Position numbers and translations under genes: made by a program. Shown piece after piece: positions 1-64,000 of a DNA stretch of 64,000 nt; position 1 is the stretch's first letter, and each line of letters begins with the position of its first letter. The notes under the pieces are model-generated. The model did no database searches. It was given only the letters and a program-made list of their open reading frames with translations, and had not been told where the DNA came from. This DNA is from Haliotis rufescens (taxonomy: Eukaryota): contig NW_025963891.1 in the NCBI RefSeq assembly GCF_023055435.1, positions 10,292,001 to 10,356,000 of the forward strand, given 5' to 3'.

Positions 1-55
1 AGTTCTGTGGAAAGCTGCTGATACGGTTGAGCTGGCGACATCACTTCCTGGACGG

Positions 56-202
56 GGGTTGGTGGTTAAAGCGTTGCCTCGTCCCACCTCAGACCCAGTT
101 TCAATTCCCCACATGGGTACATTGTGTGAAGCACATTTCGGTGTCCTCTGCCGTGATATTGCTGGAATATTGCTAAAAGCGGCGTAAAACCATATTCAAT
201 CT
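56..202 (+). mobile_element. tRNA-derived SINE, family A (degraded)
   Basis: Matches other family A copies (gtggttaaagcgtt...gccgtgatattgctggaatattgctaaaagcggcgtaaaacc); TSD cttcctggacgg at 44-55 and 203-214. Confidence 0.8.
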
Positions 203-224
203 CTTCCTGGACGGAGCTGGAGTA

Positions 225-463
225 CAGGGTGGTCCAGTCGTCTGAGACGCCGCAATTCGCTGTGCAGAGGTGCATCCCTGGACACGCCAGAAACCCATGA
301 TAAATGGTTAAAATCCTGGTTTGCCCCGATTAGGATTCTAGGCTGGTGGGGTTCAGCGTCGTGGTTTAAGCGTCTGAAAGCTGCATCACTTCGGTCTTAG
401 CTCTTATTTTAACTTTCACGCCGTGATATAACTGGAATAATGTTAAACCAAACTCACTCACTC
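225..463 (+). mobile_element. tRNA-derived SINE, family B (degraded)
   Basis: Head gggtggtccagtcgtctgagacgccgc and tail gccgtgatataactggaata...actcactc, as in the intact copy at 40004-40284. Confidence 0.75.
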
Positions 464-621
464 CAAAACGGAGCTATAACAATGAATGGGAAAAAGCGAT
501 ATAATAAACTGGAAACATGACAAAACAACACGATTCTCGGGATCCACTGACCTTCAACACGGGCTGATAAGGATTTCATAGACGCAAGACATTGTGTGAT
601 CCTGTGTTACATACATACACA

Positions 622-1815
622 ATGTTCAGCTTGATAATCCTTGGTCTGTGCCTTGTAAACACCTTTGGTCAAAGAGTTGGTCATTCATCACTGGTGTACC
701 AATGGACATCATTAGAGTATGACTGGCCGAGTGACCGTGTGAAACAGGAGTTTATCAAGAATGGCAGTTTTGTGCTCGAAAATAACCTCATCGCCGGCGT
801 GAAGGTGTACAACGGTAGCGTGTACGTCACAGTTCCTAGATGGAAGAAAGGTGTGGCTTCTACTCTGAATGTCGTCACTGAGAAACACGGGAAACACATC
901 CTCAGACCCTTCCCCAGCTGGTCCATGCAGACTGTAGGTGACTGCACCGCCATCCAGTACTCCCAGAGCATGGAGATAGACCCCTTGACGGGATGGATGT
1001 GGATCATTGACACTGGAATTGGAAGAATTGCTGATGCCGGAGAGACGATCTGCCCTCCTAAACTTATCATCTACGACATCAACCGTAGACGTGTAGTCCG
1101 CACCCATTACTTCCCTGATCATGTTGCAGCTAGGTCCTCCTTCCTGAACGACATCGTCCTCCAACGAGTGGCTGGTCAAGCTGCCCTTGCGTACATCAGT
1201 GATGCTAGACAAGCACGTATAGTGACCTACGACTTCCGGTCTGACAAATCGTTCAGTTTTGCTGACAGCAGTATGTCAGCAGAATCTCCACCAACTTCTA
1301 TTGTTCATATCGACAACAAGTCCTACCCACAGACAGTTCCTGTAGACGGTATTGCCATGTCATCTGACTTCAGGTACGTGTATTACTCAGCTTTAGCAGG
1401 TACGAGCTTGTACCGAATACCCACAACCGTTCTCTCTGACCCTAAAGGCTCGTTCCAGCAATCTGTTCACAAAGTCGGTGTTAAACAATCTCAGTCTGAT
1501 GGTATGGCATTTGGGAAGAAGTTCATGTATTATAGTGCGCTTAGTTCAAACGGTGTGTACCAATGGAATTTCATGAAGGATCAGAACATGGCGGGGGGAC
1601 CGGATGACATAACTTTGACCTCTCAGGTTATGGTTGCTCATGATGACCAGCGGATGAAATGGGTCGACACCTTTGGTTTCGACAATGAAGGTTCACTCTG
1701 GTTCACAGCGAATAATCTTGGAAGCTTCTTTGCTCAAACGATGAACTTCTCCAATCCTAACATGTTCATATGGAAACTATATTTGGACGACAATGGGTAC
1801 CTTGGAACCAATTGA
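622..1815 (+). CDS. Yellow/MRJP-family secreted protein, paralog 1 (divergent; intronless CDS)
   Basis: 397 aa from ATG 622. Signal peptide MFSLIILGLCLVNTFG; family motifs YVTVPRW..GV.STL, LRPFPSW, DC.AIQ, WIIDTG, CPPKL.IYD, FLND, AYISD, DGIA, WVDT. AATAAA at 1870. Confidence 0.93.
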   Translation: MFSLIILGLCLVNTFGQRVGHSSLVYQWTSLEYDWPSDRVKQEFIKNGSFVLENNLIAGVKVYNGSVYVTVPRWKKGVASTLNVVTEKHGKHILRPFPSWSMQTVGDCTAIQYSQSMEIDPLTGWMWIIDTGIGRIADAGETICPPKLIIYDINRRRVVRTHYFPDHVAARSSFLNDIVLQRVAGQAALAYISDARQARIVTYDFRSDKSFSFADSSMSAESPPTSIVHIDNKSYPQTVPVDGIAMSSDFRYVYYSALAGTSLYRIPTTVLSDPKGSFQQSVHKVGVKQSQSDGMAFGKKFMYYSALSSNGVYQWNFMKDQNMAGGPDDITLTSQVMVAHDDQRMKWVDTFGFDNEGSLWFTANNLGSFFAQTMNFSNPNMFIWKLYLDDNGYLGTN

Positions 1816-2089
1816 AACTTTGTATTGAATACTTTTGCATGTACTATGTATCAATACAGACATCACTGCAATAAAAGTAGCCCCAAGGGACTCTTTTCTA
1901 TAATTATTTATGCAGTTCAATTTGGGTGCTTTAGATTATACGTGTAATATATAGTACAGCAATAGGCTTTCCCTGAACGTTTGTAGCTGAAAATAGGCAA
2001 ATGGAAGACGAGGGTGACAATCTCTTCAGTATCTCTGAGTTTATTTTCCCTTTCTTTATAGAGATTGAATTTGGTATGAGACCACTTTG

Positions 2090-2255
2090 AACAGTAGTTA
2101 AGTTACTTTACGGTGTGTCAGCTTAGGGTGGGAGGAATTCACGAAGTGATGCAGGTCGTAGAGGTTTATCACTTCGGTGGAACCAACGAATACGAATATC
2201 GTTCTGACAAACAGAGAATCGTAATCAGGGCAATTCTGGGATTCGAACCCACGAT
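2090..2255 (-). mobile_element. SINE family B fragment
   Basis: Contains tgtcagctta..gtgggagga...gaagtgatgcaggtc and gggattcgaaccc, the reverse complement of the family B body. Confidence 0.65.
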
Positions 2256-2699
2256 CGAGTTATAATTGAGGCTTCGTGTGTTTGTGATTAATTTGATCCA
2301 AGCAAACATCCACCCCTGTCTTTTTGTATGATGAGTTCATAGATACTTTTATCGTGATGTTTTTAGAATTCTAAATTTGAGGCAATCAACACCACACAGT
2401 GTTAGTCTCATACCCCTGGGGATAAAACAACATTTCGAAAATGGTACTGAAAATATACACAACGAAAAATGTTAAGCACCACATGTATGTTTTACAATAA
2501 TGGGTCAGTCGTACAAGCGTTGATGTTGAAACCCTGTTAACATGACCTGGGAAAAATTAATGTGGTTTGGAAGAAGACACTCCTGACAATAAGAAAACAT
2601 AAAAAGTTTATCCTGTTTTAAGATTTTAATCATAATTCTAACAAAAACTGTATTTGTGCAAAAACGTTAACCACAATAAGTATGGAGGTGCAGACTCAG

Positions 2700-3190
2700 G
2701 AACACAATTCCACATCACATGGATGATGAAAAATGTAATTTTCTGTCCAAAGATGACATTCTTGACACAAATAATCAATCGCGGGTAAACCCTCATTTGA
2801 CGTATTTTTGATCGTGGGAGATCCTGTACCGCATTGGTTTGCCCGTGTTTCGTACCAGACCAGTCTGCTTATTACGGTGTAATGATACCCTAGTTGACGT
2901 CCTATGCTTTTGAAGGTCATGCCTGTCATGCCATACGCCACCTGTGCACCTCTGATAACCTTCTTCGTGCCATGTTCACAGAATGCTTCAACAATGCAAG
3001 ACAGTAAGTTCTCACAATTGCGATGTTCAGATACTGCGTTTTGAAAAATGCATGGGTGGCATCCTGCACGTGCATGTCGTGCTGCGACGTGACGTCATAA
3101 TTGCCATTAGACTGTTCCACGGAACACTATTCTTAACTTATTCATCACGAAATTTACTGTTGTTGCGATTAGGGATAGTTCAGTGTTAAT
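2700..3190 (-). mobile_element. Tc1/mariner transposase 5' remnant
   Basis: Frameshifted HTH region MARRRLSEVHRW.../GMTFKSIGRQLGYHYTVISRLV starting at ATG 2973. Confidence 0.7.
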
Positions 3191-3330
3191 ATTTCCAGTG
3201 GTGCTTAACTTATTTCTTTGTGTATAGTTTATTTCAGAATAACAATCAGCAGCTAATAGATAAGATATGGGCTCACAGCAGATGGCACCAACCCAGTCTG
3301 CGAGTGTGACCAACCAAGACAGTCCAGCAT

Positions 3331-4530
3331 ATGACCGTGAGCATGTGTGCATTAAAAATCCTCCTGATCGCACTTCTTGGAAACAGGTTGGTGGATTCCG
3401 CCATTGTGTATAAGTGGCATGCTGTAGACTATGAATGGCCAAACACTTCAGTCAAACAGGAATTCATCAAAAATGGAAGTTTCATCATCACAAATAATCT
3501 AATCTCAGGCATTAAGATTTACAATGAAAGTGTGTACGTGACGGTTCCTCGATGGAGGAAAGGAGTTCCGTCTACTCTCAATGTAGTAGTGGAGAAGGAT
3601 GGGGAGGCAATCCTTAGACCCTTCCCCAGTTGGTCCATGCAGACAGTGGGTGACTGCTCAGCTATCCAGTACTCTCAGAGTCTTGAGATTGATCCTTCAA
3701 CTGGATGGATGTGGATTATTGACACTGGCTTACACTCAATCGCCGACCCGGGGCAGTTCATATGTCCCCCTAAGCTAGTTATCTACGATATAAACACGGA
3801 CAAGGTTATTCGAGTTCATCATTTTCCTGAAGTCGTCGTGCCAAAGATGCTGACGTTCCTGAATGACATCGTGGTTCATAAAATTTCAGGAAAACCTGCT
3901 TATGCTTACATCACGGATGCAGGAACAGCCAGACTAGTTGTTTATGATTTCCTAAAGGACAAATCGTATGCATTTGCACACAAGAGCATGGCAGCCGAGA
4001 GTGGTCCACCGAGTATGATCGACTTTGACCACACGCAGTTTAAGACAGATATTCCGATAGATGGCATTGCTCTTTCTCCCGACACACGGTATCTTTACTA
4101 TTGTTCCTTGGCATCAATGAAACTTTACCGTGTTCCCACATCAGTGCTTGCACAAGAAAATGGCGACATCAGCAGATCTGTGAAAGACCTTGGAAGCAAA
4201 GTTTCCCAGACGGGAGGCATGATATCTGGAAATAAAAGTTTGTTTTACGGAGCGTTGGGTTTGAATGCTGTCTTTAATTGGGACTTCACCAAGGACATGG
4301 CCATGGCAGCATCTGTTGACGACGTTACCCTGACAACACAGACTGTGGTGGCAAAGGATGACTTGAACATGCAATGGGTTGACAGCTTTGCTTTCGACAC
4401 TAATGGTTACCTCTGGTTTACAGTAAACAAACTGCCAAGCTTCCTTCAGAATACAATGGATTTTAATGCCACGGCGCCCTTCAATATGTTCATTTGGAAG
4501 ATTTATGTTGATGAAAAGAGTTATTTATAA
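3331..4530 (+). CDS. Yellow/MRJP-family secreted protein, paralog 2 (intronless CDS)
   Basis: 399-aa ORF (alternative ATG 3343), hydrophobic signal peptide, full set of Yellow/MRJP motifs; about 92% identical to paralog 3 by manual count. Confidence 0.93.
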   Translation: MTVSMCALKILLIALLGNRLVDSAIVYKWHAVDYEWPNTSVKQEFIKNGSFIITNNLISGIKIYNESVYVTVPRWRKGVPSTLNVVVEKDGEAILRPFPSWSMQTVGDCSAIQYSQSLEIDPSTGWMWIIDTGLHSIADPGQFICPPKLVIYDINTDKVIRVHHFPEVVVPKMLTFLNDIVVHKISGKPAYAYITDAGTARLVVYDFLKDKSYAFAHKSMAAESGPPSMIDFDHTQFKTDIPIDGIALSPDTRYLYYCSLASMKLYRVPTSVLAQENGDISRSVKDLGSKVSQTGGMISGNKSLFYGALGLNAVFNWDFTKDMAMAASVDDVTLTTQTVVAKDDLNMQWVDSFAFDTNGYLWFTVNKLPSFLQNTMDFNATAPFNMFIWKIYVDEKSYL

Positions 4531-6409
4531 ACCATTCGACATCAAACTGACGACAAGATGGTTCGTTTTACCCCAAACCCTACCATCAAAGTGAGAAGAA
4601 ATAGGGGTGACTATGGTATATACATGAAAGGAAAACGAATATGAAACTATTCCTATACAGTTTGTTTTAACTGAACTTCTCGCATCTACATGAATGTCAC
4701 CAGAAGACCACGTGCACCATTTGAAGTACTGGGCAGTAACATGATGTACATTGCACCTGCAGGTTTATGAACACACTTATAGCTCTTTAAAGATATTTCT
4801 TATAATGTCAAATTTGAATCCAGTTAGAATATACTGTTTCTGCTTCATATAAAAAAACCCACTTGATTTGTAAATTATGAAAATTTGTTTTAATTATTCA
4901 TCAATGTCGGGGGGGCCGGCTTGTAGTTAGCTGTTCCTCACTTTGAAGATTTCAGAGAACCTTATTCCACTAAGTGTACAGAAGATTTTCAATGCTAAGT
5001 CTATTTTACCAAAGACTTCCTTAAAATGTGGAAACGTTCATCCTGCATGTTTTGCGAATATAATAAGAGAGGCCTTTCCTGCAGAATCAGACACACACAA
5101 GCGTTTCAAGTATGCAAGACCATGAACAGAGTATGTGAATTTATGTACACTGAAACTGAGCCAAATATACACCTCGTCAAAAGTATCGTACCACCACCAT
5201 TTTTTGATAATCAGGTAAGATATGTAGCATATCTTTTGCATATAAATGAAATGTTCATGAAACTGTTTGGGAAAAGTTCTATGGTGACCAGAATCGGAAC
5301 AATTTTAGCTATTTCCTCATTGAAACAACTGATAATGAAAGTAAAATATAACATTATACAAATTGTTTGAAGAAATTTTATTCATGACAACATGTTGTTT
5401 GCAACAAATGTTGCAATCTCCATCAACCACCACCGTTAGATTTTGGCAGGAGGGGATTTGAGAGTCCATCAGAAAACACTCCCCTTCGAACGTCCACGAA
5501 AACAATGTCCCAACTGAAGTGTTAGCTTATCAAACTTGATGAAATTCATTTCAGAACACGCACAATTAAGAAAATCATACATGAACCACTATTTCTGGGC
5601 AACTAATATCTAAGGTCTGTCACTATCTGGCTTTGGATCTATGAAATCTTGAAATTGACAGGTCACACCATGCAGATACAGAGATAGTACCTACCTCGTG
5701 TCAAAATATCCGGCTCGTCTGCAGGCTAAAAAGCGGCTGTTCAGACATACTCATTTCCATTGGTAATCACATTGTACCAGCAGGCTCGATCATTCCCAGT
5801 AAATCTACAGGTTAATGTTGAACCATATCATAGATCGGGGTTGTCATCTTGCTTCATTTAACTAGCAACGGAGAATGTAAGCACAAGATTGTCAGCCATT
5901 GACAGCTGCGAGGTGTGAGTAAACGTGATGTAGGGTCAAGTTCTGCCACATCCAAGGTCGGGGTGGAGAGGCATTTATTTTGATGTTAATGTTGTTTACT
6001 GGGGGTAATTGCTAACTAACTAATAACACTTACACATGTTAAATGTATAGGAGAATGTTAATTCAAAAAGTTTGTTGTAAAAGATATTCGTTTAGTATTT
6101 TAAAACCGTCAGTCCACAGTGTACAACAGTGTACAGAGAAGGTTGGTAGAAACTAAAACAGCTGTCTTTGGACTAATTTTGGAGTGTTATTTGTCAACTT
6201 CTTTTGAAAAACTATGTGTTTTGAACACTTATTTTGAACTACTCACGACTATGGTGTTTTTAATCTTGAACTTTGATAATAATTGTTACATATATAACTA
6301 CCTGTGCCCACTTTTCGCAATGTTCTATAATTGCGGACCTGTGTGCCTGTGTTGTTACGCGTTGCAAGAGAGCACCGTTTTCAAAGCATTGTTGCCGTCA
6401 TGGTAGAAT

Positions 6410-6574
6410 GGAGATAAACCTACTGTGATTTGAAATTTGATGTAGTCCCACTGAAGAGTAGATACCTCTTTATTGTAATTTGGAACCTCTTGCTAAGCGC
6501 TCGGTATCTACTAAAGAGGTATCTACTCTACAGTGGTACTACATCAAATTTCAAAACACAGTAGGTTTGTTTCC
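6410..6574. repeat. Long inverted repeat / foldback (MITE-like)
   Basis: Arms of about 55-60 bp: aaacctactgtgatttgaaatttgatgtagtcccactgaagagtagatacctcttta and taaagaggtatctactctacagtggtactacatcaaatttcaaaacacagtaggttt. Confidence 0.8.
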
Positions 6575-6594
6575 TAAATGATCACTAGTTTAAG

Positions 6595-7070
6595 TCAGTG
6601 TCTGGTGCATCCACCCCGTACACGGGTCACACCCACAAGACATCTCCTCATGCTCAACATCAGATGCCTGATCCTCAACTGAGGAAAGTGTTGCCATTCC
6701 TGATACAATACCTTGGTCCCTTGCTCACCCAACGTCCCAACTGATCGCATAGAGATGCTCGACTGGATTCGGGTCTTGGCTTCAGGAAGGCCACGGCAGA
6801 GGCCATGGATTGTTGTGGAGATGGTCAGTCACAGCTCGTGCTCGTGCTGGTTTGGGTCGGTCATTATCATCTATGAAGACAGGATGTGTGACAAGTGCAT
6901 GGTAATCAAAATGAGGCACAACAAAACCGTCCAATGTGTTATCTTGGTACCTTTGTCCACTAAATGTCCCAGAACTGTAACCAAATCAAGTTTACAATCA
7001 AAAGAGCAACATCCCCATACCATCACTGAGCCGCCACCACATGCACACGCCACTGTTTCCTGGATGTTGC
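6595..7070 (-). mobile_element. Tc1/mariner transposase 3' remnant (DDE region and C-terminus)
   Basis: GGGSVMVWGCCS motif and C-terminal SMRRCL...RGGCTRH* typical of Tc1 transposases; frameshifted. Confidence 0.75.
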
Positions 7071-7219
7071 ACTGATGATGAGATGTTCCTCTTTGCCTCC
7101 AGACATGAGTTCTTCTACCATCAGTGGTGTGAATCTGTCATCAAACACGAATTTCTCTAATGAGAACCCCCAGGTGCGCATACCTAACTATGTTTGTCTT
7201 AAGAGGCAAATAACGGTAT

Positions 7220-7335
7220 CAGGTGGTCATGATATCAATCACTGGATTGTATGGTCCAGACTCGATAATTTAGAGACCACCCTCATATAGCTGGAATATT
7301 GCTGAGTGCGGCATAAAACAACAAACAGACAAACA
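7220..7335 (+). mobile_element. SINE-like family C, 3' fragment
   Basis: caatcactggattgt..ggtccagactcgat...catatagctggaatattgctgagtgcggc...aacaaac. Confidence 0.7.
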
Positions 7336-8324
7336 GGCATACGGCTCACATACACGCACCCAGAAGTTTAGGCAGTTACGGTGGCTACCATTCTTCAAGC
7401 AGATGCACCTTGTGACAAATCTCTACATTGTAAATGAAACTTTATATTTGGTGATGCTATACTTTGACGAGGGTATATATTGCCCTTGCATGTTATCTGA
7501 TCAAATTGCATGGTCCTTTGTAAATGTTGTACGATGATAGTAAGTCATCGATTATTTTTAACAACGAATGGAGAATCTAGTTTCGTAACCAAGTTCTTTT
7601 GGTTTTTCTGGAGCCCTCTCATAGATAGACCCTTCAAAATGCAAGGACTACTTTGCGGCATATCCAGTCAATTCCCATTTCTTTTGTCCACTCTGACATC
7701 AGTGTATCAAAACTTTCTTCCTCAATAAATCGGCTTTTTCGTTTGGAGATTTGAAGAAATGAGCTTCCCTATTGAAACACAGTATCCCATTTCGCGTCAA
7801 AATACGCTGTGAAAGGAAAATCACTTCCTTGTCATGTACTTAAATTAATGCACTGTAAACAAAGGGAAATGGCGATGACGCTCCACTGTGACGTCACAGC
7901 TACCGCTTGGCCTGAAACTAGGATTACGATATACATACGAGCTGGTGGTGAGATCAGGGCAGTTGTTTGTTGCTTTGAAATAACATATCATGGTGTGTGT
8001 CTAAATGTGTACTTTGTATGACTATTTAACTTGTTTTAAAAAGTTTTGCCAATCCTCTGTGTCAATATTAATCTGTTATCTTTTGTATTCTTTAAAGATT
8101 TTTATCATGTTAAATAGCTACATAACTTTATCATGATGACGTTACAAGTTTGAGACGACAAGATGTTCGTTCTCATGCTCCTGGAGATAAGACAATGTTG
8201 CGACTGAAAATAGCTTATATCACTGCGCAACCCGCAACTGCTAGCTAAGGTGTGGACCCACAGCAAGTGGCACCAAACCAGACCATAAAGCTCACAACTG
8301 TGATCAACCAAGACTGTCCAGTTT

Positions 8325-9524
8325 ATGACTGTAAGCATGTCTGCATTTATAATCCTCCTGATCGCACATCTTGGAAACAGGTTGGTGGATTCCGCCATTG
8401 TGTATAAGTGGCATGCTGTAGACTATGAATGGCCAAACACTTCAGTCAAACAGGAATTCATCAAAAATGGAAGTTTCATCCTCACAAACAACATCATCGC
8501 AGGCATTAAGATTTACAATGAAAGTGTGTACGTGACGGTTCCTCGATGGAGGAAAGGAGTTCCGTCTACTCTCAATGTAGTAGTGGAGAAGGATGGGGAG
8601 GCAATCCTTAGACCCTTCCCCAGTTGGTCCATGCAGACAGTGGGTGACTGCTCAGCTATCCAGTACTCTCAGAGTCTTGAGATTGATCCTTCAACTGGAT
8701 GGATGTGGATTATTGACACTGGTTTACACTCAATCGCCGAACCGGGGCAGTTCATATGTCCCCCTAAGCTAGTTATCTACGATATAAACACGGACAAGGT
8801 TATTCGAGTTCATCATTTTCCTGAAACCGTCGCTCCAAAGATGCTGACGTTCCTGGACGACATCGTGGTTCATAAAATTTCAGGAAAACCTGCTTATGCT
8901 TACATCACGGATGCAGGAACAGCCAGACTAGTTGTTTATGATTTCCTAAAGGACAAATCGTACACATTTGCACACAAGAGCATGGCAGCCGAGAGTGGCC
9001 CAGCTGCCATAATCGATTTTGACCACACTCAATTTAAGACAGACATACCGATAGATGGCATTGGTCTTTCACCCGACTCCCGGTATCTTTACTATTGTTC
9101 CTTGGCATCAATGAAACTTTACCGTGTTCCCACGTCAGTGCTTGCACAAGAAAATGGCGACATCAGCAGATCTGTAAAAGACCTTGGAAGCAAAGTTTCC
9201 CAGACGGGAGGCATGATAGTTGGAAGTAAAAGTTTATTTTACGGGGCGTTGGGTTTGAATGCTGTCTACAAATGGGATTTCACCAAAGACATAGCCATGG
9301 CGGCATCTGTTGACGACGTTACCCTGACAACACAACCTCTAGTGGCAAAGGATGACTCGTACATGCAATGGGTTGACAGCTTAGCTTTGGACACCAATGG
9401 CTACCTCTGGTTTACAGTAAACAAACTGCCAAGTTTCCTTCAGAATACAATGGATTTTAATGTCACGGCGCCCTTTAATATGTTCATTTGGAAGATTTAT
9501 GTTGACGAAAGGAATTATTTATAA
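8325..9524 (+). CDS. Yellow/MRJP-family secreted protein, paralog 3 (intronless CDS)
   Basis: 399-aa ORF (alternative ATG 8337), signal peptide, Yellow/MRJP motifs; AATAAA at 9680. Confidence 0.93.
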   Translation: MTVSMSAFIILLIAHLGNRLVDSAIVYKWHAVDYEWPNTSVKQEFIKNGSFILTNNIIAGIKIYNESVYVTVPRWRKGVPSTLNVVVEKDGEAILRPFPSWSMQTVGDCSAIQYSQSLEIDPSTGWMWIIDTGLHSIAEPGQFICPPKLVIYDINTDKVIRVHHFPETVAPKMLTFLDDIVVHKISGKPAYAYITDAGTARLVVYDFLKDKSYTFAHKSMAAESGPAAIIDFDHTQFKTDIPIDGIGLSPDSRYLYYCSLASMKLYRVPTSVLAQENGDISRSVKDLGSKVSQTGGMIVGSKSLFYGALGLNAVYKWDFTKDIAMAASVDDVTLTTQPLVAKDDSYMQWVDSLALDTNGYLWFTVNKLPSFLQNTMDFNVTAPFNMFIWKIYVDERNYL

Positions 9525-9777
9525 ACCTTTCCGCATCAAACTGACATCAAGATGAATTCTTTTAACCCCAAACTATTCATGTGTTTTGGGACATATGACT
9601 CACAAACTTCAGTTAGTTTTCGCTTCGTAATATACATATGAACATTCTCTTCCCGATAGCACTGTTATAAAACCTATTTAATAAACTTAAAACATTGGCG
9701 ATACTTACTTATTCTGATTCATAAACGATACATCATTGTGAAGACTAAATAATTTTAATAATGAAATACTGAGGATT

Positions 9778-9875
9778 AGAGTTGGTCCAGTCGTCTAAGG
9801 CGCCGAAACTCGCTGTGCAGAGTGAGTAGGAATCCCGGTTCGCCTCGAGATGTTCTGGGATTCGAACTCACGATC
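9778..9875 (+). mobile_element. SINE family B 5' fragment
   Basis: tggtccagtcgtctaaggcgccgaaactcgctgtgcagag head; located at the end of the 3' flank shared with paralog 4. Confidence 0.65.
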
Positions 9876-10045
9876 GAATTTTAAACGAAGTTTATTCTAT
9901 TTGGGATTGAACAGATCCTAGCAAATTATGGTGCCTTGAAATTCAGTATTAATCTGAGTTGAATTTGTTGTATGCAACTAAACCATTTAAAGGTGATGTA
10001 CTTTATAAATCATCTTCCCGAGGCAAGGGAGTTAACTGACTATAA

Positions 10046-10478
10046 AAGTCCAGTTTCCACCATTGCCGAACTAGGATGGAACTATGGAGTTATATTTTGG
10101 CTGGACTAATGAGTATATGCATAGTCCAATCAAAATCGCGTAACGAATTCGACATTCCGGTTCGTAAACTACCGTGCAGATTTCGGTCAATTGCAGGATT
10201 TGCAAAGCATTTATACTGACAACTTAGCGTCAACAGATATTTTCCAAATCTTTTCATGTTGTCTTTTCAATCCAGGGGCTCAAGTCATTTGATGCACTTC
10301 GCGAAGAAAAACCCGTTTTAGTACAATGTAGAGCTTGATTATCGATGAAATCGTTTTCACTGGGCGACGCCATATCATTTGAAGCATATGAGAGGTGGAA
10401 TCTGATATAGCCACTGGTGGCGCTACGATCGAAACCAGAAATTCAAGCCTTGTTCGGCAAGGGTGGAAACTAGACCTT
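10046..10478. mobile_element. MITE-like element with ~30-bp imperfect TIRs
   Basis: aagtccagtttccaccattgccgaactagg (10046-10075) is the near reverse complement of ccttgttcggcaagggtggaaactagacctt (10448-10478). Confidence 0.65.
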
Positions 10479-10614
10479 ACAGGAAGATAGTTAATACTGT
10501 CGTTTAAACAGTTGTAGTGTTATGTACTTTATTGATCAATAGAGGGATATTAGTGGCTGGCACTTTGCTTGAAAAATGCACTCTACAAGTCTTGTTCAGA
10601 ACATCCATCATTCT

Positions 10615-10796
10615 NNNNNNNNNNNNNNNNNNNNNNNNNNNNNNNNNNNNNNNNNNNNNNNNNNNNNNNNNNNNNNNNNNNNNNNNNNNNNNNNNNNNNN
10701 NNNNNNNNNNNNNNNNNNNNNNNNNNNNNNNNNNNNNNNNNNNNNNNNNNNNNNNNNNNNNNNNNNNNNNNNNNNNNNNNNNNNNNNNNNNNNNNN
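10615..10796. other. Assembly gap (N run)
   Basis: Run of n. Confidence 1.
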
Positions 10797-10849
10797 AATC
10801 TATGGCTAACACATTTTCATTTATATCAGTTATCCTGTTTCTTTATAAA

Positions 10850-11180
10850 CTGACGTCCAAAAGAAACTTTACCAACTGAAAATATATATTTCAGACAAAG
10901 CATACATTTTTTTCGATGAAGTCTATCTAAAACACATAACCTAAATACAACAATAGTTTATGCAGAAAATGTTAATCGTCTGTTACATGTTTGCGAGATA
11001 ACACGCGAAAAAGTGAAAAACACGTGCACCACGGACAACTGCAAATGCACGTGCGGGTAAGGGTATAAAACGATTGCAACGGCTAGTCAGACATCCACAG
11101 TGATAAAAAAAGCACAAAAGAAATGCCACGACTCACAGTCGAACAACGTGAACGAGCCTTGGGTATGGTACAGATGGGAA
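10850..11180 (+). mobile_element. Tc1/mariner 5' remnant with promoter and transposase start
   Basis: tgcacgtgc (11046), TATAAAA (11064), then ATG 11123 reading MPRLTVEQRERALGMVQMG, a typical Tc1 N-terminus. Confidence 0.65.
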
Positions 11181-11399
11181 AAGTTCTGAAACCTTGAATA
11201 ATTATCTGCAGGAGATTTCCGAAGAACATGTGTAACTGGACAGAACATATTTCATAAATTAGAAAGTGAAAAGATAAATTGTGCTGTTGTGTAAAATAGT
11301 GAAAGTGACAACACTATATCCCTTAACAGCTGTTATTTATATTTTGAGAATTATTAAATCTTTAGTTTGTAGAGTGTATTAAATTTGAATAAAAGTAGC

Positions 11400-13080
11400 G
11401 GAATTTTAAAAGATCATGATTTAGACACTTGATTTGAGTGCAACAACTCGCATGAATTGTTATCAGGGGAAATTACAGAAGAAGAAATTAAAGTAGCTGC
11501 CAATTTCTCAAAGTCTGGAAAATCTCCGGATATGGATGGTTTATCAATGTTTTTCAAAATTATGAAACACCCACTATGTAGATCAGCCTGTATTCCCTGA
11601 TCATTGGAATATTGGAATAATTTGCAACTTTATTTGAAAAAGGTAATAGGAGTGACCCAAATAATTACAGTGGAATGTCTTTACTTAATATCATGGGGAA
11701 AGTATTTACATCAATAGTTGATCATGGGTCGAGACTGTGATATTGATTAGAATTAAATGAATTGATAGAAAGGGTCTACGATAGATAACATCTCAGAAAT
11801 ACTTACGTAAGCCTAAACCCTTTTATGCAGCTTTCCTTTGATTTCCGTAAAGCCTTTGATAAGGTTGATAGGAATAAGTTATTGTATATGTTATTACAGA
11901 AGGGTTTTCATGGTAAAATGTATAATGTTTTAGAAAGCATGTACAGAAATGGTTGTGCTTGTGTACACTTAGGAAATTCGAGAAGTGGTATCTTTTCAAC
12001 GTCATGGGGTTGTATGCTTAGTCGTTTACTTTTCATATTTTTCATTTACCAGTTGGCTACTGATGTGATGGTAAGTGAACCGAATGATATCTTTGTAACT
12101 GATATGATTGATGTCATCAAGATGTTGTTGTTTGCAGATGATACTGATTTGGTGTCAGATATCAGTTGTTGACCTACAAAAAAAGCTATTGGCATAAGAA
12201 TGTTTTTGTCAAAAGAGGAATAAAGAGTTAAATTTAGAAAAATACGAGTCGTCTAAGGCGCCGCGATTCGCTGTGCAGAGTTGCACGCCAGAAACCTATG
12301 ATTGTGAGTCCGAATCCCGCTTTGCCCCGGGTTTCTAGGTTTGTCAGCACCATACCCGTGCTCGTGGGTTTCACCGAAGTGATAAACGTCTGAGACCTGC
12401 ATCACTTCGAGCTTTCCCCCCACATTAAGCTGACACGCCGTGATATTAGACGACTGGGCCACCCGTGCCCCCCCCCCCCCCCCCCCTATGTAGATAATAG
12501 AGGAGAAAACTGGGCGTCACATGTTAAAATGTTTTATTCCAAACAGGATTCTCATACGTCTGGATATCCCAGGAGTTTGAGGATGAATCTTATTTTATGA
12601 GTATAGCAGATGTATCAAAAGATAAATACTTCTGTATTTCTCGAGCCTGCATAATATATAACATCACATTTAACACAGATCTTATGAGAATTCTTGCTAA
12701 GTTTCGGTGTCTATCACATTGTTTGAAAATACAAATGCGACGTTAGAGTAAAACAGTATATGATTTGAGATGTCTAATTTGTGATAAATGTAACTTGATG
12801 GAAATCGAAAATGAATACCATTTTTTCCTGGTTTGTCACTACTGCAGGCCAAGCAGAACTATGTTGTTACCGATATACTATCATCGTTATCCATCAAGAC
12901 AGAAGCTGATAGATTTGATGCCAACCAGAAATAGAAAAACTTTTGAAAGGTTTAGCCATTTTCATTTAAAGGAAATTAATGATATGAATGAAATTCCATG
13001 GTTGATGTACATTCATGATATAGACATAGTATCGAAGATTTTCATCAGGGCAGAATCCTATGGGTTTGTAGCTTAATGTC
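11400..13080 (+). mobile_element. Non-LTR retrotransposon (LINE) ORF2 remnant: RT plus C-terminal Cys/His motif
   Basis: Degraded motifs ITEEEIK...KSPDMDG, DPNNY, DFRKAFDKVDR, GCMLS.LLF, LLFADD, and CDKCNLMEIENEYHFFLVC; interrupted by a SINE at 12248. Confidence 0.85.
12248..12472 (+). mobile_element. SINE family B copy with its 5' head inverted at the 3' end
   Basis: Body agtcgtctaaggcg...gccgtgata is followed by ttagacgactgggccacccgtgccccc, the reverse complement of the head. Confidence 0.8.
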
Positions 13081-13726
13081 CCGTTATGTTATACCCAGTG
13101 TCATCAAGATATACTTTTTAAAGGCGATCCAATTGTAAATTTCATGATTAATGCAATGTGACTTCACAGAATTCATGATAAGTATACATTTACAATTTAT
13201 AAACCACATGCCATTGGCAATGTGTGTAAGATTGTATTCTGGGCTGCGGGGCCTCCAAGTCTGTCATTTCGGCTGACATACGAGATGGTGGTGGGATCAG
13301 GGCAGTTGTTTGATGCCTTTTAGACTTTTAGACATATGACTCTTTTGGGGTCTAAATATGTACTTTGCATGACTATGTAATATGTTTTAAGTTTTGCCAA
13401 TCCTCTGTGTCAATTTAACCTGTTATCTTTTGTATTTTTATGATTCTTTTATGTTAAATAGTTGCATAATTGCATCAGGATGACTTTACAATTCTAAGCT
13501 GAATGCAATCAACACGACACTATGCTAGTTCTTAGCACCTGGAGATAAGACAATGCTGCGACAATGGTGCTGAAAATAGTTTGTGTCATTGCGCAGCTAC
13601 TAGCTAAGGTGTGGACCTACAGCAGATGACACAACCCCGGAGTATATAGCTTACGACCGTGAGCAGACCAGACAGTCCAGCTTACGACTGCGACCAACCC
13701 AGACTCTCCGGTTGACGACTCTGAAC

Positions 13727-14914
13727 ATGTCGGCCTTTACAATTCTCCTGATCACCATCCTTGGCCACCAGTTGGTGGATTCCGCCATTGTGTATAAGTG
13801 GCATGCTATAGACTATGAATGGCCAAGCACTTCAGTCAAACAAGCATCCATCAAAAACGGAAGTTTCATCATAAAAAATAACCTCCTCTCTGGCATAAAG
13901 ATCTACAATGAAAGTGTGTACGTGACGGTTCCTCGTACGAAGAAAGGCGTTCCTTCTGCTGTGAATGTGATAGTGGAGAAGAATGGGGAGGCAATCCTTA
14001 GACCCTTCCCCAGTTGGTCCATGCAGACAGTGGGTGACTGCTCAGCTATCCAGTTCGCCCAGAGTTTTGAGATTGATCAGTCAACTGGATGGATGTGGAT
14101 TATTGACACTGGCTTACATATAATCGCCGACCCTGGGCAGTTCTTGTGTCCCGCTAAACTAGTTATCTACGATATTAACGCTAAGAAGGTCATCCGAGTC
14201 CATACTTTTCCTGAAGCCGTCGCGCCAAAGATGCGGACGTACCTGAACGACATCGTGGTCCATAAAATTTCAGGAAAGCCTGCTTATGCTTACATCACCG
14301 ATACTGGAACAGCCAAACTTGTCGTTTATGATTTCAGAAAGGACAAATCGTACACATTTGCACACAAGAGCATGGCAGCAGAGAGCGGCCCAGCTACCAT
14401 AATCGATTTTGACAACACGAAATTTGTGTCAAAAACAGCGATAAATGGCATTGCTCTTTCACCCGACTCCCGGTACCTCTACTACTGCCCCTTGGCGTCA
14501 ATGAAACTCTATCGTGTCCCCACGTCAGTGCTTGCGCAAGAAAATGGTGACATTAGCAGATCTGTGAAAAACCTAGGAGACAAAGTTTCCCAGACGGGTG
14601 GCATGATGGCTGGCAGTAAAAGTTTGTTTTACGGAGCGTTGAATAAGAATGCTGTCTATAAATGGGATTTCACCAAGGACATGGCCATTGCAGCATCTGT
14701 TGACGACGTTACCCTGACAACACAGACCCAGGTGGTAAAGGATGAAGCGCTCATGAACTGGGTTGACAGCTTTGCTTTCGACACCAGTGGCCACCTCTAC
14801 TTTACAGTCAATAACGTGCCAAAGTTCCTTCAGAATACAATGGATTTTAAAGACACGGGCCCGTTTAATATGTTCGTTTGGAAGATTTATGTTGGCGAAA
14901 AGAATTATTGGTAA
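13727..14914 (+). CDS. Yellow/MRJP-family secreted protein, paralog 4 (intronless CDS)
   Basis: 395 aa from ATG 13727; signal peptide MSAFTILLITILGHQLVDS; Yellow/MRJP motifs; AATAAA at 15118. Confidence 0.93.
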   Translation: MSAFTILLITILGHQLVDSAIVYKWHAIDYEWPSTSVKQASIKNGSFIIKNNLLSGIKIYNESVYVTVPRTKKGVPSAVNVIVEKNGEAILRPFPSWSMQTVGDCSAIQFAQSFEIDQSTGWMWIIDTGLHIIADPGQFLCPAKLVIYDINAKKVIRVHTFPEAVAPKMRTYLNDIVVHKISGKPAYAYITDTGTAKLVVYDFRKDKSYTFAHKSMAAESGPATIIDFDNTKFVSKTAINGIALSPDSRYLYYCPLASMKLYRVPTSVLAQENGDISRSVKNLGDKVSQTGGMMAGSKSLFYGALNKNAVYKWDFTKDMAIAASVDDVTLTTQTQVVKDEALMNWVDSFAFDTSGHLYFTVNNVPKFLQNTMDFKDTGPFNMFVWKIYVGEKNYW

Positions 14915-15843
14915 ACCTTTCGACACCAACCCGACAAGCTAATTTGACTACCCAAAATTATTCACATACTCTGGGACTTAAGACTAATACGCTTTCGCAT
15001 ACAGTTAGTTCGGTTCTGTGATATAGATCTGTACTTTCTGTTATTGTCAGGAACATCATGGTGATGCTTACTTATTCTGATTAAAAAACATTCTTGTGAA
15101 GACTAAATTCCATGTATAATAAAATACTGATGATTACAACTGCCTTATGTGTCTGTTCAGTCTGGTGACAATAACCTCATTAATCCAGATTATATGATTC
15201 CTAGTAAACTATTTCAAATCAATACATTCCGTATTAACGAATCACGGTGCGCAATAGCAAGCTCGTCTAGAATGTGAGGTTTACGGACTAACGAGGTTTA
15301 ATTGTATATGAAGTCGAGCCACAGTGTCTTGTTTAAAAAAAAAAATATTATGACTTTTAATTTTTTTTTGCGAAAACAGGGCAGTGTGTGGCACCGGGCT
15401 TTGGTTAAACATTGTCGAGACATCTCGTGTCGCCAACTGTCTAATGATTGATAATGTAATTAACAATTTGGTTCGAAAGCCCACTGACAGAAAAATGGCA
15501 TTATCATACCTCCAAGTCAGCATGTCAGAAAGATGAGATCTGACTGGTCCACGTGATCTTGATAAAACACTGTGTGCCCCACCTTTGAGGGGAATACATT
15601 TCTCAGCGGGGGAATAAATCTCGTATACCCCGCCGCGTGCAAGTCAGGTTGCACGAGGATTCTGATAGGCAGAATAAAAGCCTTTATACCCCGCTTCAAA
15701 GCAAAAAGCCGCGTGCTTTTTCTGAGTCAAGTCATGTTACAGCGCAAGCTAACCTCAACTCAATCGAACAGCTGCTTTCTATCAATGTTGTACTTGTTTG
15801 AATTATTTAACAATGTCATATTAAAACATATCGGTAAGATACA

Positions 15844-15879
<36 letters not shown>

Positions 15880-16424
15880 TAAACTTCGCCGCATTTCTCG
15901 CATTTGCGACATTCTTTGTTGCCATGACCATCATCATTGATACTTTCGCTCCTGTCAGAAAGATGTCTTTACCTGTGTCTCTAGTATAGACATATGGATA
16001 TATCATAGCGAGGTCCGAAAACTAATGTATAAATGCATGGATGTATAATGTCAAGAGTTGAAGACTACATTATAGATGTATGGTTATCACTGGATACACG
16101 AGAAACTGGCTTCTTTCGAGCGGCGAGGAGAGAAATACTAGTATATTGCAGATAGATATATTTATTCCTGTACGATATGTTCTAGCATCTAATAAATAGT
16201 GTCAAACAGAAATATATGTGCATAAAGAAAATAAACATGAACATTTGAGTGGCTCGGTCAGTATTAAGTGATACTGGCAGTATGACCTTGTGGATTGTCA
16301 TATGATACCCGGAATGAGCATTGATACACATCAGATATGGGTGTCTCGGAACCCTGCTCACCTAGGCCTGTGCTTTCACCAGCATTTATTTCTAACGCCC
16401 TTGATTGCTTGGTACGTTTCGATG

Positions 16425-16925
16425 ACATTCCGGGGTAAATCAGTGAGTATTGCTGATGCGACGGTATTTCAGAGGTAAATCAATGTGTATTGCTGATGCG
16501 ATAGCATTTCAGGGATATATCAATGAGTATTGCTGATGCGACGGTATTTCAGAGGTAAATCAATGTCTATTGCTGATGCGGTAGTATTTCAGGGATAAAT
16601 CAATGTGTATTTGCTGATGCGATAGTAATTCAGGGATAAATCAATGTTTATTGCTGATGCGATAGTATTTCAGGGATAAATCAATGTCTATTGCTGATAC
16701 GATAGTATTTCAGGGATAAACCAATGTCTTTTGCTGATGCGATAGTATTTCAGGGATAAACCAATGAGTATTGCTGATGCGACGGTATTTCAGTGGTAAA
16801 TGAATGTGAGTTGCTGGTTTAACGGTAAATCAATATATTTTGCTGGTGCGACGGCATTTCAGGGGTAAATCAATGTAAATTACTGAAGCTACGGTATTTC
16901 AGAAGAAATTCAGTGTATATTACTG
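16425..16925. repeat. 40-bp minisatellite (~12 copies)
   Basis: Unit aatcaatgtgtattgctgatgcgatagtatttcagggata; tgctgatgcg recurs at 16451 and 16491. Confidence 0.95.
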
Positions 16926-17067
16926 TCTTCTTATAATGTGGCGCCCGTTGAACGTGGCTGAGAATATCGTGGTATAATATCGTTCCCCCTACTTAAACGA
17001 TTTCCTTATCATTAACGTAATTATTTCAAAACAAGCTATATTGTTCCTTTGGATAACATTTCGATTT

Positions 17068-17338
17068 GACCGTGAAGATCCGGGGTAGAATAGGTCTTCA
17101 GCAATCCATGCTTGCCGTAAAAGGCGGCTATGCTTGTCGTAAGAGGCGACTAACGGGATCGGGTGGTCAGGCTCGCTGACTTGGTTGATGCGTGTCATCG
17201 TATCCCAATTGCGTGGATCGATGCTCATGTTGTCAATCACTGGATTGTCCGATCCAGACTCGATTATTTACAGGCCGACGTCATATAGCTGGAATATTTC
17301 TGAGTGCGGCGTTAAACAACAAATAAACAAACAAACAA
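17068..17338 (+). mobile_element. SINE-like family C, full length
   Basis: Starts gaccgtgaagatccggggtagaa and ends (aaac)n; near-perfect TSD aacatttcgattt / aacatttagattt. Confidence 0.85.
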
Positions 17339-17360
17339 AACATTTAGATTTGAAACACAC

Positions 17361-17560
17361 AAGGAAGAGAATTTATGAATGTCGACTGCTTGATTATGAG
17401 GAACACATTTCAGAGTAAATACTTACTCCTTCATCAGGTGAATGAATGTTATATTACATGTTCTCTGCTTCACAGCATTTATTCACCTGATGAAGTATAT
17501 ACTCCGAAACGTTGTGTTCCTCATAATAAAGAAGTTGGCATCCCTAAATTCTCCCTTATA
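17361..17560. ncRNA. Inverted pair of Penelope-like-element terminal repeats with degenerate minimal hammerhead ribozyme motifs
   Basis: Plus copy: cacCTGATGAagtatatactccGAAAcGTTgtg (17484-17516). Minus copy: cacCTGATGAaggagtaagtatttactctGAAAtgtg (17440-17404). Arms homologous over about 85 bp. Confidence 0.7.
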
Positions 17561-17834
17561 TATTGTTACTGTTATGCATGGCGTATCCAGCTTGTTGCTG
17601 CATTCGGGCATGACAAGACATATCTATGAACAAAACAAGCTATTATCTTCTTAGACGGTACATCCGTGAACTTAGTCCTCCAATCACTATGGGAACTCCT
17701 GACGTCAGCAGCCGCCATTGTATACGTGGTCCTCTGCGGTACGACAGCACCTATCGATTGTCTGAGCCGTGCATGACTGGGGCTGGGCACGTGGAGAGAT
17801 TCGTCGGGTGGGGAAAAACAATGACAAGATATGT

Positions 17835-18240
17835 TTGTATATCATGGCAAGAGTTGAATACCACACAATACGTTCGTGGATATATCATGGCTAGATTTGA
17901 ATACCACACAATACGTTCGTGGATATATCATGGCTAGATTTGAATACAACAATCTACACACAAGGGTTTATCATGATGAGAGTTGAATACTGCAAAATAT
18001 ATTTACGGGTATATCATAGCTTGATTTGAATACAATAACATATGTACATGGATATATCTTGAAGAGAGTAGAATACTGTTATTGAGAGTTGAATAAAATA
18101 ATATATGTACATGGATATATCGTGACGCAAATGAGAATACTACTGTTCAGGTATATGGGAATATTATATCAATAGTTGAATATAATAATATATGTACACG
18201 GGTATGTGGTGGCGAGAGTACAATTGTACTGTTCAGATAC
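17835..18240. repeat. Degenerate ~43-bp minisatellite
   Basis: tatatcatggctagatttgaataccacacaatacgttcgtgga repeats (17838, 17881, 17924), decaying to the right. Confidence 0.8.
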
Positions 18241-19249
18241 AAGGGTAAATATTCAAGAACCGGATATATGATGAGTACTGCAGATGAGCTGTTAGGATAC
18301 CCCCCAACTAATATAATTTATTTGAAATATAAAAATTTCCAGATATGGAATTACTTGTGTTTCTTCACGAAGAATAAGCATTATGTGTATTTCACCCTTC
18401 TGTTCTCATTGATAACCTTTTAATACTGCTTCGTATCACGTCGCCATTACAGGTGAGTTGTTAGTACTATTTACAGCTTTGCCCTATTTGACGCTTTCCG
18501 TGCATGAGCGTGGTGATTAACGTGACCACAAGTCGACTATTGGTGATTAATGTTTACATTATTTAGACTGGCAATCTTCATTTAAGGTCAGAAATGGTTC
18601 GGATTTCTCTCTGTTGGTCTTTTGGCATATATTATTCAAAACAGTTCCAACACCTTAAAGCGAAAAATCAATTTTGGAATTGACGTTGTTATTGGTGTAT
18701 AACCTTGAACAGAGAACAAAGTCTGAATATTATCTACCTTATATATGAACGAGACGAGATAAGTATGTATATTTAGCTCACATACTGGTAGGCTATAGAA
18801 ATATACATATAAATTATGTAGACTAATATCTATAAGCAGAAGAGCAATTAAAAAACTTGACCCCGCGAATGAGTGATAATAATGGACAACCTGGGAACAA
18901 ACTAACAACCAGCGATCCTGGCATAACTAAGGGACGCAACTCTGGACATCCGATAACCATTCGTAATATCTTTTGAAACCCGTTTTATCGCCCGTTTTCA
19001 GACTGTACCACACAAAAACAAATTGACATTTATTAAATATGAATACAGTAATATTCACGAGATAACCACGAGATAACGCTCGGGGGTTTCACCTGTGTTG
19101 TAAAGGTCTGAGGCGTGCATCACTTCGGGCTTTCCTCCCACACCAAGGTGACACGCCGTTACATAACTAGAATACTGTTAAATCGGCGTTAAACAACTCG
19201 CCCATTACCAGATTGGTATATACATCAGTTTCAACTTCAAAGGTTGACG

Positions 19250-19410
19250 GGCGGTCGGGGAGCCTAGTGGGTAAAGCGTTCGCTCGTCACGCCGAAGACC
19301 CAGGTTCGATTCTCGACATTGGCACAATGTGTGAAGCCCATTTCTGGAGTCCCCCGCTGTGATATTGCTGGAATATTGTTAGAAGCGGCGTAAAACCATA
19401 CTCACTTACA
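19250..19410 (+). mobile_element. tRNA-derived SINE, family A
   Basis: Pol III A box (agcctagtgg) and B box (ggttcgattc); TSD caaaggttgacg at 19238-19249 and 19411-19422. Confidence 0.9.
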
Positions 19411-19964
19411 CAAAGGTTGACGACATGGGACGGGTATTTTGTCATATAAAATACCATCTTCTGTGCTATAGAGCATCTAGTCTTTACAAAGTGAACGAGT
19501 TGCTTGAACGCTACTTCAAACAGTATTTCAATTATTTTACGGAATTTTGATTAAGCCCCCACACACTGGTATGGTGCTAGCAAAAGGATCACAATCAGAG
19601 CGAAAATTGGATTCGAGTCCACGATGAGCGAATCCTCAGACTCGTAAGGGACGCAACTCTACAAACTGAACTGTTGCGACTTATACAGTTACTTATCCAT
19701 TCGCGCCCCTTTCATTTGTAAGCATTCCAATAGCCAACGAAAATATTCTTATAACGGCAATGTTTATTTACAATGAGGTCAAACTCCAATAACTCGAAAT
19801 ATCGATGTAGAATACCGGCTTATGTGCACTATGGTCTGATATTTCTACGTATCTCGAACTACGAACAACGTTGATACATCATTGATTGTACCTAAGACTT
19901 CGAGAGTTTTCTGTTGTTTGATGGAACTATGTGATGATAGTGTTGAAGCTTACGTATCATTATT

Positions 19965-20510
19965 GTGTGAGTGCGTGAGTGAGTTGGAATTAACGCCACT
20001 TTAAAGATTATTCAAGCTACATCACGGCGTGTCAGCTTAATGTGAGAAGAGAGCTCGAAGTGATGCAGCTCCCTGGCGTTTTCCGACTGCAAGAACAAAT
20101 TGTCGTATGACTACAATACATAGAGAATCGGCAACAGAAAACAATGACAAGTAAATTTACATATAACAGCGCAATATAGAATATTCTAGATGATTACAAC
20201 TATAATGGGGCTGAAGTATGTAAATTTACTCACTGTTTGTTAATCCTCCTTACGTGACGTCAACGTCCCTTTGTTCTGCGCATGCCTAGTCTGGGATGTT
20301 GCTGTCTGTGTTTTAGTGCTGCCGTTTCCATGTTTTCGGCAGCGTGCTCTCAGATTTATGATGCTGTTTCTTATTTTTTAGTTACGTTCTCATTGTTTTC
20401 TGTTGCCGATCCCTTGTTTTTTGTAGACATATGCCAGACTGTTGTCGCAGTCTGTCAGTTTCCATTGGTAGGCTTGTAATCAGGGCGAACTGGGATTCGA
20501 ACCGTATTAG
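19965..20510 (-). mobile_element. SINE family B split by a MITE
   Basis: Tail half at 19965-20084; sequence resumes after 20452 with gtaatcagggcgaactgggattcgaacc. Confidence 0.7.
20085..20452. mobile_element. MITE-like element with ~65-bp imperfect TIRs
   Basis: gactgcaagaaca...atcggcaacagaaaacaatga pairs with tcattgttttctgttgccgat...tgttgtcgcagtc. Confidence 0.75.
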
Positions 20511-21443
20511 TATTGACATGGTTTGGAACATACACTGCTGGGCAAAAGAAAGTATACACTTGAAAATTAGATTTGACGATAATCAAAATGGATATCAAAA
20601 CTTTACTGGGCTGACAACAGTTCACACTGCAAACGTTAGGTCCAAAACTCATCTACGATACTCGTATTAAATACACCACCATGGAATAACCATTTCTTGT
20701 TCGTTTCATGCTTAGCCATCTGCAAACATGGGTATATACTTTCTTTTGTCCGGCAGGTTATTTTGAGGAACTGTCAACACAGCGAACAATGAGGTTTCTT
20801 TGGTGCGCCACTTACTGCTGTCAACGATAAATATATCGATTCCTCTATAGCGATATATTCATGGATTTGAGACATTAGCTTAGTGGGGTTAAAGCATTTC
20901 CAAATTCCAATAATCAATCGATCAATCATCCACGAATATTAACCACAGCTCCGTCAAAGGCACCAATGGACATTCTATGATTACCGAGGTCGATAGTCAC
21001 TTATAAATCTAAATTCCAAACAAACTATACTGACTGTCACTAGTTTTAATATAGACAAGAGTGAGTGAGTTGTATTTTGCGCTTCTTTATATCAATATTT
21101 CTTTTATACCATAAACAATGATTGCTTTTGACGATATGAACGGTAACATCGGAGAATCAAGACTTTCCAACTGCCCACAAGCACTTGATCACTGCACTTA
21201 CCTCAGGTTTGTCCATTTTTCAAAGGTCATAGATCCCTGCTTAGTTTACTGACTTGTCAATACGAAACAATTTGCTTAATGGACTCACGTTTTTTGTGGA
21301 TATACATTAATGACTTCATCTATGTCCCCGACAAACTATTACACAAGTCCTTCTTCTTATCAATCAACCCTCGTACAACAAACCATTTTCAAACCACCTG
21401 GTTGTAACTACCTGGTTGTAACGACCTGGTTGTAACTACCTAA

Positions 21444-21600
21444 CGGCTTGTAGCCAAGTGCGTGACGTTCGCTCGTTACGCCAAAGGCAGGGTTCGATTC
21501 CCTTCATGGGTACAACATGTGAAGCCCATAACTGGTGTCCCCTGTCCTGAAATTGTTAAAATATTGTTAAAGGCTTCTTAAAACTCATGTAACTCACTCA
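21444..21600 (+). mobile_element. SINE family A (degraded)
   Basis: gggttcgattccc..catgggtacaa..tgtgaagcccat..ctggtgtcccc core. Confidence 0.7.
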
Positions 21601-22880
21601 TGTTTCTTGATAGTATTTGACCTCATAACGGTTCTCGTCTCCCTGGGCAGAGTTGCGTCCTTTTGCTGCCAGGTTCCTTGTGGCCTGTGTTTGAATCTCA
21701 CTTTTACTACAATTATGACCCGTGGTCCGTTTTAGTTACATGGTTCCTTGCATATGATCACTGTACCTATACGCGTCGGTTTCACGAACAACCTGCTTCA
21801 CGTTGAGATCTGTCCTCACCTCATGCTGGCACTCCCTGCTGCAGTTGAAATATATATACTGATGGACATAAATAAGGGAGCACTTAGTTTCAGGCACTGA
21901 TATGATATGCTATCATTGGTTCCAGCCTTGTCTACCAAATACGCGTCGTAAACAATGCACACAAACACATCTCAACATTTGACTCTGACATTTATATACA
22001 ACACACATCATTGTTTTTTTTGTCATCTATGAAAATATATGACAGACCTTCACCTGTCTGAGAACAAAGACAGGCCTACACAGATCTGCTTGATGATTTG
22101 AACGTATTCTCGGAACAGTACAGTATAATGCATTTGTTTCTCAGGGACGCTGTGCTCAGGCAAATTGGCAGGCTAAGGGCCCATTGTAAATCAAATTTTA
22201 AAGTTTAAACTTTAACATATTAGTATTCAAAGTATCAGGCTTGTTCAAATAGCAGATAACTAGCATTTCTTTCTTTCTTACACTTGTAAGTTTTGGACTT
22301 CTGACATGGACAAATACACAAATATGGCTAAATTGAGTGAACATATTTATAACCTCAAAATCTAAGTATGATCAAATCCGTGACTCAAGGTGAATTGTGT
22401 ACCTTTGATTGTAATATTTCTATGTCCTTCTATAAAAATCAAAGACTCTTGTATTTTAATTCTTGTACAGCACAATTCTTGAAATATGCAGATTCTGTGG
22501 GTCAAAAGGGGCCCTCGTATTTAACATACCTTGCCCTTTGATTTAAATCCCGTTTACGTTTGGCAGCTAGTTCTGTTTTATAGGGTATATTAGTCTATCA
22601 TATAATATATGTATACTACAGACAAAAAATACGGCAACTGAAGAAATGATAGTGAAGGCCTAATGACGATTAATGACTGTAAAATTAATTTCGGGCCTGT
22701 AGATCAATAGCTGGTGTGTCCACCATGTTGGGCGATACATGCATGACACCTTGATGGCATACTGTAGATAACCTGTGTATGGTTGCCCCTGGTATTGCCC
22801 GCCATTCCGCCTGAAGAGCTACCCCAAACTGGGCCACGTTGGCGGGTACTGGGTCTCTGGCGTACACTCTCCGACCGAGA

Positions 22881-23160
22881 GTGAGTGAGTGAGTTGGGTT
22901 TAACACTGCTTTTAACAGTATTCCAGTATATCACGGCGTGTCAGCTTAATGTGGGAGGAAAGCCCGAAGTGATGCAGGTCTCAGACGTTTACCGCTTCGA
23001 TGAAACCCACGAGCACGGGTACGGTGCTGACAAACCTAGAAACATAATCGGGGCGAACCGGGATTCGAACCCACAATCATAGGTTTCTGGCGTGCTTAAG
23101 GGACGCAACTTTGCACAGCGAATCGCGGGGCCTTAGACGACTGGGCCACCCGTGTCCCCT
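22881..23160 (-). mobile_element. SINE family B, full length, inserted in the Tc1 transposase
   Basis: Reverse complement of the 40004-40284 copy; tRNA-like head and (actc)n tail. Confidence 0.9.
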
Positions 23161-23700
23161 CTTTGCCCGAGAATTTCCCACAGATGCTCTCATGGGGAGA
23201 CACGCAGCGAGTCAGTCCAATCTCCGTATGCCTTCTTGTCGTAGAAAATCGGTGACAACCTGAGAACGACGTGGCCTGGCATTGCCATCTTGCAGTTCAA
23301 ACTTTCTGCCGATAATTCCAGCGAATAGAACAACAACAGGACGCAAACCTTCGTCAACATTTCTCTAACCAGTCAAATGTTCATTCACAATAACCAAACC
23401 AGTTCGCCTGCCATGTGTGATACCGCCCAACACCATGACACTGCGACCCAATAGCTATTATGGTAAAAAATTGTTGCCCTTGCATACCACTCGCCGCTAC
23501 TTCGTCAACAACGTTTTCTGCCATCCATTGGCGCACAGTCCGTTCCTGGTGTTGCCTGGCCAATCTCAGTCTTTGCCGCCTGTGGTAAACTGTTAGGGTC
23601 ACGCCCTTCACAGGGCTCCGTGTTTTCAGGTGTGCTGTACAGAGCCGGTGTTTAACGGTAGATGTTGAAATTCGCCTTCCGGTCATTGTATGGAATTCTC

Positions 23701-24703
23701 AGTTGAAACTGAATATATTTATAAAATCACATAAGAAGAAAAGATTAACTCTAGCTATGAAAGAACTATTAACAACAGCAAATAATCTTATGTCTTCCGA
23801 AAAGAGGAAAAAACATTTACCAATAGATTGCACTATCAAGGTTTCTGGTGTAATTGTACTGCCATTAATTTTGTATGGTTGTGAAGTTTGGGGATATATA
23901 AGTAATAGAAAAATTCCTATTAAAATTTCTGAAGATAATAACTGGTTTTGGGAATTCTAGAATTCTAATAACTTCAACCGAAATTGGTTAAGATCATAAG
24001 TCAAATCTGTACTACGAGATCATTTTATACAACCACGGAGAAATGATACGTTCTCTAGTTTCGAGGGATTACTGTATTCATTATTTGTAAAGTCCCATTC
24101 TTTCGAAGGGGCGACGGGATATCCTAGTGGTAGCCTAGTGGTTAAAGTCCCCCGAACATCGGGTTCAATTCCCCACATGGGTACTGTGTGTGAATTTGTG
24201 GTGTTCCCCGCCGTGACATTGCTAAAAAGGGCGTAAACCCATACTCACTCACCATTCTTTCGTTAAATAGACTTGGCAATGCCTTATCTCAAATACAGAA
24301 CCTCGAATCATACATTTCTATAGAAACCGGCAGATGGCGGCGTGGTCGTCCCATTCAGGACAGAATATGTCGTTTGTGCGACGCTCCATCTTTTGCAGAT
24401 GCATTTAACTATGGATTTAAATGTCCTTATTTTAGCTCTCATATATGTAAGTATTTAAAGGAAAAGATTTTAGCGTATTTAAATATTCAGGTGTGTTATT
24501 CCCTACAAGACTAAACCATATCACGCAAATGTATTCGGTTATTCCCGCTACCATCAACACAAAAAAATGTTGGCTCCATGCCAGTATGCATGTGTCTGTC
24601 TTGCATCACGTGTAACTATTGTAACATTATTGAAAATAGTTGGTAAAATATGCTCTTGTACCACCGTGGGTGGTTTTGAGAATAAAATCACTTGACTTGA
24701 CTT
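23701..24703 (+). mobile_element. 5'-truncated LINE 3' end inserted in the Tc1 element
   Basis: VLPLILYGCEVWG and ETGRWR...DRICRLC motifs; ends aataaa followed by (cttga)n. Confidence 0.75.
24106..24251 (+). mobile_element. SINE family A inserted in the LINE fragment
   Basis: TSD ccattctttcg at 24095-24105 and 24252-24262. Confidence 0.85.
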
Positions 24704-25191
24704 CCCTTGATAACAGGAGCAGAGTTGCATCTATTGCGTAGTGCAATTAATGCAATGAGACGATCTTGTCTAGGTGTCGCTTTGTTAGGCCTGGCCCTCC
24801 CAGGTCTCCTTGCAACCCCACCCGTTCGACGATACTTGTCCCACAGTCGAGCAATTTCACTTTTTGATTTGTCAAACATTCCGGCAACTTGGAATATTGG
24901 CGTCCACCACTCTATCGTACCCACAATTCACCATTCTTTCTATTCAATGAGATATTGTCTCGGAAACATTAAAATTGTGCTTAGCTCAATTGCATTAGTG
25001 ATATAGCTCCCCTATAGGCGTACACACTTTGGCTTCCGTATGCACGTGCATCACGTGCTGTTCATGCAAGATGTGAAATTTCATTGTGATTAGATGTTGC
25101 GTTCAAATGCAACGCCACAGTATTGCAAATGTACACCACAATGATGGCTACATTCAAATCATTAGTTTCCTTATTTTGTGCCCGTAGTATA

Positions 25192-25318
25192 TACTACTCA
25201 AAAGAAGTTAAGGATCACCCGATTCTTTCATATTGGTAATGTTAATCTGTCATGGCTTGAGAGATTAACTATTGTAATATGAAAGAATCAGGTGATGGTT
25301 AACTTCTTTTGAGTAGTA
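25192..25318. mobile_element. Palindromic Tc1-type MITE (127 bp)
   Basis: tactactcaaaagaagttaa...ttaacttcttttgagtagta; nearly the whole element is a hairpin; TA on both sides. Confidence 0.85.
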
Positions 25319-26374
25319 TATATTTGAAGCCTAACTACGCAGAAACAAAATCTTAACTTCAAATCTCGCACTAATCACAAACGTCTAAAACAGCAGATAA
25401 TTGGCTCTGCGGATGATTAGCACAGTCCCTCTCTAAATGTTGTCTTGGAGTAGACCTGTTCGATATATACACTTTTTAAAATCTAATATTTTGATTAACA
25501 CATACATGTCACCACACATATAAAACAGTTTGCCATGGGTATTACACCACATGGTATTGGTAATAAACTCGGTCTTGGATGTAGAATTATACATATCTTG
25601 TTTAAAATACAGGGCCATCTTAAGAATGTATGTAGGTCAGATAGCACGTTTACTTATCTTTAATCTCTACGTACGCAGGCAAACGTACCTTTTGATTGCC
25701 ATGCAATCTAGACAGAGAAACAATGACGCTAATATTTAAACATTGATGGGATGTACCCGGTAGCCAGACAACCAACTAAACATCAAGCCTGGATGAGGAT
25801 GTAGCCAAGACGATGAATTGCTTCTTATCGATCGGCAAGAAAACTGCTCCGTGTGTGTACATAGGTATACTTTGAAAGGTATTATGATTCGTGAATAAAT
25901 TATGATTAATCGACTTCACGATAAACATGGCGTTCTCAATCGTTATGTCGCTGGTGGTTTCAAAATGGTATGCGTACATGTATAAAATCTTATACAATAT
26001 TAAATTCCAGATAACTAGAAGTTGCCCCTTATTAAACGCGGTGGTGATAAACATCATCTTTTAGAATCATCTGTGTTGGAATTTGGTTTCAAATATTAAT
26101 TATTAATGAACGCTCAGGTACTCTATATTCAATAACACCACAGAACTGAAATTACATACAATATGATGAATAATGTAAATACCAAAATATCTTGCACTTG
26201 TCTAACCACTCTATTTCTATGTCAACTTAAACACAAATGCTTCCGAACTCATGGGAGATTAATTTGAACGTCAGATTTTCTTTATTAATTGGAAAACATG
26301 ATGAATATTATTTTCCCATCTTGTGCTAAGAAAGGGATTTGCGGGTTCTATTCGACGTGGTCGTGTTAACAATA

Positions 26375-26613
26375 TTTGTTTGTTTGTTGTTTAACGCCGC
26401 ACTCAGCAATATTCCAGCTATATGACGGCGGTCTGTAAATAATCGAGTCTGGACCAGACAATCCAGTGATTGGCATCATGAGCATCGATCCACGCAATTG
26501 GGATACGATGACATGCATCAAGTCAGCGAGCGTGACCACCCGATCTCGTTACTCGCCTTTTACGGCAAGCATGGGTTGCTGAAGACCTATTCTACCCCGG
26601 ATCTTCACGGGTC
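26375..26613 (-). mobile_element. SINE-like family C, full length
   Basis: 5' end gacccgtgaagatccgggg on the minus strand; TSD taacaata at 26367-26374 and 26614-26621. Confidence 0.9.
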
Positions 26614-26763
26614 TAACAATAATCAGTTTGCAGCACAGCCCACATTTGTGTTTTACATTATGTAAGTTTATTTTATTCCCTGATCGTACTTCGAGGTGAA
26701 AAAGATTGTTACACAGCATATATTTTCATTTTATACTGAGATGAACTTCCTCTGTCTCCAATA

Positions 26764-26933
26764 CAGTAAACTACGGCCATGACGAACTCAAAGGGACCTC
26801 TAATTTCAGTTCGTAATAACCGTAGTGCGGTATAAGCATATACATGTATACAACAAATGGCCGGGACTAAAAGATAAGTTCGTTATATCGGTCAGTTCGT
26901 TATAAGCGTGTTTGTTATAAACGTAGTTTACTG
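26764..26933. mobile_element. Tc1/pogo-type MITE
   Basis: TIR cagtaaactacg / cgtagtttactg, TA TSD, internal gttcgttata repeats; second copy at 63777. Confidence 0.85.
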
Positions 26934-27391
26934 TATCTGATTATCTGGTGGGGTCATTGATTTTTTTTTTAAAATTTCCCAGTAACGGTTAACCGCAATA
27001 CTTGAATATCTGGATAGAAGAAATGTTCCTTAAAACAAAAAGGACTGTGAACCTCTTGGAGTATGTGTATACATCCAATATATTCAAAGCAGCATTAAAC
27101 ACAACTCTCTCACTGTTGCATCCATCGCGACATTAACAACTGGAGTGAGTGAGCCAGTGTCATGTGTATAACGGAGCTTTCAACATAAATAGACGGGCAA
27201 GAATATTGTACACTTAAATACTGGATATGACAAAAACATTATACTATAAACATCATCAAAACGTTACTGGTCTGTAAACAGTCGCCGAAACATTGAAAAC
27301 AAAACAACGCCAAAACACAACTGTGATACCCGTCTCAAATACATCACCATCAAATATGCATGTCGTGTTTGTGTCATTTTAGCCAACATCA

Positions 27392-27561
27392 GTGAGTGGG
27401 TGAGTGAGTATGGTTTTACGCCGCTTTTAGCAATATTCCAGCAATATCACGGCGGGGGACACCAGAAATGGGCTTCACACATTGTACCCATGTCGGGAAT
27501 CGAACCCGGGTCTTCGGCGTGGCGAGCCAACGCTTTAACCACTAGGCTACCCGACCGCCCC
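27392..27561 (-). mobile_element. SINE family A, young full-length copy
   Basis: Perfect 13-bp TSD ttagccaacatca at 27379-27391 and 27562-27574. Confidence 0.92.
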
Positions 27562-27823
27562 TTAGCCAACATCAAACATGGGTGTATACTGTCTTTTGCC
27601 TGGCTGTTAACTTGGGGCATGCTGGAATTAGATAATCTTGAAACCCTTTTTGATATTAGGCAACTTCTCTCTTTTCTCGACATTCAAATATGTGAAACTA
27701 TTATGATTTATTAAACCTTAATGAAAAGGCCATCACATTGTGCACAATTGAATAAATTAGTCACCATTCTAAAACAATTATTCCATAGCAGTTAAATGAG
27801 CATATAGACATGTCGATATATGA

Positions 27824-27990
27824 ATGAGTGAGTGAGTGAGTGAGTGAGTATGGTTTTAGCAATATTCCAGCAATATCACGGCGGGGGACACCAGAAATGG
27901 GCTTCACACATTGTACCCATGTCGGGAATCGAACCCGGGTCTTCGGCGTTACGAGCGAACGCTTTAACCACTAGGCTACCCGACCGCCCC
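27824..27990 (-). mobile_element. SINE family A, young copy
   Basis: Perfect 13-bp TSD tgtcgatatatga at 27811-27823 and 27991-28003; 11-bp deletion in the tail. Confidence 0.92.
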
Positions 27991-28314
27991 TGTCGATATA
28001 TGAGACACGCCTACCTACTCAATGGACAATATTGTTTAGTAACAGTGATAGAGATTCGGTGATCGTGTGTTCGAATCCCAGAAACTTCCTCATGATCCTC
28101 AGTTGGATTATCAGATTTATAACCGTGTACGTGGTTTCGCCAAAAGGGATACCCCTCATATTGAACCAAAGCAGCGTAAAACTCAACTTACTCATTCACG
28201 AAAGGCAACAAGCATTTTCAAAATAAAATAAATTTAACCTTATGAAATGAATAATAATTTAACATCCCATTGTGTTTAGAATTAGCGCTATACAAATGTG
28301 CATGTTTTATAATT

Positions 28315-28545
28315 CCCCGTGAAGACCAATATAAAATAGTTTCACCAACCCATGTTTGTCGTAAGAGGCGAATAACGGGATCGGGTTGTCGTTGGCTTGG
28401 TTGATGCATGCTTTCGTATCCCAATTGCATGGATCGATGCTCATGATGCTAATCACTGGATTGTCTGGCAAAGACTCCATTGTTTACAGACCGCTGTCAT
28501 ACAGTTGGAATATTGCTGAGTGTGGCGTTAAACAAAGAAATATTA
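28315..28545 (+). mobile_element. SINE-like family C (diverged)
   Basis: cccgtgaagacc...catgtttgtcgtaagaggcgaataacgggatcggg...gttggaatattgctgagtgtggcgttaaac. Confidence 0.8.
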
Positions 28546-30064
28546 TCTTCATTAACCTCCTGCATCTGGCATTTTGGCCCAAGTAATCCCTGTAACAAAA
28601 TGCAAGAATCATTTGACATGATAAGAACACCTTATGACGTCACATGATAATCAAGATGTAATGAACCGTAACAGTCATTGTTGGTTTCATGCAACGACAT
28701 CTGGAGACACGTGCAATTACGTCATCCGTGCTGTGTCAGCTGGACATATATAACAATGACAATAACAAGCACCATGCGGCTGCGGACAACAGTCAGAGGT
28801 CACCGTGGGATGACCTACAGGTGGACATGTTCATTTGTCTTGATGGGGAAGGGAGCATAAAGAATGATAGTAATTTTCTTTTTTTCATTTTTAGCCACCA
28901 TCAAACATGGGTGCATACTTTCTTCTACCCGGCAGTTTATAACCATCCTCCGGTTTCAAGCGGTAAGAAGTGGTTGCTTGTATGGAATATTTGTGTTGCA
29001 ATAAATACTTTTCCAACTCATAGTAGGGTTTAAACAAATATAATTTGCTTTTTGACGACAGGATTATTCGCAATGCCAATTTGAGTAACTTATCCTTCAT
29101 TAATAGCAGTGTTGTCATGTACAGGTTGTTGTTTTCCACAAATAACCTGTCTAATTGACTTTTTGGCGCGTTCTCGTGTTTGATAGAAATAAAAACCTCT
29201 TAAACATATTTTTTCGTTAAGCATAGAATTTTATGGTACGTAGAATAATACAAATGCAGTTGAAGATGATATGTGTGTTAGAAAAGTGTATGTATATAGT
29301 TCAAGCCAGTCAATCGTTATTCAAAATGTCCTACAACAAAATACCTCTCTCCTATTGACCGGTTTGTACCAAGTATACGTGTTACCATGTAACGCCCTCC
29401 AATCAATAACCATACGGCAACTCGATACCACGACACACAAAGACCCCCCTTGTCACGTCGCAGTGTCCAAGGCAAGTCTGGCACCGGCCCAATAAACATA
29501 TCTCAAAGAAAATGAGATAAAGACTTACAGAATTAAAGCACTACCTATGGTTTGGTGTGTATTGATTTCCTTCTTGGTTGGGAGTTTGGAGACAATTAAA
29601 GAAATATACTTGGAGTGGAGTATTGTTTGAAATATCGTTTTTATGCAGTCTTCTTACGTTGAGCTGTCTTGTTAAAACATTGCACGTCTTAGACACTATA
29701 AACTAGAGAGCACAGAAATTTCTTTGAAAGTGTTCGGTGGTCGATGAGTCCTAAAACAGTCTATGTATATTGTCAATGTAAAAGAAAAACTTACATATGT
29801 TAAAAAACTTCAAAATATATTGTTAAATTATATTAAAATTATAAAATTGAATTATAAAAAAAACGGGACGTGTGCCTACATCAGTGACTAATATATCCTC
29901 TTGACAAAAAAACAAACAAGTTGAAAATAAGATATTGTGTAGATCTTATGCATACACCGACTGTACATTTCGAAACAATGTGTGCTATGAAGTTGTAGGA
30001 GATGATATGGGCACGAACGCTATTTTAACTACAATTTAATAATGCGACGCTATTCTATACTTTT

Positions 30065-30067
<3 letters not shown>

Positions 30068-30129
<62 letters not shown>

Positions 30130-30850
30130 AACGGACACACACAGATACACATAGCGACACACACACATGTACACATATCAAAACACAGAGACACACACAC
30201 ACATACGTATAGCGAACCACACAGAGACACANNNNNNNNNNNNNNNNNNNNNNNNNNNNNNNNNNNNNNNNNNNNNNNNNNNNNNNNNNNNNNNNNNNNN
30301 NNNNNNNNNNNNNNNNNNNNNNNNNNNNNNNNNNNNNNNNNNNNNNNNNNNNNNNNNNNNNNNNNNNNNNNNNNNNNNNNNNNNNNNNNNNNNNNNNNNN
30401 NCAGACACACATATATACACATACTGAAACACACATATACNNNNNNNNNNNNNNNNNNNNNNNNNNNNNNNNNNNNNNNNNNNNNNNNNNNNNNNNNNNN
30501 NNNNNNNNNNNNNNNNNNNNNNNNNNNNNNNNNNNNNNNNNNNNNNNNNNNNNNNNNNNNNNNNNNNNNNNNNNNNNNNNNNNNNNNNNATATACACATA
30601 GCGAAACACACATACAGACACATATATACACATAGCGAAACACACATAGCGAAACACACATATACACATAGCGAAACACACAGAGACACATACACAGACA
30701 CAGAGCAAAACACACGCACATATCCACGTACATTGCGAAACACACACAGACACATACACAGACACAGAGCAAAACACACGCACATATACATGTATATAGA
30801 GAAACACACACATACACAGACACACGCATATACACATAGCGAAACAGACA
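30068..30850. repeat. (GA)n microsatellite and CA-rich compound repeat containing two assembly gaps (30232-30401, 30441-30589)
   Basis: About 30 GA units, then cacatagcgaaacaca-type low-complexity repeats. Confidence 0.95.
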
Positions 30851-31044
30851 TTGTGTTGTGTGGACATTTATTTGTGCTGCAAAGTCCATGAAAACACTCT
30901 ACCGCCAATCAGTCATTGAGGATTGCGATTGGCCGGGTCGGAAGACCCCGTCTGATTGTAACCTACAGGACTGGCATGCTTTATCACGATCCTTGGTCAT
31001 CAGACAGCTTTGTGAGACCCTTCTTCGTCCCCGAGTCAAAAGAT

Positions 31045-32035
31045 TGGAAGATAGGTGGAACGGTAGAGAGACAAACAGGCAGTTGTATGTAGATAGGTGG
31101 GACGGTAGAGAGACAAACAGACAGTTGTAGGTCGATAGGTGTGACGGTAGAGAGACAAACAGACAGTTGTAGGTAGATAGGTGTGACGGTAGAGAGACAA
31201 ACAGACAGTTGTATGTAGATAGGTGGGACGGTGGAGAGACAAACAGACAGTTGTAGGTAGATAGGTGTGACGGTAGAGAGACAAACAGGCAGGTGTAGGT
31301 AGATGGGTGTGACGGTAGAGAGACAAACAGGCAGTTGTAGGTAGATAGGTTTGACGGTAGAGAGACAAACGGACAGTTGTAGGTCGATAGATGTGACGGT
31401 AGAGAGACAAACAGACAGGTGTAGGTAGATAGGTGGGACGGTAGAGAGGCAAACTGACAGTTGTATGTAGATAGGTGTGACGGTAGAGAGACAACGGGCA
31501 GTTGTAGGTAGATAGGTGTGACGGTAGAGAGACAGACAGACAGTTGTAGGTAGATAGGTGTGACGGTAGAGAGACAGACAGACAGTTGTAGGTAGATAGG
31601 TGTGACGGTAGAGAGACAGACAGACAGTTGTATGTAGATAGGTGTGACGGTAGAGAGACAACGGGCAGTTGTAGGTAGATAGGTGTGACGGTAGAGAGAC
31701 AGACAGACAGTTGTAGGTAGATAGGTGTGACGGTAGAGAGACAAACAGGCAGTTGTAGGTAGATGGGTGGGACGGTAGAGAGACAGACAGACAGTTGTAG
31801 GTAGATAGGTGTGACGGTAGAGAGACAGACAGACAGTTGTAGGTAGATAGGTGTGACGGTAGAGAGACAGACAGACAGTTGTAGGTAGATAGGTGTGACG
31901 GTAGAGAGAAAAACAGGCAGATGTAGGTAGATAGGTGTGACGGTAGAGAGACAAACAGACAGTTGTAGGTCGATATGTGTGATGGTAGAGAGACAAAGAG
32001 CATTTGTAGGTAGATAGATGTGACGGTAGAAAGAC
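31045..32035. repeat. 42-bp minisatellite (~23 copies)
   Basis: Unit agataggtgtgacggtagagagacaaacagacagttgtaggt; 14-aa periodicity in the spurious ORFs. Confidence 0.95.
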
Positions 32036-32786
32036 GAACAAATAAACAGATGGATGGACGGACGAACAGTTGTAGATAGATAGAAAGGTCGGTAGAAAGG
32101 AAAACAGACAGATGGATGGACTGGCGGACAGGTTTAGATAGATAATGTATATATAAATAGATATAGCGGAGTTGGTAGATTTTTGCCTTCATAATTCAAA
32201 CTGTTAGGGTGAGCTACGCTGACATGTACAGCTTAATCAGCACAGCCATTGCGTTCTGACGTTGCTTCAACTGTATGTATTTGATTTGATCATTTCTGGT
32301 TTCTGCGGGTCTGACAAATGGGAAATTGAATGTCGATAAACAGCTAAACATTCCATGTCAGATAACAGTCAGAAAATAGTCTAAAGCACACTGGGGTCCC
32401 AGTGTAAGGCAATTGGCGTCGTTCTCGTTGGGGGTCTTATAGCGATCCGCTTATAGTGTCCGACTGAGAGAGAGAGATTTGGCCACATTGACGTATATGG
32501 AAGCGGTACCGGGGACCTTCCTTAACGCTTCCCTCCATTTCAATCTCAGAGTGATTTTTGTCACCACAAAGTGAATATGAAATGTCTCCATTATGTTTGT
32601 TCTTAGGTATTTCGATCAATTTATTTATAATATTTTTTACACTGACATGTAGCTATAAATAAATGCAACTCAATTTCCGGAAACTTGAATGAGCAGTCTA
32701 TGTGTTCCAAACACGATGCTGCGAAATTCTTGAGAACACGCGGAATAATTAATTTTTCACGTTGGGTTTTCTTTTCATCTCGATAA

Positions 32787-32947
32787 GGGGGTGGTGGGGT
32801 AGTCAAATGGTTAAAGCGTTTGCTCGTCACGTCGAAGACCCGGGTTCAATTCCCCTCATAGGTACAATGTGTGAAGCCAATTTACGGTGTCCCCGCCGTG
32901 ATATTGCTGGAATATTGCTAAAAACGGCGTAAAACCATACTCACTCA
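32787..32947 (+). mobile_element. SINE family A
   Basis: Full family A head, body and tail. Confidence 0.85.
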
Positions 32948-32957
32948 CATCGAAAAA

Positions 32958-33170
32958 TGTTTGTTTGTTTGTTGTTTAACGTCTCACTCAGCTATATTCA
33001 AGCTATGTGGCGTCAACCTGTACATAATCGAATCTGGACCAAATAAACCAGTGATTGATAGTATGAGCCACGTGCCACGCAATAAACCAAGACACCGATC
33101 GAGTGACTGAGTGAGTACCCGATTTAGGCATTCCAGGCATTGGCTGCTATATTCTACCCCGGAATCCAAG
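32958..33170 (-). mobile_element. SINE-like family C (internally deleted)
   Basis: (tgtt)n tail, tctggacca...ccagtgattga, and attctaccccgga head. Confidence 0.7.
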
Positions 33171-33348
33171 AATCCCTGTACATGACTGAAATATATAACA
33201 ACAGTCCACCCCGTGAATCCTGTGGGTGTGTGTATCGCGGAATGTGAAAAAAGACAGGCGACTCTTGGTTTTGCTGAGTATTTACACTCACGGAGAGTAA
33301 GTGGAGGGACATATGTCTTCCACTGAATCTATGGAATTTAGCGCGTTA

Positions 33349-33382
<34 letters not shown>

Positions 33383-34457
33383 AATATACGTTGGGTTTAA
33401 CTACGTTATGAATACCATTAGGTCCACTATTCAAATCAGTTAAGTCTATGTCAAAGACAAAGAAGACAAAGTGGTTAAAAAAGTGATGCTAATTAGTTAA
33501 AATATGGAAGATTTTAACCGAACGTGTGATCCTCGTCCCAGACCGAATGCGAAAACGTTCAACAACATAATTATAAAAAATAAATCGTCAATACAAGAGA
33601 ATAACCAGTCTAGATGATCCATCTATAACTGGATTAAAGTTTGGTAGAAAGGGCAAAATAGAATGGAAAATAATATGAATGGACAGTGAAAATCTGTGAT
33701 GACACCAGGTGTTCGCGAAAAGGGTAAACATGTCCTGCCCTACCTGTAAGCACCGCCATTCACACACTTTGCATAAAAAATGTAAGTATTTTTTTCCTGA
33801 TTCCGCACAGCAGTACTCTGCCTTGCGAGTGCGGCCTGTAATCAAACCAGGCAATCAAGTGCATGATCGGTGTACCAGAAAACATAGTGACGCGATTGTG
33901 TACTTTTTGTTGAAACTTATAAACACTATATGTTAATTTTACGTCTGCTGTATTCAAGTGCAGAGATTCTGTTTGTGTGGAGGAGTTTTAATGTTTCGGA
34001 CCAAACATTTTTTAGAAATTGACTCAGATAAATGCGATAGATGACTTCATGTGTTTTCATGTATTTTTGAAGCAAAACATCTAAAATATGATGTCAGATT
34101 TAAGATTTTTCCACCTTATTTTAACATAGGTGTGTTTGTGAGTTGTCGAAAAATTGATTTTGTAACCGGTTTGTGTGGAACTAAACTGTCCGAGGAGTGG
34201 TAGTACGTATACGGCACTGTATTCTTAAACCGGTTCGAAATCTTCCAACTACGCATTAAGTTCTTCATTGTATTGCAAGCTTTTGCGACAGAAAAGTTCA
34301 TTGTTCCTGTTTTATAACATCGTATGTGTTTCTGGGCCTATTGCTATCTGAGCAGGCCCAGTCTATCTGGTTTTAGCTGGATGGGAAATGAAATCAATCG
34401 AACGTTTCAGGACGAGCACTGTGGGGGCTCTTGTCCAATCAACACGTTGTTGTCGTA

Positions 34458-34483
34458 TGACGTCATGCAATTTCCGCCATGTT
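34458..34483 (+). promoter_or_regulatory. Putative PKD2 proximal promoter: CRE (TGACGTCA) and YY1-like motif (CCGCCATGTT)
   Basis: Motifs at 34458-34465 and 34474-34483, about 230-250 bp upstream of the ATG in a CpG-richer stretch. Confidence 0.45.
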
Positions 34484-34709
34484 GCTGAGAAAGTTGTGAG
34501 CCCAAAACTTTTATCGATCTGTCAAACAGCATCGGTAGCTGATATTCGCGCATCTTCTCAGTCTCCACCTTGCGGGCGCGTCGACCACAAGCTTCTGAGT
34601 GGTACTCGCTAAATTTGGGACATATCGTCCCCCCTTGTCAAACTCCGTCCATATAGAATCTGTTCACCTTTTGTGAAACTTTACGTGCTTGTAAATTCGT
34701 GATAGTGTG

Positions 34710-34920
34710 ATGTCAAGGAATCGGCCGTCGAGCAGCCAGTCCCGCACGGCGTGGGGCGATGAGGGCATGGAGGGGTATGGGCCAGATATTCGGGATGACC
34801 CCGACCTCCCTGATCAAGTTTACATGGACCAGGACCGCCGAGGAAACGTGCCCGCCGTTAGGACCAAGAGCACGCCACAGAACACTGGGTGCATGGGAAC
34901 CTTCGTCCGTGGTCTTAGAT
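34710..34920 (+). CDS. PKD2: PKD2 coding exon 1
   Basis: [17 protein letters not shown]...GTFVRGLR; donor GTAAGT, phase 1. Confidence 0.85.
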
Positions 34921-37900
34921 GTAAGTAAATCTATCTGTCAAAACATGGTACTCTGATTTTGTTAGAGACAGTTGGTATTAATGATTTCATGAACTTTGAT
35001 ATGACATTCTTCTGTCTTTACCAAATTTGAAAAATATCTTTTGGACATTTTGGACGACAATCTGACTGAAATGTTTTGAAGGAGTTTGACATGTGTGACA
35101 ACAAATTTTCAATAAATATTTATGCCTGCAATCGTATTTGTTCAGACCTGTCATAGCATTTTAACTCCAAAACTGCAAACAAATTGTTTAGGTAGTTAAG
35201 TGAGGAAGAACATTTCATGCGAAATAAGGCTCTTATCATGTAATAGTATTATTAATCTTATGGGCATGTTTGCTGCATGTATCTGATGATTTTAAGGTTT
35301 CAGTAAATAAAATATTACTTTATCATAATCATGAATAACATGGGTTCAGATTGTCCTTTCAAAATGTCTGGTTCCTGATGTCTCTTTCGGATATGTTCGT
35401 CATGTTCATCTCTGACTGCTATTCTCAGGGAATTAATATTTGATGCCTGGGACCGGTTCTACAACTTCATAATGTAACCCAATCCTGGTGTTGTGATGGT
35501 ACCATGGACACAATATTGATTATCTATGCGAAAACTCTTTCCAGAGCATAAACAGCTTTTGTTAAATTCTGCTTGCAATGGATGTTATTGATTGGCTATA
35601 TTGGTTCTCATGTAGTCTTGTTGATCCATTGCTATACCAGCTTTGAAAGAAGCTTAGGTACATTGTCATGGCTGTTGGAAGAATATGTCATAACAAAATC
35701 AATTTTGGTGCCATGACAACTTGTGGCAGGATTGACTTTGTCTCCATAATGCAAAGACGAAACTGAGGCGCTTGAGGGTTCAAGCTGTATTAATGATTAT
35801 AAATGAAATAGATGATGGGTTAATGTTTCTTTTGTTATTGAATACACAATACTGGTTCCCATAGACAATGATAAATTGAAAACTTTGTGTATATCATGGT
35901 CCATGGTAATAAATGGATTAGTCATAATTTAGCAGTCTTCAGAACATGCAAAATGCAACATTTTCCTAGATTTACTTTGATCAAACAATGCATATGAACA
36001 TGAATAACATTGTTAAAAAAAAGAGTACCCTTTGCAGGCAAATTGGGCAAAAAATCATTATACTGTGCAAACATGATTTTTTTTAAAATTCTTATTTTCT
36101 GAAACTTGGATTGTTTTAACATAGCATACGGCATATTGAGTGCAGTGACGTAAAACTAAGTAAAAAAGGACATATACGCTTACCATGCTTACAGGGCTGA
36201 TGGAATGTGCAGGTTACCAAAAACACGGTTAACATGGGTAACAAATTCTTTGTATTGTGGAATGGTGATTTAAGATTGAATGGCACAGTAAAATTAGTTC
36301 TCAGTGCCTGAAGCAGTGAAGAGCACACAAAACCAGTGTGATGCTGCTTATTAATTATGATCATATGAAGTAAGTGTAATTGTACTTTTTGAACCTCTGC
36401 TCTTGACAATTGCATGGGAAATGATGACCATTTGAAGGCATGTAACCATGGTAACATGTGTAATGCACAGTATGTAAATCAAAAGGAACCTGGGAACTCA
36501 GAAGTTGAAAAGTGTGTTACCATGATTACCTCTTGTATCTAAATTACAGGTACTAACTTTATATATGGCACTTGATGTTCATAGGATAATCCCTGTTAGG
36601 CATTATAAACAGCGTTAGAATTTGGCACTGGTCCCTACCCTTGGGACTCAGAAGTTGAAATGTGTGTTACCATGATTACCTCTGGTATCTAAATTACAGG
36701 GTACTAACTTTATATATGGCACTTGATGTTCATAGGATAATCCCTGTTAGGCATTATAAACAGCGTTAGAAATTGGCACTGGTCCCTACATCCTTGCCAA
36801 ACTGCCCAATAGTTCAGGTATCATAAGGACTAGTAGAAATTTGCCCTTTTAGGGTTTGGCTGTATGTTATCATCATAAGGACTAGTAGACTAAAACTGTT
36901 AGTTTCTATCACTGTAAAGTATTCTGGATTTCATTCTTTGATGATGTTCACTGGGAACAACTTGTGGACACTGACTTACGATATAAAACAAGGCTTCACC
37001 AGACCTCCAGATAAGCTGTGTATATGCGTAATTATGCACAATATATCACCATTCCCAAATAGGCATGATAATGTTGCTTGTATACAAATATGCAGGAAAT
37101 TGAAAAACAAACAAAATAAATAGTGAAAAGATACTGCATAATTAATTTTCAAATGCAACCTTTCAGCTTGCGTACATGCATGTTTACAGATATTTATGTA
37201 CTGATCCAATGCAGGCCTCACGTATGTACGTGAACTCTACTGGAGTGAATTTTGCAGGACCCGTGAAGATCCAGGGTAGACTGGGTCTTCGGCAACCCAT
37301 GCTTGCTGTAAAGGCGACTAATGGGATCGGGTGGTCAGGCTTGCTGACTTTTGTATTCCAATTCAGCGTTAGAAATAAGCACTAGTCCTTTTGTCCTTGC
37401 TAGTCCTTTTGTCCTTGCCAAACTGCCCAATAGTTAATGTATCATAAGGACGAGTAGAAATTGGCCAATTTTAATTTTTTTCTATATTTTATCATTATAA
37501 GGACTAGTGGATTAAGAATGTTAGTTTCTATTGCTGCAATTATGTATTCCAATCACTGGATTATCTGGTCCAGGCTCAATTATTTACAGACTGCCATCAT
37601 ATAGCTGGAATATTGCTGAGTATGGTGTTAAACAACAAACAAACCAACAAAGGATATTGCAAAGAAGTGCTGTCTCTCTTATCTGGCTGTTGTGAGCTTA
37701 TGCCATATGTGACACTTGGGGCATCACAATGACAGGTGCAAATTAGAAGTCACCTGAAACAGCGTTTTAATATAAGTAGAATTATTTTTGATAAAGGGTC
37801 ACTCATGTCCAATCATGCAATAGACCATGATAGACTGGCCCCAAGGGGTAAAATATCAAGCTCCTTCCCAGCGTGTGACACCTTCGTTACACTCTCGGTA

Positions 37901-40900
37901 ACATCGCTGCCACCAGTGTGGGCGCGGCCATTACAAGAATCTTGAAATTTGGCCTCTAACCCCAAATGTAGTAATGTTCATGCTTTTGTTTATGTGTTCG
38001 GGAATGCCATCATAGTGAATTTTGTAAAGGTTTACGACTGACCATGTTTTCCAGATGAATTTACTTTGTTGTTTGTATAATCAGATTGGTTCGAGATTGC
38101 AGACTAACGGAAAATCAACCAACTTCTCCCTTACATTTTTACTTTATCAATAACATGATAGTTTTAATGAAATAGAAATTCAAATTGACAAACAAAGAAA
38201 GTAATTTAGCAGGGGTAAGTGTAATTGGCGTCACGACAGTCGTCACTTGTTTGTAAACATAACGGTCTTTTGGTTGTGAGTTGAACTCCAAGTATGGTTG
38301 GGGTCACCTATCACAGTGGGGAGTTTTGACTGGTGGCAGCGATATAGAGAGCTCCGTGAACGGGCTATTGCTGCGAGGAGCATGGGTAAAATATATTGAA
38401 CACACAAAGAAGGCTATCAATAATGAAAGTGAAAGATAACATGGGAATAAATGCTCAGTGGTTCCAAAAATTATCTCGAACCCTGCAGTTCAATCTTTAA
38501 TGCTACTCGTCATTAGTGAAACAAATTGTCATTTTAGATATTAATGAAATAGAATGTTCATCAAACGATCACTATCATAGTACAGCATGGCAAAGATAAT
38601 ATCTTGTCTAAGGTAGATAATATCTTGTCTAAGGTGTTTTGTTTAGTTTAGCACTGCTGATCATGCTGATCTTGTTATTTATTTTCATGTATATTTATAT
38701 GTAGCACTTTGATGCTGTTGGTAAGACTTGGCGTTGCTTTCTTCCAGCACTATGGGCCACAAGGCACACCGAGGAGACCAAGTCAAACAGGGAGCTGTAT
38801 GTGAAGACCACCCTGAGAGAGTTGATCATCTACATCGTGTTCCTTGTCATCATCTGTGTCAGTAAGTAGCAGCTGTTGCACACTGTCACATGTAGTGCTG
38901 TCTAGCTTCCGGAAGGTCATCTTGACTGATGGTATGGTGTGGCAAATTCCTGTCAGTGGGATGTTTACCATGTTTAAGGTAATCAAACCCATTTTCAGGT
39001 AGGATTTTGTGATCTAAACAGAAAATGCTTGAGATTATTTGCCAAACTGATACTGTTTCAGAGTAAATGATCAAAAGCTTAATGCATGAGATATTCTTGC
39101 AGCATTGCTTTCATTCAACATGTTATTGTTATTATTCAAGTGGTTTTAATCAAGTGTGTAAATTTTGATTATTGAATGTACTTGACACAGTGTATAAGAG
39201 TTACAGGAATACGATATGCCTATTTTGTATTGTTGTGACCATGGTACCTGCAATTTGTTGCTTTTTACAGTTACATTTGGCATGACAAGCACCACCATGT
39301 ATTACTACACCAAGGTAATGAGCGATCTGTTCCTGGACACCCCTAACTCACTCGCAGGAACCTTCCGAGGAATCACCAGTGTTGATGACTTCTGGAGGGT
39401 AAGTACAAGTTTGTGATAGGGGTGTTGGGTACTGGTGATGTTTTAGTAGTATTATACACCAGTGCCCATGGTTGTGCTGTAGGGCTATGTATTGGCAAAC
39501 AATTTGTATTGCAATACATCAAATACAGGTATCTGTATTATGATACGCATTGCAATATATTGGGAGTGTTTGACAGTGACTGACACTGATTTTATATGTT
39601 CTACATACTTCGTTTAATATTACTCAGCATGGTCAGTCGCCACCATTTTGTAGTCATGCATACAGGGGGGTGACAATGTGAGAGAAAAGTCACTTCCTCG
39701 TTTCCGCCATTTTGGCAATCAATTTCAAAGGGAAAGATAATTTTTGTTTGAACTTCTGTGTAGGTTTAAGGTTATGTTTATTTTACCCCAATATACTGGA
39801 ACACAGAAAAAGTATTCCTATACGTGTTGCAGTTCATCAGTGATACCGAGAAAAGAGAAAAGTATTATTCCTTTAGGTGCAGAGCTCATCTTTCTAGAAG
39901 CACTGACACTGATAAACTTCCCAGGGATTTTAGTGATGTTCAAATTTTTTAATGTCAACACTTTTGTATACTTTTCATGAATGTTGACATCTAAGATCTT
40001 TCGGGGGCACGGGTGGCCCAGTCGTCTAAGGCGCCGCGATTTGCTGTGCAGAGTTGCGTCCCTTGGGCACGCCAGAAACCTATGATTGTGGGTTCGAATC
40101 CCGAATATGTTTCTAGGTTTGTCAGCACCATACCCGTGCTCGTGGGTTTAACCGAAGTGGTAAATGTCTGAGACCTGCATCACTTCGGGCTTTCCTCCCA
40201 CATTAAGCTGACATGCCGTGATATAACTGGAATACTGTTAAAAGCGGCGTAAAACCCAACTCACTCACTCACTCACTCACTCACTCTAAGATCTTTCGCC
40301 TTTTTACTCCATCATGTCCATTTTTGCAATATTTTTTAAAGTGAATGCAACTTAATGGTCCGAAACCTTTGTTTGTTTTGTGGTGTAATGTTTTTACTCT
40401 GTTATTGCCAAATGGATAAGAGGCATTATGGTGGACATAGTGTTTGCTCGTCATGCCGAAGTGTCAGGTTCGATTCCCGACGTTGGTACAATAGGTGCAG
40501 CCCATTTCTGGTGTCCCCCACTGTGATATTGCTGGAATATTGCTAAAAGTGGCTTAAAACCATACTCACTCCCAAACGGATAAAGACATTCGAGGACTGA
40601 TCTCTGAGTTAAACATACCTCACTGTACGTCCATTCCAATAAGTTAGTCTCTCTCACAGTAAGGTGTTCTGTGTTTGTAAGATAGGCTTTTTCCTTATCA
40701 GTTCACCAAGGGCCCCATGCTCCGTGGCCTCTACTGGGAAACCTGGTACAACAAGGAAGCCGTCCCAGAGCAACAGCTGGGTTATATATACTACGAAAAT
40801 AAGCTACTAGGCATGCCCCGACTCCGACAACTGAAGGTCCACAGCAACTCCTGCATTGTCCACGACGACTTCACTGATGTTATCAAGGAATGCTTTGACT

Positions 40901-43900
40901 CCTACTCCACCAGCATTGAGGACACCCACACCTTTGGGAACTATGATCCCAATAGTGAAATTGCCAATTACACTGCGTATGTATTTATACTTATCATTTC
41001 AGACAGGTGTAGGCCTGGGCCCACTTGCACAAAGCGGTCTTAGCCTATGTTAAAGTATGGGAGTTACGATCACCTTAGCGCTAAGATTACTTTGTGCAAG
41101 TGGGCACTGGAACTTAAGTTGATGTTAGAACGTTAGTGAATATTTTGTTTGTGTCAACTGGGAATATGTTGGTGATTGTGACTATGATTATTATCCCCCG
41201 CCGCGCGAAAGCGCGAAGCGGGGGATATAGTATTCACGACCGTCCGTACGTACGTCCGTCCGTACGTCCCACCTGTTTGTTGCCGCGATATCTCAAGAAC
41301 TAAACACTGGATTGTCTTCATATTTGGAACTATGGTGTATATACAGACTCCGCAGACACCAGTCGGTTTTGGTGACCTTGATCCCATTTTCAAGGTCACA
41401 GCAGACAAATCTGCTTTTAGAGTTGGAAAACGGTGTTGCCGCGATATCTCAAGAACTAAACACTGGATTGTCTTCATATTTGGAACTATGGTGTATATAC
41501 AGACTCCGCAGACACCAGTCGGTTTTGGTGACCTTGATCCCATTTTCAAGGTCACAGCAGACAAATCTGCTTTTAGAGTTGGAAAACTGTGTTGCCGCGA
41601 TATCTCAAGAACTAAACACTGGATTGTCTTCATATTTGGAACTATGGTGTATATACAGACATCGCAGACACCAGTCGGTTTTGGTGACCTTGACCCCATT
41701 TTCAAGGTCACAGCAGGCAAATCTGCTTTTGGAGTTAGAAAACGGTGTTGCCGCGATATCTCAAGAACTAATCGCTGGATTGTCTTCATATTTGGAACTA
41801 TAGTGTATATACAGACACCGCATACACCTGTCAGATTTGGTGACCTTGACCCCATTTTCAAGGTCACAGCAGGCAAATCTGTTTTTGGAGTTGGAAAACG
41901 GTGTTGCCACAATATCTCAAGAACTAATCGCTGGATTGTCTTCATATTTGGTACTATGGTGTATATGGCGGGGGATATTTCGTCACTCTGTGACAAATAC
42001 TTGTTTGTTGTTTTTTCACCACACTCGAAAAATATTCCAGTTATATAACAATGGCCTGTAAATGTTCAAGTCTGGGACAGATAATCAAGTAATTTTCCAG
42101 TAATCAAATTTTTTGGGGTATGTTAAAAGACTATCAACCAAGTCACCGTGCCACCTGATCCATTAAGTCGTAAGGCAAGCATAGGTTGATAGGGACTCGT
42201 GACTTATTTATTGTGACTATGTGCATGTTGTGACTGTCTAATGTCAGAGTGTGAGTGTGAGACTGTCTGGGAATGTATGTGACTGCTTTTCAATAACGAA
42301 AAACCTGGTTCACAATAACTCTAGCCAGATCAGCCTGGTTTTTACTGGAGCTAACACTTTACGGATGGAATGTGTGGTATTAATAATTCAAAAGATCAAG
42401 CTACTTGTCCTATTGATCCAACATTATATTATACGATCATTAACAATGGCCATTTTCTGTGGCATATCTAGAGTTAATATACATGGTAGGGGTTGATATT
42501 GTCTGTGTCTGTCACATGTTGGACAATCAGCCACCATGGCAAATACTTCACAGGTTTGAATACATACACTTTATTCCTCCGTCACATAAAGCAGCTGTGA
42601 CTGTGGATTAGTACCAATGTGTGTTTCTTCTTAATCTGCTGACAAATGTGTGAGGCCATTTATAACTCACAGAAGTCAAATAAGAACAACTCAGTGCATT
42701 GACTCTTTGCAAACCTTACCTTTACCTGACATTGAAGACTGCCGCCTTGGTTTAGTGGTGGTGCGTCCGCCCGGAGAGCGGAAGGTCCGAGGTTCAATCC
42801 CCCGACGTGTAATACCAAAAGACGTTAAAAGATGGTACTTGTTGTTACCCTGTCTGGCGCTCGGCATTAGAGTCAGTGTACTGTGTCTGAGTGGAATATT
42901 CATGTTAAACCACATGGTCTCAGTGAGCTAGCTCTAGAAATTGGCATCAGTCCGGACTAGTACAAGCAGCCACACGTCGCTATATAAGTGGAATAATCTT
43001 GGACACAAGGTTATACCCAATTTCACCTCACCTGATATTGAAACAGTATGTAGGGCCACAGGACCATGTAGCATATGATAATAACGAACAAGCTCACAGA
43101 TGAAGTTTGTTTCGGTCACGTCTGCGAGTTTGTTTGTTATTATTATTAGTTACATGGTCCTGTGGTAGGGCAGATGAGTGCAAGTCTATGGCACATGTTG
43201 CAAGGGAAATATGATCAAATTTGGGTGACGTAATCTGAGTGCTCATTGATGTGAGCACTTTCTGGTTTCCTCCACTATTCCGTTCATGTAGGAACAAGGC
43301 AGTAACTTCAATTGTTGGTTAAAAATAGTGACTGTACCTCAAAACAGTCCTATGAATTCAAAGGTGATGGAAGGACTTAGTGTATACAAAACTTGTAAAG
43401 TATTGACGATGATCAACCACATGTTACTAATTGTTTAAAGCATGTTTGACATTCTGAGGTAAGATACGTGTTAGACATTCTGTCAGGTGTTAGGACGATT
43501 TCACATATAATAAACAAGCTGTCTTCTCTTCTGATCTTAGACAACAATCCATCATCTGCAACATGGCGCCACAGTCGCCATTGGGGGTTCTGTGTCTGTA
43601 TTTATGATGTATGTTTTAATTTCTGTTCCTTGTTGTAGGTGGAAGTATAAAACGGAATCAGAACTAGAAGGTTCGTCACATTGGGGGTTGCTGACCACGT
43701 ACTCCGGAGCAGGGTATGTTCAGGATCTCCGGGCCAGCATGAATGAGTCGCAGAAAATAATAGACAACTTGTTCAATTCGTTATGGATAACGCGGGGGAC
43801 AAGAGCGGTGTTTATAGACTTCACGGTCTATAACGCAAATATCAACCTCTTCTGTGTTGTCAGGTATGTATAGACATGTATGTTGTATGTAAGATATTTT

Positions 43901-46900
43901 ATCAATTATGATCATGATGATGTGAACATGATGAATATTTTATTTGTAACCATGGTAACCTCCAGTTAGACTTATGGTCATCATGATTTTGAGGATTATT
44001 TGGCATAAATTTATTTCAAATTCCTTTTTCACATCCTTCTACATCTGTGACTGTTTCTGTTGTATGACAGATGTAAATTTTGAGTTGTCTCCCTTAGACT
44101 TCTGGTTGAGTTCCCTGCCACCGGAGGCGCGATCCCATCATGGACTTTCCGAACTGTGAAACTGATCCGTTATGTGACTGTTGGGGACTACTTCATCATG
44201 GCCTGCGAGTGTATCTTCTGTCTCTTCATCCTGTACTACATCGTGGAGGAAGTGCTGGAGGTGAGGCTGTTCAGGGTTAAACCATACCTTCACTCATATT
44301 AGAGCTCTCTATTTGATCAGAGGTGGTCCTTAAATAGTTTGATCATTACACAGAAGGCCCAGTTTTGATTCCCAATTTTGAAGCCAATTTCTGGGGTCAA
44401 CCCAAGTACCTTGTGATCTGGTGATATGCTGGAATTTTTGTTAAAGTGATTTAAAACCTTTCTCACTCTTTCTATTTGGTCATGTTTGTTGGCATTCCTT
44501 ATCAAAGCTTTAATTGCTCATTCCCTGCTCAGAGTCTTGGCAGCATAGGTCATGCTTTTTTGTTTGGTTGTGTTTGGATTGGCAACTTGAGCATGTTGAG
44601 TGCTCACTGTCTGTCACATTGCGCTGACACTGTCCCACACTGATCCCTAAACATTTCTTTTGTTTTCTTCAGATCAAGAAACACAAACTGACCTACTTTA
44701 AGAGCGTCTGGAACATCCTTGACATCCTGGTCATCATGATATCACTAATCTGTGTGGCGTTTGACATATATCGGACAGTTGCGGTCGGGGATAAGTTAAC
44801 ATCACTGCTGGAGAACGACAAAGTGTACGCGGACTTCGAGAGACTGAGCTACTGGGAGACTCGCTTCAGCAATGCTATTGCTATAGCGGTCTTCTTGGCG
44901 TGGATCAAGGTAAGGCAGTTGTCTGGGAGGCAAAGATGGGATACAGGGGCTCTCGAAATTGCGTTAGCTCTTGCAATAATAGGGTTGTTTCAGTAAAGTT
45001 TGGGTTCTTACTTTAGTGAAGTGTGGGGTCATCCTCAGTAAAGTTGGGGTCTTGAATCAGTATAGGTTCTTATTTTAGTAAAGTTTGGGCTTGTCTCATT
45101 AAAGTTGAGGTTTTCCTTAGCAAAGTTTGGGCTCTTGCCTCAGTAAAGTTGGGCTATGGTAGTGGTAATGTCATGTACTTGTACAGTATTAAGGTTATGT
45201 ATTACTTTATTACTGATTCTTAATTGTTACAGCCCTAAATGTGTTTGTAATCAATGCCTTTGAAGAATAGTTGCTAAACGTATTTGAAGAATAAGGTAAT
45301 CTTGATCATGAAATCTTAACTTTAGTGAAAGATGAACTAACATGTTTTATGTCCCTACGAATCCCTTCTGACTGTCACAAACATTGTGTGTTCAGATCTT
45401 CAAGTACATCAGCTTCAACAAAACCATGACCCAGCTGTCTTCAACCCTGGGGCGCTGTGCTAAGGACTTGGCAGGCTTCGCTGTCATGTTCTTCATCATC
45501 TTCTTGGCTTTCACACAACTGGGTTATCTGCTCTTTGGAACCCAGGTCAAGGACTTCAGCAGTTTCCAGGACTCCTTGTAAGTCACCAGCTGGCCTTTAA
45601 AGCTGTACTCTTACAACTTAAGCTTAGCTTCAATAACATTTTACAGAGATTCTTGTATATGTTGAATAGTAACAGATTATTTCAAATATATATGCAGTGG
45701 TGCTTGTTTCATCCCCTCCACATAGTTCAGTTAACTGAGCTTGTGTGTCATGTTGATCTGGGTGACTTGTCAAGAAGTTATCTATAAACATTTCCTTATG
45801 TCTGTCATAGGCATGGCCAGACCTAGTAATCCTTTGCATTGCAATTTGTTGTGCAAAGTTGCTTCCTGAACCGTGCTTGGATTCCCAAGTTATGTGTTTG
45901 AATCCTAGATTTGCCCTGATTACGACCCTTGGTTGGCATCATACCAGAGTGGGTGCAGGTCTTCCTCCTGCTCCACTGGGGCTCTCGACCCGTGAAGATT
46001 TCGGGGTAGAATGGGTCTTCAGCAACCCATGCATGCCGTAATCAGGTGGTCAGACTCGCTGACTTGGTTGATGCATGTCATCGATCCCAATTGCGTGGAT
46101 CGATGCTCATGATATTAATCACTGGATTGTCTGGTCCAGGCTCGATTATTTACAGACTGCCGTCATATAGCTGGAATATTGCTGAGTGCAGCGTTAAACA
46201 ACAAACCAACCAACCAACCACTGGGGCTTTCCTAACTCATTAAGCTGACATGCTGTCACACAACTGAAATATTGTTTTCTTACAACTGACTCTGTGTTCC
46301 AGCTTCACCCTGTTCCGTATCATCCTGGGAGACTTCGACTTCCACCAGCTGGAGGCTGCTAACCGAGTGCTGGGACCGATCTTCTTCATGCTGTTCGTGT
46401 TCTTTGTCTTCTTCGTGCTCATCAACATGTTCTTGGCTATCATCAATGACACCTACTCTGAGGTTAAGGGTGACATGGCCAACCAGAAGAATGAGTTCGA
46501 GATGACCGACTTCTTCAAGAAGGTCAGTGGAAGTGTTGACAATCACTGAGAGGGAATGAAGAAAATAAAATTTATCAAAATAATGATATTTGTGTGATGG
46601 TCAGATTAATGTATCAAGGCTTATATCAGAATAATATTTATAGTTATCCATAGACATGAAAGAATAATTTTGCATGCTGTTTTACCTGGTTGGTCAAAAG
46701 GGCTATACCATTTTACTTCCATTGTTGATTGTATTTTTCTAGGGAGCACAGAAGATGATGGACAAACTGAACTGGAAGAGAGACAAGATCGTGGACATCC
46801 AGAAAGCGCTGCAGTCAGCCGACATCAACGACGACAAGCGACTCGACTTCGATGAATGGAGACAGGACCTGAAGACGTGAGTGTTACTGACCATTATATA

Positions 46901-49900
46901 ATGCAGTACCAACATGCAAAAGGCAAATTGGAACATGAAGACATTATAGATGTTATTCTGTGTTTTTATGCGAAATGAATGAATCGTCATTGTTGTACCA
47001 GTGTTTATTCAGAGATCGATTCAAATCTGTTTCCAGGCGTGGTTATGCTGATGGTGAAATCGAGGCTATGTTTGCCAAATACGACATCGACGGTGACCGT
47101 GTGCTTGATGAAGATGAACAACGCCGCATGCATGCTGACCTCACAGAACAAAAGGTGCTCTTGAGTCCCTGCTAAGAAAATGCTTTGAAGTAAAATTAGA
47201 AATGAAATTTGGTCATTGTTGTCAAGGGGCGGTCGTGTAGCCTAGTGGTTAAAGCTTTCGCTTGTCACGCCGAAGACCCGGGTTCGATTCCCGACATGGG
47301 TGCAATGTGTGAAGCCCATTTCTGGTGTCCCCTGCCGTGATATTGCTGGAATATTGCTAAAAGCGGCGTAAAACAGCACTCACTCATTGTTGTCAAGGCA
47401 TGGCACCTTGCTCATAATATCAATCACTGGGCCATCATATAATTGGAATGTTGTTAGTGCGGTGTCAAATAACAAACACACACAATTAGATCTACAATTG
47501 TCGTAACTTGTATATTATTTAGACATCTGACAATATATTTTTAGAATGCTCTCAACAAAGAATATGACGAACTGGAGGAGAAGGTCCATCGCCCAGGCAC
47601 TGCTCGCCGCTCCAGCAGCCGAAACAGCTTCAACGAAGACAGTGGAGAAGACAGCGATGACGAGGACAGTGGAACTAAATCATCCCGAACTGGCAGAACA
47701 TCAAGCGGGGTTTCATACGAAGAGTTTACAGTCCTATCTCGGAGGGTGGACAGAATGGAACACTCTATTGGGAGCATTGTATCAAAAATAGATGCTGTGC
47801 TGGTTAAACTAGAGGCCATGGAGAAAGCCAAGTTAAAGAGAAGGGAAACAATGGGAAAAATTTTAGATAGCATCACAGAGGTAAGTGTGACTATACAACA
47901 ACCTTGCAATCTCCACCTCAAAACGGCAGTGTCATTCTTGTTCACAGTGCTTCAGATTGCCAGGCTCGGAGCATTGACTCTTCCAAAATTTACTTGACCC
48001 ATCATTTCTGTTAATGTTTATCTATTTCACAGGTAATTGGTCACTTGACCAATACTTTTTCTTATCAACTGAAGATCTGTCTTCCGATTCATCACTTAGA
48101 CATCCCTCAGTTTCTTTTCGGCCAGGGGGGTGGTGTAGCCTAGTGGTTAAAGCGTTTGATCATCACGCCGAAGACCTGGGTTCAATTCCGCACATGGGTA
48201 CAATATGTGAAGCCCATTTCTGGTGCCCCACTCCACCCCCCATGATATTGCTGAAAGCGGCGTAAAACCATACACACGCACTCTTTTCATCCACTTAGTG
48301 ACGAGTGAGAGAGTTAAATTTAACTGTCTCTGGAGCCAAGTGGAATTTTGCCACATCTGTTTGCTCATTAAAATAACCAATCTGCTTATTGTCAGATTTT
48401 ATGTATTTAATTGATAAAATAATGGTGAAAGTCTTTCTCGTTCTTATGTCAGTTTCTCATTTTTTTTAACTTATATTATATCTGTTTCTACAGGTTGTAC
48501 CTGTTGCCTTGTATGCTTGATAAGTATATAAGTTGTGATCTCCATTTCAGTCTGATGGAACGAGTGATGAAATGAAAAGGGAGCAGATGGAACGTTTAGT
48601 CCGCGAGGAGCTGGAGAGATGGGACTCCGAGACCTCTATGGGGGCAGGGAGTGCACGAGGGGCGTCACCCAGCGGAACTAGCGGTAGCAGTGGCAGAGGA
48701 GGAATGAGAGCTCGTTCTCGTCCCGGGTCAGGACAGAATGTAAGTGTCCCTGCCTCGTAGAAATACCCCTGTTAAAGTCTTCACCTTTCAATACTGCAGC
48801 AGTAGATGAAGTGGTAGAGAACTTTTTGCTTTTTGTGAAATGTCTTGTGACTTTTCGTCCATGGATTCCAAGTTTCTTTATGATGACTAGAGCAATGCAT
48901 CTGCTTGACTTATGTAATCGACGTTAGTTGCTGAATCGATATACATGTGTGGGTGTAGTTTTGCTGCGTAGAATTTGATTTAGTCTTTGTTATGGATTAG
49001 TTGCTTTATAGATGAATGATGTACCAATCTCATAATATCAGATCTTAGTGCTTGCTACTGCTAAACAAAGATATGAGGACATCCCATTACGGCTCACATC
49101 AGAACAACCTTTCATCCGACCACTCAGATTTTGGTATCAGATCGGGGAAAGTGACAGTCAGAAAGTGTTTTTTTGTCATGCAACATGGAAACACAGGGTA
49201 TTGCAAACGACAGTTACAAGCTGTACTACTGATTCCATCAAAATCATTGTCTATCTCCCACTTCAATAGGATAAAGACTTGGGAAATACTGCCATACAAT
49301 CTCGGCCATCTACTGCACATTCAAGAATTGTTTTTCGTTCAGTTTTCAAATTTTGAATCCAGAACTTTGTCAAAATATTTTTTAATAGTCTGGAATAGAA
49401 GTCGCCAGTTTGAAACTAGAGCCGTAAAGCTGGAGAAAGCTGCTTTCTGTTTGGCTCTTGTCGACTTCTTGTCAGTCCTTCCATTGGTCGGTCAAAGTTC
49501 GTGAAAGGTCATTTGGACATGACTTGTAATGGGATGTCCTCAGATCTTTGTGTAGCGGTAGCGAACTCTAAGATCTGATTTTAATGAGATTGTACGATTA
49601 CTCTCTTGAATAATCAAGAGTTCTCTTAATTCATTTATACATACATATACATTAGCATAGATTTGTTTGCCCTCTTATAGGTGAATGGTTAATGTCTAAA
49701 GAAACCGGTAGATTTGTACTCATGATTTTCAATATTGATTTCTGACAACTGTTTTTCTTTCCCTCCTGACAGTCCTCAGAGGTGTAATAGGTAATTTGAG
49801 TTTTGTGTCTCTGTAGTGCTAGTCTGTATTTATTTGTGCACACCACAAGCAGGTGTCCACTGTGCTTTCTCATTGTTGTGACTCCCTCAGCGTCTTCATG

Positions 49901-51600
49901 CCTTGCTTATCAAGACAAACTATTTTAGATGTTTGCTTAGTTTCTGTACAATGTATCCTTGATCAGCTGATGCGACTTGAAAAAAGTACAGAGAAAAATG
50001 ATAGGTCAATGTTCAAAGAAAGAAGTTTAGTTTCAAGATATAAAGATTTCAGTATAATTTTTTTTTCTCATTTCCCAACGCCATGCACTAATAATAAACA
50101 TGATAACTTTTAATAGTTTCTTAATTCTATTTCATTTTGATGGAAAACAGTCAACTAGAATAATTATTATGACTTCGGCTTTCTCTAATTGGAGAGTATT
50201 TTGTACTGAGTTTCCGCCTAGTCATGGTTACTGTATTCGACGTAATAAGCCCCCCGCTCTTATAAGCACCCACGGTGATTTTTGCTGATATATTGGCAAG
50301 TGAACAAGCCCAATTTGCACCCCTTCCGATTGATCAATGTACAAAGGCTTATTTATTCGGTAAAATACGCATACGTGTGTTATATGCACCCTTATTTATG
50401 GGTAATTAACATCTGGAAAAATATATCTGTCGTACATAAACATTTCAGGCTGTCAGCATAAACAACGAAATTTATCTTTCAACCATTTTTTTTTTCACCG
50501 AAATAATTTTCTCATAAGAGCCCCCTATTTCTAATTTTGAGAGCGACCCGGGCGCTTATTACGTTGAATACGGTATCATATAAAACAGAAATACCCATGA
50601 TCAGTCCTGAAGTGCACTTGACACCTGCTTTTCTCTGTAGTTCACATTGATATTCTGCATGCTTTGATGTGTCACTGAGTCAATGGATGTCAGTTTGGAA
50701 TTAAGCTGTCTGATCTGGAAAGGAAAGATCTTTTAGCATTTTGTTTATATCTGCTGGTATACTGCATGATGCAAGTAAACTTTAGTCATGATATCGCATG
50801 CTTTCTGTTCTTTTAAATGTCTTTACTTTCGTTACCCAAAGGAACTAGAAAGAAAGATTTCAGATGTGTATCTAAAGTGTTGTTTCATATGCAAATGTAT
50901 TGAGTGTGTTGCAGTCATTTGATTATCAGTTATTTCATTTTCATGTAGTCATTTGTTTATCAGTTGAATAATTTTGAGCATTTTAATAATTAACCTACCC
51001 TGTGAAGCTATGAGGCAATAACTCATAGTATTATGCATGTTTTTTGAGTTTTAAGTTGTGTTTTCATGTAAGTGTATTGAAATAACAAATTATTTTTGAA
51101 AATGTTAATATCTCTTGTAATTGGTAATTACCGAAAACAACATAATTCCGAGATATATGCTTTCATTATTATTATCTTTATAATTCCCTGTGAAGATCCA
51201 TACAGATTAATTGGTCTTCATCAACCCATGTTTGTTGTAAGAGGCGAATAACGGGATTGAGTGGTCAGGCTTGTTGACTTGGTTGATGCATGTCATCGTA
51301 TCTCAAATGTGTGGATCGATGCTCATTATGTTAGTCACTGATTGTCTGGTCCAGAATCGATTATTACAGACTGCTGTCATATAGCTGGAATATTGCTGAG
51401 TCTGGCGTTAAATAACAACAAAGAAAGAAAGAAATGTTACTTTATTCCAGGTATTACATAAATCATAGTTGATTTTTGGCTTAAAGATAGACCTTTTTGG
51501 ATTTCCTGGTTATTTGTTACCCACTTGATGGTGACTGTTGTCTGATGTGGTCTGTTTTTTGCAGAATGATGCTGAAGACATCGCCACCTCATCCGTCTAA
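34710..51600 (+). CDS. PKD2: Polycystin-2 (TRPP channel), 14 coding exons, ~855 aa (gene span)
   Basis: join(34710-34920,38748-38861,39271-39398,40702-40976,43639-43863,44098-44260,44673-44909,45396-45577,46303-46522,46743-46876,47037-47154,47545-47880,48551-48739,51565-51600) = 2568 nt. All introns GT-AG and phases consistent. TOP domain, 6 TM, LGDFDF pore, EF-hands, coiled coil. Confidence 0.93.
36442..36455. promoter_or_regulatory. RFX X-box (GTAACCATGGTAAC) in PKD2 intron 1
   Basis: Matches GTNRCC-N2-RGYAAC; an identical 14-mer occurs at 43946-43959. Confidence 0.45.
36490..36790. repeat. ~150-bp tandem duplication in PKD2 intron 1
   Basis: actcagaagttgaaa.gtgtgttaccatgattacctc...ttggcactggtccctac occurs twice, nearly identical. 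Confidence 0.9.
37258..37650 (+). mobile_element. SINE-like family C interrupted by a ~170-bp element
   Basis: Head at 37258 and tail at 37550-37650. Insert cagcgttagaaa...tttctattgctg (37365-37536) resembles 36761-36915. Confidence 0.75.
38748..38861 (+). CDS. PKD2: PKD2 coding exon 2 (S1)
   Basis: LWATRHTEE...[19 protein letters not shown]; flanked by AG/GT. Confidence 0.93.
39271..39398 (+). CDS. PKD2: PKD2 coding exon 3
   Basis: [24 protein letters not shown]...DDFWR. Confidence 0.93.
40004..40284 (+). mobile_element. SINE family B, young full-length copy
   Basis: tRNA-Leu-like head ggtggcccagtcgtctaaggcg, B box ggttcgaatccc, (actc)n tail; perfect 14-bp TSD tctaagatctttcg. Confidence 0.92.
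40421..40572 (+). mobile_element. SINE family A (diverged)
   Basis: ggttcgattcccgac...gcccatttctggtgtcccc...gctggaatattgctaaaag. Confidence 0.8.
40702..40976 (+). CDS. PKD2: PKD2 coding exon 4 (TOP domain)
   Basis: [24 protein letters not shown] polycystin motif. Confidence 0.95.
41018..41106. mobile_element. 89-bp MITE with CTG target duplication (Harbinger-like)
   Basis: TIR gcccacttgcacaaag / ctttgtgcaagtgggc, flanked by CTG on both sides. Confidence 0.7.
41191..42005 (+). mobile_element. Non-autonomous Helentron-type (HINE/pearl-like) element carrying a 156-bp tandem array (~4.4 copies)
   Basis: 5' subTIR atcccccgcc, nearby IR gcgggggat, (cgtc/cgta)n microsatellite, 156-bp repeats with tgaccttga...tcaaggtca, 3' subTIR ggcgggggat, terminal hairpin gtcactctgtgac. 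Confidence 0.85.
42742..42870 (+). mobile_element. tRNA-headed MetaSINE fragment
   Basis: A/B boxes followed by ataccaaaagacgttaaaagatggtacttg...tggcgctcggcatta, resembling the Meta central domain. Confidence 0.65.
43639..43863 (+). CDS. PKD2: PKD2 coding exon 5
   Basis: WKYKTE...YSGAGY...[26 protein letters not shown]. Confidence 0.95.
44098..44260 (+). CDS. PKD2: PKD2 coding exon 6 (S2)
   Basis: [15 protein letters not shown]...[20 protein letters not shown]. Confidence 0.95.
44673..44909 (+). CDS. PKD2: PKD2 coding exon 7 (S3-S4)
   Basis: [10 protein letters not shown]...[10 protein letters not shown]. Confidence 0.95.
45396..45577 (+). CDS. PKD2: PKD2 coding exon 8 (S5)
   Basis: [50 protein letters not shown]. 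Confidence 0.95.
45987..46217 (+). mobile_element. SINE-like family C, full span
   Basis: Starts gacccgtgaag; TSD ccactggggctctc / ccactggggctttc. Confidence 0.88.
46303..46522 (+). CDS. PKD2: PKD2 coding exon 9 (pore, S6)
   Basis: [13 protein letters not shown]...[15 protein letters not shown]. Confidence 0.95.
46743..46876 (+). CDS. PKD2: PKD2 coding exon 10 (EF-hand 1)
   Basis: [12 protein letters not shown] loop. Confidence 0.92.
47037..47154 (+). CDS. PKD2: PKD2 coding exon 11 (EF-hand 2)
   Basis: [21 protein letters not shown]. Confidence 0.92.
47226..47385 (+). mobile_element. SINE family A, young copy in a PKD2 intron
   Basis: TSD tcattgttgtcaagg at 47213-47227 and 47384-47398. 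Confidence 0.9.
47545..47880 (+). CDS. PKD2: PKD2 coding exon 12 (acidic cluster, coiled coil)
   Basis: [13 protein letters not shown] and [36 protein letters not shown]. Confidence 0.95.
48125..48280 (+). mobile_element. SINE family A
   Basis: gtagcctagtggttaaagcg...gggttcaattcc...gcggcgtaaaacca. Confidence 0.8.
48551..48739 (+). CDS. PKD2: PKD2 coding exon 13 (extends to a stop at 48760 if unspliced)
   Basis: [19 protein letters not shown]; donor GTAAGT at 48740. Confidence 0.9.
50231..50573. mobile_element. Tc1/pogo-type MITE
   Basis: TIR ctgtattcgacgtaataagc / gcttattacgttgaatacgg, with TA flanks. Confidence 0.8.
51185..51430 (+). mobile_element. SINE-like family C (diverged)
   Basis: gtgaagatcc...ggtcttca..aacccatg..tgtaagaggcgaataacggga...gctggaatattgctgag. 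Confidence 0.8.
51565..51600 (+). CDS. PKD2: PKD2 predicted terminal coding exon 14
   Basis: Strong acceptor tgttttttgcag; in-phase [11 protein letters not shown]; followed by ~1.7 kb of AT-rich UTR-like sequence with AATAAA at 53275. Confidence 0.65.
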   Translation, partial: NDAEDIATSSV

Positions 51601-53803
51601 CTTGGCGGACTGACACGATATTTACATCCTCTCGTCACCATTCCGACGCACTTGCAGCAGATGATACAACTATTTGTCCCCACCTTTTTGTGTCGTTTGT
51701 CTTTATGTCAGCTGTAACACCTTCTTTTAACCTTTTTTTATTATCCGAATTTAGTTGTGGCAAATATATTTTCATCAGGGTAACATTCAAATATTTGAGA
51801 CCATAATTTCAGAATTTATCCACAACGTAAAGCTGCCAACTGCTGATGTATATCTCGATTTTAAATCAAAGAGTATTGACTTGTTTTAACTGTGATGTTC
51901 TGTTGAAATCCATCCATTTATAAAAATCCCATAGCAGCAATGTGCCATATTTATTGATATGTAGCTCACTATATTAATTTATCACTTTGTTTTCAAAATG
52001 TATTTTTTGTGTATTATAATGCTGCATTTTTTGTATGGGACCAATTTAACAATTCAACATCATTTACAACTGGTATTTTATATCAAAACCAAATCTTCCT
52101 CCATTTGCAACAAGGGATGAGTTAATCGGGTGATTGAATTATTCTACAATGAAAAAAGTGTATATGTCTTGAATCAATGCTTATGCTGGATGCATAACAT
52201 TTGCATGAATTTACATGTAATTATACCGAAATTGTTATGGCTTTTTGCTTAATTGAAGTACTTAATCATGTGCAATAGGATTAAGGTGGTTTCATTCTGC
52301 TGTACATTTCCTATGCTAATCTTGCTGTTGGTGAAACACCTGCTGAAATTGATGTTAATATTTCAGTTTTACATTTCCTAGTCATTTCTCAAAAGTTGAA
52401 ATGAACAATTTGTAAAGAAGAGAGTTTCTGAAATAGTTCTTGGAAATCAAATGGTTTACTCTCACATTGCTGTTGATGTTTGTAAATTGTATTTATATAG
52501 AATATTGCCGAAAGTATTGTATTCCGTCCAAACATGTATGAAAGCATATTTCTTAATAATCATGAGTGATAATGGTTCTGTTCATAAAAATGTTATAGAA
52601 GATGACAAATGATAAATATTGAAATTGTTTTGCCAAACATGACAGAAGTGTGAATCTCAAATAAAGTTGATAAGGGTTATCGAACACAGTTGTCAGGCAA
52701 CGTCTCATATGGCCTTTGTTTTCATTCAAAATATCAGATTATTTTTTTATGAGACTGTTAAACAAAAATGTAAGTTAAAAAAAGAATATATGTAAATATA
52801 TTTTGTTCATGCTATGAAGAGGGTTGAGGCCAGACCCAGATAGATCTGTATTGATATAATATGGTGATAGTGTTTGAACCCTTATTACAAAATGTCCCAC
52901 CATTTAGATTTTATTTATGTATATTTTGTTACCTCTAGAATGATATTTCATGATTATGTTATTTGCAGGTGTTTACAATTTTCTATTAAAATCTACTGCT
53001 GTTTTGGGTGACAACAAACTTCGATCATGTTTTGGTCGTTGTGCTGTAGTGAGAAATGTTTACAATCGCTCCGTCCAAGTAAGCTAGTAGTTCAGTCTTT
53101 ACATAACTCGATTGTAGGGAGAAATATGGTCCAAGAACCACAAGCTTTGTTGGAAATGCCTGTCATCGGTATGTTGAAAAGGCTTGATGAGATATGAAAA
53201 GACTGAATGCCTCTCTGTTAATTCTGCTGAAACTCAGTATTGTATTGTGATACAAGATGTATTTATTTGTTGAGAATAAAGAGTGTCATCATTATCTTGT
53301 CTTAGGGCTTTTGTTAGCTCACATGGCCTGTCGTCCCAAGTCGTCTATTGTCGGTACTGTCCATTAATGTTTTACGTTTTCGACAATGGCTTGGTGGATT
53401 CAAATGAAATTCTGTGTGGATGTTTATTACTATAAGGGGCATAAATTTGTTCATTGCAACAAAGTTGGAATTTAAATGTGGTTGCCTAGGTGCCATTTTT
53501 TATTTTAAAAACAAAACTGCTTAAAGACAAGACTTAAAGGAAGCCTGAAACTTGTTGAGTAAGATGTTCGTTCCTCGTTTGTTTGAGGCAACTTGCTTGA
53601 AAATCAGATATTCCCACGCTAGACCTATAGATCTGCATAATTAGCTATTCATGGCTAACTCGATTCCAGGTTTCTGATAGTAGATATCAGTCCCTAACAA
53701 GGGAAGACTGGGGGGAATTCTGGCTTAGAATGGGCCCCGAGCAAACTATGAAGGTCGTATGACAAAACTAAAAGGATCAGCTGGTTAGGCTTGGTGACTT
53801 GCT

Positions 53804-54300
53804 TGATTGCAAGACATGGTACACCGATGGTGTGGATCGTGTGATTGCAAGACATGGTACAATGATGGTGTGGATCGTGTGATTGCAAGACATGGTACAC
53901 CAATGTTGTGGAAAATGTGTGATTGCAAGACATGGTACACCGATGGTGTGGATCATGTGATTGCAAGACATGGTACACCGATGGTGTTGATTGTGTGATT
54001 GCAAGACATGGTACACCGATGGTTTGGATCGTGTGATTGCAAGACATGGTACACAGATGGTGTGGATCATGTGTTTGCAAGACATGGTACACCGATGGTG
54101 TGGATCGTGTGATTGCAAGACATCGTACACCAATGGTGTTGATTGTGTGATTGCAAGACATGGTACACCGATGGTATGGATCGTGTGATTCCAAGACATG
54201 GTACACAGATGGTGTGGATCATGTGATTGCAAGACATGGTACACCGATGGTGTGGATCGTGTGATTGCAAGACATGGTACACCGATGGTGTGGATCGTGG
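53804..54300. repeat. 38-bp minisatellite (~13 copies) inside a family C element
   Basis: Unit tgattgcaagacatggtacaccgatggtgtggatcgtg; flanks 53703-53803 and 54300-54322 align to family C. Confidence 0.92.
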
Positions 54301-54872
54301 CTCACAATATCAATCACTGGACATGAATATAGTCTTAGCTAGATTATTGCTCTTAAGCCACATACATTGATGCAATGTCTGCTTGATCAATAATTATTGG
54401 CATGCACTGGCTCGCACAATATGGTATGGTAGGTGCTTCTTCGGACAAACATGGCTGCAATTAATTCAACCTAACATTCATACGCGGGTTCTAAGGTTAC
54501 TTCATCGAGCGAAAAGATATCTCAAGCTTTACACATGTGATAAAGAGAAATTTTTTTATCTTATCCTATTGCACACTATTGCATTTCTTCCTTTTTTCGT
54601 TCCTATGTGGAACCAATCTTGAACAAAGTTTCCAGCTTCTGAAAAACAATTCATCAAAACACATCCCCGCATCACCATGGTTACTACCCAAACTAATGAA
54701 TCCCGTTCATAGCGACAAACACGATACGATCACGTGATTGCCTCTGCCACATGATTCTTTCTCATGGAGGTGACTGTGAAGAAAGATTGCACTGGGATTT
54801 GAGAGAATCTAGTTCTTTTTTTCCCGAGATTTCCTGCAACACCATGTAGATTACATAAATAATCTGAGGATA

Positions 54873-57260
54873 ATGGGCAAGGACAGTTCTGGTCGCCCGG
54901 CCTGTCGGAAATGTCGACGTAACAAACTTTGTTGTGATTGCCGTGGCATATGTAGTTTACAAAAAAGCTGATCAGAATGAGAACACCTCACACACGAGTG
55001 TAACAGAAGGGAGATTTACCGGCGCTCAAAGTCAAGAGACTCGGACAAGCCTTTACTATCGCCTGCCAAGAAGCTTAGGAAATAATTCAAGTTGTCCTCT
55101 CCTCTGTTACTGTAAAACCAGCTTCGGATTCCGCCATGCCCATCTTCTCGGTAGCCGGTTACATGGTAGCTTTTTGACTGATGACGTCCCTACGTGTATA
55201 TCGGAACCGCCAGCTGACTTGAAAGTTTGGAAAAAAGCTGCTTTTGACGGACATGCCTCGACTTAGGCCTTCCACTAACAGAACACGTTCACCTTCTAAT
55301 GAAGATTGACGGATCAAGGATGGGTCTTGTGCTTCCTCCAAGAGACGCTGTTCCTGGAAAAGTCGCTCTAAGGGTCGCTCTCCTAAGGATCACTCTCCTC
55401 GGATTGATTGTCACAGTAAAGTCGGTCTGGGTCTCCTGGTCGCTCTCGGGATAGTCGCTTATAGGATTCACGTGACAGTGATCGACTCTCTCAAGATTGA
55501 CAATATGGAGATCGGCATTGTAAGGACTTTGGTGTTTCCTGTCTCCTGACTCAGAGTATGGGTCGTATACTCTTCCGGACGTACCGTACCATTCTCTGTC
55601 CAAGGCCATCGGTGAGTCTGCCAGGACAGGTAACTCGTCTTCCATGTGACTTCTTTCAGCTTCGGGAGGACTGGACCCTTTCACCTCCAGTTGTGTCTGT
55701 TGTAGACTCACAAGTAGGGAATTGGGCCATCCTGGAAGATCCACTCATCTTGCTTCTTCTCCACCAAGGACGTCCATGTCGCCTCGCTCTCTGTATCCGG
55801 CCTTCCAGCTTCTTGTGCTTGAGTAGAGTATAGATATGTTGCTTGCAAAACACCCTACAGAGTGTCTAGGTCCAGTCCCCGAGACTCCAGGATTTTATTC
55901 GCCGATTTTTCTGATCCTGTAGAGAGAATGCCTGAAGCTCCACCTAATTTTCAACATGAAGACATTCATCGCATTGTATCTAGAAGATCTGTTACATTTC
56001 CGTATGACGTCTATCGTGCTTCTCCGTATAATCCTTCGTCACTTGATTTCAAAGTCAGTCCCAATGTCCAGGATGCGCACCTGCAATTTCTCATCCAACG
56101 GGAGCACCGCCATTCCATTAGGTTTGTTTTCCAAGGCCACCACTACCAATGGAACGTGCTCCCATTTGAAATTAATTTATTCGGTCCCGTGGCCCTTTAA
56201 CTGCATTACCAAGTCCTTCTTGAAGTTTCTACACATCCGAGGGATGGTGTTCGGGTGATATATGGACGACTGCATTCAGGCCAACACAGACCCAGACGTC
56301 CTTGGGCACTGTGTCAAGTTTACGCAAAGGCTTGTCCATCAACTCGGGTGGCTCATCGAGGCCCTCTTCGAAACCTGCCCTGGCAAGTTGGTGGCTGAAC
56401 ATACAGCGTATCGTGTCATTTGGACTCAGACAGCCGCTCCTCCTACATCGGTGGCAACAGCTCCTTGGCCTTCTGACATCGGCGCAAGCACTCAATGAAG
56501 TGTCAACTTCACCTTCGGACGCTTCAGTGCTTCCTCCCTCCCTACATCCGGAGCGATGATTTCCAAGTTCCCAATCCCCCTGCTGACCAATCTGCATCCA
56601 CATCTTACTGATGGCTAGTAACATCGAATGTTTGCGCCGGGATCTCTTTGCGGACGTTCGACCCGACCTTATATCTCTTTATCGACAAACGGATCGTGGG
56701 TTGGGAAGCACACGCGTACGTAAACGGTGGCAGGGCTTTGGTCTGTCCGAGACAAGCAACTCCATGTCAACAACCTCGAGTTCAAAGCCGTCATTCCGAT
56801 GGCGTCCCATTGGGCAGAGCTCTTTCGTGCATCGCATCTCATGATCCAGTCAGACAACATCTCGGTCGTCTGGTTTATCAACAAGATGTGGTCAGCCAAG
56901 TCTATGTCGCTCCTGTGGCTCTCGATAGACTTCTTCTGGCTAATTGACTTCCTCAACATTAAGTTTCTGGCGAGACACATTCCCGGGAATTCCAACGTAA
57001 TGGCCGACTCCCTATTCCATTCAGACAGACCCGTCCCCACCAGAACGGCGCCTCCACTCGTAGAACTTCCGGTAGATCTGCCAACTTTACCAATGCCCAG
57101 ACATTGACCGGTTCAACACTCAGCTATCCGGGTTCGTCTCTCTCATCCTAGATCCTCAACTCTGGGAACACGATGCTCAAGCAGAAGGCCTCAACGCCTG
57201 TGCCTTTTCCCCCAACATGGATATAATACTTATCCTATCTCACACGCTATGTGCCCTCCC
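54873..57260 (+). mobile_element. Degraded DIRS-like (tyrosine-recombinase class) retrotransposon: gag, RT, RNase H, methyltransferase-like remnant
   Basis: MGKDSSGRPACRKC gag start; RT QDAHL...RFVFQGHHYQWNVLPF...YMDD; RNase H HVNNLEFKAV...SDN...ARHIPGNSNVMADSL; multiple frameshifts; no recombinase seen. Confidence 0.85.
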
Positions 57261-57989
57261 GAACATCTCCCCCCCCCCCCCCCCCCATCTCTAGCATGTT
57301 AGCTCTGCGAAAGAGAATGATGTGGCAGAGGCAATCACGTGATCGTATCGTGTATGTCGTTATGCTCGGGATTACAGTGCCCGACCCATATGTTTGGGTG
57401 GTAACCATGGTGATGCTGGTACGTGTTCGGGTGAATTTGTTTTAGAAGCTGGATACTTTGTTCATGCACGTTTCCAGGATCGAAAGAAGAAGGAAGAAAT
57501 GCATAATGTGAGATAGGATAAGTATGGTAAATATTAGTGTACATTTTATTGTAAAATCATATATATATATAATAATATATATAAAAATACATAATATTTA
57601 TATATATGGCTCGCATAACACAATTATAATTTTACAAGGATATTTACGATGCGGCTAGTAACCCCTTTCACTTATTGACCAATAACTTTGGATGTATTTG
57701 AGGGGTTAAGAACTGATCCGCAGTGAGTGATGGCATGTTGAAAATATGAGTAAGTGTATTTGTGCGGAATTAATTTCAGAATGAACGAAGTTGGTTTCGT
57801 TCTAATATAATCCCCGCATATGCTATGTTATAGTATAAATAAGTGATAATAAATAAGAAATGTCTATTGTAATTCCCAATGTTCTGAACAGTGTTTGATG
57901 TGATTTATGGCAGGTCTTTCTATTCTCACGAAAGCCTATGAAACACTGATTTAGGACATTACCTTGTAGCTCTTGTCTAATTAGTTTAC

Positions 57990-60340
57990 AGCAAAACAAA
58001 TGGCATGTAGTTTACTGCGCTAGATTGACATATAGTTCACAACACTATAAATGACATACAGTTCAATCACCGCAAATGACATGTAGTTTACTGCGCTAGA
58101 TTGACATATAGTTCACGACACTATAAATGACATATAGTTCAATCACTGCAAACGACATGTAGTCTACCGCGCTAGATTGACATATAGTTCACGACACTAT
58201 ATATGACATATAGTTCAATCACTGCAAACGACATGTAGTTTACTGCGCAAGATTGACATATAGTTTACGACACTATATATGACATATAGTTCAATCACTG
58301 CAAACGACATGTAGTTTACTGCGCTAGATTGACATATAGTTCACGACACTATAAATGACATATAGTTTACGGCGATATAATGACAACACTATAAATGATA
58401 TATAGTTCAATCACTGCAAATGGCATGTAGTGTACTGCGCAAGATTGACATATTGTTGACAACACTATAAATGACATATAGTTCAATCACTGCAAACGAC
58501 ATGTAGTTTACTGCGCTAGATTGACATATAGTTCACGACACTATAAATGACATATAGTTTACGGCGATATAATGACAACACTATAAATGATATATAGTTC
58601 AATCACTGCAAATGGCATGTAGTGTACTGCGCAAGATTGACATATTGTTGACAACACTATAAATGACATATAGTTCAATCACTGCAAACGACATGTAGTC
58701 TACCGCGCTAGATTGACATATAGTTCACGACACTATATATGACATATAGTTCAATCACTGCAAACGACATGTAGTTTACTGCGCAAGATTGACATATAGT
58801 TTACGACACTATATATGACATATAGTTCAATCACTGCAAACGACATGTAGTTTACTGCGCTAGATTGACATATAGTTCACGACACTATAAATGACATATA
58901 GTTTACGGCGATATAATGACAACACTATAAATGATATATAGTTCAATCACTGCAAATGGCATGTAGTGTACTGCGCAAGATTGACATATTGTTGACAACA
59001 CTATAAATGACATATAGTTCAATCACTGCAAACGACATGTAGTTTACTGCGCTAGATTGACATATAGTTCACGACACTATAAATGACATATAGTTTACGG
59101 CGATATAATGACAACACTATAAATGATATATAGTTCAATCACTGCAAATGGCATGTAGTGTACTGCGCAAGATTGACATATTGTTGACAACACTATAAAT
59201 GACATATAGTTCAATCACTGCAAACGACATGTAGTTTACCGCGCTAGATTGACATATAGTTCACGACACTATAAATGACATATAGTTTACGGCGATATAA
59301 TGACAACACTATAAATGACATATAGTTCAATCACTGCAAACGACATGTAGTTTACTGCGCTAGATTGACATATTGTTGACGACACTATAAATGACATATA
59401 GTTCAATCACTGCAAATGACACATAGTTTACTGCACTAGATTGACATATTGTTGACGACACTATAAATGACATATAGTTCAATCACTGCAAATGACATGT
59501 AGTTTACTGCGCAAGATTGAAATAAAGTTTACGACACTATAAATGACATATAGTTCAATCACTGCAAATGACATACAGTTTACTGCGTTATAATGACAAC
59601 ACTATAAATGACATATAGTTCAATCACTGCAAATGACATGTAGTTTACTGCGCTAGATTGACATATAGTTTACGACACTATAAATGACATATAGTTCAAT
59701 CACTGCAAATGACATACAGTTTACTGCGTTATAATGACAACACTATATATGACATAAAGTTCAATCACTGCAAACGACATGTAGTTTACTGCGCAAGATT
59801 GACATATAGTTTACGACACTATAAATGACATATAGTTCAATCACTGCAAACGACATGTAGTCTACCGCGCTAGATTGACATATAGTTTACGACACTATAT
59901 ATGACATATAGTTCAATCACTGCAAACGACATGTAGTTTACTGCGCTAGATTGACATATAGTTCACGACACTATATATGACATATAGTTTACGGCGATAT
60001 AATGACAACACTATAAATGACATATAGTTCAATCACTGCAAACGACATGTAGTTTACTGCGCTAGATTGACATATAGTTCACGACACTATAAATGACATA
60101 TAGTTTACGGCGATATAATGACAACACTATAAATGACATATAGTTCAATCACTGCAAATGACATGTAGTGTACTGCGTTATAATGACAACACTATAAATG
60201 ACATATAGTTCAATCACTGCAAATGACATGTAGTGTACTGCGTTATAATGACAACACTATAAATGACATATAGTTCAATCACTGCAAATGACATGTAGTT
60301 TACTGCGCTATAATGACAACACTTTGAATGACATATAGTT
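57990..60340. repeat. 2.3-kb satellite with a 76-bp unit of three 25/26-bp subunits and higher-order periods
   Basis: gacatgtagtttactgcgctagatt + gacatatagttcacgacactataaat + gacatatagttcaatcactgcaaac. Confidence 0.95.
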
Positions 60341-62030
60341 TCCTTAAGAACTGTCGTGCCCACTCCCCCATGTGTCCACAGACACATAGACGGCGAGGTG
60401 ATAGGTCGAGTGCTTTCAGGGTATATGTACTGTGGCTCTTGTAATCCCCCCAAAATAGAGCCACGCTAAGAACATATAATATGTTTCACATAACATGGTT
60501 CTACATTCCCTACCTGCAACAAAATAAACTGTAAACTTTGAAAAATTCCAAATGGCCGCTGCATCTAATTTTGGTAAAATAAAAAAAATAAAATAAAAAA
60601 CCCCTTTGATATGGCCTTTATATATTGCCCAGTGGTTTCTGTATGCAAACTGTAGCTTCCTCTCTTCCCATCATCATTGGCTGTAAATGCATACTCACAT
60701 CAGCTGTCTCAGACCCCGAGTAAATATGGGGCGGTGATATGTTTATGTGTGCTTACTCAAATATGGTGTGGAAAATATGGATTATTTTTAAGAACCCGAT
60801 GCGAACTCAGCAAATATATACTCGCAGCTAATTTAAAAGTGGTGAATATGTCACGTGAAGGGGGGATGAGGGGAAACCTACAATTATAGCCAACAATTCG
60901 AGACAAGCGATGCCGACATAACAAGAGCTAACTAAAATGAAATTGACGAAAACATGCACATGAAGTGATTTAATACAAACAGCTGTCCGCATGCTATCAA
61001 GTGGTGAATTCGATACCATGGGCCCAGTGGCTCCGACAGTTCTCAGCGTGTTCCCCTGAAACCGTCACTGGAACGTATGTCTATAATTAGACAGGGGAGC
61101 AAAACAACCCTAAAAATGAGGTCACGAACGGAGAGCGCTGGATCAGGTTCATGTGTACAAGCGACATTATTTATTGGGGTGCACGAACCACGTGCATGTA
61201 CAATTGTCAGAGTGCTTGTGAATATATTGGATATGCAACACGAAGCGGCGTGCACACTTTAACGGACCACTGTGAGTATCCACTTGTTTCTACCTCACTG
61301 TTTAATCATGCATACTGGTGTGACAAGTAGAGCTCTTAACGAACGGAAACCTTTCGTTCCATAATCCACATTTCCATAATCCGACTTTTTATGCCAACAT
61401 ATTGTTTCAGTGATTAGGTCGAAATTCATTGTGTGTAGTGAGTGTCGATCTGAAAATGTTGTTTTAACATAATCAAGTAGTGATACGTATTAAGCGAAGC
61501 AGGTGGTTAATTTTTTGTAAACGCCTGGTGAAAGCGAAGCTGTGGGTGTACATACATGTAGCCATTGTGCGAACGAATGGTCATGACAGATTATACAAAG
61601 TACATTTAACTTGACAAACCTTGACAATTCATTTTCAGACCGTGCATTGTGTGTTATGATTATCGTGCTTTGTGTTTCTTTCACACGAGCTTATATAAAA
61701 ACCGCGAGTAAATTACACTTAACAAGCCTTGACGGTTCAGTTTCGGACGGTGATTGTGTGTTACGGTCAACGTTCTTTGTGTTTCTTTCACAGGAGTTTA
61801 TATAAACGCCGCCAGTGACCACGATGACCATTTGACCGCTGCCACACCAGGAGAACTCATTATACATGCGAAATCTCTTGACCACAGCGTTTGAAGACAA
61901 GTGACCTTGAACCCCTTGTGCGGTTTAACACGCTCAACAAGTTCTCATTTGACCCTTGACACTGAAACAAGGACAGTGTCCATTAAAGCATTCCGCGTGT
62001 ATAACTGACTGCCTACAGAAGACATACAAC

Positions 62031-62402
62031 ATGGACATGGAGAGAAAATACAGCTATCAAACTGGCGAGAAAAGTACATTCGGTACCATTGACTATGTGT
62101 TGTTCGGAGGATTATTGATGGTTTCAGCAAGTATCGGTTTGTTTTATGCCATCAAGGACAGGAATAAACATACAACGAAAGACTTCCTCCTTGCTGGCGG
62201 GAACATGCACGTTGTGCCAGTTGCCTTGTCACTGCTAGCCAGCTTCATGTCCGCCATCACCATCCTCGGTACCCCATCCGAGATGTACAAGTACGGCACC
62301 ATGTACTGCTGGATAGGCCTGTCCTACTTCTTTGCCGTCTTTCTGTCAGCTCACATCTACATCCCCATCTTTTACAGAATTGGCATCACAAGTTCCTATG
62401 AG
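62031..62402 (+). CDS. SLC5 sodium:solute symporter (SLC5A5/6/8/12 clade; SMCT/SMVT-like), first coding exon; gene continues beyond the window
   Basis: DYVLFGGLLMVSASIGLFYA...DFLLAGGNM..VPVALSLLASFMSAITILGTPSEMY.YG...ITSSYE then donor GTAAC; upstream acceptor at 61793. Confidence 0.92.
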
Positions 62403-63035
62403 GTAACACGAGACAGGTTTTATGATAGATAATTGAGGTATTTGCGTACCGATATATGCCTACCAGTTATTGGGACGCTATGGTAGTGATAGACTGACGC
62501 ACATGCTTTCGAAATGCGAACTATGTACAAGTACTGGTAGTTGATAAGATGCATGTCTAACGACTATTTTGGTACTTCGCAACCATCTGTTTTATCATAT
62601 ATGCAAAGAAAAAAGTTAAATCAACATAACGCATCTTGGAAAGTTAGCAGTACCTGTATAAAATATCGTCAAAGCAACAATTTTATTATGTATACCAAAT
62701 TCTAAGATGCTTCGCTAAAGATAAAAGGCGATGACACTACTTTATCAAACGCAAGCGTCCTCGTGCTTTAACTATCGAGTTCATGAAAATATACTTTATA
62801 AGACTACACATGGGGTAGAGCAAACCTTATGTTTCAATCAACACATGACTACAACCATATTGATATAAATATTTCACCATTTATTGATCTTAACATTTTA
62901 AAAATTATAAGGACACTTACTTCTAAATATTTAAATGATTAAATATCGGGGAAGGAAAACAAGCGACATACGCAACAGGAGAATGCCAGTTGTTACAAAC
63001 ACCCAATGACATAAGCACGTGACATAAGTTACTTC

Positions 63036-63198
63036 GAGGCGGACGGGTAGCCTAGTGGTTAAAGCGTTCGCTCGACGCGCCGAAGACCCGGGTTCGTTTC
63101 CCGACATGGCTAGAATATTTGAAGCCCCTTTCTGGTGTCCCCTGCCGTGACATTGCTGGAATATTGCAAAAAGCGGCGTAAAACCATACTCACTCATT
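63036..63198 (+). mobile_element. SINE family A
   Basis: TSD agttacttc at 63027-63035 and 63199-63207. Confidence 0.88.
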
Positions 63199-63318
63199 AG
63201 TTACTTCACGACCCCTGTGTTGGTGCCTCATAGCAATAACTCTTCTTCTTATCCCCCAGTGTTGTTAATTATTGCATCACTTTGCCATGTGAATAGTCAA
63301 ACGTTAAATGTGAAACCA

Positions 63319-63585
63319 TCCGTGAAGATCCGGGGAAGAATATGTCTGCAGCAACCCATGCTTGCCATAAAAGGCGACTGTGCTAGTTTGTCGGTGACTA
63401 ACGGGATCGGGTGGTCAGGCCTGCTGACTTGCTTGATGCATGTCATCGTATCCCATTTGCGTAGATCGATGCCCATGATGTCACTCACTGGATTGTCTGG
63501 TTCAGAATCGATTATTTACAGACCGCTGTCATATGGCTAGAAAATTGCTGTGTGCGGTGTTAAACAGCAAACAAACAAACAAATC
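63319..63585 (+). mobile_element. SINE-like family C, full span
   Basis: TSD aaatgtgaaacca at 63306-63318 and 63586-63598. Confidence 0.88.
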
Positions 63586-63776
63586 AAATGTGAAACCACC
63601 AAAATAATGAAATCTCTAGAAATCATTTTGCACGCTGAACCTTCTTTCACGAAACGAAATTAGATGAACGATTAACGCAGGGCTAGGTTGCAACACGGCT
63701 GAAAGTAATCGCAGTGCCCTGGCCGCTCTGTGGAATGAGACCCTGCAGTTACAAACGCCTTATACGAGGATATTTA

Positions 63777-63933
63777 CAGTAAACTACGGTTATAACGAAC
63801 TGAAAGGGACCACTAAATTTAGTCCGTAATAACCGTAGTTCGTTATAAGAACATATACAGCATATATACAGAAAATGGACGGAGCCAAAAAACAGTTCGT
63901 TATAAGCGTGTTCGTTATAAACGTAGTTTACTG
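63777..63933. mobile_element. Tc1/pogo-type MITE (same family as 26764)
   Basis: TIR cagtaaactacg / cgtagtttactg, TA TSD. Confidence 0.85.
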
Positions 63934-64000
63934 TATGTTCAAAGATAATTGCCTGCCGTGCTTAACTTTTCTAATTGGTATAGCTCACTTAGTATTATAT

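Follow-up and report, generated by a model that had tools for sequence, protein, structure and literature searches.

Yellow/MRJP genes of molluscs have been surveyed by Rosani et al. (2019, PMC6678240), and the molluscan family, its intronless state, the Haliotis cluster and its polycystin-2 neighbour are already in print there. In the closest described system, the DCE/yellow genes HDSC00080CG00220-240 of H. discus hannai form an intronless three-gene cluster with the same order and strand as the g1, g2 and g3 types described below (PMC6678240, Supplementary File 2), and a single Yellow gene of that species lies beside polycystin-2, the neighbour being named in the same paper. For Yellow proteins of non-insects and of the yellow-x type, the literature describes the biochemical function as untested, and the open-access literature yielded nothing on abalone Yellow function beyond PMC6678240. 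An ancient bacterial transfer of Yellow into early animals has been put forward in print as a possibility.

Here we analysed a 64-kb stretch of H. rufescens DNA (hereafter, the window). Whereas the 2017 assembly of H. discus splits the corresponding genes over scaffolds, all four Yellow genes and PKD2 lie on one contig in H. rufescens. Furthermore, the g2 model of H. discus starts aberrantly, and the six sequences shown for that species include no g4-type entry. We propose, with a probability of roughly one half for the explanation as a whole, that the window carries inherited, tandem-duplicated, intact Yellow genes encoding secreted propeller enzymes for a small polar metabolite.

The gene cluster and its neighbourhood

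The four genes, g1 to g4, are listed with the other features in Table 1. Each consists of a single uninterrupted ATG-to-stop ORF of 395-399 aa on the plus strand, as the first-pass annotation had described, and “intronless” refers here to the CDS level only. The Yellow/MRJP identity proposed in that annotation was confirmed by the Pfam profile search, in which all four proteins scored 125-149 bits with the MRJP profile PF03022 (cut-off 19.8), with one domain per protein. The signal peptides that it had noted agree with the hydrophobic N-termini of all four proteins (best 9-residue Kyte-Doolittle mean 2.9-3.4), a reading based on hydropathy. Past the N-terminus, no 19-residue stretch exceeds 1.12 on the same scale. 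In addition, a crude hydropathy test detected a hydrophobic C-terminal tail in 0/19 Haliotis rows, as compared to 12/33 rows of other molluscs, 6/9 hexapod rows and the lancelet. Judging from these sequence features, the products of g1-g4 are likely freely secreted. The computed pI is 8.9 for g4, as compared to 5.5 for g2 and g3.

A tblastn search of the whole window with g1-g4 found no fifth Yellow copy, with an N gap lying inside the cluster. The spacer between g3 and g4 also holds a decayed, LINE-like reverse-transcriptase fragment, which matches PF00078 with an E-value of 1.3e-6 and 28.8 bits, slightly below the cut-off of 29.6. The first-pass annotation had placed a normal 14-exon PKD2 gene next door. 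The gene is indeed a multi-exon polycystin, but it follows the cluster at a distance of about 20 kb. By eye, we located 12 open exon-like pieces between 38717 and 48700, and the first exon probably lies near 34.7 kb. A total of 14 exons is plausible.

Table 1. Positions of the features in the window
Feature	Position	Strand	Basis or remark
g1, Yellow/MRJP class I	622-1815	+	397 aa ORF, PF03022
AATAAA poly(A) signal behind g1	1870-1875	+	sequence
Linker piece of the fused g1-g2 model	2982-3003	+	22 bases, AG...GT-flanked
g2 duplication unit	3243-4578	+	self-blastn match to 8228-9573, 92%
g2, Yellow/MRJP class II	3331-4530	+	399 aa ORF, PF03022
g3 duplication unit	7933-9778	+	self-blastn match to 13276-15136, 79% over 1917 columns
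g3, Yellow/MRJP class II	8325-9524	+	399 aa ORF, PF03022
N run (assembly gap) in the g3-g4 spacer	10615-10796	.	sequence
Decayed reverse-transcriptase (LINE-like) fragment	11825-12172	+	PF00078
g4, Yellow/MRJP class II	13727-14914	+	395 aa ORF, PF03022
Multi-exon polycystin-2 gene	34711-48700	+	PF20519, PF08016; limits approximate, last exon not located

In RefSeq, g1 and g2 appear as one gene that encodes a two-propeller protein (XP_046354205.2, 811 aa). The two halves of this protein are identical to g1 and g2, H. rubra also has a similar fused model, and two-domain Yellow proteins have been validated in Crassostrea. Nevertheless, a single g1-g2 gene is very unlikely. Placed on the window, the fused model demands a donor starting with TGA, the g1 stop codon, and an acceptor ending with GT, and no canonical splice path from g1 reproduces the linker. 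Moreover, an AATAAA follows g1, and the g2 protein begins with a signal-like N-terminus. In H. cracherodii and H. discus, the orthologues of the two genes are modelled separately, and the fused H. rubra model consists of two class I copies connected by another linker. XP_046354205.2 is thus likely mis-joined and probably needs splitting.

Origin and duplication of the cluster

Where does the cluster come from? Among the 120 matches listed, the first nine are Haliotis proteins (50-82% identity), followed by those of scallops, snails, clams, a mussel, a chiton, lancelet and a foraminiferan, mostly with 35-51% identity, and of hexapods with 34-37%. The mollusc-like origin of the DNA read by the first-pass annotation stands, while the rarity outside insects that it had implied is not supported: the family is widespread in molluscs. 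The plasmid-borne bacterial homologues, 25 of which are listed out of 94 records, share at most 28.9% identity. In a 69-row tree, the 19 Haliotis rows form one clade (100/99) within a 43-row mollusc group (96/94), and the six bacterial rows, all of them plasmid sequences drawn from the 94 records with the unnamed metagenome matches left out, are set apart (100/99). The monophyly of all molluscs reaches only 96/73, and the tree does not resolve the sister group of the Haliotis clade. The hexapod rows constitute their own group, and none of them carries the yellow-x label. A pattern scan of the GTDB genomes with g1, which detects close relatives only, returned 28 pattern matches and no relatives.

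The first-pass annotation had suggested that the founder was acquired by horizontal transfer or retroposition. A recent transfer from a microbe into the abalone or gastropod line, or a retroposition event, would account for the lack of introns, and the patchy distribution of the family, the existence of bacterial homologues and the unresolved sister group of the Haliotis clade fit such an event. However, the nearest relatives are molluscs, whereas the bacterial proteins, with about 29% identity at best, form a separate group, and the tree does not nest the Haliotis proteins among microbes. As tabulated by Rosani et al. (PMC6678240), Yellow copies that lack introns exist in octopus, oysters, scallop, mussels and abalone. 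They are thus found in cephalopods, bivalves and gastropods alike, which speaks against a late arrival in abalone. Copies with introns are entered in the same tables for brachiopod, rotifer, copepod, lancelet and some bivalves. Retroposition is further opposed by the non-coding flanks that the cluster copies have in common. A recent transfer or retroposition of the founder is therefore largely refuted, and we regard it as extremely improbable.

The duplication units describe how the cluster grew. The class II proteins share 92% (g2 and g3) and 80% (g4 with either) amino acid identity, and the g3 unit includes non-coding DNA on both sides of the gene, about 400 bases before it and 250 bases after it. 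Because the copies have these flanks in common, they arose by DNA-level duplication rather than retroposition. A tract of 223 bases within the g2 unit is identical between g2 and g3. The single Haliotis clade and the duplicated flanks bear out the lineage-specific tandem expansion that had been suggested, and it is highly probable that an old molluscan gene was inherited and multiplied by tandem duplication at the DNA level within Haliotis. The dN/dS values of the three class II pairs, 0.26, 0.31 and 0.34, show purifying selection, while the dS between g1 and g2-g4 is saturated. Each of g1-g4 has a single H. cracherodii counterpart with 96-98% identity, in one-to-one orthology.

Predicted fold and tunnel residues

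The predicted structure of g1, the protein modelled here, is a six-bladed beta-propeller (pLDDT 95.4). Its best fold match is the Aedes DCE (9W1K; Z 46.0, rmsd 2.1, 351 aligned residues), followed by MRJP1 (5YYL; Z 45.3, rmsd 2.3, 352 aligned residues), LJM11 (3Q6K; Z 39.3), the Anabaena protein 2QE8 (Z 37.9) and the putative SMP-30-family lactonase 2P4O (Z 26.6). The tunnel of the g1 model contains Asn176, Asp242, Asp293 and Asp349. The residues at these four positions are Asn, Asp, Gly and Asp in g2, Asp, Asp, Gly and Asp in g3, and Asn, Asn, Gly and Asp in g4, and these differences are kept in H. cracherodii. Among 147 aligned proteins, Asn176 is present in 138, Asp177 in 144, Asp or Asn at position 242 in 144, Asp293 in 112 and Asp349 in 144. 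The six bacterial homologues agree at positions 176, 242 (Asp or Asn) and 349 in 6/6 cases and at position 293 in 5/6. The polar ring is thus kept from bacteria to abalone, and this conservation suggests a catalytic role for g1 at least. In addition, 105 of the 147 proteins have an Arg after the DTG motif; it is missing from the Haliotis rows shown, although it shifts between two alignments and represents a motif difference rather than a fixed column.

How does this ring relate to the ligands of SMP-30, named Glu18, Asn103, Asn154 and Asp204 in PMC3551927? The Pfam SGL profile (PF08450) matched 12 of the 18 proteins scanned, with E-values up to 1. Of g1, g2 and g4, the window genes in that scan, g4 scored 14.4 bits against a cut-off of 26.3, and the other two gave no match. 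From the profile positions, 10 of the 12 matches can be read in a register that aligns position 242 with Asn154 and 293 with Asp204, while the other two, like the weak matches to regucalcin (E 0.17-0.2), are off by one blade, which leaves the register tentative. The putative equivalents of Asn103, Asn154 and Asp204 are accordingly Asn176, Asp242 and Asp293 in g1, with Gly at position 293 in g2-g4. The Glu18 equivalent would be position 58, as suggested by the blade pattern, and is Ala, Ser or Thr in 19/19 Haliotis rows.

We take the tentative view, which we hold at somewhat less than even odds, that the proteins are propeller enzymes acting on a small polar metabolite via the predicted Asn/Asp ring at the tunnel mouth. 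Asn176/Asp177, Asp242, Asp293 and Asp349 may form a metal-binding or acid-base site, as in the SMP-30/gluconolactonase propellers. The full set would be retained in g1, whereas g2-g4, with Asp293 changed to Gly, might have an altered chemistry or bind only. Against this view stand the missing putative Glu18 equivalent, the failure of g1, g2 and g4 to pass the SGL profile, and the Gly that g2-g4 carry at the putative Asp204 position. In addition, the best fold match, tied with MRJP1, is a real dopachrome conversion enzyme.

Expression and candidate functions

In H. rufescens, one of three Yellow genes is expressed at >100 TPM in kidney and liver, while Yellow expression has been found in octopus skin and in bivalve gill and mantle (PMC6678240). 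Two studies provide four runs that are probably RNA, a status guessed by the software, and their contigs cover g1 and g2 with 0-1 and 0-3 differences, respectively. The stretch compared took in g1-g3, with a low depth on g3 that may reflect cross-mapping from g2. Two g1 contigs of one study end shortly past the AATAAA, at 1884 and 1888; we did not count them as evidence. The region 2479-3186, which holds the linker piece, is covered by none of the four runs, and such a contig hole proves nothing. In a chiton radula table, a yellow-like protein is represented by one peptide beside peroxidasin, which fits quinone chemistry and, like the octopus and bivalve expression, weighs against the propeller-enzyme reading above. 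The main text and 24 of the 27 supplementary files of the H. laevigata (greenlip abalone) shell proteome contain no yellow, MRJP or royal-jelly entry, and the shell role considered in the first-pass annotation finds no support in these files. The propeller enzymes proposed here would act mainly in the digestive gland and kidney, and not in the shell.

The four proteins could instead be dopachrome or dopaminechrome tautomerases that speed up melanin formation when wounds are repaired, in immune encapsulation, or for the pigment of shell and skin, and thereby replace the DCT missing in gastropods. Rosani et al. found no DCT in gastropods and bivalves and proposed this role for Yellow (PMC6678240), and the top rank of 9W1K, the secreted-type N-termini and the expression in octopus skin are in line with it. 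On the other hand, the tunnel of the Aedes DCE has Y, R, T/S, F and N/D where g1 has Q115, S116, N176/D177, D242 and D349/T350, positions that may or may not be catalytic in the DCE; dopachrome conversion is found in some insect Yellow proteins only, and both the kidney and liver expression and the shell proteome files argue against a pigment enzyme. We therefore consider this function rather improbable. The open-access literature contained no paper on the catalytic residues of the Aedes DCE structure or on an SGL-type site in Yellow.

Non-catalytic roles were also considered, in which the proteins are secreted binders or matrix components for mucus, egg jelly, or the handling of symbionts or amines, comparable to bee MRJP1, sand-fly LJM11 and tortoise-beetle Yellow-x. 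Co-options of this kind are common in the Yellow family, genes for abundant secreted products are typically duplicated repeatedly, and the absence of Asp293 from g2-g4 and of the Arg after DTG from the Haliotis rows shown would suit a binder. In contrast, the conserved polar ring does not, and among nine of the 11 described LJM11 pocket residues (Y90, Q91, F178, F223, F325, T327, D328, N342 and F344, mapped by eye on a profile alignment) g1 is identical at one, N342 (N364 in g1), while F325 is replaced by W347. Amine binding of the sand-fly type, one form of the amine handling that the first-pass annotation had entertained, is thus unlikely for g1 in view of its pocket residues, and we judge a binder role in general to be unlikely.

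Returning to the propeller enzymes, we also offer a bolder version, which is speculative and rather improbable. The ancestral Yellow, as retained by molluscs, some hexapods and bacteria, might be a metal-dependent propeller enzyme of the gluconolactonase/paraoxonase type with a rotated Asn/Asp site, and not a melanin enzyme. The abalone cluster would then be a natural mutant series, released from a membrane anchor into the kidney and digestive-gland secretions. In such a series, g1 has the full set, and D293G, N176D and D242N occur across g2-g4. If this is true, the four recombinant proteins would show the original chemistry of the Yellow family.

Comparison with known systems

The Aedes aegypti DCE (9W1K, 9W2C) shares the family and fold with g1 at 24% identity, but differs in the tunnel-mouth residues. 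Lutzomyia LJM11 superimposes with an rmsd of 2.6 over 340 residues; eight of its nine mapped pocket residues differ in g1, which is acidic where LJM11 has F223 and T327. Apis MRJP1 is the best PDB sequence match of g1 (E 5e-31) and likewise belongs to a lineage-specific secreted expansion, although this expansion is independent and MRJP1 lacks the ND and WxD motifs. Insect yellow-x resembles the abalone genes in being intronless, and the bee and wasp relatives have the hydrophobic tail that is absent from Haliotis. 2QE8 and the six plasmid-borne proteins share the ND, [DN]G, DG and WxD[ST] motifs with the abalone proteins. The SMP-30/gluconolactonase family (PF08450) provides the next structural neighbours after the Yellow family; relative to SMP-30, the abalone proteins lack the putative Glu18 equivalent, have lost the putative Asp204 equivalent in g2-g4, and possess an extra conserved Asp349 on blade 6.

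To the published picture, our analysis makes a small addition, comprising a predicted tunnel without the sand-fly amine pocket, an Asn/Asp ring common to the bacterial homologues and tentatively placed in the register of the SMP-30 ligands, the differences among the paralogues, and the absence of the hydrophobic tail from Haliotis. The tunnel residues that are most conserved elsewhere vary among g1-g4 in a manner that H. cracherodii retains, which makes the four proteins a convenient set in the search for the activity.

A cluster of four intact Yellow genes

The first-pass annotation had described four intronless Yellow/MRJP ORFs on one strand, and this description is correct: g1–g4 are each unbroken from ATG to stop, and all four proteins lie far over the cut-off of the Pfam MRJP family (PF03022), the check proposed for them. 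Their N-termini are signal-like by hydropathy only. A tblastn search found no fifth copy or remnant in the window, where an assembly gap interrupts the cluster. The neighbouring PKD2 is a multi-exon polycystin gene, as described, although it lies ~20 kb beyond g4; a likely first exon could be read together with 12 exon-like pieces, and the claimed 14 exons are plausible.

Contigs from four probable RNA runs (two studies) cover g1 (up to 573–1888, 0–1 differences) and g2 (0–3 differences), which fits the transcription of both genes without proving it; on g3, the contig evidence is ambiguous. Exact matches to g3 and g4 are present in NCBI.

The short repeats with high contig depth are abundant abalone SINE- or MITE-like families. 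One of the four tandem arrays, with ~120-base units, lies inside a PKD2 intron. The retroelement-like stretch, with a DIRS-like look, gave no Pfam match in the two frames scanned.

Coordinates of the features in the window
Feature	Position	Strand	Remarks
g1	622–1815	+	Yellow/MRJP
g2	3331–4530	+	Yellow/MRJP
g3	8325–9524	+	Yellow/MRJP
g4	13727–14914	+	Yellow/MRJP
XP_046354205.2	622–4530		fused RefSeq model
AATAAA	1870		after g1
Linker piece	2982–3003		22 bases
Short interspersed repeats	1–450, 2110–2306, 7235–7320, 9783–10600, 12247–12446		very high contig depth
Inverted repeat	6410–6574		~165 bases, self-match 80%; hairpin or MITE-like
Assembly gap	10615–10796
LINE-like pieces	11825–13076		decayed reverse transcriptase between g3 and g4; short interspersed repeat inserted at ~12250–12450
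Tc1/Tc3-type transposase fragment	23381–23698	-	PF01498, E 1.5e-8
Tandem repeat arrays	16440–16900, 30036–32195, 41290–41980, 53694–54301		long spurious ORFs
Retroelement-like stretch	55289–57112		GC-richer, overlapping frames, apparently decayed
Sodium:solute symporter gene	61953–62432	+	first exon (PF00474)

Growth of the cluster

Retroposition, earlier suggested for the founder, is not the source of the copies, because non-coding flanks were duplicated with the coding sequence: g3 and g4 are alike over ~400 bases upstream and 250 downstream, and g2 and g3 over ~90 and ~50 bases, respectively. Such common flanks indicate DNA duplication. Class I (g1 and its Haliotis relatives) and class II (g2–g4 and theirs) are the products of an ancient split; g1 is 52–57% identical to g2–g4. 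In our 69-row tree, class I has three rows in H. asinina, three in H. rubra and one in the window, and the g2/g3 pair also occurs in H. cracherodii. The class II dN/dS is 0.26–0.34. Moreover, g2 and g3 (94% identical overall) agree at 223 consecutive bases within the 5′ third of the coding sequence, a run that was equalled in none of 5000 shuffles of their 68 differences. Gene conversion is the likely cause, local assembly collapse being the alternative.

How were g1 and g2 joined in the H. rufescens RefSeq model XP_046354205.2 (P0125)? Its halves match the two genes letter for letter, with the 22-base piece as linker between them. On the window, this join would take a donor whose first bases are the g1 stop, together with an acceptor that ends in GT; no canonical splice path from g1 yielding the linker was found. 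Judging from the sequence, the model is probably mis-joined, although genuine two-domain Yellows are reported for oysters in passages of PMC6678240. XP_046570094.1 of H. rubra fuses two class I copies, and both models, which keep an internal signal-like peptide, are likely annotation errors. Four other homologues (P0132–P0135, 808–1352 aa) each contain 2–4 matched Yellow stretches, as multi-domain forms or fused models.

Origin

Besides g1–g4 and 57 named proteins, the tree takes in the fused model of H. rubra, split into its two halves, and six bacterial sequences; unnamed homologues and some near-duplicates are left out. All 19 Haliotis rows form a single clade (100/99) inside a 43-row mollusc group (96/94), with the bacteria apart. 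The proposed phylogeny thus places Haliotis among molluscs, but all-mollusc monophyly is weaker (96/73), and the clade has no resolved sister. The best nine of the 120 homologues listed are from Haliotis; among these 120, named non-abalone molluscs mostly show 35–51% identity, the lancelet 41%, Reticulomyxa 40% and hexapods 34–37%. Plasmid matches number 94 records, with identities of at most 28.9% among the 25 listed. Because the nearest relatives are molluscan, the listed plasmid bacteria are distant and Haliotis falls within the mollusc group, these comparisons do not support a recent horizontal transfer as the founding event. Ferguson et al. 2011 reportedly bears on a possible ancient transfer into early animals, a question already raised in passages of PMC6678240 and PMC13538373.

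Fold, tunnel residues and function

The predicted g1 structure (147-row alignment, pLDDT 95.4) matches Aedes DCE (Z 46.0) and MRJP1 (Z 45.3) in a tie, followed by LJM11, 2QE8 and a putative lactonase. The top match speaks for a dopachrome tautomerase, but Aedes DCE differs from g1 at the mapped tunnel residues, and we consider this activity rather unlikely. Our literature search found no paper naming the catalytic residues of Aedes DCE. A non-catalytic binder is improbable: by profile alignment, only one of the nine LJM11 pocket residues given in passages of PMC6678240 and PMC5094789 is identical in g1, which makes amine handling of the sand-fly type unlikely.

The residues conserved from bacteria to abalone are N176/D177, D194, D or N242, D293, W347 and D349 (g1 numbering). 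Weak Pfam SGL matches occurred in 12 of the 18 proteins scanned, ten in one register; the other two and the regucalcin matches were shifted, and none of the three abalone proteins scanned passed the SGL cut-off. At positions 176, 242 and 293, g1 has N/D/D, g2 N/D/G, g3 D/D/G and g4 N/N/G, all unchanged in the H. cracherodii orthologues, which suggests a possible division of specificity.

A hydrophobic C-terminal tail, which we take to be GPI-signal-like, occurs in 12 of 33 other molluscs, six of nine hexapods and none of the 19 Haliotis rows; many scallop, mussel, lancelet, bee or wasp Yellows (P0014–P0119) have it. A sugar-metabolism gene adjoins the bacterial homologue at two of six loci, a slight hint as to function.

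Because of the polar residues conserved from bacteria, the SGL register and the LJM11 pocket mismatch, we tentatively favour, at a probability of roughly 0.4, a predicted enzyme chemistry over tautomerase and binder: g1–g4 would be secreted and would act on small metabolites in the viscera. Against this reading stand the sub-threshold SGL scores of the abalone proteins scanned and the shifted SGL and regucalcin matches, the Yellow expression that PMC6678240 notes for the skin of octopus and for mantle or gill in bivalves, a yellow-like protein with a single peptide in a chiton radula table (PMC6351634) and a scallop gonad transcript mentioned in PMC3774672. The proposed shell role gains no support from the H. 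laevigata shell proteome (PMC6003135): neither the article itself nor the 24 supplementary files searched (of 27) name a yellow, MRJP or royal-jelly protein or contain a peptide motif that matches, though entries without names could conceal one.

Comparison with known systems

By our reading of the profile positions in the ten SGL matches of one register, residues 176, 242 and 293 may correspond to Asn103, Asn154 and Asp204 of SMP-30, which passages of PMC3551927 list as ligands with Glu18. On this mapping, g1 would have Asn/Asp at these three positions, whereas the Haliotis Yellow proteins have no equivalent of Glu18; our guess is that D349 could replace it.

The Haliotis cluster is already known, both as locus and as pattern, and the earlier description is correct; its remaining value lies in the putative ancestral Yellow-family chemistry, which its four paralogues offer a practical way to test. 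According to parts of PMC6678240, Yellow introns number 0 in octopus and oysters, 0–3 in other bivalves, 2–5 in Lingula, 3–4 in a copepod and 6–7 in lancelets. Its table gives H. discus a cluster of three intronless genes and a single intronless gene adjoining polycystin-2, and its sequence file places the g1, g2 and g3 types in the same order on scaffold HDSC00080. The window shares its intronless state and gene order with that cluster, and its polycystin-2 neighbour with the single gene (Rosani et al. 2019).
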